Origin: Candidatus Woesebacteria bacterium
GTDB lineage: Bacteria; Patescibacteriota; Microgenomatia; UBA1400; PJMF01
Assembly (NCBI GenBank): GCA_017992725.1
Contig: JAGOOB010000001.1
Location: 553 to 64,552 of the forward strand
Length of the DNA stretch: 64,000 bases
Direction: 5' to 3'
Shown here: piece by piece, positions 1 to 64,000 of the stretch
How the letters are laid out: each line of letters opens with the position of its first letter
How positions within the stretch are numbered: the stretch's first letter is position 1
Translations under genes and position numbers: made by a program
The notes under the pieces: generated by a model
What the model was told of the DNA's origin: nothing
The model's database searches: none
What the model saw: the letters and a program-made list of their open reading frames with translations, nothing else

Positions 1-930
1 TATTATCATTCCGTTTCTTATACCTTAAATAAAGATGGTCGTATGGATTACGAAGCGATTGAAAAACTAGCCATCAAACATAAACCCCAAATAATAGTCG
101 CTGGCATTACTGCCTATCCTCTAAAAATTAATTGGAGTAAATTTGCCAAAATTGCGGATAAAGTCGGGGCTTATTTAATGGCCGATGTTTCTCATCTTTC
201 TGGCTTGATTGTCGCAGGTGTCTATCCATCACCAGCGCCCTACGCTCATGTGATTACTACCACTACCCACAAAACGTTGCGCGGACCGCGAGGAGCAATG
301 ATCATGGTTACCAAAAAGGGTATAAAAAAGAATCCCGATCTACCAAAAATCATTGATAATGCCGTTTTTCCACGATTGCAGGGTGGACCTCATATCAACA
401 CTATTGCTGGCATTGGAGTAGCTCTCAAAGAAGCAATGACTCCTCGTTTCAAAAAATACGGTGCCCAAATTATTAAGAACAGTGAAACCTTAGCTAAAGA
501 ATTAAAAAGCAAAGGTTTTCATTTGGTAGCTGGGGGCAGTAATACCCACTTGATTTTAATTGATTTAAAAAACAAGGGTATTATTGGTAACTTAGCTGCT
601 GAGGCTTTGGAAGCAGCTAACATCGTTTTGAATCGTAATAGCGTTCCTTTTGATACCAATCCTCCTTTCTATCCTTCAGGAATTAGAATGGGCACTCCAG
701 GCATTACTAGTCGGGGTATGAAAGAAAAGGAAATGGTCAAAATTGCTACTTGGATTAGTGATATCATCGATGATATTGGTCGCCTCCAAAAAGAGCAAAA
801 ACTCAGTTTTGACCAAGTGAAAAAAAGTGCGGTTCGCCAAAAATTAATTGCTTCTTCGCAAGTAATTAAAGAAGTCAAAAAAGAAGTGCTTAAACTTTGT
901 CAAAAGTTCCCTATCCAAGCTGAATATTAA
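1..930 (+). CDS. glyA: Serine hydroxymethyltransferase, C-terminal part. The 5' end lies upstream of the window; frame 1 is open from position 1.
   Basis: The translation contains the PLP-lysine motif VITTTTHKTLRGPRG and FYPSGIRMGTP, both typical of SHMT. The reading frame continues upstream of the listed M at 43 (YYHSVSYTLNKDGR MDYEAIEKL matches the SHMT core). Confidence 0.9.
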   Translation, partial: YYHSVSYTLNKDGRMDYEAIEKLAIKHKPQIIVAGITAYPLKINWSKFAKIADKVGAYLMADVSHLSGLIVAGVYPSPAPYAHVITTTTHKTLRGPRGAMIMVTKKGIKKNPDLPKIIDNAVFPRLQGGPHINTIAGIGVALKEAMTPRFKKYGAQIIKNSETLAKELKSKGFHLVAGGSNTHLILIDLKNKGIIGNLAAEALEAANIVLNRNSVPFDTNPPFYPSGIRMGTPGITSRGMKEKEMVKIATWISDIIDDIGRLQKEQKLSFDQVKKSAVRQKLIASSQVIKEVKKEVLKLCQKFPIQAEY

Positions 931-968
931 TTAAAGAAAACAAAAATTCTTAAAAAGAAAGATCATTC

Positions 969-2600
969 ATGCAATCAGACATTGAAATCGCTCAAGCTAC
1001 TAAACTAAAGCCCATCAAAGAGGTGGCGCAATCGATTGGTATTAGTGAACAGTATTTGGAATATTATGGCAACAGCAAAGCCAAAATTAGTCTAGATATT
1101 TGGGATAAGTTGGATCAAAAAAAGGATGGAAAGCTAGTTTTGGTCACGGCCATGACCCCCACTCCAGCTGGAGAAGGTAAAACTACCACTACGGTTGGTT
1201 TGGGACAGGCTTTGTGGAGCCTTGGTAAGAAATCAATGATTTGTTTGCGTGAACCATCTTTAGGACCAGTTTTTGGCATCAAGGGCGGGGCAGCAGGTGG
1301 AGGTTATGCTCAAGTTTTACCCATGGAAGATATTAATTTGCATTTTACCGGTGATCTTCACGCAGTTGGAGCAGCGAATAATTTGTTGGCTACTTTAATT
1401 GACAATCATATTCATCATGGTAATAGTTTGCAGATCGATCCTCGTAAAATCACCTGGAGACGTTGTGTCGATATGAGTGATCGGAGTTTACGATCAATTG
1501 TCATCGCTCTTGGAAGAGGCAATGGTCTAACCAGACAAGATGGTTATGACATTACTGTTGCTTCAGAAGTGATGGCTATTCTCTGTCTGGCAAAAGACAT
1601 CAAGGATTTAAAAAAACGGTTAGAAAAAATGGTTGTCGCTACGAACACCAAAGGTGAACCAGTCACCGCTAAAGATCTGCAGGCTGCCGGAGCAATGACC
1701 GTTTTACTTAAAGACGCTATCAAGCCGAATTTAGTGCAAACTATAGAGGGTTCACCAGCTTTTATTCATGGCGGACCGTTTGCCAATATCGCCCATGGGT
1801 GCAATTCTTTAATTGCTACTAGAACTGCTCTTAAATTGGCCGACATTGTGGTGACTGAAGCAGGTTTCGGTGCGGATTTGGGAGCGGAAAAATTCTTTGA
1901 TATTAAATGTCGAATGGGCAAAATCAAACCCAATGCGGTAGTTATAGTTGGCACGGTAAGAGCGCTCAAACATCATGGTAAGGGCGTGCTAAAAGATGGT
2001 CTCGCTAACTTAGGCAAGCATATTGAAAATATCCAAAAATTTGGTTTACCACTGGTCGTAGCCATCAATAAGTTCGATACTGACACTCCACAGGAAATAA
2101 AACTAATTGAAAAATATTGTGAAGAGCACGGAGTAAAAGCGATCATGTCTGAAGTGTGGGCTAAAGGAGCTGCGGGTGGTCAAGATTTAGCTAAAGAAGT
2201 ATTAAATTTGGTCAATCAAGAAAATCATTTCAAATATATTTACGATCCGCAAAAAGGTCTGAAAAATTCTGTCGAAGAAATTGTCAGTAAAGTTTATGGT
2301 GGTGATGGGGTAATTTGGAGCGCCGCGGCTAGACAAGCAATAAAAAGATTTGAAAAATGGCATATCACCGGTTTACCAATTTGTATGGCTAAAACTCAAG
2401 CTTCAATTTCTGATAATCCAAAATTACTGGGCAGACCAGAAGGTTTTAAAGTTAAAGTTAGAGAGATCCGCTTAAGTGCTGGAGCTGGTTTCTTCGTAGT
2501 TATCGCCGGCGACATTATGACTATGCCAGGTCTACCCAAACAACCCGCTTCTGACAATATCGATATTGACGATCAGGGAAAAATAGTTGGTTTGTTCTAA
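969..2600 (+). CDS. fhs: Formate--tetrahydrofolate ligase (formyltetrahydrofolate synthetase)
   Basis: 543 aa. Contains the [15 protein letters not shown] glycine-rich loop and overall FTHFS architecture. Confidence 0.9.
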
Positions 2601-2641
2601 CTATTTGTTCTAGCTATTTGTTCTAGCTACTTGTTCTAGCT
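2601..2641. repeat. Tandem repeat: 13-bp unit ctatttgttctag x3 (third copy has one substitution), directly after the fhs stop codon.
   Basis: Read directly: ctatttgttctag ctatttgttctag ctacttgttctag. Confidence 0.6.
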
Positions 2642-2700
2642 AAACGAGATTAATAAGATTATAAAAAACTTGCTCAGGTTCGGGCAAGAGTGAGGAGTGT

Positions 2701-3561
2701 ATGGCTCAATTAATTGATGGTCAAGCTTTATCGAAAAAAATTCAAAAACGCATTGCCACAGAAGTAAGCACTTTAAAATTTAAACCTGGCTTAGCGGTGG
2801 TTTTAGTCGGTAATGATCCAGCTTCACAAGTTTATGTGAGAAATAAAGAGAAAGCTTGCCAAGCTGTAGGTTTTTATAGTGAAAAAATTGTTTTAGAGGA
2901 AAATATCACTCAAGACAAATTGTTAGCGGTTATTAAGGAATTAAACAACAATCCCAAAATTCATGGTATTCTAGTCCAATTACCGCTACCCCAACATTTA
3001 GATGAAAAAATTGTCATTGATAACATCAGTCCTGAAAAAGATGTTGATGTTTTTCATCCTTATAATGTCGGTGAACTTTTCTTACAAAAACGCTTAAAAA
3101 ACCTGGATGAACTCCTCGCCCCCTGCACTCCCAAAGGAATTATGAGAATGTTGGAAGAATATCAAATTGAGTTGAGTGGCAAAAAAGTGGTTGTGCTAGG
3201 ACGAAGTAATTTGGTCGGTAAACCGATCGCTCTTATGCTTTTAGCAAGCGATGCCACTGTAGAAATCTGTCATTCTCATACCAAAAATTTAGCTGATATC
3301 ACTGCTCAAGCTGATATTTTGATTGCTGCTATCGGTCAAGCCAATTTTGTAACAAAAAATATGGTTAAAGAAAAAGCGGTCGTCATTGATGTCGGCATTA
3401 ATCGAACAAAAGAGGGCTTGGTCGGTGATGTGGATTTTGCAGCAGTGGAAAAAATTGCCGCTTACATTACGCCCGTACCAGGTGGCGTCGGCCCAATGAC
3501 TATTGCTTGTTTACTAGAAAACACTTTGTTGTTGGCCAAAAAACAAAACCAAGCTCATTGA
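2701..3561 (+). CDS. folD: Bifunctional methylenetetrahydrofolate dehydrogenase/cyclohydrolase
   Basis: 286 aa with a FolD-like N-terminus (MAQLIDGQALSKKIQ...) and a YITPVPGGVGPMT C-terminal motif. A GAGGAG RBS lies 6 nt upstream of the ATG. Confidence 0.9.
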   Translation: MAQLIDGQALSKKIQKRIATEVSTLKFKPGLAVVLVGNDPASQVYVRNKEKACQAVGFYSEKIVLEENITQDKLLAVIKELNNNPKIHGILVQLPLPQHLDEKIVIDNISPEKDVDVFHPYNVGELFLQKRLKNLDELLAPCTPKGIMRMLEEYQIELSGKKVVVLGRSNLVGKPIALMLLASDATVEICHSHTKNLADITAQADILIAAIGQANFVTKNMVKEKAVVIDVGINRTKEGLVGDVDFAAVEKIAAYITPVPGGVGPMTIACLLENTLLLAKKQNQAH

Positions 3562-4139
3562 TTTTTTGTAAGGCCTGCTGAGTTTAAATTTTTCTGACCC
3601 CAATGACTAATTTGGGTTAACCATAATAGTTCTGTTAAAAACTTTTCTATTCGTGGCAAATAAGCCAAATCCAACAAATTACCATCATTATCAAACAGTT
3701 GCCTCACGTTAGAAAAATTCAAATCAACTTTCGAAATTAGCAAGCCAAAACTGCGTAAAACAGGTAGTAGTGATTCTATAGCTCTTACTCCTCCCCATGG
3801 ACCACTCGACACGCTAGCTAAAGCGACTGGTTTGTGTAAATAGATAGCATATTCGCTATCTAGAGCCCGTTTAAGTGCTGCTGGATATCCATGATTATAT
3901 TCTGGTAAAACAATCAATAAGGCGTCTGCTTCTTCAATTATTTGTTTATAAGCTGGATCACTGAGTGCTGGTTCTTGATCATCTTGGGAAAAGTGAAATT
4001 GAAGCAAATCTACTACTTGAGGTTCAAAACCGACAAAACTTTGCGCTGCTTTTTCTATTAATCTGGCTACCAGCATCGATTGTCTATTCGTGCGATTGGT
4101 GCCGACAATAATGGCTAATTTAAAGTCTTTCTTTGTCAT
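3555..4139 (-). CDS. NADPH-dependent FMN reductase family oxidoreductase (flavodoxin-like fold)
   Basis: MTKKDFKLAIIVGTNRTNRQS ... VLPEYNHGYPAALKRALD is typical of the NADPH-dependent FMN reductase family. The start was moved to the internal ATG at 4139; the 41-codon upstream extension in the ORF track runs into AT-rich intergenic sequence. The 3' end overlaps the folD stop convergently. Confidence 0.7.
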   Translation of the reverse strand: MTKKDFKLAIIVGTNRTNRQSMLVARLIEKAAQSFVGFEPQVVDLLQFHFSQDDQEPALSDPAYKQIIEEADALLIVLPEYNHGYPAALKRALDSEYAIYLHKPVALASVSSGPWGGVRAIESLLPVLRSFGLLISKVDLNFSNVRQLFDNDGNLLDLAYLPRIEKFLTELLWLTQISHWGQKNLNSAGLTKNQ

Positions 4140-4272
4140 AGTGACTATTATAGTACAATGATGAAAACGGCAGTCGTTGATTACTATAGCTGTCGGCGAG
4201 ATGTCAATTGTATAATAACTAATGGTGACTATCAGGTGTTTGCCGAACCTGGAAAAAGTCATTTAACAATTT

Positions 4273-4347
4273 GCTTCTGTAGTTCAGTGGATAGAACGTT
4301 GGTTTCCGGAACCAAAGACGGGGGTTCGATTCCCTTCAGAAGCACCA
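4273..4347 (+). tRNA. tRNA-Arg (anticodon CCG), CCA encoded
   Basis: The sequence GCTTCTG TA GTTC AGTGGATA GAAC G TTGGT TTCCGGA ACCAA AGAC GGGGG TTCGATT CCCTT CAGAAGC A CCA folds by hand into a cloverleaf. The acceptor stem has 7 perfect pairs, the T-loop is TTCGATT, and the anticodon loop is TTCCGGA. Confidence 0.85.
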
Positions 4348-4395
4348 AGACAACTTGAGAAGAACCAGAACTGCCTGCAAAAAGACCAAGGTTGC

Positions 4396-4441
4396 TAGTT
4401 ACTTGATTAAGACTGAGATTACTAGTTACTTGATCAAGACT
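4396..4441. repeat. Two direct copies of a 19-bp element (tagttacttgatNaagact) spaced 27 bp apart, about 50 bp downstream of tRNA-Arg
   Basis: Read directly: ctagttacttgattaagact gagatta ctagttacttgatcaagact. Confidence 0.5.
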
Positions 4442-4601
4442 AGTATTTTCTCAGTTCCATGCTATAATCTATCCTGTCTTAAATTGAAAACGTGTCGAGG
4501 TCCAATATAATTTCCTCCATAGTTCAAAATACAAGACGACCCTAATTTTAGGGTGAGTATTATTATCTTTGCAAATGTTTTTGCAAGGGAAAAAGGAAAA
4601 C

Positions 4602-4958
4602 ATGTCTGATAACAGACAAGAAGAGGAAAACAAGAAAAAGCTCTTTGTTGGCAACCTACCTTTCACTGCCACTCAAGAAGAACTTCAAGAAGTTTTCTCA
4701 AAATTTGGTGAAATCACCAATGTAAATTTAATCACTGATCGTATGTCAGGCCGACCTAAGGGTTTTGGCTTCATCGAATATGCAAGTGAAGAAGAAGCCC
4801 AAGCCGCTATTGACGGTATGGCTGGTCAAAAAATTGGCGATCGAGAGGTTATCGTTAATTTGGCTAGACCTCGTCAACCTCGTACTAATCGAGGTGGCTT
4901 TGGTGGTCAACGTAATTACGGCGGTAATCGTTCAGATAATCGTAGTAATCGCTATTAA
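4602..4958 (+). CDS. RRM-type RNA-binding protein with a glycine/arginine-rich tail
   Basis: KLFVGNLPFTATQEELQEVF (RNP-2) and KGFGFIEY (RNP-1) are present, followed by an RGG/GGN tail. The start was set to the ATG at 4602, which follows an AAAAGGAAAA RBS; the track's TTG at 4569 was rejected. Confidence 0.85.
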   Translation: MSDNRQEEENKKKLFVGNLPFTATQEELQEVFSKFGEITNVNLITDRMSGRPKGFGFIEYASEEEAQAAIDGMAGQKIGDREVIVNLARPRQPRTNRGGFGGQRNYGGNRSDNRSNRY

Positions 4959-4984
4959 ATCAAGCAATTGTTTTAAAAAGAAAA

Positions 4985-5010
4985 AACCAGCTCTTCGGGG
5001 CTGGTTTTTT
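4985..5010 (+). terminator. Rho-independent terminator of the RRM-protein gene
   Basis: AACCAGCTCTTCGGGGCTGGTTTTTT forms a GC-rich stem followed by a T-run. Confidence 0.7.
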
Positions 5011-5075
5011 AGTAGCTAAACGGTACAAGTTTTGCTTGTCAATTTGTTGTCTAAATTACAATTAATAATAGAAAA

Positions 5076-5891
5076 GTGAGCTCAAACTCCAAATTAATTA
5101 TCAATGAAGTCTTTCCCAATCCAGACACTGGTAGTGAGTGGATAGAAATTTACTATGTGGGCGAAAATCCAGTGTTGGCGAGTGACTACATTAACTTTAG
5201 TATTAGTGATGATAAGCGGATAATTTATACCTTTCAAGGTGATGAGGTTTGGTCGGATAATTTTTTAGTAGTTGCAGTTGCTGGCCTTAATAATGATCAG
5301 GACAGTGTCATTCTCAAAAATGCTGAAGAGCTGGTGATCGACCAAATGAGCTACACACTCAGTCAAAAAAATTTAAGTTGGTTAAGAATAAATGAGCAAG
5401 AATCAAACTTTATTTTAGGAGAAGCCAGCCCCCTCCAATTTAACAATATTCCGCCTAGCGCAACCCCCAGTCCAAATTCTACTCTTTCACCCTTGCCAAG
5501 CCCTTCACTAACTAGTCCTAGCCCGCATCCTAATCCCGATGTCATTAACACACCCACTCCCACACCTAGTCCTATAGATCTGGCACAAAATAATAATACT
5601 AACCAAGTAGAAACTAAACCTGATAAAAAACAAAATTATCACCAATTGTCCCCAGAAGAATTAGCTCAAAATTATTTTAACAACTACCAAGATTATCATA
5701 ATCTGCAGATCACTTACTCACAAGAAAAACAATTTCCTCAAACGCGCCTAGTATTTCTTGGTCAAAAAATGCTCAAACCAGCAATTATCGATGCTATAAT
5801 AGGAAGTTCTTTACTGGTTCTAGCAGCAATTTTATTAAGTTATGATAACAAAACCAAAAAGGAAAAAGAGCGCTTTTCTTCTTTATTTTAG
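5076..5891 (+). CDS. Lamin-tail-domain (LTD) protein with a Pro/Ser/Thr-rich linker and a C-terminal TM anchor
   Basis: The N-terminus (LIINEVFPNPDTGSEWIEIYYVG) matches the LTD signature. A PSATPSPNSTLSPLPSPS low-complexity linker follows, then a C-terminal hydrophobic helix. The GTG start at 5076 is the only start codon after the upstream in-frame stop. Confidence 0.6.
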   Translation: MSSNSKLIINEVFPNPDTGSEWIEIYYVGENPVLASDYINFSISDDKRIIYTFQGDEVWSDNFLVVAVAGLNNDQDSVILKNAEELVIDQMSYTLSQKNLSWLRINEQESNFILGEASPLQFNNIPPSATPSPNSTLSPLPSPSLTSPSPHPNPDVINTPTPTPSPIDLAQNNNTNQVETKPDKKQNYHQLSPEELAQNYFNNYQDYHNLQITYSQEKQFPQTRLVFLGQKMLKPAIIDAIIGSSLLVLAAILLSYDNKTKKEKERFSSLF

Positions 5892-6243
5892 AGCTTATTT
5901 ACCCAGCATACTCTGGGCCAGCCTAATTTTTTTCCTTTCCAATCAACAGACACTACCAGGTTTCGATTTATCTCTTTTAGATTTTCTCTTTAAAAAATCC
6001 GCCCATATCTTTGTCTATGCAGTACTTTACTACCTACTTTTTTGGGCTTATTTAAAAACTAATCCTAGCCAGACACTGAATAAGAAGCATTATGTAATCC
6101 CCTTAATAATCGGCCTCATTTATGCGCTGAGTGACGAACTACATCAATCAACAGTTAATGGCCGTCATCCGAAGCTGCGAGATGTCGCTTATGATTTTTT
6201 AGGAATGATGTCTATATTGTTACATCAACAAAAATTACTATAA
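5842..6243 (+). CDS. VanZ-like family membrane protein
   Basis: Several TM helices plus the C-terminal DELHQSTVNGRHPKLRDVAYDFLG motif typical of VanZ. The ATG at 5842 overlaps the LTD gene by 50 nt, so the start is uncertain. Confidence 0.55.
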   Translation: MITKPKRKKSAFLLYFRAYLPSILWASLIFFLSNQQTLPGFDLSLLDFLFKKSAHIFVYAVLYYLLFWAYLKTNPSQTLNKKHYVIPLIIGLIYALSDELHQSTVNGRHPKLRDVAYDFLGMMSILLHQQKLL

Positions 6244-6250
6244 TTGCTAC

Positions 6251-6267
6251 TTGACTTAATAAGTCAA
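6251..6267. promoter_or_regulatory. Perfect 8-1-8 palindrome TTGACTTA-A-TAAGTCAA overlapping a TTGACT -35-like hexamer upstream of hup
   Basis: Read directly. It lies about 60 nt upstream of the hup ATG, and the AAAAGGAGAAAACC RBS follows. Confidence 0.35.
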
Positions 6268-6325
6268 ACTAGTACACTAATTCATACGTAAAAGGACTAT
6301 TTAAAAGTTAAAAAAGGAGAAAACC

Positions 6326-6601
6326 ATGACCAAATCTGAATTAATCAACGTAGTAGCCAAAAAAGCCCATCTTACTAAAAAAGCTGCTGGTGAAGCAGTA
6401 GAGGCAGTATTTGATGAGGTAATTCGTACCCTAAAAAAGGGTGATAAAGCCGTTATTTCTGGCTTTGGTACTTTTTATGTAGGAAAAGTCGAAGATAAGC
6501 ATGTTGAACCTTTTGGCGATAAAACCAAACGCCAATTAGTTAAAGGTCACCGCGTGGTTAATTTCCGCGTGGGCAAACCTCTCAAAAGAGAAATTTGGTA
6601 A
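6326..6601 (+). CDS. hup: Nucleoid-associated DNA-binding protein HU
   Basis: 91 aa. MTKSELI...GFGTF...R.GRNP-like core. A strong AGGAG RBS precedes it. Confidence 0.9.
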   Translation: MTKSELINVVAKKAHLTKKAAGEAVEAVFDEVIRTLKKGDKAVISGFGTFYVGKVEDKHVEPFGDKTKRQLVKGHRVVNFRVGKPLKREIW

Positions 6602-6623
6602 TTTTTCTAAAATAAAATAATTA

Positions 6624-6650
6624 AAAACCCACCGCTTGGTGGGTTTTTTG
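6624..6650. terminator. Bidirectional rho-independent terminator between convergent hup and rpsI
   Basis: AAACCCACC GCTT GGTGGGTTTTTTG, with A/T runs on both sides. Confidence 0.75.
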
Positions 6651-6683
6651 TATCTATAATCAATTGCTAATAAATGAAACTGT

Positions 6684-7193
6684 TTAACGCTTAGGTGATT
6701 GTCGTTTACGACGAGCTTTACCACCACGACCAACTTTTCTAGTTTCTTTCATCCGATCGTCACGAGTGAGTAAACCTGCCGGTTTTAAAAAGGTACGAAA
6801 CTCTGGATTATATTTAACCAAGGCACTGGCCAAACCATGGACCACTGCATCAAGTTGGGCTCTTTTTCCTGAGCCACTCACTCGGGCCGATAAGGCAAAT
6901 TTACCTTTAGTACCTGTTAAATTAAAAGGTTGCATATAAATGGCTGCAGCATTACGAATACCAGAAAAATAATCAGCTATTAACTCTTGATTGACGACTA
7001 AATCGCCATTACCTTCATAAATTCGTACTCGAGCAGTAGCAATTTTCCGATGACCGGTAGCTTCAGTATATTTATTGCTTGGTAATTTAAAATCGACAGC
7101 CGATTTACTTTGAGCCATTTTGGCATTAATTTTTGGAGTTTTTTTAACTACTTTTTTAACCTTGCTGGTTTTTTTATTCATGCGAATTGCCAT
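6684..7193 (-). CDS. rpsI: 30S ribosomal protein S9, with a ~50-aa lysine-rich N-terminal extension
   Basis: The C-terminus GRGGKARRKRQSPKR and its core are typical of S9. The N-terminal MNKKTSKVKKVVKK extension is unusual. Confidence 0.9.
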   Translation of the reverse strand: MAIRMNKKTSKVKKVVKKTPKINAKMAQSKSAVDFKLPSNKYTEATGHRKIATARVRIYEGNGDLVVNQELIADYFSGIRNAAAIYMQPFNLTGTKGKFALSARVSGSGKRAQLDAVVHGLASALVKYNPEFRTFLKPAGLLTRDDRMKETRKVGRGGKARRKRQSPKR

Positions 7194-7194
7194 A

Positions 7195-7623
7195 TTATTT
7201 TGCCTTTATCAAATTTTTGTAGGGGTGTTGATCACCAACGATGATTTTGAGTCTTGCTAAACGTTGATCACGTAAGCGATTCTTAGGCAGCATATTTTTG
7301 ACTGCTTGTTCAATCACTTTACTAGGATTTTTTTCAATCATTTCATTAAAAGTTCTCTGTTTAAGGCCACCGGGGAAACCCGTGTGTCGATAGTAAATTT
7401 TTTTGCTAGCCTTGTTACGGGTTACCTCAATTTTTTCCGCATTAATAACCACTACATAATCGCCATTGTCATTATGCGGAGTATATGTCACTTTGTGCTT
7501 ACCAATGAGTTTTTGCGCTACTTCCGTCGCTAAACGACCTAAAACTTGGCCTTCCGCATTGTATTCATACCACTGACGAGTGATTGCTTCTTTTTTTTCA
7601 ATAAAAGTTTTATTTTTTGGCAT
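7195..7623 (-). CDS. rplM: 50S ribosomal protein L13
   Basis: 142 aa. TRQWYEYNAEGQVLGRLATEVAQKLIGKHK matches the L13 N-terminus. Confidence 0.9.
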   Translation of the reverse strand: MPKNKTFIEKKEAITRQWYEYNAEGQVLGRLATEVAQKLIGKHKVTYTPHNDNGDYVVVINAEKIEVTRNKASKKIYYRHTGFPGGLKQRTFNEMIEKNPSKVIEQAVKNMLPKNRLRDQRLARLKIIVGDQHPYKNLIKAK

Positions 7624-7633
7624 GTTTCTTTAC

Positions 7634-8095
7634 TTATTTTTTCTTTTTAGTAGTTTCTTTTTTTGTCTCGGTTTTTTTGCTGGCACTGGCTTTTTTGTCA
7701 GTTTTGTTGCTATCATTTTTCAAACTCTGCCACTTTTTCTCTTCTACCAACAAACTCAATCGATAAACCGGCATATTATCACCACGTCGATTAGCTAACT
7801 TTTCTAAACTACAAAAACCACTTTTGCGCTCAGCGACTGCCGGCACTACCTGATCAAACAAAGTATTAACTACGTCTCTCTTACCAAAGTAACGATGAAT
7901 GCGCCGTCGCGTAGCCACATCTCCCTTTTGAGCCTGATTAATTAATTTATCTGCTAAACGACGAATTTCTTTAGCTCGGGCTTCACTAGTTTCAATTTGG
8001 CCATGTTCAATTAAACCACGTAAAGAATTACGCAATAAAGCCTTCCGGCTCTGCGTATCACGATTAAAATGTTTAGCTTTAACTCCGTGTTTCAT
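7634..8095 (-). CDS. rplQ: 50S ribosomal protein L17 with a K-rich C-terminal tail
   Basis: MKHGVKAKHFNRDTQSRKALLRNSL aligns with the MRHRKSGRKLNRTSSHRKAM pattern of L17. Confidence 0.9.
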   Translation of the reverse strand: MKHGVKAKHFNRDTQSRKALLRNSLRGLIEHGQIETSEARAKEIRRLADKLINQAQKGDVATRRRIHRYFGKRDVVNTLFDQVVPAVAERKSGFCSLEKLANRRGDNMPVYRLSLLVEEKKWQSLKNDSNKTDKKASASKKTETKKETTKKKK

Positions 8096-8104
8096 ATCTC
8101 ATTC

Positions 8105-9055
8105 CTAAGCTGATAAAACCACTCCTTTTTTGGATAGGGCTTCCTCAATTAAATCAATGCTTTTACCACCAAGATTTTTAACCTTAGAAATCTCGGTTTT
8201 ATTAGCAGCTTTGAGATCTTTCACTGTCTCAAAACCACCTTTACGGAGAGCGTTAGCAATCCGTGTTGGTAGATCCAATTCTTCAACAGTTAAACGCATC
8301 ACTTCTAGTTCCTCAGGACTGATCGCTGGTAACTCTTCTTTAACTTCTGGTAAAACCGGATCAATAATTTGTTTAAATTGCGCTAATAAAATTTCACTAG
8401 CTTTTTTAACGGCTTCGAGTGGAGTAATACTACCATCGGTTTGAATGTCAAAAACAATCCGATCATAGTCAGTTCGACTACCAACTCGTGTCGCTTCAAC
8501 ATGATACGCTACTTTAATAACTGGGGAAAATAACGCATCAACAGCAATTTGACCAACATTCTCCAACTCAATTTCACTTGCCAATTTATAACCGATTCCA
8601 GGTTCAACGATCATTTCAATATTCAAATTCTTACCCTTGGTTAAAGTGGCTAGATAGAGTTGTTTATTAATTACTTCAAAACCAGCTTCACACTCGATGT
8701 CTTTGGCCGTAATTTCTTTAGGGCCCTTCACATTTAAACGTAAGACACCAGTTTCTGCACTGTCGGATTTAATGCGAATGTTTTTTAAATTTAAAATTAG
8801 ATCCACTACATCCTCTTTTAAACCTTCATAAGTGCTAAATTGATGACTAATGCCATCAATACTTAATTTAGTAATAGCCAATCCTGGCAATGACGTCAAT
8901 AATACTCGACGTAGAGCATTACCCAAAGTGTGACCATAACCACTTTCCAATGGCTCAATCACAATTGTTGATCTCGAACCATTGCTTTCTACTTCGCTAA
9001 CAGTAAAAATTGGGTTCATAACGCTGTAATTATTTGCGTTGTCTGTCATATTCAT
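8105..9055 (-). CDS. rpoA: DNA-directed RNA polymerase subunit alpha
   Basis: 316 aa with an N-terminal dimerisation domain (GYGHTLGNALRRVLLTSLPG) and a C-terminal alphaCTD. Confidence 0.92.
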   Translation of the reverse strand: MNMTDNANNYSVMNPIFTVSEVESNGSRSTIVIEPLESGYGHTLGNALRRVLLTSLPGLAITKLSIDGISHQFSTYEGLKEDVVDLILNLKNIRIKSDSAETGVLRLNVKGPKEITAKDIECEAGFEVINKQLYLATLTKGKNLNIEMIVEPGIGYKLASEIELENVGQIAVDALFSPVIKVAYHVEATRVGSRTDYDRIVFDIQTDGSITPLEAVKKASEILLAQFKQIIDPVLPEVKEELPAISPEELEVMRLTVEELDLPTRIANALRKGGFETVKDLKAANKTEISKVKNLGGKSIDLIEEALSKKGVVLSA

Positions 9056-9111
9056 TTTCTCCTTTGTTTCGCCTCCCTCTGCTGAGGAATCCGTTTCTAG
9101 ATTTATAATTA

Positions 9112-9720
9112 TTACCGATTGTAATATTCAACTATTAATTGCTCGTCAATCTTCTCGACGATATCTTCTCTAACTGGTAATTTAGCTACCTTAATAGAAG
9201 TCCCTTTGATTTCTAACCAGTTAGGTATTGGTCTTTCTTCTTCCATTGCTACAACTACTTGAGGAATCTTAGCTGTCCTATTCTTTTTCATAGTAATGAC
9301 ATCACCAACTTTAACAGTATAGGATGGAATGTTCATTTTTTTACCATTCACTAAATAGTGACCATGTCCCACAAATTGTCTAGCTGAAGCGCGAGTCACA
9401 GCAAAACCAGCGCGATAAATAACATTGTCTAAACGTCTTTCTAATAAACTCAGTAAAACTGTTCCTGTAGCAGCTGGATTTTTGCTAGCCTCTTCAAAAA
9501 TTTTACCTAGTTGTCTTTCCAAAATTCCATAAATGTATTTTAATTTTTGCTTCTCTCGCAATTGTAAAGCATAATCAGACATTTTTCGGTGAGTTTTAAC
9601 TCCATGCTGACCTGGCCTGATTGCTAAACGGCGAGCAGTCTTGAGAGCATTAGTCTTTAAACCTAAATCTTCACCGATTTGTCGTTGTAGTTTTTGTTTG
9701 GGACCACTGTGTCTTGCCAT
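9112..9720 (-). CDS. rpsD: 30S ribosomal protein S4
   Basis: The MARHSGPK start matches the conserved S4 N-terminus. The ATG at 9720 was preferred over the upstream TTG. Confidence 0.9.
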   Translation of the reverse strand: MARHSGPKQKLQRQIGEDLGLKTNALKTARRLAIRPGQHGVKTHRKMSDYALQLREKQKLKYIYGILERQLGKIFEEASKNPAATGTVLLSLLERRLDNVIYRAGFAVTRASARQFVGHGHYLVNGKKMNIPSYTVKVGDVITMKKNRTAKIPQVVVAMEEERPIPNWLEIKGTSIKVAKLPVREDIVEKIDEQLIVEYYNR

Positions 9721-9737
9721 ATTCAATTCCTAGAACT

Positions 9738-10151
9738 TTAGTTTCTAGCCTTTCTTGGTCGAGTACCATTGTGTGGTACTGGAGTTAAATCAGCAATTAA
9801 AGCCACCCCAATGCCCTGAGCTCGTAAAACACGAAGCGCCACATCTCGACCAGGACCAGGACCCTTTAAATAAACTTCCATTTGGTTCATCCCGTAGTTA
9901 TTTTTGGCTTTATTAATCGCATTCTCTACTGTAATGGTAGCTGCGTAAGGAGTAGACTTACGTGAACCACTAAAACCAGAACCACCAGTGCTTTCCCAAC
10001 AGAGCACGTTGCCTTTTTCATCAGTCACACTGACTATGGTATTATTAAAAGTAGCGCTAACATACAATCTGCCTTTAGGGACAATTTTTGTAGCTCTTTG
10101 ATAATTAGATTTTTTCTTTTTAGTAGTAGTTTTTTTACTGCTGACTGCCAT
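9738..10151 (-). CDS. rpsK: 30S ribosomal protein S11
   Basis: The S11 core is present: ATFNNTIVSVTDEKGNVLCWESTGGSGFSGSRKSTPYAA and KGPGPGRDVALR. Confidence 0.92.
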   Translation of the reverse strand: MAVSSKKTTTKKKKSNYQRATKIVPKGRLYVSATFNNTIVSVTDEKGNVLCWESTGGSGFSGSRKSTPYAATITVENAINKAKNNYGMNQMEVYLKGPGPGRDVALRVLRAQGIGVALIADLTPVPHNGTRPRKARN

Positions 10152-10162
10152 AAAAACCTTTG

Positions 10163-10567
10163 TTAGTTAGTCTTTTTTGTTTCTTCTAATTTGCTGGCGG
10201 CTTCTTTAGTCACTGAACCGATAGTTCGTCTAGCTCCGCGTCTAGTTCTGGCATTGGATCTGGTTCTTTGGCCACGAGAAGGTAAACCAGCGCTGTGCCT
10301 CATTCCCCGATAGCTTTGAATTCTTTTTAAGCGAGCAATGTTGTCGTTGATTTCTCGGCGCAAATCACCTTCTATTAAATAGGCATCGAGGGCTGCCTGA
10401 ATACGGTTGATTTCCTCACCAGTCAAATCTTTGGCTCTTTTGTCTGGATTAATTTTGCACTTTTTGATTATTTCTTCAGCTACTTTTGGTCCAACACCAT
10501 AAATATAGCGTAAAGAAAAATTAATTTTTTTATTATCTGGTATGTCGTGTCCTGCGATACGTGGCAT
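10163..10567 (-). CDS. rpsM: 30S ribosomal protein S13
   Basis: The N-terminus MPRIAGHDIPDNKKINFSLRYIYGVG matches S13. Confidence 0.92.
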   Translation of the reverse strand: MPRIAGHDIPDNKKINFSLRYIYGVGPKVAEEIIKKCKINPDKRAKDLTGEEINRIQAALDAYLIEGDLRREINDNIARLKRIQSYRGMRHSAGLPSRGQRTRSNARTRRGARRTIGSVTKEAASKLEETKKTN

Positions 10568-10570
10568 AGT

Positions 10571-10684
10571 TTATCCTTGCCTCTGCTTGTGTTTGGGATT
10601 AGTACAAATGACGTACAGTTTCCCATGCCGCTTAACAAGCTTGCAATTTTTACAAATTTTCTTTAACGATGCTTTAACTTTCAT
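10571..10684 (-). CDS. rpmJ: 50S ribosomal protein L36 (37 aa). This gene is missing from the supplied ORF track because it falls below the length cutoff.
   Basis: Hand translation of the minus strand gives [37 protein letters not shown] then a stop. This matches the L36 zinc-ribbon consensus (C-x2-C...C-x4-H). It sits in the expected slot between infA and rpsM. Confidence 0.85.
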
Positions 10685-10763
10685 AATTACAGACGTGCAA
10701 TATACCCTACTGGACTAAATTTTTAAAGAGTGAAATTTGTCCTTCCAGGAATATTGATTTCCC

Positions 10764-11099
10764 CTATTGATTTGTTCCTGATTGCCCATTAGTTGTGCGA
10801 TAGGTAATCTTACATTTTGTTAGATCGTATTTACTAACATAACCTTTGACTCGGTCTCCTGGCATAACCCGTATACGATACAGACGCATTTTGCCAGCCA
10901 AAGTCCCTAACAACAAACGACCCTTCATTTGTTCAGCAGTCGAGTCAATTACTCTAACTCGAAACATCGTGTTAGGTAAACAGCTCTCAACTTCGCCAAT
11001 GATTTCAAAACGATCACTCTGACTACTAGCTACAGATGGTGTAAAATCAACCTGTCGCTTAGCTTTAGCCGCTCGTTTGTGTTCTTGTACCTTTCCCAT
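10764..11099 (-). CDS. infA: Translation initiation factor IF-1, with a ~40-aa N-terminal extension
   Basis: The core MFRVRVIDSTAEQMKGRLLLGTLAGKMRLYRIRVMPGDRVKGYVSKYDLTKCKITYR matches the IF-1 S1-like fold. Confidence 0.85.
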   Translation of the reverse strand: MGKVQEHKRAAKAKRQVDFTPSVASSQSDRFEIIGEVESCLPNTMFRVRVIDSTAEQMKGRLLLGTLAGKMRLYRIRVMPGDRVKGYVSKYDLTKCKITYRTTNGQSGTNQ

Positions 11100-11148
11100 A
11101 AACGAGCATTATACCAGATTTAGCAAAAAAAATCACTTATAAATCTGA

Positions 11149-11745
11149 CTATTTTTTAGATTTACCCTTTTTCTGATCTTTATTTCTAATTCTTTCCACC
11201 TTTAAGACGATATCGTTGAAAACTTCTTGGACACTTTGTTCACCATCAACGACTGCTAAATGTTTCCGGTCTGAATAATAATCCAGTACTTTCGAAGTTT
11301 TTTCATGGAAAAGATCAATTCTTTTGCGGATAGCTTTGAGAGTTTCATCTTCTCGATCAGCCTCTCTACCTGAAATTCTCCATAGTGCTTCTCTATCTGA
11401 TACATCAATTAAAATAACTATTTCTTCACCCTTAGTAAACTTTTCAAAAGCTTTAGCTTGAGGTACAGTCCGGGGAAAACCATCGAGAATAAAACCATTT
11501 TGGTATTCTGGTTTTTTTAGATATTCGATCACAATTTCAACGGTTTTATCATCTGGAATTAAAAAACCAGCGTTAATGGTTTCTTTAACAAAACGACCTA
11601 AAGCCGTTTTGCTCTTGGCCATTTGCCTAAAAATATGTCCAGAGGACAAATAAGGTATATTATATTTTTCAGATAATAAATTACCTTGGGTTGACTTGCC
11701 TGCCCCCTGAATACCAATTAAAACTAACTTCATAATCCCTTTCAC
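11149..11745 (-). CDS. adk: Adenylate kinase
   Basis: P-loop GIQGAGKSTQ plus NMP-binding and LID regions. The true start may be the internal MKLVLIG (11733). Confidence 0.9.
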   Translation of the reverse strand: MKGIMKLVLIGIQGAGKSTQGNLLSEKYNIPYLSSGHIFRQMAKSKTALGRFVKETINAGFLIPDDKTVEIVIEYLKKPEYQNGFILDGFPRTVPQAKAFEKFTKGEEIVILIDVSDREALWRISGREADREDETLKAIRKRIDLFHEKTSKVLDYYSDRKHLAVVDGEQSVQEVFNDIVLKVERIRNKDQKKGKSKK

Positions 11746-11754
11746 GTTAATAAT

Positions 11755-13050
11755 TTAACTGAGTTGGCTATAACGGTCGTAATTTTCATTTAATAATTGT
11801 GATTCAACCTGTCTAGCAGTTTCCAAAATAACCGAAACCACAATTAATAAGCTAGTTCCACCAATGGCTAAAGCCTGAATACCAGTAATCATTTGGGCAA
11901 TAGTAGGTAACACTGCAATACTGGCCAAAAAGATGGCTCCGGCAAAAGTCACTCTAGTGACCACATATTCCAAATATTTACGAGTCGGACCTCCTGGTCT
12001 AATACCAGGGATAAAAGCGCCACTTTTTTTCAACTCTTCACTGATATCTTCAGCATTAAAGAAAATGATCGCACTAAAATAACTAAAAACAAAAACTAAA
12101 ACAAAATAAATTAACAGATACCAAATACTTGTTGGTGAAAAAATTATATTGAGCTGCTCGCCCAAATTAACCCAAAATTCTCGACCAGTGAGAGTTAGAA
12201 TTCTCCCCAAAAATGGAGGTAACATCATTAACGACACAGCAAAAATGATAGGCATCACCCCTGCCACATTAACCTTAATTGGTAAATGGCTACTTTGGCC
12301 ACCAACTTGACGACCACCTTGAATGCGTTTGGCATATTGGATATTAACTTTACGTACTGCTTCATTAAAAAAGACAACTAAAGCAATCACTGCTAAAGTT
12401 AAGACTAACATCACTAAAATCACAGTGAGTTGACCATCATTGCCAGCGACAAAAGATTGACCAATACTGGCCGGAATTTGACTAAGAATACCCACTAGCA
12501 AAATCATCGAAATACCATTGCCAATGCCGTATTCGGAAATTAGTTCTCCCATCCACATCATTAACATTGATCCAGCAATGAGCGTCAAAACGACAATCAC
12601 CATTAAGCTACTTTGTTGACTAATGAGTAGATCTTGAGAATTTAACAAGGCTAGGGTAGCAATCGCTTGGATAGCAGCGACGGGTACAGAAATTATACGC
12701 ATGTATTGATTTAATTTCGCTTGACCAGATTCACCCTCTTTTTGCATTTCTTTGATTTTGGGAACAACCATACCCAACAATTGCATGACAATTGAGGCAG
12801 TAATATAGGGGTTAATACCAACTGCTACAATGGAAAATCTAGCCAGTGTACCACCAGCAAATAAATTAAGGAAACTTAAAAATTCATTACCAGCAAAAAT
12901 AAGTTTTAAACGTTCTACGTCAACAATAGGAACTGGGATATGGGCTAATAAACGAGTAATAGCAAAAATTACTAAAGTAAAAATAAGCTTTTTTTTTAAC
13001 GCTTGATTGGCAAAAATAGCCTGTATCTTTGTAATTATTTGTTCTAACAC
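11755..13050 (-). CDS. secY: Preprotein translocase subunit SecY
   Basis: 431 aa, 10 TM helices, with a SecY-typical order and motifs (GINPYITASIV, RIQGG). Confidence 0.92.
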   Translation of the reverse strand: MLEQIITKIQAIFANQALKKKLIFTLVIFAITRLLAHIPVPIVDVERLKLIFAGNEFLSFLNLFAGGTLARFSIVAVGINPYITASIVMQLLGMVVPKIKEMQKEGESGQAKLNQYMRIISVPVAAIQAIATLALLNSQDLLISQQSSLMVIVVLTLIAGSMLMMWMGELISEYGIGNGISMILLVGILSQIPASIGQSFVAGNDGQLTVILVMLVLTLAVIALVVFFNEAVRKVNIQYAKRIQGGRQVGGQSSHLPIKVNVAGVMPIIFAVSLMMLPPFLGRILTLTGREFWVNLGEQLNIIFSPTSIWYLLIYFVLVFVFSYFSAIIFFNAEDISEELKKSGAFIPGIRPGGPTRKYLEYVVTRVTFAGAIFLASIAVLPTIAQMITGIQALAIGGTSLLIVVSVILETARQVESQLLNENYDRYSQLS

Positions 13051-13071
13051 AAACTCTTATTTTATATTTTT

Positions 13072-13509
13072 TTATTCTACTTTTCCACCTAAGGCTTCAA
13101 TATCTTTTTTAGCGGCTTCACTAACTTTGATACCTTTAACAAAAATTTTACGATTTAATTTGCCTTTTTTAATAATTTTGGCTCCGCGATAACGAGAATC
13201 AATCACTTGGTTTAATTTTAAAGTATCCAAGCTTATTTCTTCTAAATCAATGGTATTTATATCGTTGAAAGTTAATTCTGCAATCAGGTTTAAAGTTTTG
13301 AGCCGACCTTTGCCACGCCACATCGGTAGACGCTGAGTAAGAGGCAACGAGCCTCCTTCAAACCATAAAGGAATTTTGGATCCAACTCGAGATTTTTGGC
13401 CCTTTTGACCACGCCCAACCGTGTGCCCACCTTTACCAGAACCATAACCTCGTCCGAGGCGCTTATTGGATCTAGAACTAGTTTTTTCAAGTTTATTAAA
13501 TAATGACAT
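13072..13509 (-). CDS. rplO: 50S ribosomal protein L15
   Basis: RLGRGYGSGKGGHTVGRGQKGQKSR is the L15 glycine-rich N-terminus. Confidence 0.9.
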   Translation of the reverse strand: MSLFNKLEKTSSRSNKRLGRGYGSGKGGHTVGRGQKGQKSRVGSKIPLWFEGGSLPLTQRLPMWRGKGRLKTLNLIAELTFNDINTIDLEEISLDTLKLNQVIDSRYRGAKIIKKGKLNRKIFVKGIKVSEAAKKDIEALGGKVE

Positions 13510-13512
13510 TGT

Positions 13513-14232
13513 TTACTTTTTACTTCTACTTGTTTCTTTAATAGTTGTTGCTGGCTTGGTTTTTTTGGAAACAGTTTTTTTAGGACTTGCTTCGGCTTTA
13601 GACTCAATTTTTGGTTGAGTTTTTTTGGCGACTTTTTTTTCGGTCTTTGGCTCAATTTTTTTAGCAGTTTCTGCCTTTTCTTTAGCTTCCGCTTGTAGCG
13701 CTGCCATTTTTTCTTGCTCTTCTTTTTCAATTTGAGCGATTGAGCGCAATTTAATATCTTTGATTTTCACTAAGTCGGCAATGTGTTTAAGAGCTTTGAA
13801 AGTGGCATGAACACTGGAAGCTTGATTTTCACTACCTAGAATTTTAGCTACCACATCTCTCACCCCGGCCGCTTCAACCACTGCTCTAACTGGACCTCCA
13901 GCAATTACTCCTGTTCCTTTGTTAGCTGGTTTTAACATCACCTTACCAGCACCTCTTTTAACGGTTACTGCAAAAGGAATGGTGGTTCCATCTAAAGGAA
14001 CAACAATCATTTTCTGTTTAGCTTTTTTAATCCCTTTTTGGATAGCTGACAAAACATCACCAGCTTTACCCAAGCCTACACCTACTTTACCCTTATGATC
14101 TCCAACTACGACGAGAGCAGAAAAACCAATCTGGTTCCCACCTTTGGTTTTTTTAGAGACCCGAGAAATTTTAATGACTTTTTCGTCAAATTCCTTGGGT
14201 TGATTGGGTTTTCTTGAATTATTTCTTGCCAT
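13513..14232 (-). CDS. rpsE: 30S ribosomal protein S5 with a ~75-aa K/E-rich C-terminal extension
   Basis: S5 core (VVVGDHKGKVGVGLGKA, KPANKGTGVIAGGPVRAV), then a long charged tail. Its start abuts the rplO end directly, so no L30 gene is present. Confidence 0.9.
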   Translation of the reverse strand: MARNNSRKPNQPKEFDEKVIKISRVSKKTKGGNQIGFSALVVVGDHKGKVGVGLGKAGDVLSAIQKGIKKAKQKMIVVPLDGTTIPFAVTVKRGAGKVMLKPANKGTGVIAGGPVRAVVEAAGVRDVVAKILGSENQASSVHATFKALKHIADLVKIKDIKLRSIAQIEKEEQEKMAALQAEAKEKAETAKKIEPKTEKKVAKKTQPKIESKAEASPKKTVSKKTKPATTIKETSRSKK

Positions 14233-14237
14233 ATGTT

Positions 14238-14597
14238 TTAAAGATTAATACCGCCTTTTCTTAAAGTGTCAGCTACTTCCTTAATGCGTCCATGATATTT
14301 ATAGTATGAGCGATCAAAAACTAGAGATTTGATTTTCTTATCTTGCAAAATTTTTAATAATTCTTCAGTAGCCAATCGGGTTCGTTCAGTTTTGGTACCA
14401 GTGATTTTTTTACCCTTGGGAAAATCCGTACTAGCCGCTAAAGTTTTTCCTTTTGTATCGTCAATCACTTGTAAGTACAAATGCTTATTGGATCGAAAAA
14501 CGGTTAAACGAGGTCGTTGACTAGTGCCAAAAATCTTAGCTCGCACTCGCTTTTGCCTTTTCAAACGCTGGTTAAGAATTTTTTTGATATTTAACAT
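14238..14597 (-). CDS. rplR: 50S ribosomal protein L18
   Basis: RPRLTVFRSNKHLYLQVIDD and a YHGR C-terminus match L18. Confidence 0.9.
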   Translation of the reverse strand: MLNIKKILNQRLKRQKRVRAKIFGTSQRPRLTVFRSNKHLYLQVIDDTKGKTLAASTDFPKGKKITGTKTERTRLATEELLKILQDKKIKSLVFDRSYYKYHGRIKEVADTLRKGGINL

Positions 14598-15133
14598 TAA
14601 GAGACAGTCTTTCCTGGTTTAGTTCTTACTACTTCATCACTGTAACGAATACCTTTGCCCAAATATGGTTCGGGCGGTCTCAAAGAGCGAATATTAGCAC
14701 TTACTTGCCCCACTAGCTGTTTATCAATACCCTCAACATGAATAGTGTCGTTACCTTCAAGTTTAAAAGTAATCCCTGGTATTGCAGCAACAGTTACTGG
14801 ATGAGAAAAACCCAGAGTCATACTCAAACCCGCTCCTGCACTACTAACCCGATAACCAGTACCAACTAATTTTAAGGTTTTTCTATAAGCTTCGGTGACA
14901 CCAATAACATTATTGGCAATCAAACTACGCATGAGTCCATGGTTGGCACGACTTTGTTTTAAATCATTTTTGCGCTCCACTATCACTTCTTGATTTTCCA
15001 CCTTTACTTTTATGCCTTCTACCATAGGAGTTTTTAATTCACCTTTAGGGCCTTTGACCAATACATAATCATTAGTCACCGTGACAGTTACTTGTTCTGG
15101 AATGCTAATGTTTTTTTTACCAATTTTTGACAT
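14597..15133 (-). CDS. rplF: 50S ribosomal protein L6
   Basis: Two-domain L6 with the PEPYKGKGI-like C-terminal motif. Confidence 0.92.
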   Translation of the reverse strand: MSKIGKKNISIPEQVTVTVTNDYVLVKGPKGELKTPMVEGIKVKVENQEVIVERKNDLKQSRANHGLMRSLIANNVIGVTEAYRKTLKLVGTGYRVSSAGAGLSMTLGFSHPVTVAAIPGITFKLEGNDTIHVEGIDKQLVGQVSANIRSLRPPEPYLGKGIRYSDEVVRTKPGKTVS

Positions 15134-15143
15134 ATTTACTTAT

Positions 15144-15533
15144 TTACCAAATTTGACAAAGAAGCTCACCGCCAACTTTGGCTTTACGAGCTGTCTTATC
15201 ATCCATTACCCCTTGATTACTCGATAAAATGGTTAAGCCATAACCATTGAGAGTTTGCGGAATTTCACCTGCCTTAACATAGATTCTTCTGCCAGGCTTT
15301 GAAACTCTCTTGACATTGGTAATCGCACTTAATTTACCTACGTATCGCAACACAATCTTCATCTCTTTTTGCGGCTCTTTATCAATAACTTGATAATCCT
15401 CAATGTAATTATTGTTTTTAAGTATCTTAACGATATCTTCTTTTACTTTAGAGTGAGGCAGTACCAAATCTTTGCGTCCAGCTGCGCACGCATTTTTTAT
15501 CCTGGTGATCATATCGGCAATTGGATCAGTCAT
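15144..15533 (-). CDS. rpsH: 30S ribosomal protein S8
   Basis: MTDPIADMITRIKNA N-terminus and GGELLCQIW C-terminus match S8. Confidence 0.92.
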   Translation of the reverse strand: MTDPIADMITRIKNACAAGRKDLVLPHSKVKEDIVKILKNNNYIEDYQVIDKEPQKEMKIVLRYVGKLSAITNVKRVSKPGRRIYVKAGEIPQTLNGYGLTILSSNQGVMDDKTARKAKVGGELLCQIW

Positions 15534-15549
15534 ATATTTCTTTTGTCCC

Positions 15550-15780
15550 TTATTTACTGCTTTTAACTACGCCTGGTAGTTCACCTTTACTTGCTAATTC
15601 TCTAAAGGTTAAACGACTTAAACCAAAAAAGCGCATATAACCTCTAGGACGACCGGTAATTTTACAACGATTTACTCCCCGAGTCGAGACTCGATTTTTT
15701 TTACGCTCACCTGATTTCAGGTAAATAGCTCTTTTTTTCAATAGCTTTTTAGATTTAGCAATTTTTGATTTTTTAGCCAT
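15550..15780 (-). CDS. rpsN: 30S ribosomal protein S14 (76 aa, non-zinc form)
   Basis: The C-terminal [26 protein letters not shown] matches S14. Only one Cys is present, so there is no CxxC...CxxC zinc site. Confidence 0.85.
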
Positions 15781-15783
15781 AAA

Positions 15784-16353
15784 TTATTTATTTCCTTTAA
15801 TGTCTTCCTTTTCAAAAGGCATGCCTAGCAATTCTAATAGACGAAATGATTTTTCTTGATTGCTATTGCTGATTACTATATTAACTTGTAAACCACGGAT
15901 TTTTTCAATTTGATCAAAATCAATTTCTGGAAAAGCAATTTGTTCTTCTAGCCCTAAACTATAATTACCTTCACTATCAAAAGCAGTGGCCGAAACGCCT
16001 CTGAAATCCTTTACTCTAGGTAAAACTAAAGAAATCAGCTTATCTAAAAATTCCCACATGTATTCACCTCTAAGTGTTACCATTACGCCTAAAGGATCGC
16101 CTTGGCGCAATTTAAAATTTGAAATAGCTTGTCGCGCTTTAGTAATCACGGGTTTTTGGCCAGTAATCATTTCAAATTGTTTAACTATAATAGGCATAAT
16201 TTTTTCTCTGGCTTTTGGATCAGCTGGATCGGTTATTCCCATATTCAAGACAATTTTTTCAATTTTTGGCACAGCAAATAGATTGGGACTAGCAAACTCT
16301 TTTTTTAGAGCTGGCACCACCTTCTCCTGATATTGCTTTCTTAAACGATTCAT
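15784..16353 (-). CDS. rplE: 50S ribosomal protein L5
   Basis: 189 aa with an L5-typical core (NMGITDPADPK, RGEYMWEFLDKLI). Confidence 0.92.
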   Translation of the reverse strand: MNRLRKQYQEKVVPALKKEFASPNLFAVPKIEKIVLNMGITDPADPKAREKIMPIIVKQFEMITGQKPVITKARQAISNFKLRQGDPLGVMVTLRGEYMWEFLDKLISLVLPRVKDFRGVSATAFDSEGNYSLGLEEQIAFPEIDFDQIEKIRGLQVNIVISNSNQEKSFRLLELLGMPFEKEDIKGNK

Positions 16354-16358
16354 ATTTT

Positions 16359-16865
16359 TTAACCTTTATCCTGTGTTTTTCTGATTCTAGTAATTTTAGT
16401 CAATTTGCTCGTAGCCTTTTTCGCTGATTTTTTCTCAACTTTGATTGCCTCTTGAGCTAATTTCTGACTATCTTCAACTATTGCTGTTTCTTCTTTTTTG
16501 GATTTTTTGGCAATTTTTTTCGCTTTTTTATCCTCTTTAACTGCTTTTTCTACTTTTTCTACTTTAGCTAATTGGCCAGTTTTCTTAAAAAATCTTTCCT
16601 TTTGACCATCAGCAGTGCGCCGATAAGCTAAACGATCAACTTGATCCTGATCATTTAAAATAGCTACTTTTGCTAATGGCAAAGGTCGTTCGCTATATCT
16701 TTTCTCACCAGGCTTATCCATGAAAGGCTTAACATGTTTATAATAAAGATTAACATCCTTGACAATTACCTTATTTTGTTTAGGCAATAAACCGACTATC
16801 ACGCTTTTTTTGCCTTTATCTTTACCGGCGGTGATGAGTACTCGATCTCCTATTTTAAATTTCAT
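16359..16865 (-). CDS. rplX: 50S ribosomal protein L24 with a ~60-aa K-rich C-terminal extension
   Basis: [19 protein letters not shown] is the KOW-domain start of L24; a long lysine-rich tail follows. Confidence 0.88.
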
Positions 16866-17236
16866 AATACCTCCGGAGCTAAACTAGCAATTTTATTAAA
16901 ACCATTATCCTTAACTTCGCGAGCCACCGGACCGAAAACACGGGTGCCAACCGGTTCTTTATTGTCCCGGGCTTGAATAATCACAGCAGCATTATCGTCA
17001 AATCTCAAATATTCACCAGTATCCCGTCTCTTCTCTTTAACAGTTCTGACAATCACTGCGCGAACTTTTTCTCCTTTTTTCAAAGTACCACTAGGATCAG
17101 CGCTGATTACTGAAGCCACCACCACATCTCCTACTAGGCCAAATCTTCTTCCAGAGCCACCATAAACTTGAATGACCCTAATTTTCTTGGCCCCACTATT
17201 ATCGGCAACATTGAGTACGCTTCTGAGTTGTATCAT
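16862..17236 (-). CDS. rplN: 50S ribosomal protein L14
   Basis: [19 protein letters not shown] matches the L14 N-terminus. Confidence 0.92.
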
Positions 17237-17238
17237 TT

Positions 17239-17478
17239 TTATTTCTCAATTTTCTTTACTACTTTAAAGTGTTTAGTTTTACTAACCGGTCGACATTCTT
17301 CAATTTCGACTGTGTCACCAACGACCAGCTCCATTTGCTTTGGATCGTAGTCAGTGGCATATTTTTTGCTACGTTTCACTCTTTTACCATAAAGAGGATG
17401 AACCCAAACTCTAGCTACTTCAACACTAGCCGTTTTCTGATTCTTAAGTGATAGCACTTGTCCGATTAATTTTTTCAT
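17239..17478 (-). CDS. rpsQ: 30S ribosomal protein S17
   Basis: 79 aa with an OB-fold; [20 protein letters not shown] matches S17. Confidence 0.9.
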
Positions 17479-17684
17479 AGTGTTTGTTTCAATTCTTTTT
17501 CACGCAATACAGCCTTAATTCGAGCTACATCTTTTCTAAGATTCTTTAATTTTGCTGGACTGTCTAATTTACCAGCCTTCGCCAACAAACGCATGCCAGC
17601 TAAATCCTTCATCAGAACATCAAGTTCTTTTTTAAGCTCTGCTTGGTCTTTATCATGTAGTGCTTTAATCTCATTAGTTTTCAT
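17475..17684 (-). CDS. rpmC: 50S ribosomal protein L29
   Basis: 69-aa helical protein in the L29 slot between rplP and rpsQ. Confidence 0.85.
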   Translation of the reverse strand: MKTNEIKALHDKDQAELKKELDVLMKDLAGMRLLAKAGKLDSPAKLKNLRKDVARIKAVLREKELKQTL

Positions 17685-17685
17685 T

Positions 17686-18090
17686 TTATTTTTTCACAAA
17701 GCTGGTTTTAATTGATAATTTATGTCCTGCTTTATTCAATGCTGAACGAGCTACACTTTCACTGACTCCTCCTACTTCAAACAAAATAAATCCAGGCTTA
17801 ACTGGAGCCACATATTCTTCGATCGCTCCTTTCCCTGAACCCATTTTGACACCAACTGGTTTCTTGGTTAAAGGTTTATAAGGGAAAACTTTAATCCAGT
17901 ATTTTCCTTCTCTTTTGGTAACAAAAGTAATTTTTTTACGGGCCGCTTCAATTTGTCTAGCGGATAACTCGCCAGCTTCAATAGCTCTTAAACCAAATTC
18001 ACCAAAAGCAAGCTCAGTACCATGACGAGCCTTACCTCTATTTTTACCCCTAAACATCTTTCGGTATTTTACTTTTTTTGGTTGTAACAT
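17686..18090 (-). CDS. rplP: 50S ribosomal protein L16
   Basis: [21 protein letters not shown] matches the L16 N-terminus. Confidence 0.92.
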
Positions 18091-18106
18091 TTTTTAATTT
18101 CCAAAT

Positions 18107-18757
18107 TTAGACGATTTCCCCTTTATAAATCCACACCTTAATACCAACATAACCAGATCTGGTTTTGGCAGGTTGTTCATAGTAGTCAATATTAGCTCTC
18201 AGAGTCTGAGTAGGAACACTACCTTCGAAATATTTTTCGCTACGACTAATTTCTGCACCATCAATTCTCCCAGATAGTTGAATTTTTACTCCTTTGGCTC
18301 CTGCTCCCATCACTCGTTCCATGGCTTGCTTAACTGCTCGACGATGGGGATAGCGAGCAATTAGTTGACCAATAATGCGCTCAGCCACTAATTTAGCACT
18401 TAAGTCTGGCTTTTTTACTTCTTCAATTTTTAATTCAATTCTTGATTTCTCTTTCTTAATTTTTGAAGCATTAACAATTCGATCGACATCTGCCTTAATT
18501 TTTTCCAAATTTTGGCCACCTTTACCAATAACTACACCTGGTCTAGCCACTTCAATAATTAAAGTTAATTTACTAATCGAGCGTTTTATACTAATATCCA
18601 CCACACCAGCATTACTGAGTTTTTCCTCTAGGTATTGGCGCAACCGATAATCCTCTAACACGTTGTCTGAATAGTGATCTTTTTCAGCAAACCAAAGAGA
18701 TTTCCAATTGAAAATCCCTCCGATGCGCATTAGAGTTGGATTGACTTTTTGTCCCAT
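18107..18757 (-). CDS. rpsC: 30S ribosomal protein S3
   Basis: MGQKVNPTLMRIG and a KH domain; S3-typical. Confidence 0.92.
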   Translation of the reverse strand: MGQKVNPTLMRIGGIFNWKSLWFAEKDHYSDNVLEDYRLRQYLEEKLSNAGVVDISIKRSISKLTLIIEVARPGVVIGKGGQNLEKIKADVDRIVNASKIKKEKSRIELKIEEVKKPDLSAKLVAERIIGQLIARYPHRRAVKQAMERVMGAGAKGVKIQLSGRIDGAEISRSEKYFEGSVPTQTLRANIDYYEQPAKTRSGYVGIKVWIYKGEIV

Positions 18758-18760
18758 ATC

Positions 18761-19276
18761 TTATTTATTTTCTTTCTTAGTTATTTTTTTAGCTGTTTTC
18801 ACACTTTTTTTGGTAATTGTAGTGCTTTGTTTAGTACTAGTTTTTTTGATATCAGCTTTGACGCTTTTTTTAGTATCAGCTGGTTTTAGAGTCTTTTGTT
18901 GTTCTGCCTTTTTTTCCAATGGCTTCTCGGTTTTAGTTGCTGGTTCTTTAGTTTCCAATTCAACACAAATATGACATGATCTTTTTAAAATAGTGTGGGC
19001 ACGTCCCCGACTAACCGCTCGCCAACGCTTATAAGTTGGAGCTTCATTAACTACAATGTTTTTAATTTGTAATTGATCTAAACTTAATTGATGATTGTTC
19101 ATCGCGTTGGCTATGGCTTGACGTAAAGTTTTTAAAACTACCAGGCTAGCTCGACGCTCCATCACCGCCAATTGTTTGAGTGCGCTCTCAATTGGCATCT
19201 CCTTGACCACATCCGCCACAAGGCGAACTTTGCGCGCAGTCTGTCTGGTATATTTCTGTGTTGCTTTAACAATCAT
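18761..19276 (-). CDS. rplV: 50S ribosomal protein L22 with a K-rich C-terminal extension
   Basis: MIVKATQKYTRQTARKVRLVADVV aligns with the [24 protein letters not shown]-type L22 start. The start was set to the internal ATG at 19276; the track's upstream extension overlaps rpsS. Confidence 0.85.
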   Translation of the reverse strand: MIVKATQKYTRQTARKVRLVADVVKEMPIESALKQLAVMERRASLVVLKTLRQAIANAMNNHQLSLDQLQIKNIVVNEAPTYKRWRAVSRGRAHTILKRSCHICVELETKEPATKTEKPLEKKAEQQKTLKPADTKKSVKADIKKTSTKQSTTITKKSVKTAKKITKKENK

Positions 19277-19295
19277 TTTCTTAATCCAGTTGGCT

Positions 19296-19580
19296 TTAAG
19301 TTTTAGCCATAATTCTTTTAACCATTTTGCCATGACCTCTAAAGGTTCTGGTTGGAGCAAACTCTCCGAGTTTATGACCAACCATCAATTCTGAAACAAA
19401 AACTTCAACAAAATTTTTCCCTTGATGAACCAAAAAAGTATGTCCCACAAATTCCGGAGCAACAGTGCAAGCTCTACTCCAAGTTTTAATTGGACTCTTA
19501 TCACCACTCGCTTTTTGTTTCATCACTTTGCTCAAAAGCTTTGGGTCAACAAATGGTCCTTTTTTATTTGATCTAGACAT
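19296..19580 (-). CDS. rpsS: 30S ribosomal protein S19
   Basis: [16 protein letters not shown]...[14 protein letters not shown] matches S19. Confidence 0.92.
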
Positions 19581-19589
19581 TAATTTCCT

Positions 19590-20426
19590 TTAATTTTTAC
19601 TTCGACGATCACGTACAATCCATTTATTAGTCTTCCTAGGACTACGTGTCTTTTTACCAGGAGCAGCAATTTTACCCCAAGGAGTCTTCTGATATTTTAA
19701 ACCAACTCCACTGCGACCTTCACCACCACCATGTGGGTGACTGTCTGGATGCTGAGCGGTTCCGCGAACAGTGGGACGAATACCCATCAGGCGTTTGCGT
19801 CCAGCTTTACCTAATTTACGATTTTTCCAATCAGTATTTCCAAGACTGCCTATTGTAGCGAAACAATCAAGATTTATCAATCTAAATTCTTTAGAAGGCA
19901 ACTGAACTGTGGCATATTTTTTTTCTTTAGATTGAATAATAGCCCCAGTGCCCGCACCTCTCACTAATTGCGCTCCCTTACCTGGTCTTAACTCAATATT
20001 ATGAATTTCAACACCTAAAGGAATGTTTTTAAGTGGCATAGCGTTACCAGTTTTGGTACTAACCTTTTCGCCAGCCACAATCTCATCACCAATTTTCAAT
20101 TTTTCTGGTGCCAAAATATAGCGTTTCTCACCATCTTTGTAAACTAACAGAGCAATGTTAGCACTACGCATTGGATCATATTCAATTCTTTTAACTACCG
20201 CTGGTATATCCCGCTTATTGCGTTTGAAGTCAATAATCCGTTGGCGTTTTTTAACCCCACCACCACGATGACGCATCGAAATGTGTCCCTTGGCATCTTT
20301 TCCAGATCGTTTGGTATGACCTTTACGCAATAATGATTTTTCAGGATCACCTTTATGCAAATGCCTGCGATCAATATCCACTCGATGTCTGGTACCAGGA
20401 GTGCCGGTTCTATTTTTCTTTAACAT
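19590..20426 (-). CDS. rplB: 50S ribosomal protein L2
   Basis: 278 aa with the L2 C-terminal HPHGGGEGRS motif. Confidence 0.93.
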   Translation of the reverse strand: MLKKNRTGTPGTRHRVDIDRRHLHKGDPEKSLLRKGHTKRSGKDAKGHISMRHRGGGVKKRQRIIDFKRNKRDIPAVVKRIEYDPMRSANIALLVYKDGEKRYILAPEKLKIGDEIVAGEKVSTKTGNAMPLKNIPLGVEIHNIELRPGKGAQLVRGAGTGAIIQSKEKKYATVQLPSKEFRLINLDCFATIGSLGNTDWKNRKLGKAGRKRLMGIRPTVRGTAQHPDSHPHGGGEGRSGVGLKYQKTPWGKIAAPGKKTRSPRKTNKWIVRDRRSKN

Positions 20427-20725
20427 TATTCGTTTCCTCCAGTATCAAAAAGAGCAATAGTTTGACCCTTAGCTAACTTCACATAGGCTTTCTTGGTTTT
20501 TGGGGTCACCGTGCTAATTCGTTTTCTACCAGTTTTTTTCTTGACTCGATGCCTAACTACTGTATTAACTTCCAAAACTTTAACATCAAAAACATCTTCA
20601 ACTGCTTGTTTAATTTGACCCTTATGCGCATTCATCAACACCTCAAAAGTGTAGACATTTTGCTTATTGGCCAAGCTCAGTGATCTTTCAGTAATAACTG
20701 GTTTTTTGATTAAGTAAGCGTTCAT
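20426..20725 (-). CDS. rplW: 50S ribosomal protein L23
   Basis: 99 aa in the L23 slot; ITEKSL-like N-terminal region. Confidence 0.9.
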   Translation of the reverse strand: MNAYLIKKPVITERSLSLANKQNVYTFEVLMNAHKGQIKQAVEDVFDVKVLEVNTVVRHRVKKKTGRKRISTVTPKTKKAYVKLAKGQTIALFDTGGNE

Positions 20726-20727
20726 GA

Positions 20728-21372
20728 TTATTTTTTAATACTCTTTTTTTTAACCTTATTAAATCTATCTTCTAAAGTTTTCAGAGCACTAAAATCGATT
20801 AAAATTTTATCTGCTTGCGCCATTTGTAAAACATTAAGCCTCTCAGCAGTAGTAACACTAACATTGCTTAAATTAGTTAAAGCTCGAAGCACTGGCTCAT
20901 TCATTTTGTGCAAAATTACTAAAACTTTGTCTGTTTTTTCACTAAACTTACTAATTAATTTATCTGCTCCTTTGGTCTTACCTTTTAAAGTCGCAATATC
21001 TTTACTGACAAATAAGTTCTTTTTCTGTAAAGTTAATGCCTGCTGCAGAGCAATCAATTTTGATTTTCGATTTAATTTTAAACTCCAGTTTTCAATAGCT
21101 CGAGGTCCATGAGAAACTCCACCACCAACAAAAATGTTTGGGGTTCTGGCTCCATGGCGAGCATTTCCTGTCCCTTTTTGTTTATACCATTTTTTCTTAG
21201 TTCTTTTGACTTCACTCCGAGTTTTGGTGTAACTAGTACCCTGTCTTAAATTAGCTTGATAAACTCTAATCGCTTGAGCCAATAATTGATCAGCTGCTTT
21301 ATCAGAAAATAAGATATCACTTACTCTGATCTTTTCATTCTTGCTAGTAGAATCAATAACTGGTAATTGCAT
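20728..21372 (-). CDS. rplD: 50S ribosomal protein L4
   Basis: KQKGTGNARHGARTPNIFVGGGVSHGP matches the L4 core. Confidence 0.9.
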   Translation of the reverse strand: MQLPVIDSTSKNEKIRVSDILFSDKAADQLLAQAIRVYQANLRQGTSYTKTRSEVKRTKKKWYKQKGTGNARHGARTPNIFVGGGVSHGPRAIENWSLKLNRKSKLIALQQALTLQKKNLFVSKDIATLKGKTKGADKLISKFSEKTDKVLVILHKMNEPVLRALTNLSNVSVTTAERLNVLQMAQADKILIDFSALKTLEDRFNKVKKKSIKK

Positions 21373-22163
21373 TAAGCTGTTTTTTCCTCTTTAACTTCTT
21401 TTTTCTTTGCCTCCCCAGTTTCATTTACTTGAATTTCTGGCGCTGGAGTAGGCGTCTCTTCTTTTAGTGTGACAGTTTCTTCTTTTTTTGTTTCCTCTTT
21501 TTTACCAAATACGGCTTCATTTAATTTAATGTCTTTTTTGGCTCCAGTTTTTTTAATTTTGACAATGGAGTTTTTATGACCTGGAACTGGACCATTCACC
21601 CAAACCTCATGATTCGCTAAATCAATATGCACCACCACCAAACCTAAAACAGTTTTGGTGTCAGTACCAAAGTGACCAGCCATTCTTTGCCCCTTCCACA
21701 CTCGGCCAGGACTGGTAGTTGCACCAATTGAACCAGGAGCACGTTGGCGATCAGATTGACCATGAGTACGTGGACCACCATGAAAACTGTAACGCTTGAC
21801 TCCTCCCGCAAAACCACGCCCCTTACTTTGTCCCTGAATAGCTACAACATCACCAAGTTCCAAAACTTGATCTATGGCGATTGTTTCTCCACTTTTGACA
21901 CGATCATCGACTTCAATACTTCTAATTTGCTTAAAACCAGAAGAAAAACCACTCTTTGAAATTTGTTCTCGAAGTGGTTTAGCTACATTTTTTAATTTCT
22001 TTTTACCGTAGGCCAGTTCGGCCTTAAAAACTTGATTTTGATCTTGTTTGACATTCAAAACACAATTATCATCCACCAATAATTTAGTGATAGGAAGACG
22101 CTTGCCCGTTGTTGACCAGGCTTGCGACATGCCGATTTTGGTAGCGAATATTGTGTTTAACAT
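21372..22163 (-). CDS. rplC: 50S ribosomal protein L3 with a ~50-aa K/E-rich C-terminal extension
   Basis: FATKIGMSQ...GRGFAGGVKRYSFHGGPRTHGQS matches the L3 core; a charged tail follows. Confidence 0.9.
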   Translation of the reverse strand: MLNTIFATKIGMSQAWSTTGKRLPITKLLVDDNCVLNVKQDQNQVFKAELAYGKKKLKNVAKPLREQISKSGFSSGFKQIRSIEVDDRVKSGETIAIDQVLELGDVVAIQGQSKGRGFAGGVKRYSFHGGPRTHGQSDRQRAPGSIGATTSPGRVWKGQRMAGHFGTDTKTVLGLVVVHIDLANHEVWVNGPVPGHKNSIVKIKKTGAKKDIKLNEAVFGKKEETKKEETVTLKEETPTPAPEIQVNETGEAKKKEVKEEKTA

Positions 22164-22212
22164 CTTTTCTTTTATTTTGTCTCTTCAATTTTGTTTAAGT
22201 CCTTAAGGTAAT

Positions 22213-22533
22213 TTACATCTTAATTTGAATGTCGACACCTGCTGGCAACTCTAAATGCATTAAAGAATCAATGGTTTTATTGGTCGGATCAATAATATCA
22301 ATGAGACGTTTATGAGTTCTTATTTCATAATGCTCTTGAGCATCCTTGTCTGTATGAGGAGAAACCAAAACAGTAAAAGACTTGGTGTGAGTGGGCAAGG
22401 GAACTGGTCCGACAACTTTGGCTCCTGTAGAAAGAGCAGTTTGCAGGATCTTGCGACTGGCTTCATCGATCACTCGGTGATCATATGACTTCAGCCTCAC
22501 CCGAATCTTATACGCATTTTGATTTTTTGCCAT
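22213..22533 (-). CDS. rpsJ: 30S ribosomal protein S10
   Basis: [16 protein letters not shown]...GPVPLPT matches S10. Confidence 0.92.
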
Positions 22534-22771
22534 ACTATTTTTTAGATTTTTTATTTACTTGTTAGCGGTTTTTGCTAATTAGCAATTTAAACCTGATCAC
22601 TACTTGAGAAAATAATATTCCTTGTAGAAATCACAAAGCGCGATTATAACTAATTTTCTTCAAGTTGTACAGAAGATAAATCAAATATTAGCCTTTAGCG
22701 CCTGTTAATTATCTCCTATAGTGAGACTCGTATTTTACCAGAGAGAAAAACAAAGAGCAAGAGAAACAAAA

Positions 22772-22798
22772 AAGCCCTTGCCAATAAGCAAGGGCTTT
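22772..22798. terminator. Hairpin terminator downstream of tuf (bidirectional shape)
   Basis: AAAGCCCTTGC caataa GCAAGGGCTTT is flanked by A-runs, which read as T-runs on the minus strand. Confidence 0.7.
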
Positions 22799-22819
22799 AA
22801 AAACCAATCAGTGAATTAT

Positions 22820-24016
22820 TTATTCAATAATTTTAGTGACTGCACCAGCACCAACAGTGAGACCGCCTTCTCTGATAGCAAAGCGGAATCCTTCGTGAAT
22901 AGCTACTGGAGTGATCAATTCAACAGTCATTTTTGCATTATCACCAGGCATAACCATTTCTACACCCTCTGGTAATTTAATTTCACCAGTCACATCGGTA
23001 GTACGAATATAGAATTGAGGCTTGTAGCCTGAGAAAAATGGTTTGTGACGTCCACCTTCTTCTTTCTTTAAGATGTAGACTTCAGCCTCAAATTTCTTAT
23101 GAGCTGAAGCAGTGCCTGGAGCAGCTAATAGCTGACCACGTTCGACTTCGTCTTTTTCAATACCACGGAGTAAAATACCAACGTTGTCACCCGCTTGACC
23201 TTGATCCAGACTCTTTCTAAACATTTCCACACCGGTCACAACTGTTGTTTTCTTCTCGCGAAGACCGATAATATCAACAGTATCACCAACCTTAACTTTA
23301 CCGCTTTCAATCCGACCAGTCACTACTGTCCCACGACCCTTAATCGAGAAGACATCTTCAATGTACATCGAAAATGGTTTATCGATATCACGCACTGGTT
23401 CGGGAATGTAATCATCAACAGCATTGATCAACTTCATGATTCCATCCTGGGCATCCTTGTCACCCTCAAGAGCTTTGAGAGCACTGACTCGCAGAACTGG
23501 AGCGTTTTCACCATCATAACCATATTTGGTGAGTAACTCACGCACTTCCATTTCCACTAAGTCCAACAACTCTGGATCATCAACCATGTCACATTTGTTT
23601 AAAGCAACAATTAGTTTAGGGACATTTACTTGATTAGCCAAAAGAATGTGCTCACGAGTCTGGGGCATTGGACCATCAGTCGCTGACACTACCAAAATTG
23701 CTCCATCCATCTGAGCAGCACCAGTGATCATGTTTTTAATATAATCAGCGTGACCTGGGGCATCGATATGAGCATAGTGACGTTTTTCAGTCTCATACTC
23801 AACGTGAGAGATATTAATAGTAATACCTCGAGAAATTTCCTCGGCACTGCTCTCAATATCTTCGTAGTTCAACGCCTTATTAATATCCGAAGGATATTTT
23901 TCTGCTAACACATGGGTAATCGCTGCAGTTAAAGTGGTTTTACCATGATCGATGTGACCAATAGTCCCAATATTAACGTGAGGCTTATTTCTGACAAATT
24001 TTTGTGTATCTGCCAT
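22820..24016 (-). CDS. tuf: Elongation factor Tu
   Basis: [33 protein letters not shown]. The start was set to the ATG at 24016, which has an AGGAGA RBS. The 17-codon upstream extension in the track is not EF-Tu-like. Confidence 0.93.
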
Positions 24017-24089
24017 AACTTGTATCTCCTTTTTGATAATACTTATTAATAATTTTTTTGACCCCATTATTATACACTAAGCGGAAAAA

Positions 24090-26222
24090 TTAGGCTTTCT
24101 TACCTTTTCTTTCTTCAATAATCGCTTCAGTAATATTACGTGGTACTTCTTCATAGTGACTGGGTAACAAAACACTAGTAGCCCGACCCTGAGTAAGGCC
24201 ACGCAAAGTTGTTACGTAACCCTGCATTTCTGCTAATGGAGCGAGGGCTGTAATAATACTAATATTGCCACGTTTGTTAGTACCTTGAATTTGTGCTCGA
24301 CGACTACCCAAATCCCCAATCACATCTCCCATAAACTCTTCCGGTGTACTCACTTCAACTTTCATAATTGGTTCAATTAAAACCATGTCGGCTTTACTAA
24401 CAGCATCACGCATAGCGAAAGATCCAGCCATTTTAAAGGCTAATTCACTAGAATCCACTTCGTGATAAGAACCATCATACAAAGTTACTCGAATATCGAC
24501 CATCGGATAATTGGCCAAAAATCCCCGTTCCAACGCTTCTTGAACACCTTTATTGGTTGGTTCAATATATTCTCGAGGAACAGTTCCACCCTTAATCTCA
24601 TTAACAAATTCATAACCAGTGCCACGTTCCTTGGGCTCGATTCGTAGCAAAACGTGACCGTATTGACCACGACCACCAGATTGTTTAATGTACTTACCTT
24701 CACCTTCTGCCATTTGTTTAATAGTTTCTCGATAGGCCACTTGGGGTTTCCCGACATCAGCATCAACATGAAATTCTCTTTTTAAACGATCAACAATAAT
24801 TTCCAAATGTAGTTCACCCATGCCACCAATAATCGTTTGGCCAGTTTCTGGATCAGATTTAATACTAAAAGTGGGATCTTCTTCACTTAATTTAGCCAAA
24901 GCCATTCCCATTTTTTCTTGATCAGCTTTGGTTCGAGGTTCAATAGCCAAATAAATAACTGGTTCAGCAAAAGTAATCCCCTCTAGAATAATGGGGTAAT
25001 TTTCATCACATAGAGTGTCGCCAGTTTTAGTTTCTTTTAAACCAATCATGGCTACAATTTCCCCAGCTGCGGCTTCCTCAATTTCCTCTCTTTGATTGGC
25101 GTGCATCAATAATAATCGACCCAGTCTTTCTTTAACATTTTTACTAGAGTTATAAACATAAGTACCTGATTTCAAAACACCTGAATAAATACGAAAATAT
25201 GTTAATTTACCGACGTGAGGATCAGTCTGAATTTTAAAAGCCAGACCACAAAATTTTTCCTCAGGCGTTAATTTACGTTCAATGACTTCTTCAGTCCCAG
25301 GCTTTAAACCTGAAATATGATCAATGTCTAATGGAGATGGCAAATATTCAATCACTGCATCTAATAAAGGTTGTATTCCAGTATTTTTTAGTGATGAACC
25401 AGCATAAACTGGAACCAATTTGTAATCAATTACCGCTCGACGCAGTGCCGCTTTTAATTCATCTACTGCAATTTCTTGCGAATTTAAAAATTTTTCCATT
25501 AGCACATCGTCTGTTTCGGCAATGGATTCCACTAATTCTGCGCGTAAGCTTTCAACTTCTGTTTGAAATTCCTCTGGAATATCTTTGATGTCGGGCTCGG
25601 TCGCTGCTTGATGATCTTCCCAAAAATAAGCTCGCCGAGTTAATAAATCAATCACTCCAGCAAAATGATCTTCGCTACCCATTGGTAAAACCATTACTGC
25701 CGGTTTGACTCCGAATTTGGTGCGGATATCCTCAACAGTTGCTTTAAAATCAGCTCCTAACTTATCCATTTTATTGACAAAACAAATTCTTGGCACATTA
25801 TATTTATCAGCTTGTCGCCAAACAGTTTCTGATTGTGATTGCACACCTTCACTAGCATCGAGGACAGTAATGCCCCCATCTAAAACTCGAAGAGAGCGCT
25901 CCACCTCGGCAGTAAAATCAACGTGGCCTGGTGTATCAATGATATTAAAGCGATAACGTTCTTTGGGCAGATGCGTGTTAAAATAAGGTTTCCAAAAACA
26001 GGTGGTTGCAGCAGACATGATAGTAATTCCACGTTCTTGTTCTTGAGCCATCCAGTCCATGGTAGCTGCACCTTCGTGAACCTCGCCGGTTTTATAATTT
26101 CGACCAGTATAAAACAGTATTCTTTCGGTAGTAGTAGTTTTCCCAGCGTCAATATGAGCAATAATCCCAATATTTCTAATTCGATCTAAGGCCACTTCAC
26201 GCTGATCTGAAATCCCTGACAT
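24090..26222 (-). CDS. fusA: Elongation factor G
   Basis: 710 aa; [25 protein letters not shown]-domain and EF-G domains II-V. Confidence 0.93.
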
Positions 26223-26311
26223 ATATACTTTTACAACGATTTACTTTTAATAATTAATACAATTTATATAAACAAATAATTTTATATTTTTTTCTAAAAA
26301 CTAGCAAGAAT

Positions 26312-26788
26312 TTACCAACGAAAATGAGAAAAAGCTTTATTTGCTTCAGCCATGCGGTGAGAGGTGTTACGTTTTTCAATCGCTCCTCCTTGTTCTATCA
26401 TCGCATCTAAAATCTCAGCTGCTAATTTTTCAGCAAAACTATGATATTGCTTGTTGGGTCTTTTATTGGCCTCATTAACCAGCCAACGAATACTTAAAGA
26501 TCCAGCTCTTAAATCCCTAACTGGCATAGGTACTTGATAAGAAGCTCCTCCTACCCGACGAGATCTAACTTCCATTTTCGGCTTAATTTTTTCAATGGCT
26601 TCTTCTAATGCCTCTAAAGGTTTGCGTTTGCTTTGTTTAGCAACAATTTCTAGTGCTTCATAAACCTGTTTTTGAGCAACTGATTTTTTACCGTCTTTCA
26701 TACTACGGTTAATCAAACGCTGTACCAAAGTTGAGTTGTATTTAACATCTTTGTTGATTTGACGAATATTAGCTTTTTTAGTTCTCAT
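26312..26788 (-). CDS. rpsG: 30S ribosomal protein S7
   Basis: 158 aa. The S7 C-terminus MAEANKAFSHFRW is typical. Confidence 0.92.
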   Translation of the reverse strand: MRTKKANIRQINKDVKYNSTLVQRLINRSMKDGKKSVAQKQVYEALEIVAKQSKRKPLEALEEAIEKIKPKMEVRSRRVGGASYQVPMPVRDLRAGSLSIRWLVNEANKRPNKQYHSFAEKLAAEILDAMIEQGGAIEKRNTSHRMAEANKAFSHFRW

Positions 26789-26792
26789 AAGC

Positions 26793-27203
26793 TTAACTCC
26801 TCTTTACCCCATATTTACTGCGACTTGATTTACGTCCATCAACTCCAGCGCAATCATATTTACCACGGATAATGTGATATTTCACACCTGGCAAGTCTTT
26901 TACTCTGCCACCACGCACCAAAACTACACTATGTTCAGCTAGATTATGTCCTTCACCAGCAATATAAGCTGTAACTTCAACCTTATTAGATAAACGCACT
27001 CTCGCTACTTTACGTAAAGCTGAGTTTGGTTTCTTAGGAGTCATGGTTTTAACCACAGTACATACACCCCGTTTTTGGGGATTAGTGGTTTTAGTGGGTC
27101 GATTGGTATTGGAGTTAAAACTGCGACGTAAGGCTGTAGCCTTAACTCGCTTAATTCTACTTTTTCTCCCACCTTTTCTAATTAGTTGATTAATAGTTGG
27201 CAT
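26793..27203 (-). CDS. rpsL: 30S ribosomal protein S12
   Basis: [13 protein letters not shown] ... [10 protein letters not shown] ... [18 protein letters not shown] matches S12. Confidence 0.93.
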
Positions 27204-27308
27204 AATCTTTTAATTTTGTTTATTTTTGATCCTAATAACATTCATTGCTAACTTTTATTGATCGAATGGCAATTCTAACACAAGCCATCAAGTTTATCTA
27301 GGGAATCT

Positions 27309-30300
27309 CTATTCTAAACGAGCCCTTTCTTCACTAGTTGGAATTAAACGACCAATGATTACATTCTCTTTCAAACCTTTTAGGTAATCGATGGCTCCCT
27401 CTGCCGCCGCATCAGTTAGAACATGTTTAGTGTGTTGGAAAGAAGCGGCTGATAACCAGGAATCAGTAAACAAAGAAGATCGAGTAATACCAAGCAAAAG
27501 CACACGGGCAGTGGCAGGATCACCTCCGGCTGCCATCACATCCTCATTGACATCAACAAAACGACTACGTTCAACGACTTCACCAACTAAGAAATCAGTA
27601 TCACCTGGCATATCAATTTGTAATTTATCACCCATCTTGCGGACAATGACTTCAAAATGTTTATCATTGATGGTAATACCTTGTGATTCATAAACAGCCT
27701 GAACTTGATCCACAATATATTGTTGAGTGGTTAATAATCCAGAAAGTTGTAACAATTCTTGAACATTAATCCCACCTACAGTTAAAGCCTGACCAGTATG
27801 AACTAAATCTTTGTCACTGACTTGAAGTTTAATTGAGCTAGACAAAGTATAACTTTCTTCTTCGCCATTATTGCCTTTGATAGTAATTTCTTGTTCATTG
27901 GCTTGTTGTTTAACTCTAACTTTTCCTGGGAAATGAGCAATAATTGCCTGCACTTTGGGATTTCTAGCTTCTAATAATTCCTCAACACGAGGCAAACCCT
28001 GAGTCACGTCTAGACCAATAATACCTCCCGAGTGTTTAACTCGCATGGTCAGCTGAGTTCCTGGTTCACCAATTGATTGGGCCGCTAATACACCCACTGG
28101 CACGCCAATTTTGACCTGACTACGATTGGAGAAATCCCAACCATAACATTTGGCACAGAGACCATGTTTAGCTTGACATGTTAGTGCCGATCTGACCCAG
28201 GCACTTTCCACCTTGCTTTGATTAACTGCTTCAGCTAAATCTGGAGTAATCAATTCACCAGCTTTAACCAACACTTTTTTACCATCTTTGATATCTTGAG
28301 TAGCATAGCGACCCAAAATTCTCGAAGTAAAAACATCTTTTCTTGGTAAACGTTTAATTTCAATACCTTCAGTGGTGCCACAATCATCAGAACGAATAAT
28401 AACATCATGAGCCACATCAACCAAACGTCTAGTTAAATAACCAGCATCAGCCGTTTTAATAGCTGAGTCAGTTAAACCTTTTCTAGAACCACGAGCTGAA
28501 GTTACATATTCAAAAATACTTAAGCCCTGTCTAAAGTTAGATTTAGTTGGCATTTCCACAATGTTACCTAAAGGATCAACCACTAAACCACGCATGGCAG
28601 CTAGTTGTTTCACCTGATCTTTAGAAGCCCGAGTACCTCCTGAATCAATAATAGTTTTGACACTATTTTCGTCATCGTAGGTAGCCCAAGTTTTTTCAGC
28701 TAATTCTTCAGTTGTTTTAATCCAAACATCGAGAGATTGACGGCGTCTTTCGTCGTCAGTAATTAAACCTTGCAAATAATATTCTTGAATTTTTTCTACA
28801 TCATCATTAGCTTTAGCGATAATTTGATCTTTTTCATCAATCATGCCACAATCAGTCACTCCGACTGACAGACCAGATTTGGTAGCTGCTTCAAAACCCA
28901 AATCTTTAATGTCATCGATCATTTTGGCGACTACTGTTTCTGGTTCAGTTTCAATCGCTTTAGTGAGAATTTGTTTAATTTTCTTGGCTTCAACAGGTTG
29001 ATTAATAAAGCGCAAGCTCGCTGGTAAAACACTATTAAACATTAAACGACCTACACTGGTTTCCACCAATTGTCGTGCACCGTCGAATTCCATCTTTACC
29101 TGAATTTTTTGACGCAACTTTAACCGACCAATTTGATAAAGATGATAAGCTTCATTTTTACTACCCAAAATAGCAGGGAAAGTTTCCAAGCGCTCATCAA
29201 AACTAGTGTAATAGTAGACACCCAATGCCATTTCTTTATTTGGCAGAGTAATAGGCTCACCATTGGCTGGCTTAAGTAAGTTATGATCAGCCATCATCAA
29301 CTCAATGGCTTCTTGTTGGGCCTCTTTAGTTAAAGGCACATGGACGGCCATCTGATCACCATCAAAGTCGGCGTTATAGCCAGCACAAACACAAGGATGA
29401 AGGGAAATGGCGCTCCCTTCAATCAAAACTGGATAAAAAGCTTGAATCCCAAGCTTATGCAAAGTTGGGGCACGGTTTAATAAAACTGGATGATTTTGAA
29501 TAACTTTCTCCAAAATTGCATAAACCTCAGCTTCACGACGATCAACTAAGTGACGCGCACTTTTCACGTTCGGTGCAATACCATGAACAATTAGTTCACG
29601 TAAAACATAAGGTTTAAACATTTCCAGGGCCATATCTTTTGGCAAACCACATTGATTCAATTTCAATTCAGGACCAACAATAATCACGCTTCTACCAGAG
29701 TAATCGACTCTTTTCCCTAACAAATTTTGGCGGAAACGACCGGTTTTACCTCGCAACATTTCCGATAGAGAGCGGAGAGGTCGACGAGTAGAACGACGAC
29801 GACTCTGTTTTGCTTGAGAACCATCAATTAAAGAATCAACGGCCTCTTGTAACATTCTTTTCTCATTGCGTAAAATAATTTCTGGAGCACCTAGATTAAT
29901 TAAATGAGCCAAACGATTATTGCGATTAATCACTCGACGATACAAATCATTTAAATCTGAGGCTGCAAAACGCCCACCAGACAACTGAACCATTGGTCTC
30001 AGATCTGGAGGCAAAACTGGTAAAATTGACAAAAACATCCAACTTGGATCAATTTCGGCTTTTTTAAAACCTTCAAACACTCGTAAACGTTTGATAATTT
30101 TAGTTTTCTTGGTTCCTTTGCTTTCAGCTAATTCATCACGCAAAGAAACGATTTCTTTATCTAAATCGACATCTTTGACCAACTCTAAGATTGCTTCAGC
30201 ACCCATGCCCACTTTCAAATGGGAATTAGCGTTATATTCATCAAGCTTGAGATATTCATCTTCAGTTAAAACCACTTTTTTCTTGATCTTTTTGACCATT

Positions 30301-31028
30301 TGTTTAATGGTTTTATAAATCTCATCAGTTTGTTCAATCTGTACTTCCAACTGTTGTTTGGTGCCCACAATTTTATTTTTAGTTTTTAAATCTAATTCAG
30401 CTAACTTCAGTTGTAGGGTTTCTTTACTTTTAACTTTCTCCTTGAGAGTTTTGGATTCAGTTTGAAAATCTTCCTTAATTTTAGCGATACTTTTCTCGGC
30501 GTTATCTTTTAATTCATCGATTGCCGCCACACTATCTACTTCCAGCTGTTGTAAAACTTCTTTCTTTTGCTCATTGTCCACACCTAAAACAATGTATTGA
30601 GAAAAATACATAATTGAATTAAGGTTACGTGGAGATAAATTCAATAGTAAAGATAGTTTTGAAGGAGCACCCTTAAAGAACCAAATGTGAGCTACTGGAG
30701 CAGCCAATTGAATGTGCCCCATTCTTTCGCGACGCACTCGAGATTCAGTGACTTCAACACCACATTTATCACAAATAATACCTTTATAACGAATACGTTT
30801 ATACTTACCACAGTGACACTCATAGTCTTTGACCGGTCCAAAAATCTTTTCATCGAATAAACCATCTTTTTCTGGTTTTAAAGATCGATAATTAATAGTT
30901 TCTGGTTTTTTGACTTCGCCATAGGACCAATCCTTAATTTCTTCAGGAGAAGCAATTTTGATTTGTAAGGCACTGAAGTCAACAATGTCTTTGGTCTTTT
31001 TGATGGTTTGATTAAAAAATTTTGGCAT
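27309..31028 (-). CDS. rpoC: DNA-directed RNA polymerase subunit beta'
   Basis: 1239 aa with a zinc finger ([23 protein letters not shown]) and the [12 protein letters not shown] catalytic motif. Confidence 0.95.
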
Positions 31029-31086
31029 AAATGTATTTGCTTGTCTATTTGATAAAGTGTTAATTTTTTTAGTAGTTGACCTTTCT

Positions 31087-34000
31087 TTAGTCCTCGATTT
31101 CTATTTTTTCATTTTCTCCTACCACCGCTTCTGTAGCTAAATCCTCATCAGCATCGAGTTCATCTTCATCAACGTCTTCTTCTTCTAAATCGAGTTCTTC
31201 TGTTTCTTCTTTCTCAATATCAACTTCTTCATCATCATCTTGCTTTTCACCTTCAGTCTCTAAATCTTCTAAAATTAATATGTCTTCAGCAGCCTCATCT
31301 TTTTTCTCTTCATCATTAGTTTGCAAAACTTCATCTAGTGGATCAATATCCAATACTAAAGAATTTAATTCTTTACACAGAACCTTAAATGATTCAGGAA
31401 CAGTTGGTGCAGGAATTTCTTCTCCTTTAACAATGGCCTCAAAGGCTTTAGCTCTACCCCTAACATCATCTGACTTGATTGTTAGCATTTCTTGTAGAAC
31501 ATGAGCCGCTCGATGCGCTTCTAACGCCCAAACTTCCATTTCTCCCATTCGCTGACCGCCCATTTGCGCTTTACCACCCAAAGGTTGTTGGGTAACTAAA
31601 GAATAAGGACCAGTAGAACGAGCGTGAGTTTTATCTTCAACCATGTGACTCAATTTCAAAATATAGTTAATTCCTACCACTGATTTCTCATTGTAAGCTT
31701 CACCGGTTAAACCATCATACAGTTGAGTTTTACCAGAAACTGGCAAACCAGCTTTTTCCAATTCCTGCCAAATCTTATCTTCATCAAATTCTTCAAAAGC
31801 TGGGACTGCGACTCGATAGCCCAATTTATCAGCCGCCCAACCCAAATGAGTTTCCAATAACTGCCCTAAGTTCATACGCGCCAGAACCGAGAGAGGAGAA
31901 ATAATAATGTCCACTGGAGTACCGTCCTCTAAATGAGGCATATCTGCTTGAGGAACAATTTTGGAGATCACTCCCTTATTACCGTGACGGCCGGCTAATT
32001 TATCGCCAACCACAATTTTTCTTAATTGAGCAATTTTAACTATCACTTCCTTAATTGTTCCCGGATCCAATTCATCACCCAAATCACGATCTAAAATTTG
32101 GACATCAATCACTGTCCCTTCTCCTCCGTGAGGCATACGCAATGAAGTATCTCGGATTTCTTTTGATTTCTCACCAAAAATAGCCCTTAATAAACGTTCT
32201 TCTGGTGAAAGTTCAGTTTCTCCTTTGGGAGCTACTTTTCCTACTAAAATGTCACCAGATTTAACATGGCTACCTATTTGGATAATACCATCAGTATTTA
32301 AGTTAGCCAAAAAAGTTTCACTGACATTGGGAATGTCATTAGTTAATTCTTCAGGACCTAAGCGAGTGTCCATCACTTTGGCTTTGTGTTCACTGATTTG
32401 AATAGAACTTAAAGTATCTTGTTGCACTAAACGATCAGAAATCACAATAGCGTCTTCATAACCCAAACCTTTAAAACAAGTATAGGCAATTAACAGATTG
32501 GTACCTAAAGCTAATTCTCCATGATCAGTAGCTGGACCATCAATTAAAACATCACCTTTTTTAATCTTATCTCCCACTTGCACTTCTGGAGTTTGATTAT
32601 AACAAGTACTTTGAGAGGTACGAGCAAATTTATTTAACTTGTAAGTTAAATTACCTTGCTGATAACTCACTCGCTCATTGTTAGCAGTCTCCACCCAAGC
32701 TTTGGCTTTTTCTTGATACTTGGCATCAACTTTTAATACCACTTCGCTAGCATCAACATAAAGGACTTCACCAGGAAATTCTGCTAAAACTGTCCAACCC
32801 ATCGCCGTCGCTATCTCTTTTTCCATACCAGTGCCCACAATTGGTGCTTGAGTTTTAACAAGAGGCACTGCTTGACATTGCATGTGTGAACCCATCAAAG
32901 CACGGTTAGCTTCATCATGAGCAACAAAAGGAATCAGCGAGGCACTACAACCAACCACTTGACGTGGCACCACATCAATGTATTGAACCTTTTGTACCGA
33001 ACCTTCAATAAATTGATTGTTATAGCGCATTGGCACCCAATCCTGAGTAATATAACCCTTATCATCAATGTCAACTCCAGCGTGAGTAATGTAATAATCT
33101 TCCTCTTCATCAGCACTCAAGTAAACTATTTCATCAGTCACTTTCATCTTACCTCGATAATTAATTACCTTAGCGTAAGGTGCTTCTAAAAATCCATATT
33201 TATTAACTCTGGTATAAAGAGCTAAGTAAGTCACCAAACCGATGTTTGGACCCTCTGGAGAACGAATTGGACAAATTCTTGAATATTGTGACGCATTAAT
33301 ATCACGCATTGAAAAAGAAGCACGATCTCTGGTCACACCACCAGTACCCATCACTGACAAACGGCGCAGATTATCAATTTCTGATAAGGGATTAGTTTGA
33401 TCAAGAATGGTAGATAAACGATTACGACGGAAAAATTCAGCAATAGAGGCAATCAGTGGTCGAGCATTAACCAGAGCTGAGGGAGTTAATACTTCATCAG
33501 TTTTGGTCAATGACATTTTCTCACGAATAGATCTTTCTAAACGAATTAAACCAATACGAAAAGCACTGATTGAAACTAATTCTCCAACTTGGCGTACGCG
33601 ACGATTAGAAAGATGATCAATATCATCAACTTTACCCTCGCCGTTTTGTAATTTAATTAAATATTTGATACTAGCCAAAACATCTTCTTTAGCCAAAACA
33701 GTTAATTTTTCATCTAGTTTGATCCCTAAGCGACGATTCATTTTATAACGACCTACTTCACCCAAATCATAGCGACGAGGATCAAAAAACATATTTTTCA
33801 AAAACTCACGAGCTGTTTCTAAAACCGCTGGTTCACCTGGACGCATTTTTTCGTAGATTTCGATTAAAGCCTCAGCTTGACTAGTAGTTGAATCTTTACG
33901 TAAAGTGTTGTTAATTAAATCTAGTTCGTCATTTTTTAAAACTTCAGCTAAAGCTTCTGCGATATCATCATTAGTTTCCCAACCCAAAGCGCGAAGCAGC

Positions 34001-34575
34001 ACGGTAGCCGGCATCTTGCGTCGACGATCAATTTTAATGGTTAAAACATGACGACGACTAACATTAATCTCTAACCAAGAACCACGCATTGGCCTCAGCT
34101 CAGCTTTATAAAGCAATTCTTTGGTGTTTTGATCTTCCTCACCAGAAAAGAAAACGCCCGGTGATCTAACCAATTGAGTAACAATGCCTCTTTCGATACC
34201 ATTGATAATAAAGGTACCGGTATTGGTCATGGCCGGAATATCACCCAAAAAGACTTCTTGAGTTCTTTCCTCACCAGTCTTTTTGTTTAATAAAGTCGCC
34301 TCAACATATAGGGGTTGATCGTAAGAAACATTTTTGGTCTTTGCTTCTGTGGGTGTATATTTTGCCGGACCAAAACGATAGTCACCAAATTTCAGTGACC
34401 AGTTTTTTCCAGTGAAATCTTCAATACCTCGTTCTCCATTAATCTCCTTTAAAGATTCTCTGATCCCATTGTTTAAAAAATCTTGATAACTATTAATTTG
34501 CAGGGCAACTAGATCCAATTCTGGTAGGATTGAATGTTCTTGTCCCCAATTTTGGCGATTGCTGGTTTGTGGCAT
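31087..34575 (-). CDS. rpoB: DNA-directed RNA polymerase subunit beta, with a ~75-aa highly acidic C-terminal tail
   Basis: 1162 aa with rpoB conserved blocks ([27 protein letters not shown]). The C-terminus is a D/E-rich low-complexity region. Confidence 0.95.
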
Positions 34576-34847
34576 GAAAATCCCTTGCTAAATTTTCTTT
34601 ATTGTTGATTTTTAATAATTTAAACTGTGTTTTAAATTTAAAATTAAAGTATTTTAAGCTCGTCCTAAAAACAGCTTAACCATAGCAAAAAAACACAGCC
34701 AAGATTATCAATTACTTGCTGTGCGAAAATTAATTAGTTGTTTTATTGTTTTTTAGAACAAAAGTCACAAATTAGTTCTGCTACTTGTTATTGCTTTAGG
34801 CTAAAATCTCTTTTTAGACAATTGTGCATTGTAACAGGAAGCAAGAA

Positions 34848-35837
34848 TTAGCGCAAGTATTGATTTACATTAGCGTTGTGACCTTCAATCGTGTCTGCCG
34901 TGTGAATTTGGTCGGCAAGATCGTGGATATAGTATAAGGCAGTCGTTGACTGAGGATGAAGAACTGCCTTAATCGCTGCTAAGCCAGGATTACATATTGG
35001 CTGAGGTGGCAATCCTGGATTTTGGTAAGTATTAAATGCTGAAGCTAAATTTTTGTCTGCAGCTACTGGATTTGACCACCACGTTTGCTCAGCAACACTA
35101 TAACCCTTAACATATTGCAAGGTCGCATCAACTTGCAGTGGCATATTAATTTCCAAACGATTGAATAAAATACCAGCTATTAGTGGCATATCTTGCTCAT
35201 TAGCACTCTCTCTTTGAACTAGAGAGGCAAGAGTCAAAATTTGATTCAAGTCTAATTGACTGCTAGCTAAATCTTCAGCTAGAGCAGTTAATACCTTGCT
35301 TTCAAAGGTATTAACTAATAGATTCACAATGCTGGCAGTAGTACTCGCTTTTGGCACTAGATAAGTGTCGGGGAACAATTGTCCTTCCAAGCCATCGGTC
35401 AACACCAAAAATTCTTGTTCATCAAATTCACTAAGGTCTTGTTTAACTAAACTAGCAGCTATTTCTTCACGCCGCCATCCCTCAGGTATCGTAATCCATA
35501 AATCATCGGTGCCTTTGGTCAATACTTGGGTTAATTCACTAACTGACATGCTCGGACTCAATTTAAAAGAACCTGCCTGAATACTAGTTTGCTTACCCTG
35601 TTGATAAAGGGCGAGACGAAAAGCTAAAGGAGACCGAATCAAACCTTCAGCTTTGAGGCGTTGAGCAATGTTTTGCGTTGCTTCACCCTTGGGAATAATA
35701 AAAGTGACAGTACTTTGATCACTGCTATTTGGAGCTTGTAATAACGAAATAAAAATTGCCCATCCAGAGATAACAATAATTACAAAAATTAGTAAGAAAT
35801 AAAAGAATGAACGTGGTTTTTTTGGAGAATTTTTCAT
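34848..35837 (-). CDS. mltG: Endolytic murein transglycosylase MltG (YceG-like)
   Basis: N-terminal TM anchor, then a YceG-like domain with a PEGW...EI block and a C-terminal YNTYQNPGLPPQPICNPG motif. Confidence 0.8.
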   Translation of the reverse strand: MKNSPKKPRSFFYFLLIFVIIVISGWAIFISLLQAPNSSDQSTVTFIIPKGEATQNIAQRLKAEGLIRSPLAFRLALYQQGKQTSIQAGSFKLSPSMSVSELTQVLTKGTDDLWITIPEGWRREEIAASLVKQDLSEFDEQEFLVLTDGLEGQLFPDTYLVPKASTTASIVNLLVNTFESKVLTALAEDLASSQLDLNQILTLASLVQRESANEQDMPLIAGILFNRLEINMPLQVDATLQYVKGYSVAEQTWWSNPVAADKNLASAFNTYQNPGLPPQPICNPGLAAIKAVLHPQSTTALYYIHDLADQIHTADTIEGHNANVNQYLR

Positions 35838-35850
35838 TGAGGGGCTTAGT

Positions 35851-36252
35851 CTAACATAAATCTAAGTAGTTTTCGAGAATAATGGCTGCTGCATAGTGGT
35901 CTATTGCCTGGCGTCTTTTCTTTTTTGGCAATTCTTTCAACCTCTGCTCAACTTCATATGAAGATAAAACTTCATCAACTAAAATAACATCCAAATTGAA
36001 CGTTGATTGTAAAATCTCAAAAAATTCTAAGATTTTTTTTGCCATTGCCTGTTCTGAAATACCCAAAACAATTTTGTCAACTTTTTCAGCTTTTACTATT
36101 TGCTTAATTTCTGCTAAAGCTTGAGAACCAATAATGGGCTCATTACTCGTCACATCATTGTTGATGATTGTCAGTGGCTCAGCCAAACCCACGTAGGAAA
36201 TCGCTAAACCAATTCGAGCTAAACCATAGTCAATTGCTAAAATTGTTGACAT
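35851..36252 (-). CDS. ruvX: Putative pre-16S rRNA nuclease / Holliday-junction-resolvase-like YqgF/RuvX
   Basis: MSTILAIDYGLARIGLAIS N-terminus (RNase H-like DxG) in a 133-aa protein. The conserved neighbourhood with mltG and alaS supports the call. Confidence 0.8.
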   Translation of the reverse strand: MSTILAIDYGLARIGLAISYVGLAEPLTIINNDVTSNEPIIGSQALAEIKQIVKAEKVDKIVLGISEQAMAKKILEFFEILQSTFNLDVILVDEVLSSYEVEQRLKELPKKKRRQAIDHYAAAIILENYLDLC

Positions 36253-36261
36253 GTTCTTAAT

Positions 36262-37221
36262 TTATTCTTTGACTAACTGGGCAGTAATCACTCCTCGACG
36301 CAAGGTAGTTCCTTCTGGAACGCAGGTCACTAATTTTAATTGACGAACGTCAACTCGTTGAGCAAGAATAAAAGTGTCATCGGCTTTGACTTCAGTTTTG
36401 CCTTGAACAACATAGGTATATTTGACGTTGTCATAGGTTAAATATATTTTGTCACCTTTTTCCAGAGTCATTATTTTACTAAAAATTGAATTGTAACGGC
36501 GAGGATTGTTTTCACTTGGATTATAAAATTGACGCAAAACCGAATGACCAAATATCACTGGAGCACCCAACTGTCCAGGCATTCCAGTTCCAGGATAATG
36601 AATTAAACTTTGATTAAGATCACTTCCACCAACTCGAACCTTGGCATTACTAATCCCTAAACGAGGAATGTCTAGCGTATATTCAATAAACTCGCTTGTG
36701 CTTAATTCTACGTTTTCTAGATCGTCACTAAACCAATTAGTTAGGTCTGTAAAATCAAGATCCTGATCTAAAATCACTGGTTCAGTTTCAACACTGTAAT
36801 CGGTAGTGCTATTTTCTACTATTTCAGTTTGAGCTTGAGCGGAAATTAATGGATTGCCCAACAGTAATTGCGAATTAGGTATTGGAGATAATAAAGTAAT
36901 TTCTTCTTCTTTTTTCCATGGTAAATAATAATCAATAATGGGCCAAAGCGCAGATAAAGCTAACGCCAAGCCAAAAACTATTAATGCCAATGGCAAAAAA
37001 GTTGCCCCCACTCTCACTATTTTGGGTAAGCGGCCCCAAAAATTTAACTGGATTTGCTCATCTAAATTTTTTTCGCCCTGCTGACTGGCTTTATCTTGTT
37101 TCAAAAAGTAATTAACTTTTTTATTCAAGTCTTGTATAGGCACTCCATCTCTTAGTGCTTGGCGATAAAGTTTTAACAACTGTTTTTTTTGTTTGGTCAG
37201 TTGCGGATTTGTTTTAGCCAT
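36262..37221 (-). CDS. Sortase family transpeptidase (membrane anchored)
   Basis: N-terminal TM segment. Catalytic-type motifs: His in PVIFGHS, the Cys motif LVTCVP, and a C-terminal Arg (TLRRG). Confidence 0.7.
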   Translation of the reverse strand: MAKTNPQLTKQKKQLLKLYRQALRDGVPIQDLNKKVNYFLKQDKASQQGEKNLDEQIQLNFWGRLPKIVRVGATFLPLALIVFGLALALSALWPIIDYYLPWKKEEEITLLSPIPNSQLLLGNPLISAQAQTEIVENSTTDYSVETEPVILDQDLDFTDLTNWFSDDLENVELSTSEFIEYTLDIPRLGISNAKVRVGGSDLNQSLIHYPGTGMPGQLGAPVIFGHSVLRQFYNPSENNPRRYNSIFSKIMTLEKGDKIYLTYDNVKYTYVVQGKTEVKADDTFILAQRVDVRQLKLVTCVPEGTTLRRGVITAQLVKE

Positions 37222-37222
37222 A

Positions 37223-39475
37223 TTAATTAATGATGAAATTGAAACGGCTGGAATCTTTTGGTAATTTTTGCAATACTCGACCCATAAAAGCAGGTTGTAA
37301 AATTATTTCAGCCCGATCAATAGTTTCTTGTTCTTCTAAATTATTTTTGGCCTCTTCTAAACTTTTACCCAAAACTAGATCGTTTAATGCTTCTTGGTTA
37401 ATCTTCGCCTTAGCCTTGGCTGATAATTCAGCATCTAGAACTAAACGGTTGCTACCATCGGTCATAAGCTGAGGTTCATCGCTAAGTAAAGATGGTTCTT
37501 CATCTACAAATTCATAATTTTCCGGCAAATCTAACAATAAGACTTCTTCCGCCAATTGCTTTAAATCACTGGATGAGTATTTAACTGCTTCAACTGCCAA
37601 GGTCATTGTTAATGATAAAGTTTCTACCTCATCCCCTTCTTCATGATCGTAAGCAAAATCTACTATCCGACTCTCGCCAGTCGGCACGTAATAAACTCCG
37701 TCTTTGGACTCCTCTTTAAATTCCTTTACAGCAATCGCATACAAATTTTCTTTCAACTGATTCTGTAAATTGTCTAAATCTTTTTGAGAAACCACTCTAA
37801 TTTCCCGACTTGAGCCACCAGAAAAATCTTCAATGGCTGTAGCAGAGTAAGTATTTTCACTAAAATCAGCTACCGCTAACTTACTATCCTTGCCAATATT
37901 TCCTTCCGCCCCAATGTCTTGAGCGGTCAGCGCCACTTCAACACTACCATAATTAATATTCTGCCCATCGTCTTCTTCTTCGGAAACGGCAGCGGGGACT
38001 GTCACTTCTTCATTTAGAACAAAGGCAATGTCTTCATATTTAAAGATCGTGTTTGCTGAAAAAGTTTTATCCGTAAAAGTTTTATTAAATAATTTTACTT
38101 TGCCCTGTGCTTTATCTCCAACCAAACTGATCCCTGTAGTACTCAAGGTGTCTTCACCTTTAATTTCCTTTTCTTCTAACGAGACTTTCAATAAATTTTT
38201 AGTAAAATCCGATTCAGCCAATTGAGGATCTAAAATAATTTCTAAATTTTTTTGCAATATTCTTTCATTAGCCGTCACTTTGACTGTAACATCAGACAAA
38301 AACAAATTATAGACGAAAAATAGTGTGATCAAAGCCAACAAGCCTCCTCCCACACCGATCAGTAAAGATTTTTTATTTTTTTTGAAAAAACGTTTCAAAA
38401 CGCTACTGCTTTTACTTTTTATTTTTTTCTGATCTTGACTGTTCACAGAAGATAAATCAACAGCTTGAAGATTGTCATTAGTTATTTCTTCAGCTTGACT
38501 TTTGGCCAATGGAGTTTGCTGGTGAAGAGCTTGCTCTAAATCAATTTTCTCTGAACTTAAATCAATACCAAAACTGCTAATCTTTTTTTCTGCACTTACT
38601 AGTTCGGGCCCATTACTAGCCACATCCTGATCAGAGATATCTTTATTATCTGTACTGGTCATTTCACTAAATTCTTGAGTTAATTTTGAGGCAAAATTTT
38701 TGGACAACATGTAGCTAGCAGCCAAACTTAAGGATTTAATTAAAAAATCATTGCTTAGAACAACAAATTCTGGCATTTGTAAAAAACCTGACAATGTAGT
38801 CCAGTCAAAAGCCTGCAGTTCTGCCTGCTCTTTGTTTAACACTTTTTGGGGCAAATTTAATGAGGAAAGAAAAACCTTGTTAGGAAAATACTTGCCTTGC
38901 TCGCCTAACTCTTGACTAATTCTGGCTAAACCTTCCTGTAAATCGTCACTAAGTCTAGCGGAGCGGCCAATTTTCAAATTCGCCAGTAATTTTCCGTGTT
39001 TGATTAACAGTAAATCAAAATCTTTGTCACGTAAATAAAGAACAATCGAAGAATCATGAGGATCTTTCATAATTCTAGCTTGATGGATACCTTCTGAAAT
39101 ACTCATTTGTCCCAGAGGCAACAAACTTAAATTATCTGTTAAATCTTTAACTATCACTTTTTTGCTATCCTGTAAATCACCCTTCTCCAGCCAAGTTTCA
39201 TCAAAGACAAAAACACAGTCAGCTACTTCATCCGCCAAAGGACCTAAATCTTGTAAAGCTTGATCAAGTTGTGTTAATAAATCTTGGCGATCAAAATAAG
39301 TTTTAATTGCGGAATATTCTTTAATTTCTTGATTTTTGCTAACCAAAGCAGCTTGCAGTTCCTGATCGCTGAGAATGATGGTAATAAATAACTCAGTTTC
39401 CATCAGCTCTCCTACCGGCATTTTGGTCTCTTGCTCTTTTTTGCCTTTGATAATCTTTTTTAGTAAATTGGGCAT
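37223..39475 (-). CDS. Large hypothetical bitopic membrane protein (750 aa): ~350-aa cytoplasmic N-domain, one TM helix, ~380-aa acidic extracytoplasmic domain
   Basis: TM helix LLIGVGGGLLALITLFFVYNLFL sits mid-protein. No motif was recognised with confidence; the N-domain has a weak actin-like/PilM-like flavour but lacks a clear phosphate-binding DxG. There is no C-terminal sorting signal. Confidence 0.5.
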   Translation of the reverse strand: MPNLLKKIIKGKKEQETKMPVGELMETELFITIILSDQELQAALVSKNQEIKEYSAIKTYFDRQDLLTQLDQALQDLGPLADEVADCVFVFDETWLEKGDLQDSKKVIVKDLTDNLSLLPLGQMSISEGIHQARIMKDPHDSSIVLYLRDKDFDLLLIKHGKLLANLKIGRSARLSDDLQEGLARISQELGEQGKYFPNKVFLSSLNLPQKVLNKEQAELQAFDWTTLSGFLQMPEFVVLSNDFLIKSLSLAASYMLSKNFASKLTQEFSEMTSTDNKDISDQDVASNGPELVSAEKKISSFGIDLSSEKIDLEQALHQQTPLAKSQAEEITNDNLQAVDLSSVNSQDQKKIKSKSSSVLKRFFKKNKKSLLIGVGGGLLALITLFFVYNLFLSDVTVKVTANERILQKNLEIILDPQLAESDFTKNLLKVSLEEKEIKGEDTLSTTGISLVGDKAQGKVKLFNKTFTDKTFSANTIFKYEDIAFVLNEEVTVPAAVSEEEDDGQNINYGSVEVALTAQDIGAEGNIGKDSKLAVADFSENTYSATAIEDFSGGSSREIRVVSQKDLDNLQNQLKENLYAIAVKEFKEESKDGVYYVPTGESRIVDFAYDHEEGDEVETLSLTMTLAVEAVKYSSSDLKQLAEEVLLLDLPENYEFVDEEPSLLSDEPQLMTDGSNRLVLDAELSAKAKAKINQEALNDLVLGKSLEEAKNNLEEQETIDRAEIILQPAFMGRVLQKLPKDSSRFNFIIN

Positions 39476-39561
39476 ATTATTTGGATAATAAAGAATTGGT
39501 TTAAATAAAACCTGCAGCTCTATTAAAGCAGAATTTTCGATAATTTTGAAGAACTGAGTAT

Positions 39562-41469
39562 TTATTCAGCTCGGAAACGCATATAAATTCTGCGTACACC
39601 TTGCGAGACGGCTTTTTCCTTAAAAATTTCCAAATCGCCAAAGCGAGCAATTTGACCAGTACTTGCGACGTGAGGACCGCCACAAAGTTCTTTAGATATC
39701 CAGTGATCAGGATCGCCAATGGTATAAACACTAACTTGATCGGGATAACGTTCAATAAAAAAAGCAATCGCTCCAGACTTGAGAGCCTCTTCCTTAGAGA
39801 GAATTTCATGCGATACCGGCAGATCTTCTTGCAACCACTGATTAACTAATTGTTCAACTGTTACCAACTCCTCTTTATTCAATGCTCGAGTATAACTAAA
39901 ATCAAAGCGTAAACGTTCACTATTAATGTTAGAACCTTTTTGCTGAACTTGATCGCCCAACACCTTTCTCAAAGCCGCTTGCAGTAGATGAGTGGCCGTG
40001 TGAAAAGCTGTTGTCTTGGCCTCATGATCAGCCAAACCACCTTTAAATCTGTCCTTAGCAGTTTGTCTAGATAAAGCAGCGTGCTGTTGATTGGCTTCAG
40101 CAATCTTACTGTCAATAGCTGGCTCAATGCTAATATTTCTTGTTTTAGCTTCTTCGATGGACAATTCAAACGGGAAACCATAGCTTTCATAAAGTGTAAA
40201 AACCAAATCGGCAGTCAATTGATCTTTATTACTAATTAAACGATTAAACTCTTTCAGACCACGTTTGAGCGTTTTGTTAAACTTTTGTTCTTCATTTTTT
40301 AAAACTTCATTAATATGTTCAGTTTTGGATTCCACTTGTGGATAAAAATCTTGATATAGATCAACTATTGCTGGGACCAGATCTGGCAAAAATTCTTGTT
40401 CTAAACCTAAATATTTGGCCTGTCTAAGCGATCGGCGAATTAAACGCCGCAAAAGATAACCTTGTTCCTTATTACTTGGCAAAACACCATCAGCAATTAG
40501 CATGACACTAGCCTTAAGATGATCAGCAATGATACGAAATGCAGCTCGTAAATCTGGATCTTGATAGTTTTTTTGACTAATTTCCTCTAATTTTTTAATA
40601 ATTCCACTAAAAGCACTGCTTTGAAAAACATCAACTTGACCTTCTAGTACAGTTAATAAACGCTCCAAACCTCCACCGAAATCAATATTTTTTTGGGCTA
40701 ATTCACGAAAGCCAGTTGCTGTCCGTTGGTATTGCATAAATACGCTGTTACCAACTTCCAAAAAGCGACCGCAATCACAATTAATGTGACATGGTTCTTG
40801 AGCAAACTTAGATTGTTGATGAAACTGCTGGGCTTGATCTGGCGCGAAATCATAAAAAACCTCACTATCAGGACCACCAGGTTCACCAAGTGGCATCGTC
40901 GCTGGCACCCCAGATCTTGACCACCAATTTTTTTCTTCACCATAAAAGAAAATTCTACCTCCTTGTAAGCCAGCTTGTGGCTGATCAACAATTTTTGCTT
41001 CAATGCCTCTTTTTTGGAACAAATCTTGCCAAATGAGCGCACTTTCTTCGTCTTTGGGAATATTTAAAGCCTTGTTGCCAGCAAAAACCGATACATAAAG
41101 TCGAGAGGGGTCCAGTTGCAAAACATCAACTAAAAATTCAAAAAAGAAGGTAATTTGCTCTTGCTTAAAATAATCACCAAAAGACCAATTGCCCAACATT
41201 TCAAAAAACGTCGTGTGACGATTGTCTCCAACTTTATCTATATCTTCACTACGGAAACATTTTTGTGAATTAGCGATTCTTTGACCCTGTGGGTGTTTTT
41301 CCCCAAGTAAATAAGGAATCATCGCTTGCATTCCAGCACTTGTAAACAAAGTACTAGGATCATTTTCTGGTACTAAATTTGCCGAAGGCACTATTGCATG
41401 CCCTCTCTTAGCAAAATAATCTAAATATAAACGACGGAGACTAGATAAAGTTAGAGTATTACTAGACAT
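39562..41469 (-). CDS. alaS: Alanine--tRNA ligase, short form (catalytic, tRNA-recognition and editing domains; no C-Ala domain)
   Basis: Class II core (FTSAGMQAMIPYLLG, FFEMLGNWSFGDYFK) and editing-domain motifs HTATHLL and CGGPHV. It is 635 aa against about 870 for canonical AlaS. Confidence 0.85.
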   Translation of the reverse strand: MSSNTLTLSSLRRLYLDYFAKRGHAIVPSANLVPENDPSTLFTSAGMQAMIPYLLGEKHPQGQRIANSQKCFRSEDIDKVGDNRHTTFFEMLGNWSFGDYFKQEQITFFFEFLVDVLQLDPSRLYVSVFAGNKALNIPKDEESALIWQDLFQKRGIEAKIVDQPQAGLQGGRIFFYGEEKNWWSRSGVPATMPLGEPGGPDSEVFYDFAPDQAQQFHQQSKFAQEPCHINCDCGRFLEVGNSVFMQYQRTATGFRELAQKNIDFGGGLERLLTVLEGQVDVFQSSAFSGIIKKLEEISQKNYQDPDLRAAFRIIADHLKASVMLIADGVLPSNKEQGYLLRRLIRRSLRQAKYLGLEQEFLPDLVPAIVDLYQDFYPQVESKTEHINEVLKNEEQKFNKTLKRGLKEFNRLISNKDQLTADLVFTLYESYGFPFELSIEEAKTRNISIEPAIDSKIAEANQQHAALSRQTAKDRFKGGLADHEAKTTAFHTATHLLQAALRKVLGDQVQQKGSNINSERLRFDFSYTRALNKEELVTVEQLVNQWLQEDLPVSHEILSKEEALKSGAIAFFIERYPDQVSVYTIGDPDHWISKELCGGPHVASTGQIARFGDLEIFKEKAVSQGVRRIYMRFRAE

Positions 41470-41490
41470 GAAATTATTATAACAGTTACA

Positions 41491-41847
41491 CTAAATACCT
41501 TTGAATTGATTCTTCTTTCGTTGACGCCGAATACGCTTATGAATGTTTTCTTTCTCTTTTGATTGCTCTAATTTAACCAAGGCTAAACTGAGATTGTCTT
41601 TAAAGTCTAATAGAGAATTTTTTAAATGCCAAAGATATTTATCTTTAACTTCATCCAAAGTAACGTCTGGACTCTCGATTAAACCCTGCTCATATAAATC
41701 TACCCGAGCTTTTTCCCACTCATTAGCTAATTTCTCCCAAGTTTTCTTGCCATTTTCGCTAGAAAAGTAACTGATTAAAGCTCCTAGGGAAAAGCCAATG
41801 GTCAAACCAAATAAAAAATTGCTACCTTGTTGCTTATTTTCATCCAT
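41491..41847 (-). CDS. Small N-terminally anchored membrane protein (YtxH-like / general-stress-type), hypothetical
   Basis: N-terminal TM helix (FLFGLTIGFSLGALISYF), then a charged helical region with a basic C-terminus. Confidence 0.5.
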   Translation of the reverse strand: MDENKQQGSNFLFGLTIGFSLGALISYFSSENGKKTWEKLANEWEKARVDLYEQGLIESPDVTLDEVKDKYLWHLKNSLLDFKDNLSLALVKLEQSKEKENIHKRIRRQRKKNQFKGI

Positions 41848-41850
41848 AAA

Positions 41851-42186
41851 CTATTTTTTCTTTTGACCAGCTGATTTGTCTTTGGCAACTTCAGTGCCAT
41901 GACCTTTATCCCGATTTAACCAATTCATAAAACCCTCGGTAATCTTTAGACCCGCTGTAAAATTGGTAATAAAAGCGCCAAGGCTGTGAAATGGATTAAG
42001 AATACCCTCAATTTTTTCCTGGGTAGTATCAATAACTTGATTGGCCTTATCGATCGCTAAATTAAATTTTTCCAAAGATTGTTTGACTTGCCCCAAAACC
42101 AAAATTAATTTGACGGCCAAAACTACTAAAACCACGGTCAAACTAGCCACAGAAATGGTAAGAACTAAAGGTAAAATATCTGACAT
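41851..42186 (-). CDS. DUF948-like membrane protein (N-terminal TM plus coiled coil)
   Basis: MSDILPLVLTISVASLTVVLVVLAVKLILVLGQVK then a helical region; typical of DUF948. Confidence 0.55.
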   Translation of the reverse strand: MSDILPLVLTISVASLTVVLVVLAVKLILVLGQVKQSLEKFNLAIDKANQVIDTTQEKIEGILNPFHSLGAFITNFTAGLKITEGFMNWLNRDKGHGTEVAKDKSAGQKKK

Positions 42187-42257
42187 AATTCATTCTCCTT
42201 TTTATAAGCTCATTCTACGATAGACTACAAGAATTTACCAGCCAGACTAAACAAAAG

Positions 42258-42914
42258 TTAAAATTTGACCTGAATACTTCTTTGCACCGTACTGGTTTTA
42301 CCTCGCTGATCGGTGGCCCTGACCGTAATCGTGGTTGGTCCTTCAATATCAAAGTACAATTCTGTGCTAAAAAAACCACCTGCCTGCAAAGCCACAGGTT
42401 GAGCATTCACTAGCACGATAGCATCCATCACTGTTTGCCCCTCAACTAGCACCTTAGCTGCTGTCGTTTGATTATTTTCTGGCTGAAAAACTTCTAAGCG
42501 TGGTGGTCGACTAAGAGCATACCATTGCCAACCGGTATAAATCAGAAAGCTGACAAAAATCACCACAATCAAGGAAAAAGTTAAACGAATTGGTGAAAAA
42601 AAATTAGATTTTTTAAATGAATCCTTCAAAAATTCACGAGGAAGTAAGCTGCCTTTGGCACTTTCCTGATAATCACGACGCAAAATTGCCAAAAGTGGAC
42701 GTGGATTCAGACCAAGTAGTTTGGCATAATTGCTAATGTAAGCTTTAGCGTAACTAGCATTAGGTAAATTAGCAAAATTATTATTTTCAATCGCCTGTAA
42801 ATATTCAATTTTAATGAAAGTTTGTTGAGCGATATCAGATAATTCTAAGCCAGCTTTTTTTCGATGTTTACTTAACAAATCACCTACTGTTTGGGTTTTC
42901 ACCGTTTGATTCAT
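42258..42914 (-). CDS. RodZ-like protein: N-terminal XRE-type HTH, one TM helix, C-terminal beta-rich domain
   Basis: HTH (TVGDLLSKHRKKAGLELSDIAQQTFIKIEYLQAIENNNF), a basic juxtamembrane region, a TM helix (LTFSLIVVIFVSFLIYTGW) and a C-terminal DUF4115-like domain. Confidence 0.6.
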   Translation of the reverse strand: MNQTVKTQTVGDLLSKHRKKAGLELSDIAQQTFIKIEYLQAIENNNFANLPNASYAKAYISNYAKLLGLNPRPLLAILRRDYQESAKGSLLPREFLKDSFKKSNFFSPIRLTFSLIVVIFVSFLIYTGWQWYALSRPPRLEVFQPENNQTTAAKVLVEGQTVMDAIVLVNAQPVALQAGGFFSTELYFDIEGPTTITVRATDQRGKTSTVQRSIQVKF

Positions 42915-42960
42915 TAGGGCAATTCTAAAAAGAATTACTAGTTAAAGCAAGCTCTAAACC

Positions 42961-43395
42961 TTATTTGTTCAACAATTTTTTGAGAGTGCTCGCAATTCTG
43001 GATCCATCAGCTTTAGAACCCAGCGCCTGGGTAAGCTTACCCATTAATGGACCAAAATCTTTAACCGCACTTTGTTCAACAAAATCTTGAATGAATTTTT
43101 CTAGCTCTTGGTCGCTCATTTGTTCTGGCAAATATGATTGTAAAATCTTCACTATACTTTCTGTTTCGTTAATTAAATCTTCACGAGCAGCCTTCTTAAA
43201 ATCTTCTAGAGCATCTAATTGCTGATTCAACATTTTCTTGATAATTTTTACCACCGCTGCATCATCGGCCACCCCATGATCTATTTCAAAATTTTTCACT
43301 TCACTGCGAATTAAACGAATCACACCAAGACGCTCAGCATCTCTAGCCCTCATAGCTGTTTTCATATCTTCCATTAATTGTTCTTGTAAGTTCAT
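42961..43395 (-). CDS. yqeY: GatB/YqeY-domain protein
   Basis: MNLQEQLMEDMKTAMRARD ... the YqeY family. The start was moved to the ATG at 43395 (AGGAG RBS); the 18 upstream codons in the track overlap tRNA-Val. Confidence 0.8.
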   Translation of the reverse strand: MNLQEQLMEDMKTAMRARDAERLGVIRLIRSEVKNFEIDHGVADDAAVVKIIKKMLNQQLDALEDFKKAAREDLINETESIVKILQSYLPEQMSDQELEKFIQDFVEQSAVKDFGPLMGKLTQALGSKADGSRIASTLKKLLNK

Positions 43396-43413
43396 ATTTC
43401 TCCTTTTTATTAG

Positions 43414-43490
43414 TGGTGGACAATACTGGACTCGAACCAGTGACCTCACGAATGTGAATCGTGCGCTCTAACCAACTGAGCTAATTGTCC
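43414..43490 (-). tRNA. tRNA-Val (anticodon CAC), CCA encoded
   Basis: The minus strand reads GGACAAT TA GCTC AGTTGGTTA GAGC G CACGA TTCACAT TCGTG AGGTC ACTGG TTCGAGT CCAGT ATTGTCC A CCA. It is 77 nt with all stems perfect. Confidence 0.85.
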
Positions 43491-43580
43491 GTCGATTAAG
43501 TCTCTATTATAAAACAAAGCCTTAGCTTTTAGAAAGGCAAGTCATCTTCTTGTCAGTCAGTCAAATTAAAATATTCGTCA

Positions 43581-44252
43581 GTGAAAAAATTTTCTATTGC
43601 TCAAATTTGCCAAGCTTTGATCTTTCCTGATTTTTGTCAACACTGTCAACAATTAGGACCAATGTTGTGTGAGTCTTGCTATCAATTGATTGATTTTTTT
43701 TGGCAAGAGGATTACAAAGAATTTTTTAGTGAAAATTTTGATCAAGTTTACTTCGATCAAGTAAAAATCATGGCTGCTTTCAAACCACCCCTTAGTTCGC
43801 TGATTAAAGCACTCAAATATCATCACCACAGTCGAGCTGCTAAATTTTTAGCCCAGATGCTCTATTTTTACGTCAACATTGATTATCACAATATCGACAT
43901 TATTAGCTTCGTACCCATGCATCCACAAAAAAGAAAAAAGAGAGGCTACAACCAGACCCAATTGATTGCTCAAGAATTATCCCTGTGGAGTCAAACACCC
44001 TGTTTAGAATTATTGGTAAAAAGCAAAAATACAAAACCTCAAGCCCAAATTACTAACAAGGATAAAAGATTGAAAAGATTGAAAGACAGCTTTGCCATTT
44101 CCACTTTCTATCAAAATGCTTTATTTAAGCAAAATATTTTACTAATTGATGATGTGATTACCACTGGAGCTACTAGCAATAATGTCAGCCAAATCCTCAA
44201 AAATAATGGAGCCAATTCCATAACAGTATTGGCTTTAGCTTCTAAATTATAA
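43581..44252 (+). CDS. comFC: ComF family protein (ComFC-like): N-terminal zinc ribbon plus phosphoribosyltransferase domain
   Basis: Cys pairs (CQHCQQ...CESC) and the PRTase PRPP-binding motif LLIDDVITTGAT. GTG start at 43581. Confidence 0.75.
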   Translation: MKKFSIAQICQALIFPDFCQHCQQLGPMLCESCYQLIDFFWQEDYKEFFSENFDQVYFDQVKIMAAFKPPLSSLIKALKYHHHSRAAKFLAQMLYFYVNIDYHNIDIISFVPMHPQKRKKRGYNQTQLIAQELSLWSQTPCLELLVKSKNTKPQAQITNKDKRLKRLKDSFAISTFYQNALFKQNILLIDDVITTGATSNNVSQILKNNGANSITVLALASKL

Positions 44253-44268
44253 GCAGTTAGTAATTTAC

Positions 44269-44297
44269 TTGAATTCCTCGAGAGAAAATGCTATAAT
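44269..44297 (+). promoter_or_regulatory. Near-consensus sigma70-type promoter driving ssrA (tmRNA)
   Basis: TTGAAT (44269-44274), a 17-nt spacer, then TATAAT (44292-44297). The mature tmRNA 5' end lies 17 nt downstream of the -10 hexamer. Confidence 0.55.
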
Positions 44298-44313
44298 CAG
44301 GCGTTCATTAACA

Positions 44314-44715
44314 GGGGATGTATTGCATTGACGTCAGTCAACTTTAATCATCGCAGATCATCTTTGGTGAAAAGATGTCAAACAGCACCAATAAATAACT
44401 GTCAAAAACAGTTTAAAAACAGTAGCTAATAAAATCGCCAGTCTTTTTGACTTCGGTTATGTAGCTGCTCCAGCTTTTGCTTAATTGCAATTGCTGGCAT
44501 CTAGTGATGGGCTCTTATCGGCGACTCACATTAGGTGACAACCCAGTCGATTGGCAGAAATAAAGAAGCAGATCGCTTTATTTCCAAGAATATGATCTGG
44601 ATGAAACAAAAAAAGTTTGTTTATTCACTTATTGTTTCAAATCAAAAATAAACTAAATCTGTAGAGATCGTTAAAGATTGATTAGCGGACGCGGGAGCAA
44701 AACCCGCCATCTCCA
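44314..44715 (+). ncRNA. ssrA: Transfer-messenger RNA (tmRNA, SsrA)
   Basis: 5' GGGGATG pairs with 3' CATCTCC-A, including a G3:U wobble (the alanine identity element). The 3' GGACGCGGG-(7-nt loop)-CCCGCC block matches the E. coli tmRNA T-arm stem exactly. An internal ORF reads ...IASLFDFGYVAAPAFA-TAA (44425/44437-44484), a plausible proteolysis tag. CCA is only partly encoded. Confidence 0.75.
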
Positions 44716-44750
44716 CAAAACACTATTTATAGCTTTTAATAAATGATTTT

Positions 44751-46133
44751 TTAAAGCTCTATATCTAAGCAATGGTGCTTTTGACAAATGTTATTTTCTA
44801 AAGATTCTTTTATTTTTAACTCATCACTTGAATAAGCTTGGTTCATAATAAAAAAAACATTTCTACTGGCTAAGCTCAATAATTCATTCTGCAAGTTTTG
44901 ATTTTGTGAACTATCTCTTTCAATTAAGTAAACGGAAGAATTATTTTTATTAATTAATAGGTAATAACTAATTAAATCAACGTCATCCATAAGTAGCACA
45001 ATGCTGTTTGATGGAATTTTTTGTTTAATTGTATTTTGAATATTTTCCCTAAATAAAAAGCCATAGTTATTAAAAGAATTAATCGCCAAGATTAATAAAG
45101 TTATCATCATAAAAAACTCATAACGCAATTTTTGATGAAATTGGGCAAAAACGAATACAACCAATAAACTAAATAACACTAATTGTCTGGCTAAAAAAAC
45201 TGGAAAAAATAAAATCGAGATAATAGTCGCCAAACCAATTGTGCCCGTAGACGAAAAAAATAAAAATTGATTAATTAACGATTTGTCTTTCTTTAAATTA
45301 GTTGTAATTATTACCAAAAATAGCGGAAAATAAAAACCAACGAAGTCATGACCAAACAATAATTTTGTTTGATATACAAACCAATTTAAATCAAAATAAG
45401 GTACACTTCCAGCAATAGCATTACCATTTTTAATGGGTAACAAATAATTTAACAAAATACAAATTTGATAAATAGAGCAAACAAAAAATAAAAACAAACT
45501 GCAAAATATATTTTTACTATGCATCTTTTCTTTTTTAAAAAACAAGAAAATAGCCAAAAAAAACAGTGAAAAAATTAACCAAATAACTCCATAACTAATA
45601 AAAAAACAGATACTTAATAAGAAGCCAATTAAAATAGTTTTATAAACTTTTGGGTAAAAAAAGTTAGAAAAAATGACATAAATTAACAAAAGCATCAAAA
45701 AAATTAATAAAGCATAAGGTCGAACTTGAAAAGACAAATTAATTAATAATGGATGTAGAGAAAATAAACTTATTGCTAAATAACTAGTCTTACGACTTTT
45801 GAAAAATAAACTAATTCTATAAACTAAGTAAATGCTTGGAAAAAACCAAATCAGACTGGTCAAACGTAACCACCAATCCGCATGCCCAATTATTAACATT
45901 AATTTTAAATAAATATAATATAGAGGTGGATGCCTAAAATCGGAAAAATTCCCATTCGAAAAAAATAATTCCCTCCAGCTTAAGTCTGTTGAATTAAAAT
46001 AGGAAATTGCTTCATCATTCCAAAAATCAGTGGTCAATCCATAATAAAAACGAATAATTAACCCAATTAAAAAACTAATTACAGCAATAATTAGCCATCT
46101 ATTTCGACTTACCGATAACCGCATTCTCCCCAT
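44751..46133 (-). CDS. GT-C fold membrane glycosyltransferase (GT39/GT83-like, PMT/ArnT family)
   Basis: 460 aa, about 11-12 TM helices, with a DE motif in the first extracytoplasmic loop (FWNDEAISY) typical of the PMT/ArnT family. Very AT-rich codon usage. Confidence 0.6.
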   Translation of the reverse strand: MGRMRLSVSRNRWLIIAVISFLIGLIIRFYYGLTTDFWNDEAISYFNSTDLSWRELFFSNGNFSDFRHPPLYYIYLKLMLIIGHADWWLRLTSLIWFFPSIYLVYRISLFFKSRKTSYLAISLFSLHPLLINLSFQVRPYALLIFLMLLLIYVIFSNFFYPKVYKTILIGFLLSICFFISYGVIWLIFSLFFLAIFLFFKKEKMHSKNIFCSLFLFFVCSIYQICILLNYLLPIKNGNAIAGSVPYFDLNWFVYQTKLLFGHDFVGFYFPLFLVIITTNLKKDKSLINQFLFFSSTGTIGLATIISILFFPVFLARQLVLFSLLVVFVFAQFHQKLRYEFFMMITLLILAINSFNNYGFLFRENIQNTIKQKIPSNSIVLLMDDVDLISYYLLINKNNSSVYLIERDSSQNQNLQNELLSLASRNVFFIMNQAYSSDELKIKESLENNICQKHHCLDIEL

Positions 46134-46213
46134 AAAACATCTAATATTTTAAAGTTAACTACTCGATCTAATTTTCAATCTTATCTAAATAAACTTAGCA
46201 GTGCCATAAAAAA

Positions 46214-48406
46214 CTAAAACGGTTCTTTACCCGCCAAATATTCTTGAAATTTGGCTGGGTAAACTTCCCTGGCTTTGCTGCCTTGAGCTGGTCCCACGAG
46301 ACCAGCTTCTTCTAGCTGGTCTAAAATTCTAGCTGCTCGAGCATAGCCAACCGACAAGTGTCTTTGAATGGCACTTGATGAGGCACTGTCGCTAGTAGCA
46401 AATAGCCGCACTGCCTCATCAAAAAGTTCATCTCGGTCAGCTTCTCCCTCAACACTGACACTTACCGAGCCACCTACCTTGCTTACTTGATATTTACTAA
46501 CAATATCTTCCTCATAATTGGGCTTTTTACCTTGTGATCTGAGAAAATCCACTAATTGATCAATTTCTTTAGAGGCGACAAAGGTACCTTGAATACGCGC
46601 CGGTTTGGCTCTGTCAGGCGAGAGGTAAAGCATATCTCCTTTACCTAATAATTTTTCTGCTCCTGGTGTATCTAAAATCACCCGACTATCAGTGACGCTT
46701 GATACATTAAAAGCAATTCTAGTTGGCATATTGGCCTTGATTAAACCAGTGATAACATCTACCGATGGTCTTTGAGTGGCTAACACTAGATGAATACCTA
46801 CTGCACGAGCCATTTGTGCAATACGAGTGACATTATCTTCAACTTCTTTAGGCGCAAAAAGCATAATGTCGGCCATTTCATCAATGACAATTACAATGTT
46901 TGGCATCGTAGCTAAACCAGCTAGCTCATTGTAGTCATGAATTGAACGGACCCCAACTTCATTTAATAATTTATAGCGTTTTTCCATTAATTCAACCGCC
47001 CATTTAAGAGCTGAAATTACCTTGTCAGGATCATGAATGACTGGTGTTAACAAATGAGGAATATCATGATATTTGCCAAGTTCAACCCGTTTTGGGTCCA
47101 CCAAAATTAATTTGACTTCTTCTGGAGTGGCCCTAAATAAAATTGAACACAAGAAAGCATTAACACAAACTGATTTACCAGAACCGGTGGCACCAGCAAT
47201 CAAGAGGTGTGGCATTTCAGAGATGTCAGCCACAACTGGCTTACCAGCTACATCAACACCTAAACTGACCGCTAATTTAGAAGGATGTTTTTTAAGTATT
47301 GGTGAAGACAACATTGTTTTCAGTGGCACAATTTCCGCACTATGATTTGGTACTTCTACTCCCACTAAATTTCGACCTGGAATAGGCGCTTCAATTCTTA
47401 CTTGTCCGGTAGGTGCGGCCAGGGCTAGGGCTAAATCAGTGGACAGGGCAGTAATTTTAGCCAAACGAGTACCCTGACTAATCTCCAAACAGTACTGAGT
47501 GACAGCAGGACCAGGATTGTATTCGACTACCTTGGCATTAATGCCGAAAGAATCTAGTGTATTTTCAATAATTTGTGCATTGGCTTTAACATCACCACGG
47601 TCAGCTTTTGCTCCTTTTTCCACAGTCAGCAAAGACAACGGCGGATAATCCCAAATCATTGGCGTTGACGAAGCATTTAATGCTTCCTCTCCGTCTAAAC
47701 TATTTGAGGGGAGTTTATTATCTATTACCTTTTTCTCAGTTAAAACCGCCGTACTACTAGTTTGATCCAGCTCAATTTCTTTCTGAAAATCACTTCCTCT
47801 TTTTAAATCCTTTTTGCCAAAAGCTAACTTGGGGATGAAAAAGTGCCGCGATTTTTTAATTTCTTGATCAGTAATATCTTTATCAAGAGTCTTAACATCT
47901 TTTTTAGCTGATTTTTTTTGATGGTTTTTACTAATTATTTTACTGATACCATTAACCAGATCAGTCAAAGAACTTTGAGAAAGAATTAAAAAACCAATAA
48001 TAGTTAGCGCTCCATAAACAATATAACTGCCAACAGCACTAATTAAGAGAGCTAAATTGTTGAAAATATTTATACCAATTTCTCCACTTCGAGACACTCC
48101 CATCGCGCCAATCATCATCACAATCACGCCAAGCAAAATGGTGGGTTTAGACCAAGCGTGCTTGCTGCGGATCATTACCAGTCCAGACGCAATAAAAACA
48201 AATGGTAAAAATAACATTGATAAGCCAAGTTTATTTGCCAAAAAATTATTCAGGGTAATTAACCATTGTCCTTGCCCAGTAAAAGAGACTAAAACCAAAC
48301 TACCAAACATAATGAGTAGAACGGCAATGATGGAATAGGTAGTGTCGGCCCGCATTTTCATGCGAATCGCTTTACGTTTTTTACGACGGGACTTTCTTTT
48401 TGCCAT
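46214..48406 (-). CDS. ftsK: DNA translocase FtsK/SpoIIIE
   Basis: N-terminal TM domain, Walker A (LLIAGATGSGKS), Walker B, and a winged-helix gamma domain (SSSAIQRHLSVGYARAARILDQLEEAG). Confidence 0.9.
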   Translation of the reverse strand: MAKRKSRRKKRKAIRMKMRADTTYSIIAVLLIMFGSLVLVSFTGQGQWLITLNNFLANKLGLSMLFLPFVFIASGLVMIRSKHAWSKPTILLGVIVMMIGAMGVSRSGEIGINIFNNLALLISAVGSYIVYGALTIIGFLILSQSSLTDLVNGISKIISKNHQKKSAKKDVKTLDKDITDQEIKKSRHFFIPKLAFGKKDLKRGSDFQKEIELDQTSSTAVLTEKKVIDNKLPSNSLDGEEALNASSTPMIWDYPPLSLLTVEKGAKADRGDVKANAQIIENTLDSFGINAKVVEYNPGPAVTQYCLEISQGTRLAKITALSTDLALALAAPTGQVRIEAPIPGRNLVGVEVPNHSAEIVPLKTMLSSPILKKHPSKLAVSLGVDVAGKPVVADISEMPHLLIAGATGSGKSVCVNAFLCSILFRATPEEVKLILVDPKRVELGKYHDIPHLLTPVIHDPDKVISALKWAVELMEKRYKLLNEVGVRSIHDYNELAGLATMPNIVIVIDEMADIMLFAPKEVEDNVTRIAQMARAVGIHLVLATQRPSVDVITGLIKANMPTRIAFNVSSVTDSRVILDTPGAEKLLGKGDMLYLSPDRAKPARIQGTFVASKEIDQLVDFLRSQGKKPNYEEDIVSKYQVSKVGGSVSVSVEGEADRDELFDEAVRLFATSDSASSSAIQRHLSVGYARAARILDQLEEAGLVGPAQGSKAREVYPAKFQEYLAGKEPF

Positions 48407-48493
48407 ATTTTGATCAGATTAACTATCCTCTATTAAAAGACAAAAGTCTGAAAACTGCAAGCAGTAAGGCTAAAAAATAAATATTTTTTACCC

Positions 48494-50158
48494 TTAAATA
48501 TCCCAGATTACCGGTAAGATTATTGGTTCGCGCCGAATTACTTTGAATAAACGACGCGCCAAACGCTTTTCCAAGCGCCGTTTAAGTTCTTCGTCTGTGA
48601 CATTCTTACCAAGATCTTGCACAATTTGCACCGTTTCTTTTTTAATATAGTTCACCACTTCGTCGGCTTCTTTCATAAAAACAAAACCTCGAGAAATAAC
48701 TTGCATTCTGCTGAAATCAATTTTTTTCTTAAAGCGTGGTAAAAGCAAAACAATAATACCTGCTTTAGATAAATTTAAACGGTCAGATAAAACAATCGGC
48801 CCCACATCACCAATACCTAAACCATCAACGGTTTGAGCTGATAAAGATATTTGCTGAAGCACTGAAACTCTTTGTTGATCAATTGCTAAAACTTCACCAC
48901 TTTTTGGTAAGAGGATTTGCCAATCTTGATAAGACAACGGTTTAGCCACTGTTTTTTTGAATAAAGCTCGATGGCGATCAGCTCCACCAATGGGCATCAC
49001 AAATTTTGGTCTAAGTAATTTCAACATTAGCTCCTGTTCAACTCGACTAGCATGACCTGAACGATGAATGCTTGGACGAATTTCTGGATAAACGACGTCT
49101 ACTTCATCAGCTGCCAACTGATCTACCGCTGAGTAATATGGAATTTCGTTACCAGGAATCACATCAGCCGAAAAAATTACTTTATCGCGATTACTAATTT
49201 GTACAATCTGGTGATCTCCATAAACTGCTCTGACCAAAGACGAACCCTCTTGACCCTGACTGCCAGCAATAATAATACAGAGTTTTTCATCCGGAATTTC
49301 TTTGATCTTTTTCTTATCAACCATTAAACCTTTAGGAATATTGAGACTTTTAGATTGAATGGCCGTTTGCACATTTTGCTCAACACTCCGACCAACAAAC
49401 ACTACCTTCCTCCCTAATTCTTGACAAGCATTCACGGTTTGCTGAATGCGGTGGAGATGGGAACTCATTAAAGTCACTAAAATTTTGCCGTTAACTCCCT
49501 TCATCTCTTCTAGTAAAGCTGGGCCTACAGTTGATTCAGAAGGTGTCCATTCATTTCTTTCTACTCGAAGACAATCCAGACAAGCCATCAATAAATCACC
49601 TTGTCGGCCAATTTGTTCAATAAATTCCATATCTGTTAAGTGACCATCAACTGGGTGCTTATCCAATTTGAAATCACTACCATGATAAATTTTGCCGACC
49701 GGAGTCTCTAACAAAATATGTTTCGAATCTGGAACAGAATGAGTAATCGCAACAAATTGAAATTTAAAATATTGGCCCAATGAAAAATTTTGTCGATCAC
49801 CCAAAACTTGGATGTTTTTATCAACTTTTTTATCTAATAAACGATCATGAGCAAACTGCGCTGTTAGGGGTGAAGCATAAATTGGAAAATCTGGCAAATT
49901 GGGTAATAAATAAGGTAAAGCGCCAATATGATCATCATGACCATGACTTAAAATCATCCCAACGATTTTGGCTCCACCTTCAATTTGGTTGAGCAGATAA
50001 GTAATGTCTGGGATTAGCGCATCAACTCCAGGCATGTAAATATCAGGGAAACCAATACCACAATCAATCAACAATATTTCTTGTTCATATTGATATAAAT
50101 AAAGGTTCTGGGTAACTCGACCCATGCCTCCTAAGGCTATAAATTTGAGTTTTGACAT
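48494..50158 (-). CDS. rnj: Ribonuclease J (metallo-beta-lactamase / beta-CASP family)
   Basis: HGHDDHIG zinc motif, a beta-CASP region, and a length (554 aa) typical of RNase J. Confidence 0.88.
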   Translation of the reverse strand: MSKLKFIALGGMGRVTQNLYLYQYEQEILLIDCGIGFPDIYMPGVDALIPDITYLLNQIEGGAKIVGMILSHGHDDHIGALPYLLPNLPDFPIYASPLTAQFAHDRLLDKKVDKNIQVLGDRQNFSLGQYFKFQFVAITHSVPDSKHILLETPVGKIYHGSDFKLDKHPVDGHLTDMEFIEQIGRQGDLLMACLDCLRVERNEWTPSESTVGPALLEEMKGVNGKILVTLMSSHLHRIQQTVNACQELGRKVVFVGRSVEQNVQTAIQSKSLNIPKGLMVDKKKIKEIPDEKLCIIIAGSQGQEGSSLVRAVYGDHQIVQISNRDKVIFSADVIPGNEIPYYSAVDQLAADEVDVVYPEIRPSIHRSGHASRVEQELMLKLLRPKFVMPIGGADRHRALFKKTVAKPLSYQDWQILLPKSGEVLAIDQQRVSVLQQISLSAQTVDGLGIGDVGPIVLSDRLNLSKAGIIVLLLPRFKKKIDFSRMQVISRGFVFMKEADEVVNYIKKETVQIVQDLGKNVTDEELKRRLEKRLARRLFKVIRREPIILPVIWDI

Positions 50159-50159
50159 A

Positions 50160-50819
50160 TTAAAATAATTCCTCTCTTAATTGATTTTTAAAAATTTGAG
50201 TTTCTTCTTGACCAGCTATCCAAGCTAAAATTTTATTAATTTTTTTAAAATCGTTAACAAATGATTCTTTAACTTGACTAGATCGCAGTGCCGCTGCCGG
50301 ATGATACATGGGCAACACAAACAAGTTTAGACCTTGCCATCTTAAACTATGTAGGCGTCCATGAATTTGTGAGATTTTCACTCCCTCCAAAAATTTTGCC
50401 AAACTAAACCGGCCTAGAGTAATTATCAATTTAGGTTTGATTAACTCGATCTCTTTATCTAAAAAAGGTTTAAATGCTAAAATTTCTTTTGGCAATGGAT
50501 CACGATTATCTGGCGGTCTAACTTTAATAATATTACTAATAAAAACTTTTTCTGCTGGAAGATTAATTTCCTCAAGAGTTTTACGTAATAATTGCCCAGA
50601 CCGACCAACAAAGGGGCGGCGCTGAATTGATTCATAATAACCGGGAGCTTCCCCAATTAACATGATCTCGGCATTTTGACTACCTTCACCATGAACAATA
50701 TCCTGAGGTTTTTTGGCTAAAGGCAATTGAGCAACATTCTCTTCCAATAACAATTGCAAACTAGATAAATCTTTAACTTGCTGTAACATTTCCTTCAATG
50801 GCAAATCAGTCTTTGACAT
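50160..50819 (-). CDS. Uracil-DNA glycosylase, family 4
   Basis: Motif A (GEAPG) and the PFVGRSGQLL block are characteristic of family-4 UDG. Confidence 0.8.
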   Translation of the reverse strand: MSKTDLPLKEMLQQVKDLSSLQLLLEENVAQLPLAKKPQDIVHGEGSQNAEIMLIGEAPGYYESIQRRPFVGRSGQLLRKTLEEINLPAEKVFISNIIKVRPPDNRDPLPKEILAFKPFLDKEIELIKPKLIITLGRFSLAKFLEGVKISQIHGRLHSLRWQGLNLFVLPMYHPAAALRSSQVKESFVNDFKKINKILAWIAGQEETQIFKNQLREELF

Positions 50820-50839
50820 AAAGCAATTTTAACACAAGA

Positions 50840-51904
50840 CTAATAACTAGGCAGGAAAATCTTAACATTATCTGGTTTAATCACCACTTCTTCAAAGCCT
50901 CGTTCCACAATAATTCTAGCGGCTTTTCTTACCGCACCTTTAAGCGTGCGTTGTAACGTACGTACTCCAGCATCAAAACCTAAAGGTCTAACTAACTTAG
51001 GCCAAACCGCTTCATCAATCTTAAATTGGTTTTCTTTCAAACCAGCTTCTTTGAGAATTTCAGGCAAAATATACTTTTTGGCAATCACAATTTTCTCTTC
51101 ATCACTGTAGGACGGCATATCAATTCGTTCCATCCGGTCTAAAACAGCGGCTGAAATACGACGGGTGTTGTTACAAGTGGCAATAAAAATCGCTTGACTT
51201 AAATCTACCGGATAATTAATGTAATTATCGACAAAAGCATGATTTTGCGCAGGATCTAGCAGTTCAACCAGAACACCCATAATATCATTATTGGCTTCTT
51301 CCGCGGATCGATCGATTTCATCAAGTAAAATCACTGGATTCATCGTTTGGGCAGTACAAAGACCCTGAATTACCGCCCCAGGTTGAGCCTCCAAAATTAA
51401 GCGTGATTCACCACGCAATTCTTTGGCAGAAGCCATTCCTCCAACCGGAATTCTTAAAATTTGGCGGTTCAGGGCTTCCGCTAAAGAATATGCAAAAGTA
51501 GTTTTACCTGTTCCTACCAAACCAACTAGCAATAATACTGGCGCAGAAAATTCCTGATCAGCAAAATTTTGTTTTTGTAAATTAAGAATAGCTAAATACT
51601 CCAAAAATCGATCTTTAACCTCTTTTAAACCATAATGATGTTCATCAAGAACTACTTTAGCCTGTTGAATGTCTAAAGTGTCTTCACTTTTTTTACCAAA
51701 TGGGATCTTGGTTACCCAGTCTAAGTATCGAGAAACTTTATCATATTTCTCGTCATAATTGCCCAATTTTGCACTCCGCTCCAAAAAAACTAATTCTTTT
51801 TCCAGCTTTGATTGTAATTCTTCGGGAAGTTGAACTTGTTTAATTTTAGCTCGTAACTCATCAAGCTCCTGATTCAATATTTCATCAGAGTTAAGTTCAG
51901 ACAT
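50840..51904 (-). CDS. Lon-derived AAA+ ATPase: coiled-coil plus AAA+ module only, no N-terminal substrate domain and no protease domain
   Basis: YLDWVTKIPFGKKSE ... HYGLKEVKDRFLEYLA ... LLLVGLVGTGKT ... LLDEID ... VELLDP ... FIATCN ... DRME ... AGVRTLQR align motif-for-motif with the LonA AAA+ module. The protein ends where the Lon proteolytic domain would start. Confidence 0.8.
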   Translation of the reverse strand: MSELNSDEILNQELDELRAKIKQVQLPEELQSKLEKELVFLERSAKLGNYDEKYDKVSRYLDWVTKIPFGKKSEDTLDIQQAKVVLDEHHYGLKEVKDRFLEYLAILNLQKQNFADQEFSAPVLLLVGLVGTGKTTFAYSLAEALNRQILRIPVGGMASAKELRGESRLILEAQPGAVIQGLCTAQTMNPVILLDEIDRSAEEANNDIMGVLVELLDPAQNHAFVDNYINYPVDLSQAIFIATCNNTRRISAAVLDRMERIDMPSYSDEEKIVIAKKYILPEILKEAGLKENQFKIDEAVWPKLVRPLGFDAGVRTLQRTLKGAVRKAARIIVERGFEEVVIKPDNVKIFLPSY

Positions 51905-51911
51905 AAGTAAA

Positions 51912-52430
51912 TTAAGATTGTTTTGCCCTAAGCGTCAAGCCTAAACCGATACTTAACATCGCAACAGCTAAAAATAACAAACTAACGGTGGTAGAACCAG
52001 CATTAGGCAGGGTAGTGGTGCTAGTTGTAGCAACAGTTTCAAGATTGCCACTGGCAGTACTACTGTTACCAATTGTTAACACAAAATCTAAAGTCTCTGT
52101 TGCTGTAGATAAATCAAATTGATGCTCTCCTTCACTTAAAGACGAGATTAGCGTACTCCAACTACCCTCCTCATCTGCAGTCGCCGTTCTAGTTAAGTCA
52201 TCAATAGTAATTGAAATAACGGCCGAGGGTGAAGCTAAACCAGTTAAGGCAAAAGTCCCCCCAGAATAATTATATTCCTTCAAACTCCCACCCAAATCTA
52301 AATTAGAAACATCCATGGTACCTATGGCTGTAATTTGCAGCGCGGCCGCCCTTACTTTACTACTAAAAAAGAGTGGGAAAATAATCAATAAAGAGATAAG
52401 ACAAATTACAATTTTTTTCATATTTCTCAT
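51912..52430 (-). CDS. Secreted, cell-wall-sorted protein with an LPNAG sorting signal (sortase substrate)
   Basis: N-terminal signal peptide and S/T-rich body. The C-terminal LPNAG, hydrophobic stretch (VSLLFLAVAMLSIGLGLTL) and RAKQS form a classic tripartite sorting signal. Confidence 0.7.
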   Translation of the reverse strand: MRNMKKIVICLISLLIIFPLFFSSKVRAAALQITAIGTMDVSNLDLGGSLKEYNYSGGTFALTGLASPSAVISITIDDLTRTATADEEGSWSTLISSLSEGEHQFDLSTATETLDFVLTIGNSSTASGNLETVATTSTTTLPNAGSTTVSLLFLAVAMLSIGLGLTLRAKQS

Positions 52431-52444
52431 CTAGTCTAACATTT

Positions 52445-53383
52445 TTACTTTTTTTGTGCAGCTAGCAATTCTAACATTTGATAACGACGTAATAAACCAG
52501 TTTTAGCTCCATAATATCTCACTACGTTACTAGCGTTACGAACTCCCCAAACAATAGCCTCCTCAATTTCTCGATTATCGATCAGTGCTGCAATATAGGC
52601 CGAGGAAAAAGCATCACCAGCACCAGTATCATCAACAGTATGATCGCCCTGACCTTCAAAGACAAATTTCTTTTTTCCATACAAATAAACTTCACCACCC
52701 TTTTTCCCCATGGTAACAATTACTTGAGGAAAATTAGCTAAAATTTCTTTTTGCACTGGAGCCAACAAAGTCCACTCTTGTTGATTAACAAAAAAGACTT
52801 CACAAGGAATGTCGTTAAAATCAAATGTTCTTTTCACTAATAAATCAATCTCGGCTTTGCCTGGATTCCAAGATAATTTTGTATCTTGATCTTTAAGCAA
52901 AGTGGCAAAAATTTTAGTCAAAGTAGCCTGCTGACCAGCTATACTTGATAGATGAACCCAATTAGCTTGAGTCAGCCAGAACGCAGGAATATCGTAAGGG
53001 TCGAGCATCGATGCCGCTCCGCGATAAGTCAAAACAATTCTTTCACTATCTTTCGTAACCAACACCACACTGCCACCCGTACGCTCTAATTTTTCTCTAA
53101 CTAGTAGTTGGGTGGCCACTCCTTCTTTTTCGAAATCTCGAATAATCAAATCTGAAAATTCGTCTTGACCAGTTTCTGAAATCACTGCTACTTTGAAACC
53201 TAAACGACTGAGAGCAACAGCAGTATTACTGGCTCCACCTCCGGTAAAAATATGAAAATCACTTAAGTCTAACTTATCTCCATAGGTCAGAATCTGCTGA
53301 TTTTTATTACGTTTAGCTTCCCAATCTTTGGAACTAATAAAAATGTCGACTAGTGAAGATCCAATACTAATGCAGTTATACAT
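52445..53383 (-). CDS. PfkB-family sugar/nucleoside kinase (ribokinase-like)
   Basis: N-terminal GGGASNTA glycine motif and C-terminal DTTGAGDAF. The start was set to the internal ATG at 53383 (MYNCISIGSSLVDIF), in line with ribokinase N-termini. Confidence 0.75.
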   Translation of the reverse strand: MYNCISIGSSLVDIFISSKDWEAKRNKNQQILTYGDKLDLSDFHIFTGGGASNTAVALSRLGFKVAVISETGQDEFSDLIIRDFEKEGVATQLLVREKLERTGGSVVLVTKDSERIVLTYRGAASMLDPYDIPAFWLTQANWVHLSSIAGQQATLTKIFATLLKDQDTKLSWNPGKAEIDLLVKRTFDFNDIPCEVFFVNQQEWTLLAPVQKEILANFPQVIVTMGKKGGEVYLYGKKKFVFEGQGDHTVDDTGAGDAFSSAYIAALIDNREIEEAIVWGVRNASNVVRYYGAKTGLLRRYQMLELLAAQKK

Positions 53384-53494
53384 AAGGCAGGTTCTTTTAT
53401 TGTACAAGATACTAAACAACAATTGCAAGAACGGAGATAAAAAATAGTGATAATGAGTAAAAACAAGCAAACCATTGCCGACTCAGAATATTTT

Positions 53495-54151
53495 TTATTT
53501 TTGACGTTCCCGCATTTCATCCTCAAATAAGTGCAGTGCTACTTTAAATTCCTCCAAATTATCCACAATCCGATAAACCTTTGATTCTTTATAGCCAATT
53601 AAAAAATTCTTGTGAATAACCTCCATGACCTCATACCAAAAATGGCCATACAAGATCAGTGGTTTGTGATTGCCATAGTGGAGATGAGCCAAAAGCCAAG
53701 CCGTTGCCCATTCGCTTAACGTACCAGTCCCACCCTGAAAACAAACAAAAAGATCAGCATTGTCCATCAAACCAGCCATTCGTTCCAGATAATTGGCAGT
53801 TTTAATTTCTTGATCTACAACATTTTTTGCATCACGTCCTTCAAATTCTGGCATATCGACTGGCCTAAAAGTCACGGCTAAAGTTTTACCATTTTTTGAT
53901 TTAGCTCCCCTGGTTGCAGCTCCCATTACTCCCGGCCCACCGCCATTAACCACTATTTTATTTTGACTAGCAACATAAGCTGCCACCTCATACGCAGCCC
54001 GACACACTGGATGATCTTCTGCTATATCTGCACTGCCATAAAAAGCAACTCTATCTATCCTGGTTAAAAGCTTGACCTTGGGATTAGCTTTGGGATTAGC
54101 TTTGGGATTGGCTTTGGTAACATTAATTTTTTTTTGCTCATGATGAGTCAT
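53495..54151 (-). CDS. LOG-family nucleotide 5'-monophosphate phosphoribohydrolase (TIGR00730-type), with an N-terminal KANP x3 repeat
   Basis: GGGPGVMGA and FQGGTGTLSEW are the LOG family's two glycine motifs. The KANPKANPKANP repeat is encoded by a 12-bp x3 tandem repeat at 54079-54114. Confidence 0.75.
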   Translation of the reverse strand: MTHHEQKKINVTKANPKANPKANPKVKLLTRIDRVAFYGSADIAEDHPVCRAAYEVAAYVASQNKIVVNGGGPGVMGAATRGAKSKNGKTLAVTFRPVDMPEFEGRDAKNVVDQEIKTANYLERMAGLMDNADLFVCFQGGTGTLSEWATAWLLAHLHYGNHKPLILYGHFWYEVMEVIHKNFLIGYKESKVYRIVDNLEEFKVALHLFEDEMRERQK

Positions 54152-54813
54152 TGTAATTCCTTTTTTAACTTATTAAATTCAGTTTTAAAATTATCTGCGT
54201 TAAAGACAGCTGAACCAACAGCTATTTGATCAACACCAGCTTTTTGTAAATCTTTAATCTGTTCCTGCTTAATGCCACCATCAACCACTATTTTAATTGG
54301 TTTATTAGATTGGTTAATTTTGTTTTTTAATTCTTCAATTTTAGCAAAAATTAAAGAATTAAAAGTTTGACCTTGTGCTCCGGCCTCAACAGCCATTAAT
54401 AAGACTTGATCCAAGTACTCCCAGGCATGTTTTTCAATATTTTCTAGTGGCGTAAAAAGATTAATGGCTAAACCTGCCTGCCAACCAGCTTTTTTGATCT
54501 CTTCCAGAAAATCTAATTGGTAAGACATTTTTTCTATTTGACCAATCACTGATTGGGTTGGTAATTTTTGACCACAATCAATTAACTCCCACACATAATC
54601 CATTGGCTCTTCCGTCATTAAATGAAAATCAATTGCTAAATCGTCGAAATCAAAATCTACTAAATCCGTAGGGTTGATGGTGATATTATCAGTAAAAACC
54701 GCGTCAACAATGTCTACTTGAATCACTTTGATGGTTGGCACTTGTTTGACTAAATCCAATTGCTGAGCAAAAGTTGCCAAACTATCAGTTAAAATGGCGG
54801 GATGAATTTGCAT
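54148..54813 (-). CDS. rpe: Ribulose-phosphate 3-epimerase-like TIM barrel
   Basis: MQIHPAILTDS (compare IAPSILSAD), a D.HLM metal-binding block, VDGGI and GSAVF C-terminal motifs. Confidence 0.7.
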   Translation of the reverse strand: MQIHPAILTDSLATFAQQLDLVKQVPTIKVIQVDIVDAVFTDNITINPTDLVDFDFDDLAIDFHLMTEEPMDYVWELIDCGQKLPTQSVIGQIEKMSYQLDFLEEIKKAGWQAGLAINLFTPLENIEKHAWEYLDQVLLMAVEAGAQGQTFNSLIFAKIEELKNKINQSNKPIKIVVDGGIKQEQIKDLQKAGVDQIAVGSAVFNADNFKTEFNKLKKELQ

Positions 54814-54819
54814 AGTTAT

Positions 54820-55260
54820 TTATTTTTCGTAAGCAATAATTTGCTGAATCCTTCTTAAATGACGCTCATCTTGATCCGCTTGAGTATGCAAAATAGTATC
54901 CAGACAAGCGAGAACTTCTTCTTTAGTTAAATAATCTGCACCAAAAGCAAAAACATTGGCATGATTATCAGTGATGGCATGTTTTGCAATTTGTTGATTA
55001 TAAACATCAACTGCTCTAATACCTTTAACTTTATTAGCGGCGATTGCCATACCCGAACCAGACCGACAAAATAACAGTCCAATGCTACCAGGCTCTTGAC
55101 TAACTTTTTCAGCTACGCGAAAAGCAAATTGTGGGTAGTCATCCGCTGGATCTAATTGTTGAGGACCGAGATCAAACACTGGTCCTTCTACGCTCTCCTT
55201 AATTTCTTCTTTGAGTTTAAACCCACCGTGATCGCTAGCAATATAAATTTTCATAAACAT
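54820..55260 (-). CDS. rpiB: Ribose-5-phosphate isomerase B
   Basis: IYIASDHGGFKLKEEI ... DYP ... LLFCRSGSGMAIAANKVKGIRA is the RpiB/LacAB signature. The start is ambiguous (ATG at 55260 or 55254). Confidence 0.85.
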   Translation of the reverse strand: MFMKIYIASDHGGFKLKEEIKESVEGPVFDLGPQQLDPADDYPQFAFRVAEKVSQEPGSIGLLFCRSGSGMAIAANKVKGIRAVDVYNQQIAKHAITDNHANVFAFGADYLTKEEVLACLDTILHTQADQDERHLRRIQQIIAYEK

Positions 55261-55298
55261 ATCATAACAAAGAATTAGTAAAAGCTATAAATAAAAAA

Positions 55299-55327
55299 AT
55301 CCCGCCTTAGTAAAAAGGCGGGATCTT
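55299..55327 (-). terminator. Rho-independent terminator of the small ORF 55347-55547
   Basis: Minus strand: AAGATCCCGCCTTTTTACTAAGGCGGGATTTTTTTATTTAT, a 9-bp GC-rich stem followed by a T-run. Confidence 0.7.
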
Positions 55328-55346
55328 AATTGACAAATGAGAAAAA

Positions 55347-55547
55347 TTATTTTTTCTTCAATACTGGCATGCCAGTTCGAGTAGTTTCAACCACCATATA
55401 ACCGGCTGGAACCTCACTCAAAGAACCGTCACGGATATCTCGTGCAAAGAAATAAATAGTTTGCACCCGACCATTTTTCAAGGTCACATCACGAGTGTGA
55501 AGATAGTAGGTCTGACCCTTTTTGTTGGTATAGCTAAAAGCTGCCAT
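55347..55547 (-). CDS. Small hypothetical protein (66 aa)
   Basis: Has its own RBS (GGAAGAAGGAGAC), an upstream inverted repeat and a strong terminator. No recognisable family. Confidence 0.5.
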   Translation of the reverse strand: MAAFSYTNKKGQTYYLHTRDVTLKNGRVQTIYFFARDIRDGSLSEVPAGYMVVETTRTGMPVLKKK

Positions 55548-55684
55548 ACAAGTCTCCTTCTTCCTGGCCCCAGGCCAGAATAACTGTTAATTACTAACTG
55601 CTAGGTTAGCATACTTGATAAGTATATCAAGAAGCAATTTTAATTTTTAACTATCAAAATATATCAAATTAACTCAATATTTCT

Positions 55685-56182
55685 TTACTTTTCAATGATA
55701 CCGCGCAAAAGAGCATCCTCAAGCAATAAATCAGACTCGGTACTAACTACTACCTCAACAGGCAGAATCTCAGCCGGCACTGAAGCTGAACCTATGAATC
55801 CAGCCTTAGAATAAGTCAAAGTGAAAACTTTTTTCTTCGCGTCGCCATCAACTTCTTTTAACCAAACGGCAAAAGCCTCATCACTCTCTGGTAAATTAGC
55901 TGTAACCGTAAAATTTAATTTATCCTCCGTCAATTGATAACGGATTTCACCACTGGCTTCACCAACAGCCGTCATTTCTACCGTTGCAAAATCGGTAGTC
56001 CCACGGATGATACTTTCCTCTTCTTCTTGAGTTAAATTAGTAATCTCTAAATCACTAGATAATAAACCATTACCTTGTTCGGCCACTCGACTAGAATACC
56101 AGCGGACAAACATAAAGACCACAAAAGCAAAAGCTAAAATTGGAAAAATATAGGGAACAACTTTTTTGAATTTTTCTTGCAT
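55685..56182 (-). CDS. Hypothetical N-terminally anchored membrane protein (165 aa) with an acidic extracytoplasmic domain
   Basis: TM helix IFPILAFAFVVFMFV, then an acidic beta-rich domain. No family recognised. Confidence 0.5.
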   Translation of the reverse strand: MQEKFKKVVPYIFPILAFAFVVFMFVRWYSSRVAEQGNGLLSSDLEITNLTQEEEESIIRGTTDFATVEMTAVGEASGEIRYQLTEDKLNFTVTANLPESDEAFAVWLKEVDGDAKKKVFTLTYSKAGFIGSASVPAEILPVEVVVSTESDLLLEDALLRGIIEK

Positions 56183-56296
56183 GAGACCTTTGGCATCACT
56201 AATAACTGTTATATTATGATCCTATTTTGAAGTAGAAATAATAAGCTGTCAAGATCAGTTTATTTTTACATTATAGGTTTAAAATTCGTGGACAGC

Positions 56297-56866
56297 TCAA
56301 ATTTGAGCTTGCCAATCTCTCCCATACCACAGGCCAATTGCTAACTTAGCAATCGCCACATATTCCTCTGTCCGATCAATAAAGTTTTTAGTTAAAACAC
56401 CAATTGCTCCACTCTTTTGCTTGAGATTGGGATCATTAAACAAAGCACCCATTACCTCACCCAACTCTTTCCCGGCTAAAATCCCATCCGCTAAAACCTG
56501 GGGAAGACGAAAACGGGCACCACTCGCCGAATAAATCTGCCCAGCCTGATCTAAGACGCTAATCCAAACTGTTGACCACAATTCTTGGTGATCTTTAGCA
56601 AAGCTAGGGTGATAAACTCCACCTTCAGCTCCAACAAAAATGACCTCTTCATCCGCCGAAATTTGCTTTTTACTGAGTAGTTCTTTTTTTAAGGCTTTGG
56701 CTCGATTAATAGAACCAGTTAACGTTTCTTGATCGGTCATTGGTTGAGCCGCAACACCACTGTCCACACTGATGCCAATCACTTCTGCATCGGGATAGGT
56801 TTCACTAGCAGCCATGGCAACGGCATTAATTTTTACTGGATTTTGTGAAGCAACGAAAATCTTCAT
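56297..56866 (-). CDS. yjjX: Inosine/xanthosine triphosphatase (YjjX family, non-canonical NTP phosphatase)
   Basis: MKIFVASQNPVKINAV ... SGVAAQP ... resembles the YjjX family (compare VVCATTNPAKI ... ESGVPEQP). Confidence 0.65.
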   Translation of the reverse strand: MKIFVASQNPVKINAVAMAASETYPDAEVIGISVDSGVAAQPMTDQETLTGSINRAKALKKELLSKKQISADEEVIFVGAEGGVYHPSFAKDHQELWSTVWISVLDQAGQIYSASGARFRLPQVLADGILAGKELGEVMGALFNDPNLKQKSGAIGVLTKNFIDRTEEYVAIAKLAIGLWYGRDWQAQI

Positions 56867-56950
56867 TAGATAATTTCCTTATTAGTCAATTAATTCCGAT
56901 AGTTGCGCAATTATAAAAATTGTTAATGAATAGCCAATAGTGAACAGATC

Positions 56951-57886
56951 TTACTCACTTAAGAATCCTCTTAAAATGAGGTCCTCGGCCTCTTTAGCCG
57001 TTAGACCCCGGCTTCTGAGGTAAAGAATTTGTTCAGCTGACAATTTACCGATTGACGCCTCATGAGTCACTTGGGCATCCTGATTTGCTACTAATAATTC
57101 GGGAATCAAGGTTAATTTTGCTGTTTTGTCCAACATTAAGGCTCCACAATCTAAATGACCTTTAGCCGCAGCTTGAGCAATGATTTTAGAGCGTGCCTTC
57201 ACTGTTGCATTTTTTCTACCAACAATGCGGAGAGTGGAGATAGCGTTGGCGCCCGCCCCTTCTAAATAGGCGGTGTCTGTTAAGTCAATTTTCGTTTCCT
57301 GACAGTCCGCCAAAATCTTTAAGTCGGAGCGGGCGCCTTTGGCTAAGTGCATTTGCGCTTGCATGTTCATGACGGCGGCGGCGGCCTCAATTTTATAAGT
57401 GTAAGCGAGACTAGCACCTTCCTCTAAAAAGAATTCATAATTAGTGCTAACTCGATCATTTTTATCCCAGTCGTGTAAATGTTGATAATAAAGACTAGAT
57501 CCTTTTTTGAGAATTAATTTTCCCTTTGCCTGATGAGAACGAAAGTCACCTGCTGTAGTTGTAGTCAATGTACTTGCTGACTCACAAGTCCCTGTTAAAT
57601 CAACGTAAAGACCGGTTTCAATAACTATTAAATTATTAAGTTGTTGTTTAGTTCCAGGTTTATCTAGGGACAAACAAGCTAAAAAAGAACAATCTGGCTG
57701 TTCTTTGATCCAAATGAGATAACCTTCCTTTGGCTGGTCACCAAAGTACTGTCTAGTCCAAGGCAGATTATTCCAAGCATCCACAGAACTCATCACTTCA
57801 GAACCAGACATGTGGAGTATTTCTTCGATATGATGATCTAGTTGTTTATAAGCAGTTTTGACAGCTTTCACATTTTTGGTAGCCAT
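56951..57886 (-). CDS. sufD: SufB/SufD-family Fe-S cluster assembly scaffold protein (short, SufD-like)
   Basis: The C-terminus EQILYLRSRGLTAKEAEDLILRGF is the SufB/D hallmark. The start overlaps sufC by 40 nt. Confidence 0.7.
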   Translation of the reverse strand: MATKNVKAVKTAYKQLDHHIEEILHMSGSEVMSSVDAWNNLPWTRQYFGDQPKEGYLIWIKEQPDCSFLACLSLDKPGTKQQLNNLIVIETGLYVDLTGTCESASTLTTTTAGDFRSHQAKGKLILKKGSSLYYQHLHDWDKNDRVSTNYEFFLEEGASLAYTYKIEAAAAVMNMQAQMHLAKGARSDLKILADCQETKIDLTDTAYLEGAGANAISTLRIVGRKNATVKARSKIIAQAAAKGHLDCGALMLDKTAKLTLIPELLVANQDAQVTHEASIGKLSAEQILYLRSRGLTAKEAEDLILRGFLSE

Positions 57887-58565
57887 ATTTTTTGATAGTG
57901 CTAAGCACTTTTTTAATATCTCGACTCTGACAAATTAATTCTCCTTGACGCAAAATGGCAATGCGATCTGGTTTGATTTCTTCTAAAACTGCTCCCGAGT
58001 GAGTGATGATGAGCAGAGCCATTTGACTTTTTTTTAATTCTTTTTTTAAGGCAGTTAAGACTATTTGCAAATTTTCCATGTCCAAGCCAGAATCCAACTC
58101 ATCAATCACTAACAACCGAGGATGTTGATTTAAAACTTGAACTAATTCAGCAATCTTTTTTTCTCCTCCAGAGAAATTAACATTGATGTCCCTGAATAAA
58201 AGAGAGTCTGCTAACTGGTAATCATAATCTCCATCATGAATCTCTTGAATTAAATTCAGTAAAGTGAACAATTCAACTCCTTTGATCGCTGGTGGCTGTT
58301 GCCAAACAAAAGCAAGACCTAGCTTAGCTCGCTCTTCCGGACTTAAACTCAACAAATCTTTTTTGCGGAAAGTAATTTGGCCACTCACTACCTGATAAGT
58401 TTCATCACCCAATAAAGCTCTCACTAAAGTGGACTTACCAGCCCCATTGGCGCCCATGAGCGCTACTAATTCCCCTTCATTAATAGTTAACGACAAGTCT
58501 TTAAGAATAGCTTGATCATTGACTGCCACATTGAGCTTGTTGATCTCTAAAATTTTTTGCATCAT
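57846..58565 (-). CDS. sufC: Fe-S cluster assembly ATPase SufC
   Basis: ABC ATPase with Walker A (GANGAGKST), the LSGGEKK signature and Walker B (LLVIDELDSG); SufC-typical length. Confidence 0.88.
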   Translation of the reverse strand: MMQKILEINKLNVAVNDQAILKDLSLTINEGELVALMGANGAGKSTLVRALLGDETYQVVSGQITFRKKDLLSLSPEERAKLGLAFVWQQPPAIKGVELFTLLNLIQEIHDGDYDYQLADSLLFRDINVNFSGGEKKIAELVQVLNQHPRLLVIDELDSGLDMENLQIVLTALKKELKKSQMALLIITHSGAVLEEIKPDRIAILRQGELICQSRDIKKVLSTIKKYGYQKCESCQNCL

Positions 58566-58631
58566 TGATTGTTGTACTTAGTGATTTGTTGTAGTTGTTG
58601 ATTTGTTGTATTTATTGATGGTTGTACTTAA
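58564..58631. repeat. Tandem repeat: 17-bp unit (consensus ttgatttgttgtactta) x4, upstream of sufC and overlapping the last codons of the Nudix-like gene
   Basis: Read directly: attgattgttgtactta / gtgatttgttgtagttg / ttgatttgttgtattta / ttgatggttgtacttaa. Confidence 0.6.
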
Positions 58632-59124
58632 TGAATGCACTGCTAATCATCTCTTTAATAAACTGACCTTTTTCTCCAGCAAAATCATAATTATCCAACT
58701 CGTCACGACTGATCCACGCTTGTGCTTGGTGCTCGTCGGAAATGCTAATGTCGGCTTGGTCTGTTTCGCGAAACTCCACCGCCCAGCCACAGATAATTGT
58801 ATAAATTTGTCGATCAGCTTCGAAATAGCTAGAAAAATAAACCAAATGATCTAAATTAAAAAGTTTGGGATCAACTGTTAAGTGGCTTTCTTCTTTGACT
58901 TCACGAGCAATGTCTAATTGATGCAAGTTAGCAGCGCTCTCTTGCATTTTTGCTGGCCACTCGGCATTGCCACCTGGCAGATCCCAGGCATTAGGTCGGG
59001 AACTAGCGTCACTGGCCCTTTTTAAAATCAGAGCCTGAGGTTGCCCACTGGCGCTGTTGATAATGACCACTTTATGTAAAAATTTGACTCGATCGGTTAG
59101 TTGCTGTTTCATAAGAATCTCCAC
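58612..59124 (-). CDS. NUDIX-like hydrolase (divergent Nudix box)
   Basis: LPGGNAEW...AAREVKEES resembles a Nudix box GX5EX7REUXEEXGU carrying an insertion. Moderate confidence. Confidence 0.5.
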   Translation of the reverse strand: MEILMKQQLTDRVKFLHKVVIINSASGQPQALILKRASDASSRPNAWDLPGGNAEWPAKMQESAANLHQLDIAREVKEESHLTVDPKLFNLDHLVYFSSYFEADRQIYTIICGWAVEFRETDQADISISDEHQAQAWISRDELDNYDFAGEKGQFIKEMISSAFIKYNHQ

Positions 59125-59252
59125 TTAGCGATTATATCAGTTAAAATGTAAACCAAGCTAACTCTTCTGATTTTTTTACCAGCCAGACGGTTCTGATAAT
59201 TCACCCGAGCAATTCAGTGTAACAAAATCGCGGTTTAAGTGCTGACGTAAAC

Positions 59253-59837
59253 TTAAATTAAAGACATTTGGGTGCCACTGGCTTTTTTGGCTACAAAAGT
59301 AAAATTGACTGGAGCTTTAATCAAACGATTCCATTTGTTGCGAAACAGTACTAAACCATTTTTTAAACCGTAATCATAAATATCTCTAGTAATTTTGACA
59401 TCTTCTAAACAATATTTTTTCAACGCCTCTAGATTGCCGTTATGATAATAACGGATCGCGTCCAAACCATCACCAATTTTACCCGATCCAAGGGTTTCCT
59501 GAGCTACTGCATCTAAACTAATCCGATGGCCAACGCTATCTTTAATCCGAGCCATCAAATCCAGGGTGGGAATTTTTCTAATATCTGCTGGATAGTAGGC
59601 GCTCAATGATGGCATGTCAAAACCATCAATATTAAACCCAATCACCACATCAGCTCTTTCAATGAGGGGAAATAGTTGAGGTAAATCGTCTTCAAAAAAA
59701 GACAATAACTCGCCCTGCTTATTGCCAGTTTGTCTTAAACAAGCTCCAACAAAGGAAACCCCTAATTTTTCTGGGAAATAACCGCCTACTTCCTCAAAAG
59801 TTTTTTTGGTTTCAACATCCAATATTAGCTCTAACAT
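59253..59837 (-). CDS. RNase H-like 3'-5' exonuclease (DEDDy-type, YprB/PolB-exo-like)
   Basis: Exo I (LILDVET), Exo II (GFNIDGFDMPSL) and Exo III (YCLEDV) motifs. The start was set to the ATG at 59837 (MLELILDVE). Confidence 0.6.
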   Translation of the reverse strand: MLELILDVETKKTFEEVGGYFPEKLGVSFVGACLRQTGNKQGELLSFFEDDLPQLFPLIERADVVIGFNIDGFDMPSLSAYYPADIRKIPTLDLMARIKDSVGHRISLDAVAQETLGSGKIGDGLDAIRYYHNGNLEALKKYCLEDVKITRDIYDYGLKNGLVLFRNKWNRLIKAPVNFTFVAKKASGTQMSLI

Positions 59838-59881
59838 AGAGCACCATCCTAAAATAACTTTCTGCAATCTGCAAGTTTAAA

Positions 59882-60511
59882 TTATTTTATTTTAGCTAAA
59901 GCAGCCTGATAGCGTTTTTCCACGGCGTTAAAGTCCACCACATTCCACCAAGCCGTTAAATAGTCTGCTCGACGATTTTGATATTTCAAATAATAGGCAT
60001 GTTCCCAAACATCTACACCCAAAAGAATGTGGTGTTTGAAACTTAATGGCGAATCTTGATTGGGTAAAGCATAAGTTCTTAACTGGCCTTGCCCATCTAA
60101 GACTAACCATGCCCAACCAGATCCAAACTGACCAAGCGCTAAATCAGTAAAATTTTGTTTGAATTCAGCAAAATTACCCAGATCTTTGATTTTTTCTTTG
60201 AGCTCGCCAACGGGTTCTCGAGGCCCATTAGGTGACATAATTTCCCAAAGAACATTGTGGTGAACAAAACCACCACCATGATTCTTCAAAGCCATCCAGG
60301 TCTTTTCGTCAACTTTTTCTTTAAGTTCTTCTAGTTGCCACAAAACCTGTTCAGCGCTTAATTTTTTCAAATCAGGTTGTTCTTGCCAAGCTAATTTGAA
60401 TTTATCCAAATAGGCTTGATGATGTTTATCATGATGAATTCTCATGGTTTCTTCATCAATATAGGGTTCAAGCGCATTATAAGCATAAGGAAGGGGTTGG
60501 AGTTCTAACAT
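59882..60511 (-). CDS. sodA: Superoxide dismutase (Fe/Mn family)
   Basis: LPYAYNALEPYIDEETMRIHHDKHHQAYL plus the C-terminal DVWEHAYYL metal-binding motif. Confidence 0.92.
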   Translation of the reverse strand: MLELQPLPYAYNALEPYIDEETMRIHHDKHHQAYLDKFKLAWQEQPDLKKLSAEQVLWQLEELKEKVDEKTWMALKNHGGGFVHHNVLWEIMSPNGPREPVGELKEKIKDLGNFAEFKQNFTDLALGQFGSGWAWLVLDGQGQLRTYALPNQDSPLSFKHHILLGVDVWEHAYYLKYQNRRADYLTAWWNVVDFNAVEKRYQAALAKIK

Positions 60512-60585
60512 CTTGTCCTTTTTTTTGATTAATAATTACATAAAGATCATAGCAAAAATAATGCCTAAAATCAATAATTAAAAAG

Positions 60586-60599
60586 ATTGATTAATCAAT
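60586..60599. promoter_or_regulatory. Perfect 14-bp palindrome ATTGATTAATCAAT upstream of sodA. A second TTGATTAAT half-site lies at 60526-60534 in the 5' UTR.
   Basis: Read directly. The AT-rich palindrome resembles Fur/PerR-type operators in style; no exact consensus match is claimed. Confidence 0.3.
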
Positions 60600-60682
60600 G
60601 ATAAATAAATATACAGACAACAATTTTACCCAAAATTATTTATGGTCAACTTTGCAATTCTACATGGCTGACTCTGCCAATT

Positions 60683-61507
60683 TTATCTAGTCAACTCTTC
60701 GGTAATCCGATTCAATTCAATAATCTGATCACGAAGATTGGTCCGAACGTGATTCTCCAATGCCGGCCAATCAAACTCTTGATTCTCTTGTCTAAATTGA
60801 GCCAAACTTTGCCATAAAAAATTTCCTAAATAAAAACCTTTGGCTCCATTTTCCACTGCCACGCGGTAATGACTCTTAAATTGATCATAGGTTGTGGTTG
60901 ATGGATCAGCAGACAACAACCATGGTATATCTAGTTCACTACTAATGGTCGCTGCCAATAATGGCTCATTAATATCTTTTAGAACTAAAATATCCACAAA
61001 AGATTGAATTTCTTGAACAGTGCTTAACAAAATATCCTGATTATCAAAATTAGCATCTAATTTGAGCAAAAAATCGATTTTCAAGCTTTGACTATAATCC
61101 CTAATTTCAGCTAATAATTGCTTCTTAGTCAGAGCCTGTTCTTCGTGAGCCTGATAGTCAATGGCAAGTTTAGCTAAAGCGTAATTATTTTTCACTTCTA
61201 GTAAAGAAAAATGAGGAAAAAGCTGAGGTACAGCGTGAGGAGCTGGGTACTGATGTTGCTCTAAACGAAGCAAAATACCAGTATTTTTTGCTTTATGGTT
61301 GATCAAAGGCAAACTATAAATTGGATCAACTACCAAACCACTCGCTTCTTGAGATAATTCCACTAATAGATACAACAACTTGCTTAAAAAAAGGACATTA
61401 TCCTGTAAACTCAAATCTAATGAAAGAAGCTGGCTCAATTCAGCAATATCATCTAAAGCCAAAATACTAAACAGTTGACGTTGACGACTAATTGCGGGCA
61501 GTTGCAT
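60683..61507 (-). CDS. Class I aldolase, tagatose-1,6-bisphosphate aldolase (LacD)/DUF2090-like
   Basis: QLFSILALDD...LVVDPIYSL...NTGILLRLEQ...LKIDFLLKLD aligns by eye with the LacD blocks GIISALAFDQ...ILLDPEYGL...TGLLLAYEK...AIKFLLYYD, including the Schiff-base lysine. Confidence 0.5.
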   Translation of the reverse strand: MQLPAISRQRQLFSILALDDIAELSQLLSLDLSLQDNVLFLSKLLYLLVELSQEASGLVVDPIYSLPLINHKAKNTGILLRLEQHQYPAPHAVPQLFPHFSLLEVKNNYALAKLAIDYQAHEEQALTKKQLLAEIRDYSQSLKIDFLLKLDANFDNQDILLSTVQEIQSFVDILVLKDINEPLLAATISSELDIPWLLSADPSTTTYDQFKSHYRVAVENGAKGFYLGNFLWQSLAQFRQENQEFDWPALENHVRTNLRDQIIELNRITEELTR

Positions 61508-61553
61508 CTCCTTAGTATAACAAAAAATAGCTGGCTAAGTGAGCAGTTCTTGA

Positions 61554-63824
61554 CTAGCGACTTCTGTTACCTGGACGGTTTGAGTGAAAATTAGATCGGT
61601 TATTGTTGTGATCAAAACGTCGATTGCTGCTACCAGTTCGGGAACTACCTCGACTTTCTTGTTGCTGAGCTTCCTCTTCAGGAGTTAGAGCCGTGAGAGC
61701 AACCTTACCATCAAGACCAATTTCTTTGATTCTCACTTTCAGCTGATCACCTAGTTTTACTTTTTCATGAGCATCTCTAACGTAATCAGTTGACATATTA
61801 GAAACATGCAATAAGCCTTCTCGGCCAGCCAAATATTCAACAAAGGCACCATAATTTTCTACTCTCGTCACCTCTCCTTGAAACTCGTCACCGACTTCGA
61901 CTTCTCTAACTAAAGCATCGATCATACTCAAAGCTTGATCAATCGCCTGTTGGTCTGGAGAAGAAACATTGATCACTCCCTGCTTTTTCTCCTTATCTTC
62001 AACCACATTAACTTCAGCTCCAGTTTTTTCGATGATATCTTTGATAACACTGCCACCTGAGCCAATAACGGTACCAATTTTGTCAGCTGGAATCACTAAT
62101 TGAGCTACTTTTGGAGCAAATCGACTAATTGTTTGGCGTGGGCTGGCAATCGTCTTGAGCATTTCTTGCATAATATGCATCCGACCTACTTTAGCCTGAG
62201 AAAGAGCCTTAACCAAAATTTCTTTATCAATCCCTTTTAATTTAATATCCATTTGTATAGCAGTGATCCCTTTTTCACTACCTGCCACTTTGAAGTCCAT
62301 ATCACCAACGTGATCCTCTAGACCCTGAATGTCAGACAAAATCACATTCTTTCCCTTACCATCAGATATTAAACCCATCGCAATCCCAGAAACTGGTCGA
62401 GCAATAGGCACCCCAGCCGCCATCAAAGATAAGGTAGACCCACAGACCGAAGCCTGTGAAGTTGAACCATTGGAACTCATAATTTCACTAACTACCCGAA
62501 TAGCGTAAGGAAAATCTTCTTGAGAAGGAATCATAGGCAGTAGCGCTCGTTCTGCCAAAGCGCCATGACCAATTTCTCGTCTCTTTGGATAACCAATTCG
62601 ACCTGCTTCTCCAGAAGCATAAGGAGGCATATTATAGTGGTGCATATAATGGCGCACTCTTTCACCAGTAATATCCTCAACAGTTTGACCTAGCGAAGGA
62701 TCAGCTAAAGTTACTACAGTCAAAGCTTGAGTAGCGCCGCGCTTAAACATAGCACTCCCATGAGCTCTGGGTAAAACATCAATTTCAGTCCAAATCTGTC
62801 TAATCTCATCAGCTTTTCGGCCATCTGGACGTTCTCCATCTTCAAGGATCATTCTTCTTGCTTCATCTTTTTCTAATTGAAAAATAATGTCGGCTACCAG
62901 GCTAGTGGTAATTTCCTGATCGTCATCTGTGGCTTGCTCTGCTTTTTCGGCCACAATTTGATCAATCAACTCAGTTAAACCAGGATCTTCTAAATGAGCT
63001 CTTTTAATAACCGCCTGGTGAATTTCTGCACTGTATTTTTCCTTAATTTCAGCTTGAAGTTTTTCCGTCAAAACTACTAACTTTTGATCTGGCTCTGCAA
63101 CTAAATTGACTTTTTCTTTGCCAATTTCTTGAGCAATTTTTTCAATTTCCACACAAACTTTTGATAAAACTTGTTGGGCTTCAATTAATGCATCAACTAT
63201 GATTGATTCATCAACCTCTTTTGCTCCTGCTTCCACCATAACAATGGAAGATTTGGAAGCGGAAACAATTAAATCTAAATTACTTTCTTCTAATTCACTA
63301 TTTAATGGATTAAAAATGAATTGTTCTTTGGCACCATTTTTAGCCAAAGCAAGCCTGGCCCCAGCTACTGGCCCATCAAAAGGAATTTCGCTGATTTGCA
63401 GGGCTAAACCGGCTGCCAGCAGGGCAATCATGTCTGGTTCATTTTCACCATCATATGACAACACCGTATTGATAATTTGTACTTCATGTTTAATACCTTC
63501 GGGAAATAGAGGACGCATAGTCCGATCAATAACTCTCGCTCTGAGAATCGCATCATCGGTCGGTCGACCTTCTCTTTTTACCCAACGCGAACCCTTAATA
63601 ATGCCACTAGAATAAAGTTTTTCTTCAAATTCTACTGACAAAGGAAAGTAACCAAGATTCACTTGGTGACCGAGGGCAACAGTAGTGTGCACTACTGTTT
63701 CTCCACATTGAGCAAGTACCGCAGCACTTACTTGTTCACTAAATTTACCAACGGTAAATTTAATAGTTTTATCACCGACTTGCACATCACGATGATATTG
63801 GTTTTCATAACTTGGATAAGACAT
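61554..63824 (-). CDS. pnp: Polyribonucleotide nucleotidyltransferase (PNPase) with a G/R/N-rich C-terminal tail
   Basis: Two RNase PH domains followed by KH and S1 domains. The start was set to the ATG at 63824 (MSYPSYENQY), which has an AGAAGGA RBS; the track's upstream extension was rejected. Confidence 0.93.
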   Translation of the reverse strand: MSYPSYENQYHRDVQVGDKTIKFTVGKFSEQVSAAVLAQCGETVVHTTVALGHQVNLGYFPLSVEFEEKLYSSGIIKGSRWVKREGRPTDDAILRARVIDRTMRPLFPEGIKHEVQIINTVLSYDGENEPDMIALLAAGLALQISEIPFDGPVAGARLALAKNGAKEQFIFNPLNSELEESNLDLIVSASKSSIVMVEAGAKEVDESIIVDALIEAQQVLSKVCVEIEKIAQEIGKEKVNLVAEPDQKLVVLTEKLQAEIKEKYSAEIHQAVIKRAHLEDPGLTELIDQIVAEKAEQATDDDQEITTSLVADIIFQLEKDEARRMILEDGERPDGRKADEIRQIWTEIDVLPRAHGSAMFKRGATQALTVVTLADPSLGQTVEDITGERVRHYMHHYNMPPYASGEAGRIGYPKRREIGHGALAERALLPMIPSQEDFPYAIRVVSEIMSSNGSTSQASVCGSTLSLMAAGVPIARPVSGIAMGLISDGKGKNVILSDIQGLEDHVGDMDFKVAGSEKGITAIQMDIKLKGIDKEILVKALSQAKVGRMHIMQEMLKTIASPRQTISRFAPKVAQLVIPADKIGTVIGSGGSVIKDIIEKTGAEVNVVEDKEKKQGVINVSSPDQQAIDQALSMIDALVREVEVGDEFQGEVTRVENYGAFVEYLAGREGLLHVSNMSTDYVRDAHEKVKLGDQLKVRIKEIGLDGKVALTALTPEEEAQQQESRGSSRTGSSNRRFDHNNNRSNFHSNRPGNRSR

Positions 63825-64000
63825 ATCCTTCTTTCTTCTTTGCTCTATAAGAGCTACAAACAAAACTGGGGAAATATGAGTATTCTGAAAAATTGATAAA
63901 ACTTATCAACTTTTTTGAATCCTCACCTAACACCCCAAATTTTGCTTTCTTAATTATTAACAGAGAACATTATAGCAAACTTTAGCAAATATCTCGCTGG

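Follow-up and report, generated by a model that had tools for sequence, protein, structure and literature searches.

Gene organization of the locus

The window analyzed here is the whole stretch of 64,000 nucleotides, and all positions refer to it. According to the ORF list, alaS, an ORF for a 750-aa protein, a sortase gene, ruvX and mltG/yceG are encoded in this order on the minus strand, followed by rpoB and rpoC; all features described below are on this strand. The conserved upstream neighbor is alaS (39562..41469), which encodes the short 635-aa form of the enzyme (tRNA-synt_2c, E = 5.6e-121). The 750-aa bitopic membrane protein (37223..39475), delineated from the ORF, its homologues, an AF2 model and fold searches, is followed by a membrane-anchored sortase of 319 aa (36262..37221; Pfam Sortase, 8.5e-20). 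The conserved downstream neighbors are ruvX/yqgF (35851..36252; RuvX, 8.8e-27) and the gene of the endolytic transglycosylase MltG/YceG (34848..35837; YceG, 4.6e-75). The coordinates and gene order given in the initial annotation agree with the ORF list and with the Pfam and NCBIfam assignments of the flanking genes. The gap between alaS and the 750-aa gene is 86 nt, that between the 750-aa gene and the sortase gene is 1 nt, and the next two are 9 nt and 13 nt. The terminator scan found no convincing terminator between the genes of the alaS-to-mltG run, and the signals of the promoter and terminator scans of the locus were at chance level. An ftsK gene, a rodZ-like gene and YtxH/DUF948-like genes lie upstream and travel with the locus.

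Conservation of the gene pair

The 750-aa gene and the sortase gene are real and not chance ORFs, because divergent full-length homologues of the former exist (identity down to about 21–24%) and its profile matches 12,867 representatives of 50%-identity clusters at E ≤ 1e-3. At E ≤ 1e-30, the family still comprises 5,105 such clusters. In all 90 non-redundant related loci, the gene directly after that of the large protein encodes the sortase (median gap, about 3 nt), while alaS is directly upstream in 63/73 loci and ruvX follows the sortase in 71/79. The pair is intact where alaS or ruvX is separated from it (L053, L055, L048, L049, L079, and L092), and the pairing holds down to about 24–27% identity of the large protein and 56–58% identity of RpoB. 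Related records are labeled Candidatus Pacebacteria, Paceibacterota or Parcubacteria group.

The two genes had been described as inserted into a conserved neighborhood. The invariable succession of the pair does not fit a recent event, nor is the arrangement a local novelty, as the order was kept in every related locus examined and a homologue of its linker, transmembrane and ectodomain part occupies the slot between alaS and ruvX in Saccharibacteria. Synteny among relatives shows the arrangement to be the ancestral order for this lineage. The G+C content of the 750-aa gene and the sortase gene (0.31–0.40) is in line with that of the flanks. Recent insertion or horizontal acquisition of the gene pair was rejected in view of composition and synteny. 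In this lineage of the CPR/Patescibacteria, the 750-aa gene and the sortase gene form an invariable unit of two genes.

Overall architecture of the 750-aa protein

The AF2 model of the 750-aa protein has a mean pLDDT of 79.9 with ordered regions at residues 27–258 and 395–750. At the N-terminus, a conserved peptide precedes a degenerate actin fold; then come a disordered linker containing a short conserved motif, a transmembrane helix and an ectodomain. A hydropathy scan located the single transmembrane helix at residues about 369–392 (38300..38371); it is preceded by a Lys-rich stretch (N-in), and AF2 predicted a long helix over residues 360–392. The pI is 4.9 for the N-terminal 258 residues and 4.3 for the C-terminal 358 residues, which contain 71 Asp and Glu against 36 Lys and Arg. 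As judged from its sequence, the protein is N-in and bitopic, in accordance with the topology proposed initially (about 350 cytoplasmic residues, a transmembrane helix and an acidic extracellular part of about 380 residues).

Two short segments outside the folded domains are conserved. The N-terminal peptide MPNLLKK (residues 1–7, 39455..39475), defined by the consensus of the family alignments A4 and A5, is conserved across the family as M/L-P-N/x-L-F. In the hhalign comparison, it lies opposite an LPNL/KLPK stretch ahead of the actin fold in an FtsA-like paralog from Saccharibacteria. The short linear motif SSFGI (residues 300–304, 38564..38578) in the disordered cytoplasmic linker follows a conserved pattern, hydrophobic-G-[FIV]. 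Its Gly303 is invariant in the most diverse alignment (A1), which includes a Saccharibacteria member with the same Gly (IGEL in P0045), and nearly invariant (at least 90%) in A4. The motif aligns with HRSIGELA in the Saccharibacteria family alignment (A3), where the matching Gly is also invariant. In the AF2 monomer model, the linker motif has pLDDT values of 30–41, and neither the motif nor the N-terminal peptide is docked with confidence (30–56).

Actin-like cytoplasmic domain

The suggestion that the N-terminal domain might be a degenerate actin-like or PilM-like fold was borne out by searches with the AF2 model and by hhalign against an FtsA-like family. Residues 27–258 (38702..39397) form a two-lobed, RNase H-like actin-like (ASKHA) fold whose nearest relatives are PilM and FtsA. 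The hhalign comparison with the FtsA-like family of Saccharibacteria gave a probability of 95.3% (E = 2e-8; a smaller profile gave 68%), and the best NCBIfam match of that family is ftsA (TIGR01174, E = 3e-36), with pilM at 1e-10. No Pfam or NCBIfam match to PF14450, PF11104, TIGR01174, or TIGR01175 was found for the N-terminal domain itself. The assignment rests on structure and profile–profile comparison, since an HMM-to-sequence search of the PDB with the family profile gave no actin-like match and only a weak match to TRI-2.

The nucleotide-binding elements of the fold are not retained. The phosphate-1 (DxG), phosphate-2 (DxGGGT) and adenosine (GG) motifs are absent, the aligned positions reading FITIILSD, VLYLRDKDFD and VFLSSLNL, and none of the 28 aligned members having the N-terminal domain contains a canonical DxG, DxGGGT or GGG at the nucleotide positions. 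In distant members, one Gly remains at phosphate-2 (IKIGETD). The 1C/SHS2 subdomain is also missing: the residues of the 1C region of the FtsA-like family face gaps in the hhalign alignment, and the domain is only about 230 aa long. The cytoplasmic domain is a stripped-down FtsA/PilM-type actin fold that has lost the nucleotide-binding motifs and 1C. Owing to these losses, it most likely acts as a binding module independent of nucleotides and not as an ATPase.

Baseplate-like ectodomain

The 750-aa protein had been regarded as having no recognizable family, but its acidic ectodomain (residues 396–750, 37226..38290) is collinear with the baseplate J/gp47/TRI-2 wedge proteins of phages and tailocins, and the family is very large. 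The collinearity extends to the solved wedge proteins TRI-2, Mu gp47 and A-1(L) gp31, and the best non-ASKHA structural matches are phage and tailocin wedge proteins. At the sequence level, Baseplate_J (PF04865) scored 16.0 bits (E = 0.0078) against the 750-aa protein, which is under the gathering threshold of 21.1 bits. Some relatives pass this threshold (28.7 bits for P0052 and 21.3 bits for P0043), and E is 0.01 or lower for 24 of 41 relatives, the best value being 1e-6. Homology to the baseplate J/gp47 wedge protein of contractile tails spans the entire ectodomain.

No tail genes were found near the gene in 112 loci; those for gp25/gpW, gp48/gpI, tube, sheath and spike are not nearby. The locus is not a contractile-tail module and the protein is not a soluble virion or tailocin component: the neighbors are alaS, the sortase gene, ruvX, mltG, and rpoBC, and the protein has a transmembrane helix. 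Conserved features of the ectodomain include the Lys-rich motif VGDKAKGKV, with a nearly invariant Lys455, and a C-terminal LP...R motif with an invariant Pro. The latter was rejected as a sorting signal; nothing hydrophobic comes after it, and it forms a folded strand (pLDDT 82–86).

Sortase and candidate substrate

The sortase scores 71.2 bits against Pfam PF04203 (cut-off 26.6) and consists of a basic cytoplasmic tail, a transmembrane segment at about residues 68–95, an acidic linker and a catalytic domain at residues 183–317. Among 87 unique orthologues, the catalytic His (FGHS), Cys (LKLVTC) and Arg (LRRG) are conserved, and the cytoplasmic tail carries a conserved L..LYR.AL motif (residues 15–23). 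The sequence thus indicates an intact His-Cys-Arg center. None of the NCBIfam cut-offs for sortase classes A–F (140–165) was reached, the best scores being 39.9/38.1 bits for class D, 36.7 for class E and 34.2 for class C. A secreted Ig-like protein of 172 aa (51912..52430), not adjacent to the sortase gene, ends in a predicted sorting signal of the canonical LPNAG type (TTLPNAG, a transmembrane segment and RAKQS) and is a candidate substrate of the enzyme.

The counterpart in Saccharibacteria

The Saccharibacteria family aligned with the present family (A1) with an hhalign probability of 100% (E = 5.8e-57) from the end of the cytoplasmic domain through the linker motif and transmembrane helix to the ectodomain. 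The gene order at three Saccharibacteria loci (L030–L032) is alaS, an FtsA-like gene, the baseplate J-like gene, ruvX, mltG, and LysM/CHAP, with a 4-nt overlap between the second and third genes. In the separate FtsA-like protein of about 437 aa, the DIGT, DVGGGTTD and CGGGS motifs are intact and the 1C region is present, and the membrane protein carries a small SpoIIAA-like cytoplasmic domain instead of the actin fold. The sortase is not adjacent to the family member and is encoded elsewhere in the genome.

The cluster of Southlakia epibionticum has the same gene order as the family slot between alaS and ruvX–mltG. Its SEML1_0655, named "baseplate J/gp47 family protein", is flagged as core and Patescibacteria-enriched (Wang 2023, PMC10633639, Tables S1/S2) and was classified as NE/ES/ES by Tn-seq, its mutants being depleted (reads from 373 to 34 to 24; PMC10633639). 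The adjoining FtsA/PilM-like SEML1_0656 was NE/NE/GD, the long core sortase SEML1_0327 was GD/ES/ES, and MltG was dispensable (NE/NE/NE) (PMC10633639). We infer that SEML1_0655 is a member of the Saccharibacteria family, equated by gene order, length and name rather than by sequence. The canonical FtsA of Southlakia is SEML1_0174, which forms an FtsA–FtsZ pair, and PilM is SEML1_0104 with the PilN-like neighbor SEML1_0105 (PMC10633639); the actin-like partner SEML1_0656 is therefore a dedicated third paralog. One family member likewise bears the NCBI name "baseplate J/gp47 family protein". No paper discussing the family was found in the literature; the supplementary tables of PMC10633639 alone list it.

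Possible function

Baseplate J/gp47 wedge proteins self-associate into rings in contractile tails. We tentatively favor, with less than even confidence, the view that the large protein is an envelope-spanning scaffold that cooperates with the sortase at the wall or the cell surface. The baseplate-like ectodomains would oligomerize on the outer face of the membrane, a property suggested only by the behavior of baseplate J in phage tails. On the cytoplasmic side, the actin-like domain and the linear motifs would dock partners, which may be the protein itself, FtsA-type proteins or the sortase tail; candidate docking peptides predicted here are the linker SFG[IF], the N-terminal LPNLF and LYRxAL of the sortase tail. 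Such coupling of the two sides of the membrane would resemble PilM–PilN, GspL or FtsA–FtsN. The scaffold would position the sortase, and possibly also the neighboring wall enzyme MltG, and thereby direct the wall attachment of LPxAG-type surface proteins to defined sites. The proposed link between the large protein and the sortase is argued only from adjacency, and in Saccharibacteria the family persists with no sortase gene next to it. The neighborhood also includes the non-envelope genes alaS, ruvX, and rpoBC, and the co-location may reflect housekeeping co-expression only.

A possible but rather unlikely alternative is that the protein is a divisome or elongasome accessory, an FtsA-family membrane tether linking FtsZ/FtsA or RodZ/MreB-type cytoskeletal elements to extracellular peptidoglycan remodeling by MltG and the LysM/CHAP hydrolase, with the sortase as a co-expressed passenger. 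The homology of the N-terminal domain to a family whose best NCBIfam match is ftsA, the ftsK, rodZ-like and YtxH/DUF948-like genes upstream, and the Saccharibacteria partner being an FtsA-like gene and not a sortase are all consistent with it. The family also adjoins mltG in both phyla and LysM/CHAP in Saccharibacteria, but the adjacency to mltG may be an inherited position, because the alaS–ruvX–mltG order also occurs in bacteria without this protein. Moreover, the link to the sortase (90/90) is tighter than that to ruvX (71/79) or alaS (63/73), and Southlakia has a separate canonical FtsA–FtsZ pair and a dispensable MltG, while SEML1_0655 is not dispensable.

The layout of an actin-like domain, a transmembrane helix and an outer domain is that of GspL and PilM–N fusions. 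The protein could belong to an alignment subcomplex of a type IV pilus-like or other trans-envelope machine such as a secretion system, as a fused PilM–PilN or GspL-like part, or to the base of a sortase-assembled appendage, and Prokka calls the Southlakia neighbor "pilus assembly protein PilM". We consider this improbable: the ectodomain is baseplate J-like and does not have the ferredoxin-like fold of PilN/PilO/GspL/GspM, the nucleotide-binding motifs used by PilM are absent, and Southlakia has a separate PilM and PilN-like protein. Genes of the pil and gsp types are absent from the neighborhood in the window and from the other loci except one distant locus (L029), where pilB/pilC lie about 3 kb downstream.

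It is also quite improbable that the large protein is an acceptor or substrate of the sortase, its ectodomain either serving as a membrane-anchored base to which LPxAG proteins are ligated through a conserved Lys or being itself processed. The invariant gene pairing, the VGDKAKGKV motif with Lys455 and the invariant Pro of the LP...R motif would suit such a role, but the protein has no C-terminal sorting signal, as the LP motif lies in a structured strand and neither a hydrophobic stretch nor a charged tail comes after it, and it has no recognizable pilin motif. Saccharibacteria homologues retain these residues without an adjacent sortase.

Finally, a prophage or tailocin baseplate remnant, or a phage-related decoy lying in the operon by chance with no cellular structural role, is strongly disfavored and very improbable: phage Baseplate_J is the sole sequence-level family signal and the best non-ASKHA structures are phage and tailocin wedges, but other tail genes are not nearby, the composition is like that of the host, more than 90 divergent loci and a second phylum have the gene in this fixed position, the protein carries a membrane anchor and an actin-like domain, and the family is flagged as core and CPR-enriched, with mutants depleted in Southlakia.

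An extension of the scaffold reading, which we regard as speculative and unlikely, is that the protein forms the core of a new CPR-wide envelope-spanning machine. A surface ring or lattice of domesticated baseplate wedge domains, coupled across the membrane to an FtsA-type module, would organize sortase-dependent surface assembly and possibly the cell–cell contact structures on which the growth of these episymbionts on their hosts depends. Such a machine would derive from the baseplate wedge of contractile tails by cellular exaptation, or would be its ancestor.

A large part of bacterial diversity belongs to the CPR/Patescibacteria, and the majority of the genes that are conserved in and specific to these lineages are without known function. 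Only one CPR organism is genetically tractable, and its gene in this position is flagged as core and CPR-enriched and is needed for growth on the host. The present analysis adds three handles: a degenerate FtsA/PilM-like domain fused N-terminally where Saccharibacteria have a separate upstream FtsA-like gene, which points to a functional link; an obligate sortase partner with a conserved cytoplasmic motif; and an ectodomain that is homologous throughout to the baseplate wedge and is exposed on the cell surface. A "hypothetical protein" thereby becomes testable for localization, interaction and sortase substrates in Southlakia or TM7x. Even if the proposed role is wrong, the analysis corrects the label "phage baseplate", which is misleading for a core cellular gene.

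Comparison with known systems

Baseplate J, gp47, P2 gpJ and diffocin TRI-2 are tail components, whereas the 750-aa protein is anchored by a transmembrane helix, fused to a cytoplasmic domain, encoded in a housekeeping operon and below the cut-off of PF04865. In PilM–PilN and GspL, the outer domain is ferredoxin-like; here it is baseplate-like, and genes for a pilus or secretion ATPase or platform do not adjoin the locus. Unlike FtsA, the protein lacks SHS2/1C and the ATP motifs, is not encoded next to ftsZ and has a true transmembrane helix in place of the amphipathic C-terminal helix. The paired sortase shares with housekeeping sortases (classes A and E) the His-Cys-Arg domain, an N-terminal membrane anchor and a candidate LPxAG-type substrate, but it meets no NCBIfam class cut-off (39.9 versus 140 bits) and differs in its long conserved cytoplasmic tail, acidic stalk and obligate pairing with the actin/baseplate protein. 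The Saccharibacteria system is similar in occupying the same alaS...ruvX–mltG slot, in its homologous linker, transmembrane helix and ectodomain, and in its association with an FtsA-type actin fold. There, however, the actin-like protein is separate and intact, whereas in the lineage studied here a shortened, degenerate actin fold is part of the membrane protein itself and the sortase gene is invariably the next one.

Gene order around the 750-aa membrane protein

The 750-aa bitopic membrane protein (BIG; window positions 37223–39475, minus strand) and the 319-aa sortase (36262–37221, minus; Pfam) lie between alaS (39562–41469, minus) and ruvX (35851–36252, minus), which is followed by mltG (34848–35837, minus). 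The last three genes were recognized by both Pfam and NCBIfam. The coordinates and description of the BIG/sortase locus in the initial annotation were correct, and all of its flanking genes were confirmed by Pfam/NCBIfam. The gaps are 86 nt (alaS/BIG), 1 nt (BIG/sortase), 9 nt (sortase/ruvX), and 13 nt (ruvX/mltG), and the minus-strand gene string continues beyond mltG with rpoB and rpoC. The G+C content of BIG and the sortase is that of their flanks. YtxH-like, DUF948-like, and RodZ-like (HTH_25 + Glucodextran_B) genes are located 5' of alaS, with ftsK and RNase J farther upstream.

Jackhmmer profiles built from the window genes were used to annotate 112 fetched loci, and counts were made on the 96 non-redundant fused-type loci, in which the actin-like fold and the baseplate-like membrane protein are in one gene as in the window. 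The sortase was the next gene in all 90 loci having a 3' flank, with a median gap of ~3 nt; two seeming exceptions to the order were ORF-start overlaps. ruvX followed the sortase in 71 of 79 loci and alaS was immediately 5' of BIG in 63 of 73, and the BIG–sortase pair remained intact where alaS or ruvX was displaced (e.g. loci L053, L055, L048, L049, L079, and L092). The closest linkage in the module is that of BIG with the sortase. The pairing was kept down to ~24–27% BIG identity and 56–58% RpoB identity, which argues that the arrangement is ancestral for a deep lineage; the notion that the two genes had been inserted locally was not borne out, the order being kept across divergent loci. The YtxH-like, DUF948-like, and RodZ-like genes (41491–42914, minus) accompany the module in most related loci, and this co-occurrence widens the conserved block to rodZ-duf948-ytxH-alaS-BIG-sortase-ruvX-mltG-rpoB.

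Other features of this region were also observed. The AlaRS is a short form of 635 aa whose best NCBIfam model is NF002436 (PRK01584, a 595-position profile), and it matches TIGR00344 (847 positions) at positions 2–433 only. The translated RpoB (31087–34575, minus) has an acidic C-terminal tail of ~100 residues that is rich in Asp/Glu and unusually long. A listed 162-aa ORF (42961–43490, minus) is YqeY-like, going by the Pfam assignment of its equivalent in the related locus L001; its listed GTG start is inside tRNA-Val(CAC) (43414–43490), and the true start must be farther downstream. Only the closest relatives share the 460-aa polytopic PMT_2-type glycosyltransferase (44751–46133, minus), whose gene lies between the rodZ block and ftsK. 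In the distant locus L029, the type IV pilus genes pilB (MshEN + T2SSE) and pilC (T2SSF) are located ~3 kb downstream of the module (12270–14472), in the usual place of mltG and rpoB.

Structure of BIG

A hydropathy scan indicated a single TM helix at ~369–392, after a Lys-rich stretch, and the last 358 residues have a strongly acidic composition (pI 4.3). The AlphaFold2 model, calculated with an alignment of 30 homologues, has a mean pLDDT of 79.9; residues 27–258 and 395–750 are ordered, and the first 26 residues and the linker (260–358) are disordered.

The N-domain had no sequence HMM match in Pfam, NCBIfam, or a family-profile search of the PDB. EutJ (14.2) and sugar kinases, Arps, and Hsp70s (≤13.8) scored below PilM/FtsA in the structure comparison, and Foldseek gave generic ASKHA matches only. 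A profile of 41 diverse members aligned at residues 1–248 with an FtsA-like family of Saccharibacteria with a probability of 95.3% (E 2e-8), and a smaller BIG profile gave 68% with the same family. The structure comparison and this profile alignment support the earlier speculation that the N-domain is a degenerate actin-like/PilM-like fold. The FtsA-like motifs DIGT, DVGGGTTD, and LCGGGS are aligned with FITIILSD, VLYLRDKDFD, and VFLSSLNL of BIG, respectively, and the 1C region is opposite gaps. Canonical nucleotide-binding motifs are absent at these positions in all aligned family members, the distant ones retaining a single Gly at phosphate-2. The most probable role of the N-domain is that of a nucleotide-free module for interactions.

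As for the ectodomain, Pfam Baseplate_J scored 16.0 bits against BIG, below the 21.1 cut-off; among 41 diverse relatives, 24 gave a match at E≤0.01, the best at 1e-6. The family profile weakly recovered diffocin TRI-2 from the PDB, and Foldseek aligned 336 columns of the ectodomain with TRI-2 (346 residues) and 320–440 columns with many phage "Baseplate J-like" models. These near-full-length alignments indicate that the entire ectodomain, not a single barrel, is collinear with the baseplate wedge protein; its low TM-scores are ascribed to differing domain orientation. One relative is titled [quoted passage not shown] by NCBI. On this evidence, the statement in the initial annotation that the protein has no recognizable family is incorrect.

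Distribution and the Saccharibacteria counterpart

A word-indexed search found 45 BIG relatives, and an exhaustive profile search gave 12,867 representatives of 50%-identity clusters at E≤1e-3 and 5,105 at E≤1e-30. Lengths among the top 150 profile matches are 614–825 aa (almost all 687–825 aa), and almost all of these matches cover nearly the entire profile. Where close relatives fell in named genome records, these were CPR MAGs under the labels Candidatus Pacebacteria, Paceibacterota, or Parcubacteria group, among them the complete 853-kb genome CP011212.1. Pacebacteria are filed by NCBI under Minisyncoccota, i.e. Patescibacteria/CPR. An identical BIG gene was found on the metagenome contig Ga0255347_1000360. 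The breadth beyond Pacebacteria-like and Saccharibacteria records was judged from record labels and family size alone.

A distant match from Saccharibacteria, P0045 (593 aa), belongs to a family (A3) that aligned with the window family with a probability of 100% (E 5.8e-57). The alignment spans the end of the cytoplasmic domain, the linker motif (SSFGI of BIG with HRSIGELA of A3, the Gly being conserved), the TM helix, the entire ectodomain, and the C-terminal LP..R motif. The order in three Saccharibacteria loci is alaS, (x), an FtsA-like gene of 436–442 aa (L030:4676–6004, L031:6691–8004, and L032:6694–8004), the A3 gene, ruvX, mltG, LysM/CHAP, and obg, with no sortase in these loci. In the FtsA-like gene the ATP motifs are intact; the gene scored best in NCBIfam with ftsA (TIGR01174, E 3e-36, below the cut-off), pilM being much weaker. 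Its best 120 relatives are 76–85% identical, and every organism-named record among them is Saccharibacteria or Patescibacteria. Its membrane partner is only ~50–69% identical, and database names for the paralog vary (FtsA, PilM, EutA, and rod shape-determining protein). Thus, a degenerate FtsA/PilM-type fold is fused in the window lineage, while an intact one is encoded directly upstream with a 4-nt overlap in Saccharibacteria, suggesting that the two parts cooperate. BIG does not correspond to a clean fusion of the Saccharibacteria gene pair, since the membrane protein there carries a small cytoplasmic domain of its own.

Southlakia epibionticum ML1 carries the same cluster: SEML1_0657 (alaS), 0656 (FtsA/PilM-like), 0655 ("baseplate J/gp47 family protein"), 0654 (RuvX), 0653 (MltG), and 0652 (LysM) (Wang et al., 2023, Cell, Tables S1/S2, PMC10633639). 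SEML1_0655 was equated with A3 by gene order, length, and name, not by sequence. Both SEML1_0655 and SEML1_0656 carry the flags "core family" and "Patescibacteria enriched", and DPAM assigned to SEML1_0655 a SpoIIAA-like N-domain, a beta-barrel, a G3P-like domain, and "gp6 C-terminal domain III" (PMC10633639). Tn-seq HMM calls at P0/P1/P2 were NE/ES/ES for SEML1_0655 (normalised reads 373, 34, and 24), NE/NE/GD for SEML1_0656, NE/NE/NE for MltG, and NE/ES/ES for RuvX (PMC10633639). The depletion of SEML1_0655 mutants could partly reflect polar effects on ruvX. The sortase SEML1_0327, which is long, core, and CPR-enriched, was called GD/ES/ES (PMC10633639). A canonical FtsA is encoded beside FtsZ (SEML1_0174/0175) and a canonical PilM beside a PilN-like neighbour (SEML1_0104/0105) (PMC10633639); it follows that the actin-like neighbour of the baseplate-like gene is a dedicated third paralog. 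The word "baseplate" is absent from the main text of that study (PMC10633639), and no discussion of the BIG family was found in the other literature searched.

Sortase and its candidate substrate

The sortase passed the Pfam threshold (71.2 bits) and was below every NCBIfam sortase-class cut-off. In 87 unique orthologues, the His (FGHS), Cys (LKLVTC), and Arg (LRRG) residues are conserved, as are the cytoplasmic L..LYR.AL (residues 15–23) in the basic N-terminal tail ahead of the TM helix and the extracellular lDytnL.NWF (155–164) ahead of the catalytic domain. L..LYR.AL is a candidate docking peptide. A 172-aa secreted protein (51912–52430, minus) with a signal peptide, an Ig-like body, and a canonical cell-wall sorting tail (TTLPNAG + TM + RAKQS) had no Pfam match; it is a likely sortase substrate, and its sorting signal suggests an LPxAG-type motif for this lineage. 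In a lamin-tail-domain protein (5076–5891, plus), the linker is rich in Pro, Ser, and Thr, and KTKKEKE comes after a C-terminal TM helix; no obvious LPxTG-like motif precedes this helix.

Possible role of BIG

We tentatively favour BIG as an envelope-spanning scaffold that positions the sortase and perhaps MltG. The observations behind this proposal are the topology, the folds, the lost ATP motifs, the short motifs conserved on the cytoplasmic side, the fact that an apparently active sortase is always paired with BIG, and the depletion seen by Tn-seq for the Southlakia gene at the same position. Baseplate J-type proteins form rings by self-association in tails, and by analogy the BIG ectodomains may build an oligomeric platform, which would be located on the outer face of the membrane. 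On the cytoplasmic side, the nucleotide-free actin-like domain and conserved peptides would serve as docking sites, modelled on the binding of the PilN N-terminus by PilM and on GspL–GspE; the candidate peptides are LPNLF at the N-terminus, SFG[IF] in the linker, and LYRxAL in the sortase tail. Such a scaffold would place the sortase, perhaps with MltG, for attaching LPxAG proteins to the wall.

The main rival, which we regard as rather unlikely, is that BIG is a divisome or elongasome accessory and the sortase a passenger; the FtsA-type fold would suit it, but the sortase accompanies BIG even where alaS or ruvX does not. A pilus or secretion alignment component is doubtful. Slightly less probable still is that BIG is itself an acceptor or substrate of its neighbour, the sortase. 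With no other tail genes and a membrane-anchored cellular protein, the phage name is functionally misleading for this wedge homologue, and a phage remnant is scarcely credible. It is unlikely, though conceivable, that BIG forms the core of a CPR envelope machine of a new kind.

Comparison with known systems

Four features appear to be new in the literature searched: the fused, degenerate FtsA/PilM-like domain; the identification of the full ectodomain as a wedge homologue displayed on the surface; the sortase as an obligate partner whose cytoplasmic motif is conserved; and the association of an FtsA-type fold with the BIG family in both phyla, fused in one and directly upstream in the other. 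As a scaffold, BIG would work like a trans-membrane coupler of the PilM–PilN, GspL, or FtsA type, but it falls outside each of these families by their membership tests, and its genomic context is not that of a baseplate J protein. It is best described as a putative bitopic actin-like scaffold built of known folds, whose family the databases already name, misleadingly.

Follow-up and report, generated by a model that had tools for sequence, protein, structure and literature searches.

The ssrA RNA of E. coli has a 7-bp acceptor stem with a G3.U70 wobble and a discriminator A, a D-loop analog that forms no stem and is followed by GAC, a T-stem GCGGG/CCCGC, an internal reading frame for the proteolysis tag, a helix that carries the stop codon, and a pseudoknot-rich body. 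All these features recur, the pseudoknots as predicted ones, in the tmRNA described here, which is encoded in a stretch of 64,000 nucleotides of Candidatus Woesebacteria DNA (below, the window). Unlike its E. coli counterpart, however, the Woesebacteria RNA has the T-loop AGCAAAA (not UUCAACU), GC in place of G13 G14 in the D-loop analog, GUC rather than GCA as the resume codon, and a tag of 27 rather than 10 codons, and its gene encodes only the first C of the CCA end. In the tmRNA complex the position of the D-arm is taken by SmpB, which in E. coli contacts A15, U17, G19, and A334 (PMC8363625, PMC3968760).

The loop GGCRGUA is the recognised T-loop signature of alphaproteobacterial tmRNAs; a full-text literature search for this string found no paper. 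The SAR11 loci that we analyzed have the permuted gene arrangement and the loop GGCAGTA. The mitochondrial tmRNA of Reclinomonas carries GG in place of U341 and U342 of E. coli, and the tmRNA of Caulobacter has G at the position of U342 (PMC1168896). As in these alphaproteobacterial and jakobid-mitochondrial RNAs, both U54 and U55 are absent from the loop in the window, and G55-C56-R57 and A60 are kept. In contrast to the two-piece permuted tmRNA of Alphaproteobacteria, the window gene is one-piece and unpermuted and belongs to an unrelated phylum, and its loop differs from GGCRGUA in having A54 and A58 (not G) and A59 (not U). Altered tmRNA T-loops are already known in Alphaproteobacteria and in a mitochondrion, and AGCAAAA is a modest addition to them. 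The original prediction had called TTCRANY a near-universal loop; in tmRNAs it is less so, as seen in Caulobacter, in the jakobid mitochondrion (PMC1168896), and in the many loops without T54 found in the scans described below. A literature search on tmRNA, Patescibacteria or CPR, and the T-loop found no description of the Patescibacteria loops reported here.

Architecture of the Woesebacteria ssrA gene

The tmRNA covariance model RF00023 matched the window at positions 44314-44718 of the forward strand with 97.5 bits (gathering score 47; E 7.8e-37) and over its full length (model positions 1-374 of 374), so that the proposed presence of a tmRNA was borne out. The alignment is colinear, in agreement with a one-piece gene, and the mature RNA extends from the 5' G44314 to the discriminator A44715. 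Of the span first suggested for the gene, 44269-44715, the end coincides with the discriminator, but the start falls on the first base of a promoter-like -35 hexamer, the 5' end of the RNA being G44314. The folding of the ssrA strand exceeded that of all 100 shuffles (z = -5.4). The following features, all on the forward strand, were delineated in the gene and its upstream region.

44269..44297, + strand: predicted sigma-70-like promoter (consensus scan, 10/12 matches plus TG)
44314..44715, + strand: ssrA, one-piece tmRNA, 402 nt before completion of CCA (RF00023, fold z-score, compensatory pairs)
44314..44320, + strand: 5' strand of the acceptor stem, GGGGAUG (covariance-model alignment, pair analysis)
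44321..44332, + strand: D-loop analog UAUUGCAUU (44321-29), then the conserved GAC (44330-32) (covariance-model alignment, alignment A1)
44358..44389, + strand: pseudoknot 1 region, with the hairpin CAUCUUU/AAAGAUG and GGUG (44366-69) able to pair with CACC (44386-89) (covariance model, alignment)
44401..44484, + strand: tag frame, with resume codon GUC (44401-03), 27 codons VKNSLKTVANKIASLFDFGYVAAPAFA, and stop TAA (44482-84) (covariance model, relatives)
44471..44498, + strand: helix 5, the stem-loop bearing the stop codon, CCAGC...GCUGG (covariance model; alignment columns 179-226)
44499..44655, + strand: pseudoknot domain, predicted PK2-PK4 region (covariance-model alignment)
44691..44707, + strand: T-arm, with stem GCGGG (44691-95)/CCCGC (44703-07) and the 7-nt loop AGCAAAA (44696-702) (covariance model, sequence, relatives)
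44708..44715, + strand: 3' strand of the acceptor stem, CAUCUCC (44708-14), and the discriminator A (44715) (covariance-model alignment, sequence)

The 3' portion of the RNA reads GGAC-GCGGG-AGCAAAA-CCCGC-CAUCUCC-A. The geometry of its T-arm is normal (a 5-bp stem and a 7-nt loop), and the stem pairs covary in outgroups. In tRNA numbering the loop is A54 G55 C56 A57 A58 A59 A60, and of the canonical pattern T54-Psi55-C56-R57-A58-N-Y it fits only C56, R57, and A58; it departs at positions 54 and 55, whereas position 59 is unconstrained, and position 60 is a purine in place of the usual pyrimidine. The 3' end of E. coli ssrA, GGACGCGGGTTCAACTCCCGCCAGCTCCACCA, was found with the ssrA annotation in 5422 of 5426 E. 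coli genomes, and comparison with it confirmed the earlier statement that the two T-stems, GCGGG/CCCGC, are identical. The 7-nt loop AGCAAAA was likewise read correctly in the initial description and is repeated in relatives. The RF00023 alignment, which had been suggested as a check, is full-length and places the T-arm with this loop unambiguously, and thus a canonical T-loop elsewhere in the RNA, or an artefact of alignment, is ruled out.

The wobble G3.U70 is formed by G44316 and U44712 in a 7-bp acceptor stem that, together with the discriminator A73, resembles that of tRNA-Ala; all seven acceptor pairs, including the third pair G-U, are invariant in the 12 aligned sequences. The D-loop analog contains one G (G12, at 44325) instead of the GG of the consensus. 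The T-arm is preceded by GCGGAC, and together with the stemless UAUUGCAUU-GAC this completes, at the level of sequence, the set of elbow elements predicted to bind SmpB. By our reading of the covariance-model alignment, counterparts of the SmpB-contacting nucleotides A15, U17, G19, and A334 of E. coli are likely present.

The predicted promoter consists of the -35 element TTGAAT (44269-74), a 17-nt spacer, and an extended -10 element TGcTATAAT (TATAAT at 44292-97). A pair TTGAnT/TGnTAtAAT lies at an equal distance from the 5' GGGG in five relatives (L121, L124, L130, L132, and L127), and the site is probably the promoter of ssrA. At the other end, A44715 is followed by CAAAAC. Only C74 of the CCA is thus encoded, and its completion must be enzymatic, as the original prediction had proposed. 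Among the relatives CCA is encoded only in the L121-123 group; the others, like the window, encode C74 alone.

The body of the RNA was examined in alignment A1, which comprises 12 sequences; base pairs were predicted by RNAalifold, and a pair was counted as compensatory if in at least one sequence both sides had changed with the pair kept. Compensatory changes were observed in 51 of 89 pairs; the tmRNAs of the relatives are 55-94% identical to that of the window. They occur in the hairpin of pseudoknot 1 (alignment columns 48-54/62-68) and in many pairs of the nested hairpins of the PK2-PK4 region, and the covariance model aligns through the regions of all four pseudoknots. The second stem of pseudoknot 1, GGUG/CACC, is predicted from the sequence and the covariance-model alignment. 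The number of compensated pairs argues that this ssrA is functional and under structural selection, and is not a remnant.

The tag reading frame had been described as ambiguous because of a double stop TAATAA in another frame. The consensus resume codon of the covariance model aligns with GUC 44401-03, and from the aligned resume codon a frame of 25-34 codons with conservative substitutions is open in all relatives (the 12 relatives and further ones). The resume codon is GUC in closer relatives and GCC in outgroups, and ARAGORN, applied to the outgroup locus L137, called the same frame. The GUC frame is therefore conserved, the alternative frame ending in TAATAA is not kept in relatives and was rejected, and its double stop has no bearing on the tag. 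The ARAGORN check proposed earlier thus agreed on the frame in the outgroup, but did not call the gene in the window. The predicted -AFA ending stands, since the tag closes with the hydrophobic, Ala-rich ...GYVAAPAFA directly before the stop; in relatives the C-termini are hydrophobic as well (PAFA, LAFC, LAYC, LAFS, LAYA, VLA). The tags of Mycoplasma tmRNAs are long, end in ...FAFA, and are reported to be directed to Lon. The window tag, with about 27 residues and its -AFA end, is similar to them. The window also encodes a Lon-like AAA+ open reading frame without a protease domain.

T-loop states in relatives and in other bacteria

A gene for a ComF-family phosphoribosyltransferase (43581-44252) lies upstream of ssrA. 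Relatives were chosen by the conserved order ComF-ssrA-FtsK and by ComF homologues of graded identity, and the T-loop played no part in the choice; pairing rules, and not Rfam, served to find where the tmRNAs of these loci end. The gene order common to the contigs of the relatives is AlaRS, YqeY, tRNA-Val, ComF, ssrA, FtsK, RNase J. In the window, AlaRS and FtsK are identical to proteins listed by NCBI under Candidatus Woesebacteria bacterium. When grouped by ComF identity to the window, the loci have the following T-loops.

ComF 53-74% identity (L121-125, L130-132): AGCAAAA
ComF 49% identity (L127): CTCAAAA
ComF 44-49% identity (L128, L133, L135, L263-265): GTCATAA
ComF 33-39% identity (L137-140, L261-262): TTCATTG or TTCACTG

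The comparison with relatives that had been proposed as a check was clear in its outcome: AGCAAAA recurs in all relatives with at least 53% ComF identity to the window, and the outgroups differ. The loci with AGCAAAA come from independent NCBI, JGI, ENA, and Logan assemblies, which excludes an assembly error. Within this Woesebacteria clade AGCAAAA is thus fixed and inherited. It ends a series TTCAYTG, then GTCATAA/CTCAAAA, which is ordered by relatedness to the window and not by a tree. The acceptor stem GGGGAUG/CAUCUCC is present in all loci of the relatives and the T-stem GCGGG/CCCGC in all but the most distant ones, and A58 is absent even from the outgroup loops TTCATTG and TTCACTG. The most divergent tmRNA inside the AGCAAAA clade is 70.6% identical to that of the window, and the constancy of all seven loop bases within the clade is a weak sign that the loop itself is under selection.

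To place these loops in a wider context, we scanned one genome per GTDB species with the pattern CGGACGNGGG-V-N6-CCCNCCNNCTCCA, which requires a base other than T at position 54, and obtained at least 120 matches. Among the 120 matches listed, at least 98 had the loop GGCAGTA, mostly in SAR11; the loops GGCAGTA and GGCGGTA were seen also in Sphingomonas and others. The listed matches outside SAR11 fell mostly in Patescibacteria, with isolated ones in other phyla. They included GGCAGTA, GGCGGTA, GGTAGTT, GTCGATA, and GTCGTTA in Saccharibacteria, AGAATTA and ATCAATA in genomes labelled 'Patescibacteria group', and CTCAATT in Paceibacteria. Full-length one-piece tmRNAs were recognized by RF00023 in 17 of 18 scanned Patescibacteria loci.

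The tmRNAs of Saccharibacteria (GGCRGUA, GUCGAUA), Paceibacteria (CUCAAUU), and 'Patescibacteria group' (AGAAUUA, AUCAAUA) are similar to that of the window in that they are one-piece, pass RF00023, lack U54, and retain GGG/CCC in the T-stem. They differ from it in their loops and D-loop analogs, and some of them have neither C56 nor a G in the D-loop analog. ARAGORN overlooked the majority of those to which it was applied.

A scan of metagenomes with the acceptor stem fixed as CCATCTCCA, again with a base other than T required at position 54, also gave at least 120 matches. Among the 120 listed, at least 45 different loops were found, with C56 in nearly all of them; the counts among these listed matches were at least 11 for CTCATTA, 9 for CTCAATA, 5 for CTCAAAA, 4 for AGCAATA, and 3 each for AGCAAAA and GTCATAA. 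Since both scans selected loops without T54, they demonstrate the diversity of such loops and not their frequency.

Constraints on the tmRNA elbow and competing explanations

The loss of U54 and Psi55 might be expected to hurt a tmRNA. We compared the D-loop analogs and T-loops of tmRNAs in 93 unique D/T combinations. C56 is present in 88 of them and a purine at position 57 in nearly all, whereas positions 54, 55, 58, 59, and 60 vary. The D-loop analog usually contains one G, compared with GG in the consensus. The analog has no G at all in the five combinations without C56 (AGAATTA twice, AGAATTG, GGAAGTA, and GGTAGTT) and in only 3 of the 88 with C56 (Fisher p ~1e-6, uncorrected for phylogeny, for counts of unique sequences rather than independent evolutionary events; the combinations without C56 represent at least three lineages). 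Moreover, two of the three exceptions with C56 look like parsing artefacts. The co-occurrence of C56 with the D-loop G suggests that an elbow pair similar to G19:C56 of tRNA is kept, and in the window tmRNA the corresponding pair G12:C56 appears to be retained. The contacts U54.A58 and Psi55-G18 seem to be dispensable for tmRNA in these lineages.

We consider it quite probable that the window contains a functional ssrA whose AGCAAAA loop is inherited in its lineage, with the elbow pair kept, the other T-loop contacts relaxed, and trans-translation proceeding in the standard way. The RNA would be transcribed from its own sigma-70-like promoter, cut by RNase P at G44314, and trimmed at the 3' end to A44715-C44716, after which the CCA-adding enzyme would complete the CCA. 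Both features for alanylation by AlaRS, G3.U70 and A73, are present, and charging through them is likely. SmpB would bind to the D-loop analog, which lacks a stem, and to the GAC/GGAC junction, and EF-Tu would bind the strictly conserved acceptor and T stems and deliver the tmRNA to stalled ribosomes. Translation would then resume at GUC 44401, and the 27-residue tag with its end AAPAFA would mark the product for proteolysis.

The altered loop is probably tolerated because the elbow is held by SmpB instead of a D-arm (PMC3968760); in the T-loop of tmRNA the stacking pair at position 56 would then suffice. The tRNAs of the same genome have no such chaperone, which may be why they stay canonical. 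ARAGORN reported two tRNAs and no tmRNA in the window, and both tRNAs have the canonical T-loop GGTTCGA, so that only the tmRNA deviates. A six-frame motif scan, which is a weak test, found no SmpB in the 64-kb window.

A different possibility is that the elbow has been rebuilt, either as a four-pair kissing helix between UUGC of the D-loop analog (44323-26) and GCAA of the T-loop (44697-700), or by a GNRA-type turn G55-C56-A57-A58 replacing the Psi55 U-turn. The two tetranucleotides are exact reverse complements of each other, and in L124 and L130 the C-to-U change to UUGU preserves pairing as U.G; GCAA or GCGA occupies positions 55-58 also in other loops with G55 (AGCAATA, CGCAACT, CGCAATT, CGCGATA). 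A backbone geometry common to GNRA loops and U-turns was reportedly described by Jucker and Pardi in 1995. However, a four-base complement between two loops as short as these arises by chance in about one case in ten, and over 71 unique D/T combinations the complementarity anchored at position 56 was no better than in shuffled pairings (83 of 1000 reached the observed mean). The sister loops CTCAAAA and GTCATAA share the D-loop UUGC, but their U55 breaks the pair, and loops with G55 show no association with D-loop analogs in which a pyrimidine follows the G (p = 0.26). We therefore regard a rebuilt elbow as improbable. It is somewhat less doubtful, though still unlikely, that Patescibacteria tmRNAs as a whole have released the T54-Psi55...A58 fold and kept the pair C56:G, which would be swapped or lost in a few lineages, and that some of them, possibly including that of the window, form a GNRA-like turn or a D/T kissing helix.

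Escape from mobile elements that recognize the T-loop and 3' end of ssrA, such as integrases with an attB site in ssrA or group I introns homing into the T-loop, could also produce a diversity of loops that would not then be neutral drift. Group I introns insert at several positions of the tmRNA T-loop (PMC11915505), many loop sequences occur on identical stems, and the segment 3' of ssrA, which in the window holds a low-GC gene, is variable among relatives. Yet the window contains no integrase, intron, or duplicated 3' end of ssrA, no loop state is linked to having or lacking such an element, and drift with C56 and R57 retained is a simpler account, which makes such an escape highly improbable. 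The low-GC gene itself (44751-46133) encodes a membrane protein of the PMT_2 family and not an integrase, and the idea that ssrA served as its integration site was dropped, as a search of the window that allowed up to 3 mismatches detected no second ssrA 3' end. The least credible explanation, to which we give almost no weight, is a decaying non-functional remnant of ssrA, or a loop created by assembly or alignment. The silence of ARAGORN, the CCA that is not encoded, and the lack of SmpB in the motif scan of the window would fit it. Against it stand the full-length match to the covariance model, the compensated pairs, the conserved tag frame and promoter, and the recurrence of AGCAAAA in many independent assemblies, and most relatives likewise do not encode CCA.

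Natural variants of the elbow and detection of ssrA

The tmRNA described here is a refinement of a well-understood system and no new system. The loops seen here form a series on an invariant T-stem, in which positions 54, 55, and 58-60 appear dispensable and C56, R57, and the D-loop G are kept, and such natural variants are suited to experiments on which elements of the tmRNA elbow are read by SmpB, EF-Tu, and the ribosome. If the release of the T-loop fold were true throughout Patescibacteria, a mutational series could define the minimal elbow for SmpB, EF-Tu, RNase P, the CCA-adding enzyme, and the ribosome.

The main practical consequence of the AGCAAAA loop is a blind spot in annotation based on ARAGORN. 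Applied to 17 loci with related and other tmRNAs, this program missed 13 and found 4. The missed genes include those of L121, L124, L127, L128, L132, L133, L135, L140, L039, L051, L066, and L117, as well as those of the Saccharibacteria loci L007 and L027, which have the loops GGCAGTA and GGCGGTA. Pipelines that rely on ARAGORN would thus under-report ssrA in Patescibacteria, and this could feed false claims of missing trans-translation. The genes found were those of the outgroup L137 (TTCATTG), of L095 and L118 (GTCGATA and GTCGTTA), and the permuted SAR11 gene in L003.

Possible loop-to-loop contacts in other tmRNAs

Several tmRNAs from other genomes and metagenomes lack C56, the third T-loop position in tRNA numbering:
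L039, 1634-1663
L066, 4244-4273
L196
L205
L216
L019/L067

For the C56-less T-loops AGAAUUA, AGAAUUG, GGAAGUA, and GGUAGUU, the D-loop analog contains no G at all, and in the GGUAGUU tmRNA the D-loop sequence UACC is complementary to GGUA of the T-loop. Since loss of C56 is accompanied by a G-less D-loop analog, and in one case by this complementarity, the sequences suggest that the elbow pair (the equivalent of tRNA G19:C56) has been swapped or lost in concert.

A different pair of T-loops, GGCAGUA or GGCGGUA, was observed among the matches listed from the genome scan in one-piece tmRNAs of Saccharibacteria (L007, L027, L041, L042, L049, L056, L061, L063, L074, and L097), all of which have the D-loop analog AAUUUUAAGCUC. 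In L007, the match of the pattern scan is as follows:
7447-7476, minus strand, pattern match

This loop sequence is the signature of alphaproteobacterial two-piece tmRNAs, whereas the Saccharibacteria genes are one-piece and belong to an unrelated phylum; the identity of the loops looks like convergence. The L007 and L027 tmRNAs were found by the Rfam model, but not by ARAGORN. The T-loop is not the sole cause of ARAGORN failure on these tmRNAs, because the program also misses the following outgroup gene although its loop begins with TTC:
L140, 3683-4127, tmRNA of 445 nt with the loop TTCACTG

A short alanyl-tRNA synthetase

The window encodes an AlaRS of only 635 amino acids, which adjoins a large open reading frame:
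39562-41469, minus strand, AlaRS
37223-39475, minus strand, ORF of 750 amino acids

Pfam domain analysis of this AlaRS revealed the catalytic core and the tRNA_SAD editing module, but not the C-terminal C-Ala/DHHA1 domain; homologs in the relatives (626-656 amino acids) match this pair of Pfam families as well. Because the elbow of the tRNA is contacted by C-Ala, a synthetase lacking that domain could have one reader fewer for the T-loop/D-loop corner. The 750-residue ORF has no confident Pfam family; its single match, Baseplate_J, falls short of the threshold (E = 0.008).

The site downstream of ssrA and the tag

In the window, ssrA and ftsK are separated by the following gene:
44751-46133, minus strand, PMT_2-family membrane glycosyltransferase-like gene, 460 amino acids

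The segment holding it has a GC content of 28.5%, compared to about 37% elsewhere. A search of the window turned up neither an integrase nor a duplicated att sequence. The equivalent position is empty in L121 and filled by different small ORFs in L124, L130, L127, and L135; judged from these differences among relatives, the site 3' of ssrA is a variable spot.

The resume codon of the tag (window 44401-44403, and the aligned position in relatives L121-L135) is GUC (Val) in the clade of the window and GCC (Ala) in the outgroups. The tags are long, 25-34 codons across the window and its relatives. One further ORF combines an AAA+ domain with a Lon lid domain:
50840-51904, minus strand, ORF of 354 amino acids

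A domain search of this ORF detected no Lon protease domain; the protein may bear on which protease reads the long -AFA tag.

Follow-up and report, generated by a model that had tools for sequence, protein, structure and literature searches.

The gene at 44751-46133 of the window (the whole 64-kb stretch of DNA analyzed here) is AT-rich and lies directly 3' of ssrA, the tmRNA gene, and this raises the question of whether it is a small island acquired at ssrA or an old resident of its site. The tmRNA genes are documented integration targets, and islands at tRNA and tmRNA genes have been defined by Islander (PMC4383910). The tmRNA that the sequence-only reading had placed beside the gene proved to be real: Rfam model RF00023 matched 44314-44718 on the plus strand with 97.5 bits over the full model (positions 1-374), whereas ARAGORN found no tmRNA in the window. 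The tmRNA 3' terminus is ...CTCCACAA and CCA is not encoded. Orthologues, located in the relatives (L numbers) by Rfam and blastn, occupied the same place in L009, L015, L016, L018-L027, L051, L060 and L063. On the 5' side of ssrA is a ComF-like phosphoribosyltransferase-domain gene (43581-44252, plus strand; weak Pribosyltran match), which adjoins ssrA throughout the clade and, where the contig extends that far, at the outgroup loci too, and which we used as the right-hand synteny anchor. The left-hand boundary is the core gene ftsK (46214-48406, minus strand; Pfam FtsK domains).

The only ORF of at least 50 aa between ftsK and ssrA in the window is the gene in question (minus strand, 460 aa), hereafter GT. 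It had been described as lying on the opposite strand, which holds relative to ssrA only; the minus strand carries nearly all genes of the window, GT included, and the exceptions are ssrA and the ComF-like gene. The GT stop codon and the tmRNA 3' end converge on an AT-rich spacer of 32 nt (44719-44750) that showed no similarity to the spacers of relatives in which the slot is empty. The 80-nt spacer upstream of GT (46134-46213), presumed to hold its promoter and RBS, was homologous to the upstream spacer of L051 (none of 1000 shuffles reached the score), and its similarity to the empty-slot spacers was not significant; it is part of the gene-present haplotype. A promoter and terminator scan of 44200-46300 gave counts that were not above those of shuffles.

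The product had been read as a PMT/ArnT-like GT-C glycosyltransferase, and Pfam, the predicted fold and the number of helices all agreed with this. The Pfam PMT_2 match, with 30.3 bits where the cut-off is 26.1, covered residues 68-218 only. Because a search of NCBIfam with the protein gave no match and no equivalog, and a PDB sequence-profile search with the family profile returned nothing at E <= 1, the family assignment rests on Pfam and fold; an orthologue with 67% identity carries the NCBI label 'glycosyltransferase family 39 protein'. The AF2 model (pLDDT 78.5, pTM 0.79) had ~12 long helices across residues 12-356 and a Kyte-Doolittle scan gave multiple hydrophobic segments, which together place the protein among polytopic GT-C enzymes with about 8-13 TM helices. 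TM1 (residues 12-34) is preceded by an Arg-rich N-terminus and followed directly by the pair D40-E41, the conserved acidic motif of such enzymes. D40, E41, H68, P69, R138 and R316 were invariant in all 13 homologues, as were C450 and C455 of a C-terminal alpha/beta domain of ~100 aa in the 13-sequence alignment. When the model was compared to PDB by Foldseek, all 16 matches at E <= 0.001 were GT-C oligosaccharyltransferases (STT3/PglB/AglB); below them, at probability 1.00, came ArnT, Pmt1-Pmt2, EmbA/B/C, AftD and ALG9, and a few non-GT-C matches of low probability were scattered among these. We regard the product as a real membrane glycosyltransferase of the GT-C fold, and a probably functional one. 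There is nothing unusual about the enzyme as such, and its family is very large; the profile search reached 13,854 representative clusters at E <= 0.001, with just 48 at E <= 1e-30.

Like ArnT and the bacterial PMT_2 enzymes (CAZy GT83/GT39-like; Cupriavidus metallidurans ArnT, PDB 5f15), GT has a polytopic GT-C fold (Foldseek to 5f15: TMq 0.54, TMt 0.47), an acidic pair that follows TM1 directly and, in the following loop, an H-P-P motif, and we take the pair and the motif to resemble the catalytic and phosphate-binding motifs of that family. It differs from them in its length of just 460 aa with a small C-terminal domain, in being ~10-15% identical to solved structures and in the lack of arn-type or other partners in its vicinity. 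By Foldseek E-value the STT3/PglB/AglB enzymes came first (1e-5 to 1e-3, probability 1.00), and they have the GT-C_A architecture in common with GT, but the TM-scores were only ~0.45-0.53. These oligosaccharyltransferases are 640-860 aa long with large extracytoplasmic domains bearing the WWDYG motif, whereas GT has no large extracytoplasmic domain and no pgl-type cluster at its locus. By analogy with ArnT, PMT and STT3, Asp40-Glu41 in the first extracytoplasmic loop would drive sugar transfer, and we infer from the same analogy that the donor would be a polyprenyl-phosphate-carried sugar and the acceptor an envelope component outside the membrane. Since no partner gene such as a polyprenyl-phosphate sugar synthase or a flippase was found wherever the 64-kb window was scanned with Pfam, the donor and acceptor are guesses. 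Homologues with 34-48% identity were found in Wzy-type glycan clusters (WecG, GT1, GT2, Wzy_C, epimerase), and in L057 the sole glycan-type neighbor of the homologue was a Wzy_C gene. The LPNAG protein of the window, named in the sequence-only reading as something GT could glycosylate, is the 172-aa product of 51912-52430; the 750-aa protein adjoining the sortase has no LPXTG-like motif. As S/T-rich sortase substrates, the LPNAG and LPESG proteins would be candidate acceptors.

GT was indeed a compositional outlier. It has a GC content of 25.9%, the window one of 37.4%, and the GC scan showed GT to be the lowest-GC stretch of 1383 bp in all 64 kb (z = -5.4); the flanks, previously put at 40-45% GC, measured ~35-40%. 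GC1, GC2 and GC3 of GT were.272,.272 and.235 as compared to ~.50,.35 and.29 in other genes, and the GC3 value was in the low tail of the gene-to-gene range of the window (.23-.40) but inside it. The suggestion that part of the AT bias reflects membrane-protein composition was borne out, since F, I, L, Y, N and K make up 56% of the residues and ~76% of the GC deficit was predicted from the protein sequence together with the window codon usage. Amino-acid composition did not explain the deviation fully: a synonymous AT excess was left over, the GC of GT being 2.9 points under expectation, and only one of the 67 genes fell further below. Relaxed selection is plausibly the cause of this excess, and weak purifying selection in an AT-rich genome would push GT toward AT-rich codons and F/I/L/Y/N/K residues. 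The ssrA-linked orthologues of GT were all similarly AT-rich, with 23-28% GC as compared to 34-37% in their flanks.

Neither an integrase nor an att-type repeat came to light. A 16-nt pattern of the tmRNA 3' end, searched in the window with up to 3 mismatches, matched itself alone, and the proposed duplicate of the tmRNA 3' end was not found. Repeats across 43400-46700 were short AT-rich matches only, none of them at the slot boundaries; a 37-nt repeat (D1, 44644-44680 vs 45802-45838, 73%) was dismissed as a chance match inside the ORF, in AT-rich sequence. No integrase was detected at the window slot or among the Pfam families of the slot ORFs of relatives, several of which had no Pfam match, and no displaced tmRNA fragment was seen in the window or in any examined slot of a relative. 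These results were in agreement with the sequence-only reading, which had seen neither an integrase nor an att duplication. Measured against tRNA/tmRNA-integrated islands as defined in PMC4383910, GT is alike in lying directly 3' of ssrA, in its atypical composition and in a presence/absence break at the tmRNA 3' end, but it has neither an integrase nor a displaced fragment of the target, consists of a single 1.4-kb gene and matches the clade in age, its synonymous divergence being like that of a core gene. The data do not support a mobile island newly integrated at ssrA.

Relatives, all of them metagenome assemblies, were compared over ~5-10 kb around each slot, a range beyond which a 'lost' GT could sit elsewhere in the same genome. 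In several related Paceibacteria, GT orthologues of 54-77% identity were found at the site that GT has in the window; the order ftsK-GT-ssrA was seen in L015, L009, L018 and L051, and in L053 GT came directly after ftsK. The same gene, with the same position and low GC, was present in many close relatives, not in all. In L016, L060 and L064 the slot was empty, with ~50 bp from ftsK to ssrA. The flanking DNA of L060 and L064 was 98.5-99.0% identical to that of the gene-carrying L051, with breaks at the stop of ftsK and at the 3' end of the tmRNA. L051 and L060 became homologous again exactly at the tmRNA 3' end, as at the empty site of a tmRNA island, and this end is the right-hand edge of the variable slot. 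GT was frameshifted at a T-run in L018 and L062, and from these sequences it appears to be dispensable in the clade. In outgroup genomes the slot was occupied by a different gene. A recent simple deletion of the GT allele was ruled out as the source of the empty spacers, because the L060 spacer matched neither of the two L051 spacers, with flanks ~99% identical, and matched that of L016 instead; the empty spacers of L016 and L060 were homologous to one another (p ~0.001) and showed no homology to the gene-allele spacers.

The GT tree was congruent with the FtsK tree. In the pair formed by the window and L051, dS was 0.593 for GT and 0.596 for ftsK, and the corresponding values in two further pairs were 0.466/0.615 and 0.712/0.964. 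The dN/dS of GT was 0.24-0.31 as compared to 0.026-0.062 for ftsK, i.e. about 5-10 times higher, and GT was the most diverged gene in its own neighborhood. Because the position is shared, the trees are congruent, dS is similar to that of ftsK and dN/dS is higher, GT is probably old at the ftsK-ssrA site, vertically inherited and weakly constrained. It would already have occupied this site when the genus-level clade of Paceibacteria arose, with vertical descent since then, more than one loss and a single breakage. The earlier proposal of an acquired locus at ssrA stood insofar as GT is accessory and occupies a variable spot that stops at the tmRNA 3' end, with three relatives empty; a recent or integrase-mediated origin did not, given the orthologues in place, the trees, the dS values and the missing integrase and tmRNA fragment.

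Other accounts of the locus share part of this evidence. An ordinary core membrane-protein gene, with an AT-richness that is purely a hydrophobic-protein effect and a locus that is neither variable nor accessory, would fit the share of the GC deficit that comes from amino-acid composition and the position kept in several species. We consider it unlikely, since the gene is missing from three close relatives, near-identical strains included, is frameshifted in two others and has the elevated dN/dS noted above. A 343-aa ORF at 11755-12786 in the ribosomal-protein operon, which we take to be secY from its position where that gene normally lies, also speaks against a pure membrane-protein effect, as its GC (.379) and F/I/L/Y/N/K content (.385) were both normal. 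It is quite improbable that GT is the surviving cargo of an island that integrated site-specifically at the ssrA 3' end in the common ancestor of the clade and has since shed both integrase and att repeat. The 32 nt between GT and the tmRNA 3' end, the presence/absence breakpoint at the mature tmRNA 3' end, the low GC, the absence of the gene at the site in more distant relatives and the documented use of tmRNA genes as integration targets (PMC4383910) fit such an event; yet neither integrase nor displaced tmRNA fragment was found in the window or in the examined slots of relatives, the slot duplications were all of the ftsK 3' end and never of ssrA, the AT bias is mostly amino-acid driven, and GT follows ftsK in both dS and tree. 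Since its dS is similar and the trees are congruent, any island event predates the clade; an ancient integration beside ssrA on the clade stem is conceivable.

A recent horizontal acquisition from an AT-richer donor, in which the low GC would mark a foreign origin and the gene would be spreading among strains, is highly improbable. It draws on the lowest GC of the window with its leftover synonymous AT excess, on the strain-level presence/absence (L051 vs L060/L064) and on the ~45-bp ftsK tail that travels with the slot haplotype and points to recombinational exchange. The equal dS of GT and ftsK in the pair of window and L051 largely refutes it, however, and the GT tree that follows the FtsK tree, a GC3 within the range of the window and the same composition in orthologues of four other lineages argue against it as well.

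GT lies in a slot whose content varies. The slot was found empty or holding GT, frameshifted GT, DUF2079 with GT, an LPESG protein with GT, the LPESG protein alone, NTP_transferase (nucleotidyltransferase) or other ORFs, so that conserved flanks enclose differing content among relatives, as in a gene-flux hotspot. The DUF2079 insertion in L009 and the insertion of the LPESG gene in L061/L017 were each flanked by a displaced copy of the ftsK 3' end. The last ~45 bp of ftsK (46214-46260), the segment duplicated in relatives, covaried with the slot haplotype: the ftsK tails of gene-present and empty haplotypes differed, and 6 of the 23 ftsK mismatches between L051 and L060 were within the last 47 bp. 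The ftsK-ssrA interval probably acts as a small flexible slot for cell-surface genes that includes an old 'empty' allele, with alleles that seem to be exchanged through homologous recombination in the adjoining ftsK and ssrA sequences and with occasional one-sided insertions giving the duplicated ftsK 3' end; we infer recombination or transformation as the route of exchange. Chromosomal gene-flux hotspots bounded by core genes are known, and so are surface-polysaccharide genes of low GC, e.g. wzx/wzy of O-antigen loci. The slot resembles these in having conserved core sequences (ftsK, ssrA-comF) on either side of a variable cell-surface cargo, in divergent alleles apparently exchanged through flank homology and in having a membrane glycan enzyme as the AT-richest gene. 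It differs in its tiny size (from none to two genes in the clade and, at one outgroup locus, up to ~3 kb), in its reduced CPR genome, in having a tmRNA gene as one boundary and in insertions that leave ftsK 3' duplications.

It is possible, though we hold it doubtful, that the ~45-60 bp ftsK 3' tail and the tmRNA 3' end form a dedicated exchange site at which Paceibacteria swap single surface genes as integrase-less cassettes, either via natural transformation with one-sided homology or via an unrecognised site-specific recombinase at the ftsK tail. We keep this in consideration because two independent insertions each leave a displaced ftsK 3' copy and because the L051/L060 haplotype boundary is within the same ~45 bp. 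A short inverted repeat in the ftsK tail, CCAAAT...ATTTGG, was considered as a putative recombinase site; it overlaps the conserved K-F-Q-E-Y-L codons. The cargo of such a site might, just as tentatively, be GT-C enzymes, the DUF2079 membrane protein and sortase-anchored proteins, and if a dedicated site were true it would be a compact surface-variation locus for reduced genomes.

Low GC beside a tmRNA gene can thus mimic an island and yet belong to an old, vertically inherited and weakly constrained accessory gene, and the discriminating test is an equal synonymous divergence with a neighboring core gene. CPR bacteria are hard to grow and their envelope glycobiology is almost unknown; strain-level presence/absence of a surface-glycosylation gene is documented here for them, and the ftsK-ssrA slot could be used as a marker to follow surface variation in populations, e.g. 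under phage or host pressure.

The 460-aa GT-C glycosyltransferase ORF (GT; 44751-46133, minus strand) lies 80 nt downstream of ftsK (46214-48406, minus strand) and is convergent with the 3' end of the tmRNA gene ssrA (44314-44718, plus strand), with 32 nt between them. The tmRNA was identified full-length by Rfam (97.5 bits) while ARAGORN missed it at this position. On the far side of ssrA from GT are a ComF-like gene (43581-44252, plus strand) and tRNA-Val (43417-43490, minus strand). Nine metagenome contigs encoded an identical GT protein amid the same neighbours, and the closest genome assemblies are labelled Candidatus Paceibacterota (Patescibacteria/CPR). The sequence-only reading had assigned GT to the PMT/ArnT-like GT-C enzymes, and this family call was borne out by a Pfam PMT_2 match above the gathering threshold and by structural matches to GT-C enzymes; NCBIfam gave no match to GT and a sequence-profile search of the PDB returned nothing. 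AlphaFold2, supplied with 13 homologues, gave a confident model (pLDDT 78.5, pTM 0.79) with ~12 transmembrane helices followed by a C-terminal alpha/beta domain of ~100 residues. All 16 Foldseek matches in the PDB at E <= 0.001 were STT3, PglB or AglB; next, at probability 1.00, came ArnT (TMq 0.54), Pmt1-Pmt2, Emb proteins, AftD and ALG9. Invariant among the homologues were D40-E41 directly after TM1, at the place where GT-C enzymes have their catalytic acidic motif, as well as H68-P69, F135-Q136-V137-R138, R316 and C450/C455. GT belongs to a small subfamily (48 representative clusters at E <= 1e-30) of a very large superfamily (13,854 at E <= 0.001).

GT had a GC content of 25.9%, the lowest of any 1383-bp stretch in the window (z = -5.4; window GC 37.4%), so the AT-richness seen by eye is real. 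The flanks measured ~35-40% GC rather than the 40-45% first estimated, and the opposite strand cited as a further oddity is in fact the one that carries almost every gene of the window. The GC3 of GT (.235) fell inside the spread of the 66 remaining genes (.23-.40), while GC1 and GC2 (both.272) were far below the ~.50 and ~.35 of other genes, indicating that codon positions 1 and 2 account for most of the anomaly. When the protein sequence was fixed and codons were drawn according to codon usage in the window, GC was expected to be 28.9%; thus 76% of the deficit is due to amino-acid composition, as had been suspected of a protein rich in F/I/L/Y/N/K, which make up 56% of its residues. The leftover residual of -2.9 points was the second most negative among 67 genes, at ~2 SD of the gene-to-gene spread. 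Each ssrA-linked orthologue was also the AT-richest gene of its own locus (23-28% vs 34-37% GC), whereas homologues within glycan clusters were merely 2-6 points below their neighbours.

Related loci (numbered with the prefix L) were drawn through FtsK from species-representative genomes and metagenomes, further contigs were found by looking up GT homologues, and tmRNA was placed with Rfam. In the genus-level clade (FtsK 85-97% identical to that of the window), ftsK, ssrA, comF, yqeY and the genes beyond were collinear and the ftsK-to-ssrA interval, or slot, was variable. It held GT alone in the window, L051 and L053; a DUF2079 membrane protein and GT in L009; a small LPESG sortase-substrate protein and GT in L061/L017 plus L015 (one MAG); the LPESG protein without GT in L019-L021 and L063; and only 47-51 bp in L016, L060 and L064. 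In L018 (10201-11582) and L062 (7201-8579), a 1-nt deletion in a T-run split GT into two ORFs relative to the intact, 91%-identical L009 copy. Since the same split occurred in two independent assemblies, this GT is likely a pseudogene or slippage-prone. In an outgroup family (FtsK ~57-60% identical), the slot carried on the other strand a sugar-nucleotidyltransferase-like gene (~255-aa NTP_transferase; L022:10145-10918, L023-L025, L027, L065-L070 and L079), sometimes with more ORFs. Where FtsK identity was ~46-51%, ssrA was not beside ftsK, and the same held for two partial loci with 63-64% identity.

The slot is thus variable, with the tmRNA 3' end as one edge. tDNA islands are defined by an integrase and a displaced target-gene fragment at the far end (PMC4383910). 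As the sequence-only reading had noted, there was no integrase in the window's slot, where GT is the sole ORF, and no boundary repeats at the slot edges, the repeats near the locus being short AT-rich matches. The proposed search for a duplicate tmRNA 3' end found no second copy in the window with a 16-nt pattern and up to 3 mismatches. The GT tree, (L009, (L015, (window, (L051, L053)))), agreed with the FtsK tree. Nei-Gojobori dS values of GT and ftsK from the same genome pairs were 0.593 vs 0.596 (window-L051), 0.466 vs 0.615 (L051-L053) and 0.712 vs 0.964 (window-L053), and dN/dS was 0.24-0.31 for GT as compared to 0.026-0.062 for ftsK. GT was the most diverged gene of the neighbourhood in comparisons with L015 (67% vs 71-87%) and L009 (54% vs 62-86% for full-length neighbours). 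The matching trees, similar dS, dN/dS ratios, divergence and AT-rich orthologues together show that GT is old, vertical and weakly constrained. GT has been at the ftsK-ssrA position since the clade ancestor, inherited with its flanks, and is still under purifying selection, if weak. GT is an old, vertically inherited, dispensable accessory gene; the idea of a recent or integrase-borne arrival does not hold. We infer that both the enrichment in F/I/L/Y/N/K and the slight excess of synonymous AT arose from AT-biased mutation of a weakly constrained membrane protein.

L051 (GT present) and the empty L060/L064 aligned ungapped at 98.5-98.6% identity in ftsK (up to 1694 bp) and at 98.96% in tmRNA and comF (1056 bp). 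Homology ended just past the ftsK stop codon and restarted at the tmRNA 3' end; GT presence differs at about the species level. The spacers speak against a recent deletion: that of L060 retained no remnant of the L051 spacers and was instead homologous to the empty spacer of L016 (p about 0.001), which belongs to another species (ftsK 85% identical at the nucleotide level). Homology was likewise seen between the spacers upstream of GT in the window and in L051. The last 47 bp of ftsK held 6 of the 23 L051-L060 ftsK mismatches, and this tail followed the slot haplotype, with one form in the window and L051 and another in L016 and L060. 'Gene' and 'empty' would accordingly be two old haplotypes, probably moved by homologous recombination, with ftsK and ssrA as the anchors.

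Two insertions within the slot of relatives bore a signature of another kind. In L009, the DUF2079 gene between ftsK and GT was flanked by a 62-bp direct repeat (6233-6294 and 7728-7789; 57/62 identical) comprising the ftsK 3' end, stop codon, spacer and ATGAAAAAA, and its ORF ended in an internal ftsK fragment, VELIQKRYKLLKEVGVRTI, just before the downstream copy. L018, whose flanking proteins are 98% identical to those of L009, had a single repeat copy and no DUF2079 gene. In L061 (7214-7790; same arrangement in L017, 10200-10750), the small signal-peptide LPESG protein between ftsK and GT was followed by a displaced, degenerate window-type ftsK 3' end, GKFQEYLVGKEPF, whose stop is mutated, while the functional ftsK had a tail nearer to the L019 and L009 forms. 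An in-frame stop lay ahead of the sorting motif in the LPESG gene of L061. Both insertions resemble events of the one-sided-homology or Campbell type, with ftsK rather than ssrA as the site. Homology-facilitated illegitimate recombination in natural transformation is a documented route for one-sided-homology insertion and may have operated here. What the locus adds is a compact surface-gene slot, with ftsK-tail duplications in relatives.

By analogy with GT-C enzymes, GT would most likely take its sugar from a polyprenyl-phosphate carrier and attach it to an acceptor at the membrane's outer face, with catalysis at D40/E41. Homologues of 34-48% identity were in large glycan-biosynthesis clusters (WecG, GT1, GT2, Wzy_C, epimerase, carbamoyltransferase), and one, L057, adjoined a Wzy_C gene only; these Wzy-type settings suggest an envelope glycopolymer as a possible acceptor. 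No further glycosylation genes were found by Pfam among window ORFs at 1-7 kb and 34.8-64 kb; the stretch between is, by position, a ribosomal-protein, elongation-factor and RNA-polymerase gene block. S/T-rich sortase-anchored proteins are the other possible acceptors: S/T-rich stretches precede the sorting motif in the window's LPNAG protein and in the slot LPESG paralogues, and in one relative the LPESG gene is directly upstream of GT. The sequence-only suggestion of the LPNAG protein as acceptor is possible but unsupported. This protein (51912-52430, minus strand; 172 aa) shares ~30-34% identity with its paralogues, the LPESG proteins in the slot of relatives. It combines a signal peptide, an S/T-rich stretch and the LPNAG sorting motif with a TM segment and a basic tail, and the window also has a sortase gene (36262-37221).

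Compared with the Rfam model, the window tmRNA carried a 48-nt insertion within its tag-coding region, where the open frame reads ...NSLKTVANKIASLFDFGYVAAPAFA*, and terminated in CTCCACAA with CCA not encoded; CCA was encoded in L016, L018 and L009. Matches to tmRNA were unusually long in L067 (574 nt), whose slot had two additional unannotated ORFs of 146 and 352 aa, and the L025 match was also long (558 nt). Several metagenome contigs broke exactly at the slot: L059 ended 9 bp past ftsK, L017 and L061 ended in or near GT, and L015 began inside it, which would fit either strain heterogeneity or a very AT-rich gene being poorly covered. The longest-ORF call of the YqeY-like gene (42961-43449, minus strand; GTG start at 43449) overlapped tRNA-Val; the true start is probably the ATG at 43395, which gives 144 aa and is the one called in public contigs. 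Many TPA MAG records (L016, L019-L022, L024, L025, L027 and others) were titled 'uncultured Pseudomonadales bacterium' and one Spirochaetia; by gene content and FtsK similarity the 'Pseudomonadales' records are plainly Patescibacteria.

Follow-up and report, generated by a model that had tools for sequence, protein, structure and literature searches.

To our knowledge, the ATPase and the protease of Lon are normally fused in one polypeptide chain, and this architecture is almost universal. LonA proteins (E. coli Lon, Meiothermus taiwanensis LonA, human LONP1) carry an N-terminal substrate-binding domain and an S16 Ser-Lys protease domain, together with a AAA+ module, a Lon-type lid and a helical bundle that precedes the AAA+ module. 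LonB and LonC, which belong to the same superfamily, also retain the protease domain; the AAA+ module of LonB has a membrane insertion, and the ATPase of LonC is degenerate. ClpX and HslU, members of the same broad AAA+ group as Lon, are stand-alone AAA+ ATPases with separately encoded peptidases and are thus a precedent for an arrangement in trans. Precedents also exist for domain-loss paralogues of AAA+ proteins. In Meiothermus LonA, Tyr397 of pore loop 1 and Trp431 of pore loop 2 contact the translocating substrate, and degradation needs both residues (PMC8503904).

The ORF at positions 50840–51904 (minus strand) of the stretch analyzed here, a 64-kb window of DNA from a Candidatus Woesebacteria bacterium, encodes a protein with the AAA+ module, Lon-type lid and preceding helical bundle of LonA (37–43% identity), but with neither the N-terminal substrate-binding domain nor the protease domain. 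LonA and the stand-alone family to which this protein belongs share the Walker A Lys, the acidic pair of Walker B, both sensors and the Arg finger, whereas the second position of Walker A is changed from Pro to Leu, and the pore-loop-1 Tyr and pore-loop-2 Trp of LonA are replaced by an acidic or aliphatic loop signature. Compared with LonC, the pattern is the opposite, i.e., an intact ATPase and no protease. ClpX and HslU keep aromatic pore loops and defined peptidase-docking elements, whereas the pore-loop aromatic residue is not kept in the ORF 50840–51904 product, which was matched by the NCBIfam ClpX and HslU-type models at E > 1e-3 only. Because the fused Lon architecture is almost universal, a natural Lon motor that lacks the protease and has rebuilt its pore loops would be somewhat surprising to specialists.

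Domain architecture of the ORF 50840–51904 product

The ORF starts with ATG, encodes 354 amino acids and ends with a TAG stop codon, and the ORF itself together with the Pfam, NCBIfam and PDB matches identifies it as a complete gene for a stand-alone LonA-derived AAA+ ATPase. Pfam assigned two domains to the protein, AAA (residues 124–261, E = 1.5e-18) and Lon_lid (residues 285–336, E = 1.3e-9). Neither Lon_C (PF05362) nor LON_substr_bdg (PF02190) was matched in this HMM check for the missing protease domain, which had been proposed in the first-pass annotation. The NCBIfam lon model TIGR00763 was covered from profile position 250 to 568 of 795 (324.2 bits; cutoff 608.05), and the E. coli-type Lon model NF008053 from position 248 to 579 of 784 (224.2 bits; cutoff 891). 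The closest solved structures were those of LonA and mitochondrial LONP1, with residues 237–565 of Meiothermus Lon aligned at E = 5e-72, far beyond chance. Judged from these matches, the product corresponds only to the middle of LonA, from the last stretch of the N-terminal helices through the AAA+ module to the Lon lid. The first-pass annotation had described a Lon-derived stand-alone AAA+ ATPase without the N-terminal substrate and protease domains, and the Pfam result, the partial NCBIfam coverage and the PDB Lon matches bear this out. Its placement of the start inside the Lon helical region agrees with the alignment to Meiothermus Lon from residue 237 and with profile positions from ~248–250, and the end, which it placed at the expected start of the protease domain, coincides with the end of TIGR00763 coverage at 568 of 795.

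Four parts can be distinguished along the chain, all encoded on the minus strand. Residues 1–115 (51560–51904) match the last part of the N-terminal helical domain of LonA, i.e., the end of the long helix and the helical bundle. This part aligns with Meiothermus Lon from residue 237 and with the E. coli-type profile from position 248, and contains five helices predicted by AF2 (residues 2–23, 28–47, 50–66, 79–89 and 94–113). Residues 116–265 (51110–51559) form the AAA+ nucleotide-binding (large) subdomain, in line with the Pfam AAA match at residues 124–261 and with the similarity of the structure model to Lon AAA+ modules. Residues 266–340 (50885–51109) form the Lon-type lid (small alpha) subdomain, which includes the sensor-2 residue Arg315; it contains the Pfam Lon_lid match at residues 285–336, and the PDB Lon alpha-domains 4git and 1x37 align to residues 263–351. 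Residues 341–354, with the stop codon (50840–50884), are a conserved C-terminal tail that corresponds in the family alignment to the LonA linker just ahead of the protease domain, and here the protein ends.

The AF2 model was built on a diverse 20-sequence family alignment and reached a pLDDT of 89.8 and a pTM of 0.83. This run superseded one with shallower input (16 sequences, at least 65% identity), which gave a poor model (pLDDT 63.5). In Foldseek, the model superposed on Lon AAA+ modules with TM scores of 0.78–0.86. Its boundaries nearly coincide with those of the engineered E. coli Lon AAA+ fragment in PDB 6n2i (338–344 aa), where residues 13–351 of the query match residues 10–339 of the chain (TM 0.86/0.90). 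However, fragments of the 6n2i type are laboratory truncations of a protease and have canonical pore loops, whereas the ORF 50840–51904 product is encoded by a natural, conserved gene. Of the five features that define a LonA protease (TIGR00763 / MEROPS S16), the product has the Lon-type AAA+ module with its lid; the other four are missing, and the annotation "Lon protease" is therefore unfit for it.

The surroundings of the gene were searched by tblastn; the ten probes for Lon_C and the ten for the Lon N-domain came from full-length Lons and gave positive results in 15/15 canonical-Lon control loci. At E ≤ 1e-3, no coding remnant of either domain was detected in any frame of the window, and the same probes found neither domain within ±10 kb in 76 related loci of the Candidate Phyla Radiation (CPR), a group of ultra-small bacteria. 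Likewise, clustering of neighbor ORFs across 66 loci revealed no peptidase family among the conserved neighbors. These validated probes, together with the neighbor clustering, rule out a protease or N-domain encoded nearby, and neither the Lon_C search of the window and the 76 loci nor the clustering of the 66 loci yielded a candidate partner peptidase. The proposal that no protease is encoded beside the gene thus held, the next genes on the same strand being those for a family-4 uracil-DNA glycosylase (UDG) and RNase J.

Conservation and relationships of the stand-alone family

The same protein, identical to the ORF 50840–51904 product, was found on many independent contigs (indexed in 293 blocks of the collection). 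In six independent assemblies, the identical protein was accompanied by the same neighbors and the same 20-nt spacer between the gene and the UDG gene. Nearly all of the best 120 protein clusters (65–100% identity to the query) were 351–355 aa long, five were 363–438 aa long, and Lon_C was present in none of the 120. Among the best 80 genome matches in one-genome-per-species data, orthologues were present in ~65 CPR (Patescibacteria) genomes. The 66 orthologue ORFs measured in CPR loci, mostly from species-representative genomes, were 341–472 aa long, and all of them ended at query positions 351–354. Comparison of the gene with a 92%-identical orthologue gave a dN/dS of 0.04, with dS near saturation.

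These data refute the view that the ORF is a pseudogene fragment, or an assembly or frameshift artefact, of a full-length lon. Nothing but the truncated architecture itself speaks for this view. Against it stand the start region and end point shared by ~65 species, the dN/dS of 0.04, the six independent assemblies with an identical gene and 20-nt UDG spacer, the lack of Lon_C or Lon N-domain coding remnants in any frame of the window, and the fixation of new family-specific residues. A frameshift, a pseudogene or an assembly break of lon is accordingly ruled out by end-point conservation, dN/dS, the six assemblies and tblastn. The first-pass annotation had named a Lon_C domain hidden behind a frameshift or stop, and a pseudogene, as findings that would speak against its assignment; tblastn was negative, ~65 species had the same architecture, and the dN/dS was 0.04. 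The sequence data thus indicate a conserved gene under strong selection, apparently a core gene of the large and still little-understood CPR.

We define the CPR stand-alone Lon-AAA family as proteins of 340–470 aa that end at the LonA ATPase–protease linker, form a clade apart from LonA, and share the Walker A signature G-L-x-G-x-GKT, the pore-loop flank signature and the sensor-2 block RP-L-G-[FY]-D-A-G-[IV]-R. The ORF 50840–51904 product has these defining features, its pore loop following the variant of its own clade. By reliable record titles, members occur in Woesebacteria, Pacebacteria, Amesbacteria, Levybacteria, Shapirobacteria, Daviesbacteria, Roizmanbacteria, Gottesmanbacteria, WWE3 and Dojkabacteria. 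Some family records are labelled Saccharibacteria or Nomurabacteria, and many other labels evidently belong to mislabelled MAGs. None of the best 80 genome matches was a canonical Lon from a CPR genome.

In some natural Lons (for example, P0121 from a Dependentiae MAG, P0122 and P0125), a single Lon_C is preceded by two or three Lon-type AAA+ modules in tandem. As in the ORF 50840–51904 product, some Lon-type AAA+ and lid modules of these proteins are not directly followed by a protease domain, but the modules are fused in one chain that ends in Lon_C. In a neighbor-joining (NJ) analysis, 76 stand-alone sequences were compared with 76 AAA+ modules of canonical LonA and 59 of tandem-AAA+ Lons; the stand-alone proteins fell into one clade, sister to canonical LonA. 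In a 110-sequence subsample, the bipartition between the stand-alone family and canonical LonA plus the tandem-Lon modules was recovered in 100/100 NJ bootstraps. The tandem-Lon modules were further from the stand-alone family than canonical LonA was (mean distance 1.49 vs 1.20). The NJ phylogeny thus rules out that the stand-alone proteins are derived from, or equivalent to, the N-terminal modules of tandem-AAA+ Lons.

We found no curated NCBIfam model that covers the family, whose members are currently annotated as "AAA family ATPase", "hypothetical protein" or, wrongly, "Lon protease". Full-text literature searches on protease-less Lon, on Lon in CPR/Patescibacteria/Saccharibacteria and on Lon-like ATPases returned no description of it. 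The stand-alone Lon-AAA family across CPR/Patescibacteria is apparently undescribed and uncharacterized. It is best described as an architectural and functional variant within the Lon/AAA+ kind that is conserved across CPR lineages.

ATPase motifs and pore loops

The 20-sequence family alignment, which spans 38–100% identity, was used to examine the functional motifs. Invariant in this alignment were Walker A (Gly128–Thr135, with Lys134), the Walker B residues Asp195 and Glu196, the sensor-1 residue Asn245, the Arg finger Arg257 and the sensor-2 residue Arg315. In the query, Walker A reads GLVGTGKT (residues 128–135; 51500–51523, minus strand), Walker B reads VILLDEID (residues 191–198; 51311–51334, minus strand), and the family-invariant Arg257 lies in VLDRME (51134–51136, minus strand). 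All residues for ATP binding and hydrolysis are thus conserved in the family, and ATPase activity is predicted. The Walker A signature G-L-x-G-x-GKT differs from GPPGVGKT of canonical LonA, with Leu at position 129 in 93% of the stand-alone family vs Pro in 99% of canonical LonA. The sensor-2 block likewise reads R-P-L-G-[FY]-D-A-G-[IV]-R in the family vs Y-T-R-E-A-G-V-R in LonA. The claim of the first-pass annotation that every AAA+ motif is kept stands for Walker A and B, both sensors and the Arg finger, but the alignments show that the substrate-translocating pore loops are altered.

Pore loop 1 of the query (LRGESRLILEAQPG, residues 163–176; 51377–51418, minus strand) is remodelled, and the diverged pore loop 2 follows Walker B. 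In the pairwise alignment, Tyr397 of Meiothermus Lon, the pore-loop-1 Tyr with a role in substrate contact (PMC8503904), corresponds to Ile170, and Trp431 to Ala204. Position 170 is Tyr in 77/77 canonical LonA sequences. Among the 76 stand-alone members, this position is variable (Phe in 15, Ser in 11, His in 8, Tyr in 8, Asn in 6, Arg in 6, Leu in 5, Ile in 4, and others). The flanking positions are changed as well: Arg of canonical LonA at position 167 is replaced by Ser in 61/76 members, Ile/Val at 171 by Pro in 40/76, Gly at 172 by Asp/Glu in 63/76, and Met/Leu at 174 by Glu in 71/76. The general family loop has S-[RK] before and [DE]-A-E-P-G after its variable center. Most of the family has this largely acidic signature, whereas the clade of the window has an aliphatic one (L-x-L); there, the loop reads S-R-L-x-L-x-x-x-P-G with Leu169 and Leu171 invariant; the query has Gln174 instead of Glu.

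The flanking changes are both new and conserved; the pore loop has been rebuilt under selection and has not simply decayed. By alignment, the canonical substrate-gripping pore-loop residues are lost in the stand-alone family. Phe or Tyr is still present at position 170 in 23/76 members, and together with the aliphatic L-x-L loop in the clade of the window, this means that weak threading may persist.

Outside the ATPase core, the family also conserves the C-terminal tail N-x-K-x-[FY]-[LI]-P-x-[YW], which usually forms the very end of the protein; in some lineages, the tail is followed by 5–8 extra residues (…PDQGPLS). Some members have long Q/P/S-rich N-terminal extensions.

Genomic context and candidate functions

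In the window, the genes around ORF 50840–51904 lie on the same strand. A family-4 UDG gene (50160–50819; TIGR00758, 168.6 bits, cutoff 125.3) is located 20 nt downstream and is followed by the gene for RNase J (48494–50158; TIGR00649, 427 bits, cutoff 400), a conserved downstream neighbor of the family. An ORF 7 nt upstream (51912–52430), identified from the ORF list and neighbor clustering, encodes a secreted protein of 172 aa that has an LPNAG motif at its C-terminal end, along with a membrane helix and a basic tail. Only in the closest relatives does this ORF neighbor the family gene. The TIGR matches and ORFs agree with the neighbors that had been noted from the sequence, i.e., UDG and RNase J on one side and the LPNAG protein on the other. 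The PNPase gene (61554–63863), which neighbor clustering identified as the ancestral immediate upstream neighbor, is here displaced by ~10 kb through inserted genes. The insertions between pnp and the Lon-AAA gene in this clade comprise genes for SOD, suf genes, rpiB, rpe, a LOG-like gene, pfkB and the gene for the small secreted LPNAG protein.

Clustering across the 66 loci gave the ancestral order, on one strand, of nusA - infB - (~309-aa protein) - rpsO - pnp - [gene] - (udg) - rnj - ftsK - (HTH_25 protein). The pnp gene was immediately upstream in 27/66 loci, with gaps of mostly 13–60 nt. The rnj gene was immediately downstream in 18/66 loci and within five genes in 39/66; eleven of the 18 adjacent pairs had gaps of ≤36 nt, and two had a 4-nt stop/start overlap. 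Both pnp and rnj flanked the gene in 14/66 loci. Five or six loci of another clade have the gene in divergent orientation to groES-groEL. We know of no obvious link between ftsK and RNA decay. For this reason, and because the pairs rpsO-pnp and rnj-ftsK are no less conserved, we read the rpsO-pnp-[gene]-(udg)-rnj-ftsK block as mainly frozen synteny of housekeeping genes. The order pnp … rnj-ftsK, without the Lon-AAA gene, is also known from Firmicutes and Actinobacteria. Therefore, the adjacency to pnp and rnj is a lead to a link with RNA turnover and not a demonstration of it. That the gene keeps its place in the rpsO-pnp-[gene]-rnj-ftsK block suggests constitutive expression along with RNA-turnover and translation genes and a role in housekeeping. 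A component of anti-phage defense (BrxL and others) is ruled out, as PADLOC gave only weak generic AAA matches (best DolB, E = 2e-9, 35 bits) and the neighbors are housekeeping genes.

The reading that we prefer, and to which we give about an even chance, is that the ORF 50840–51904 product is a functional non-proteolytic AAA+ ATPase, descended from LonA, that would act as a ring-forming remodeller or chaperone with predicted ATPase activity. The Arg finger acts on the ATP of the adjacent subunit, and because this trans-acting residue is conserved, the protein would assemble into a ring, or at least into an oligomer with shared active sites. ATP turnover would then serve to remodel or hold a client that is not degraded. 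Such an activity would be chaperone-like or a disassembly activity, and not the Tyr-mediated threading into a protease chamber that is typical of Lon. However, isolated LonA AAA+ fragments tend not to hexamerize without the protease domain, and a partner peptidase or a full-length Lon may be encoded elsewhere in the genome.

The first-pass annotation had offered an ATPase working in trans with another peptidase, or an unfoldase remnant. In a split protease, the ATPase would dock on a peptidase that has its own gene (such as ClpP, HslV or a protein with Lon_C only) and hand substrates to it, as ClpX and HslU do. The chain ends exactly at the LonA ATPase–protease linker, the ATPase site is intact, and the conserved tail N-x-K-x-[FY]-[LI]-P-x-[YW] could be a docking element. 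We nevertheless consider a split protease unlikely: Lon_C is found neither within ±10 kb in the 76 CPR loci nor in the 64-kb window, the conserved neighbors include no peptidase gene, and a feeder translocase is expected to keep the aromatic pore-loop residue, which is unconstrained in the family. Substrate translocation by Lon depends on the Tyr of pore loop 1 and the Trp of pore loop 2; their lack of family-wide conservation weakens both the partnership in trans and the unfoldase, and "remnant" is a misleading term for a conserved monophyletic family with newly fixed residues. A regulatory or decoy subunit that forms mixed rings with, or stacks on, a canonical Lon encoded elsewhere and modulates its activity is very unlikely. 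Conservation of the Arg finger and of the ATPase elements between subunits speaks for such a subunit, and the existence of natural tandem Lons with two or three modules indicates that extra Lon AAA+ tiers are structurally tolerated. However, the family shows no specific kinship to the tandem-Lon modules (distance 1.49 vs 1.20; bipartition 100/100), and the lack of a canonical CPR Lon among the best 80 genome matches counts weakly against the idea.

The gene neighborhood raises the alternative of an accessory factor in RNA decay that assembles, scaffolds or remodels a degradosome-like complex or RNP substrates together with PNPase and/or RNase J. The adjacency of pnp (27/66), of rnj (18/66; within five genes in 39/66) and of both (14/66) is consistent with it, as are the shared strand, the short gaps and the 4-nt overlap with rnj in two loci. 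Several members have long, disordered, Q/P-rich N-terminal extensions that would suit such a factor, and LonA binds nucleic acids. On the other hand, the whole block reads as frozen synteny, with rpsO before pnp and ftsK after rnj equally conserved, and pnp … rnj-ftsK without the gene is known from Firmicutes and Actinobacteria. In the window, pnp is 10 kb away and the UDG gene lies between the Lon-AAA gene and rnj; one other clade has the gene divergent from groES-groEL; and a pore loop with acidic residues is poorly suited to holding RNA. This role therefore appears improbable to us. A bolder version, which we hold to be quite doubtful, is that the Lon motor of CPR bacteria became a non-proteolytic partner of PNPase and RNase J, whose genes flank it in the ancestral order, and acts as the ATP-dependent part of a minimal RNA-decay or RNP-remodelling complex and perhaps as the sole Lon descendant retained. 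If such an RNA-decay machine were real, a fold of protein unfoldases would serve RNA or RNP work in very small genomes.

Identification of the client on which the preferred non-proteolytic remodeller or chaperone would act would correct metabolic reconstructions in which the stand-alone Lon-AAA gene is counted as a Lon protease. A lineage-wide family that has kept the motor, discarded the protease and rewritten the gripping loops is a ready-made experiment on a lone Lon AAA+ ring, and what its client is could tell how genome-reduced CPR cells control the quality of their proteins or RNA.

Extended and tandem-module relatives of the Lon-AAA protein

Several members of the Lon-AAA family carry long low-complexity extensions enriched in Q, P, S or N (proteins P0132, P0136, P0138, P0143 of 669 aa, P0069, P0089, and, at the C-terminus, P0160). 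The N-terminal extensions reach up to about 320 aa, and the C-terminal extension of P0160 is about 190 aa long. These extensions are presumably disordered. The Lon-AAA protein of the window has no low-complexity extension.

Many long proteins (about 900-1700 aa) encoded outside the window have two or three Lon-type AAA+ plus lid modules arranged in tandem, with one Lon_C protease domain after them. This architecture was observed in P0121-P0130, P0133, P0134, P0137, P0139, P0140 and others, with P0121 originating from a Dependentiae MAG; none of these proteins is encoded in the window. The canonical pore loops were kept in the extra modules of some of these proteins and not in those of others. 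In P0128, the two modules do not differ in their Walker A, pore-loop-1 or Walker B strings, so that this module pair may stem from a recent duplication or be an artefact of assembly.

Gene neighborhoods and strain-level variation

The Lon-AAA gene of one CPR subclade is located head-to-head with groES-groEL, instead of downstream of pnp (L039, L051, L057, L058, L064 and one more locus, each of about 10 kb). A DnaJ-like gene was found 7-12 genes upstream of the Lon-AAA gene in 14 loci. Many of the species-representative MAGs behind loci L012-L076, which carry a CPR-type Lon-AAA gene with CPR-type neighbors, bear non-CPR titles ('uncultured Gammaproteobacteria', 'uncultured Pseudomonadales', 'Candidatus Methanoperedens sp.'). 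Because these titles appear to be placeholders or wrong labels, taxonomy based on them is unreliable.

The metagenome variant L003 encodes a Lon-AAA protein identical to that of the window. When L003 regions 3428-4966 and 13421-14653 were compared with window positions 56951-58565, the SufC/SufBD-like genes of L003 were found to be called as three shorter ORFs, and they may thus be disrupted. Between its RNase J and FtsK genes, L003 also has an inserted gene for a class-II aminoacyl-tRNA synthetase (tRNA-synt_2b plus HGTP_anticodon). These differences from the window indicate strain-level rearrangement around the Lon-AAA locus.

Other features of the window

Immediately upstream of the Lon-AAA gene, a 172-aa ORF (51912-52430, minus strand) encodes a product with an N-terminus that resembles a signal peptide and with an LPNAG motif, hydrophobic helix and basic tail at its C-terminus. 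This arrangement is that of a sortase substrate, and the product weakly matches sortase-dependent surface proteins in NCBIfam (E 2e-4). The two genes are adjacent in the closest relatives only (6 loci). At a distance of 15 kb lies the gene for a sortase-domain protein (36262-37221, minus strand), next to a 750-aa ORF (37223-39475) that had no family match.

The G+C content falls to 0.285 at 44001-46000, compared to about 0.37 elsewhere. This region coincides with the gene for a 460-aa multi-pass membrane protein (44751-46133) that weakly matches PMT_2 glycosyltransferases. The low G+C could reflect an acquired gene, or merely the composition of a very hydrophobic protein.

A compact one-carbon/folate module lies at 1-3561 on the plus strand, which is notable for a reduced CPR genome. 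It consists of the SHMT gene, which is cut short by the window edge, and the genes for formate-tetrahydrofolate ligase and FolD.
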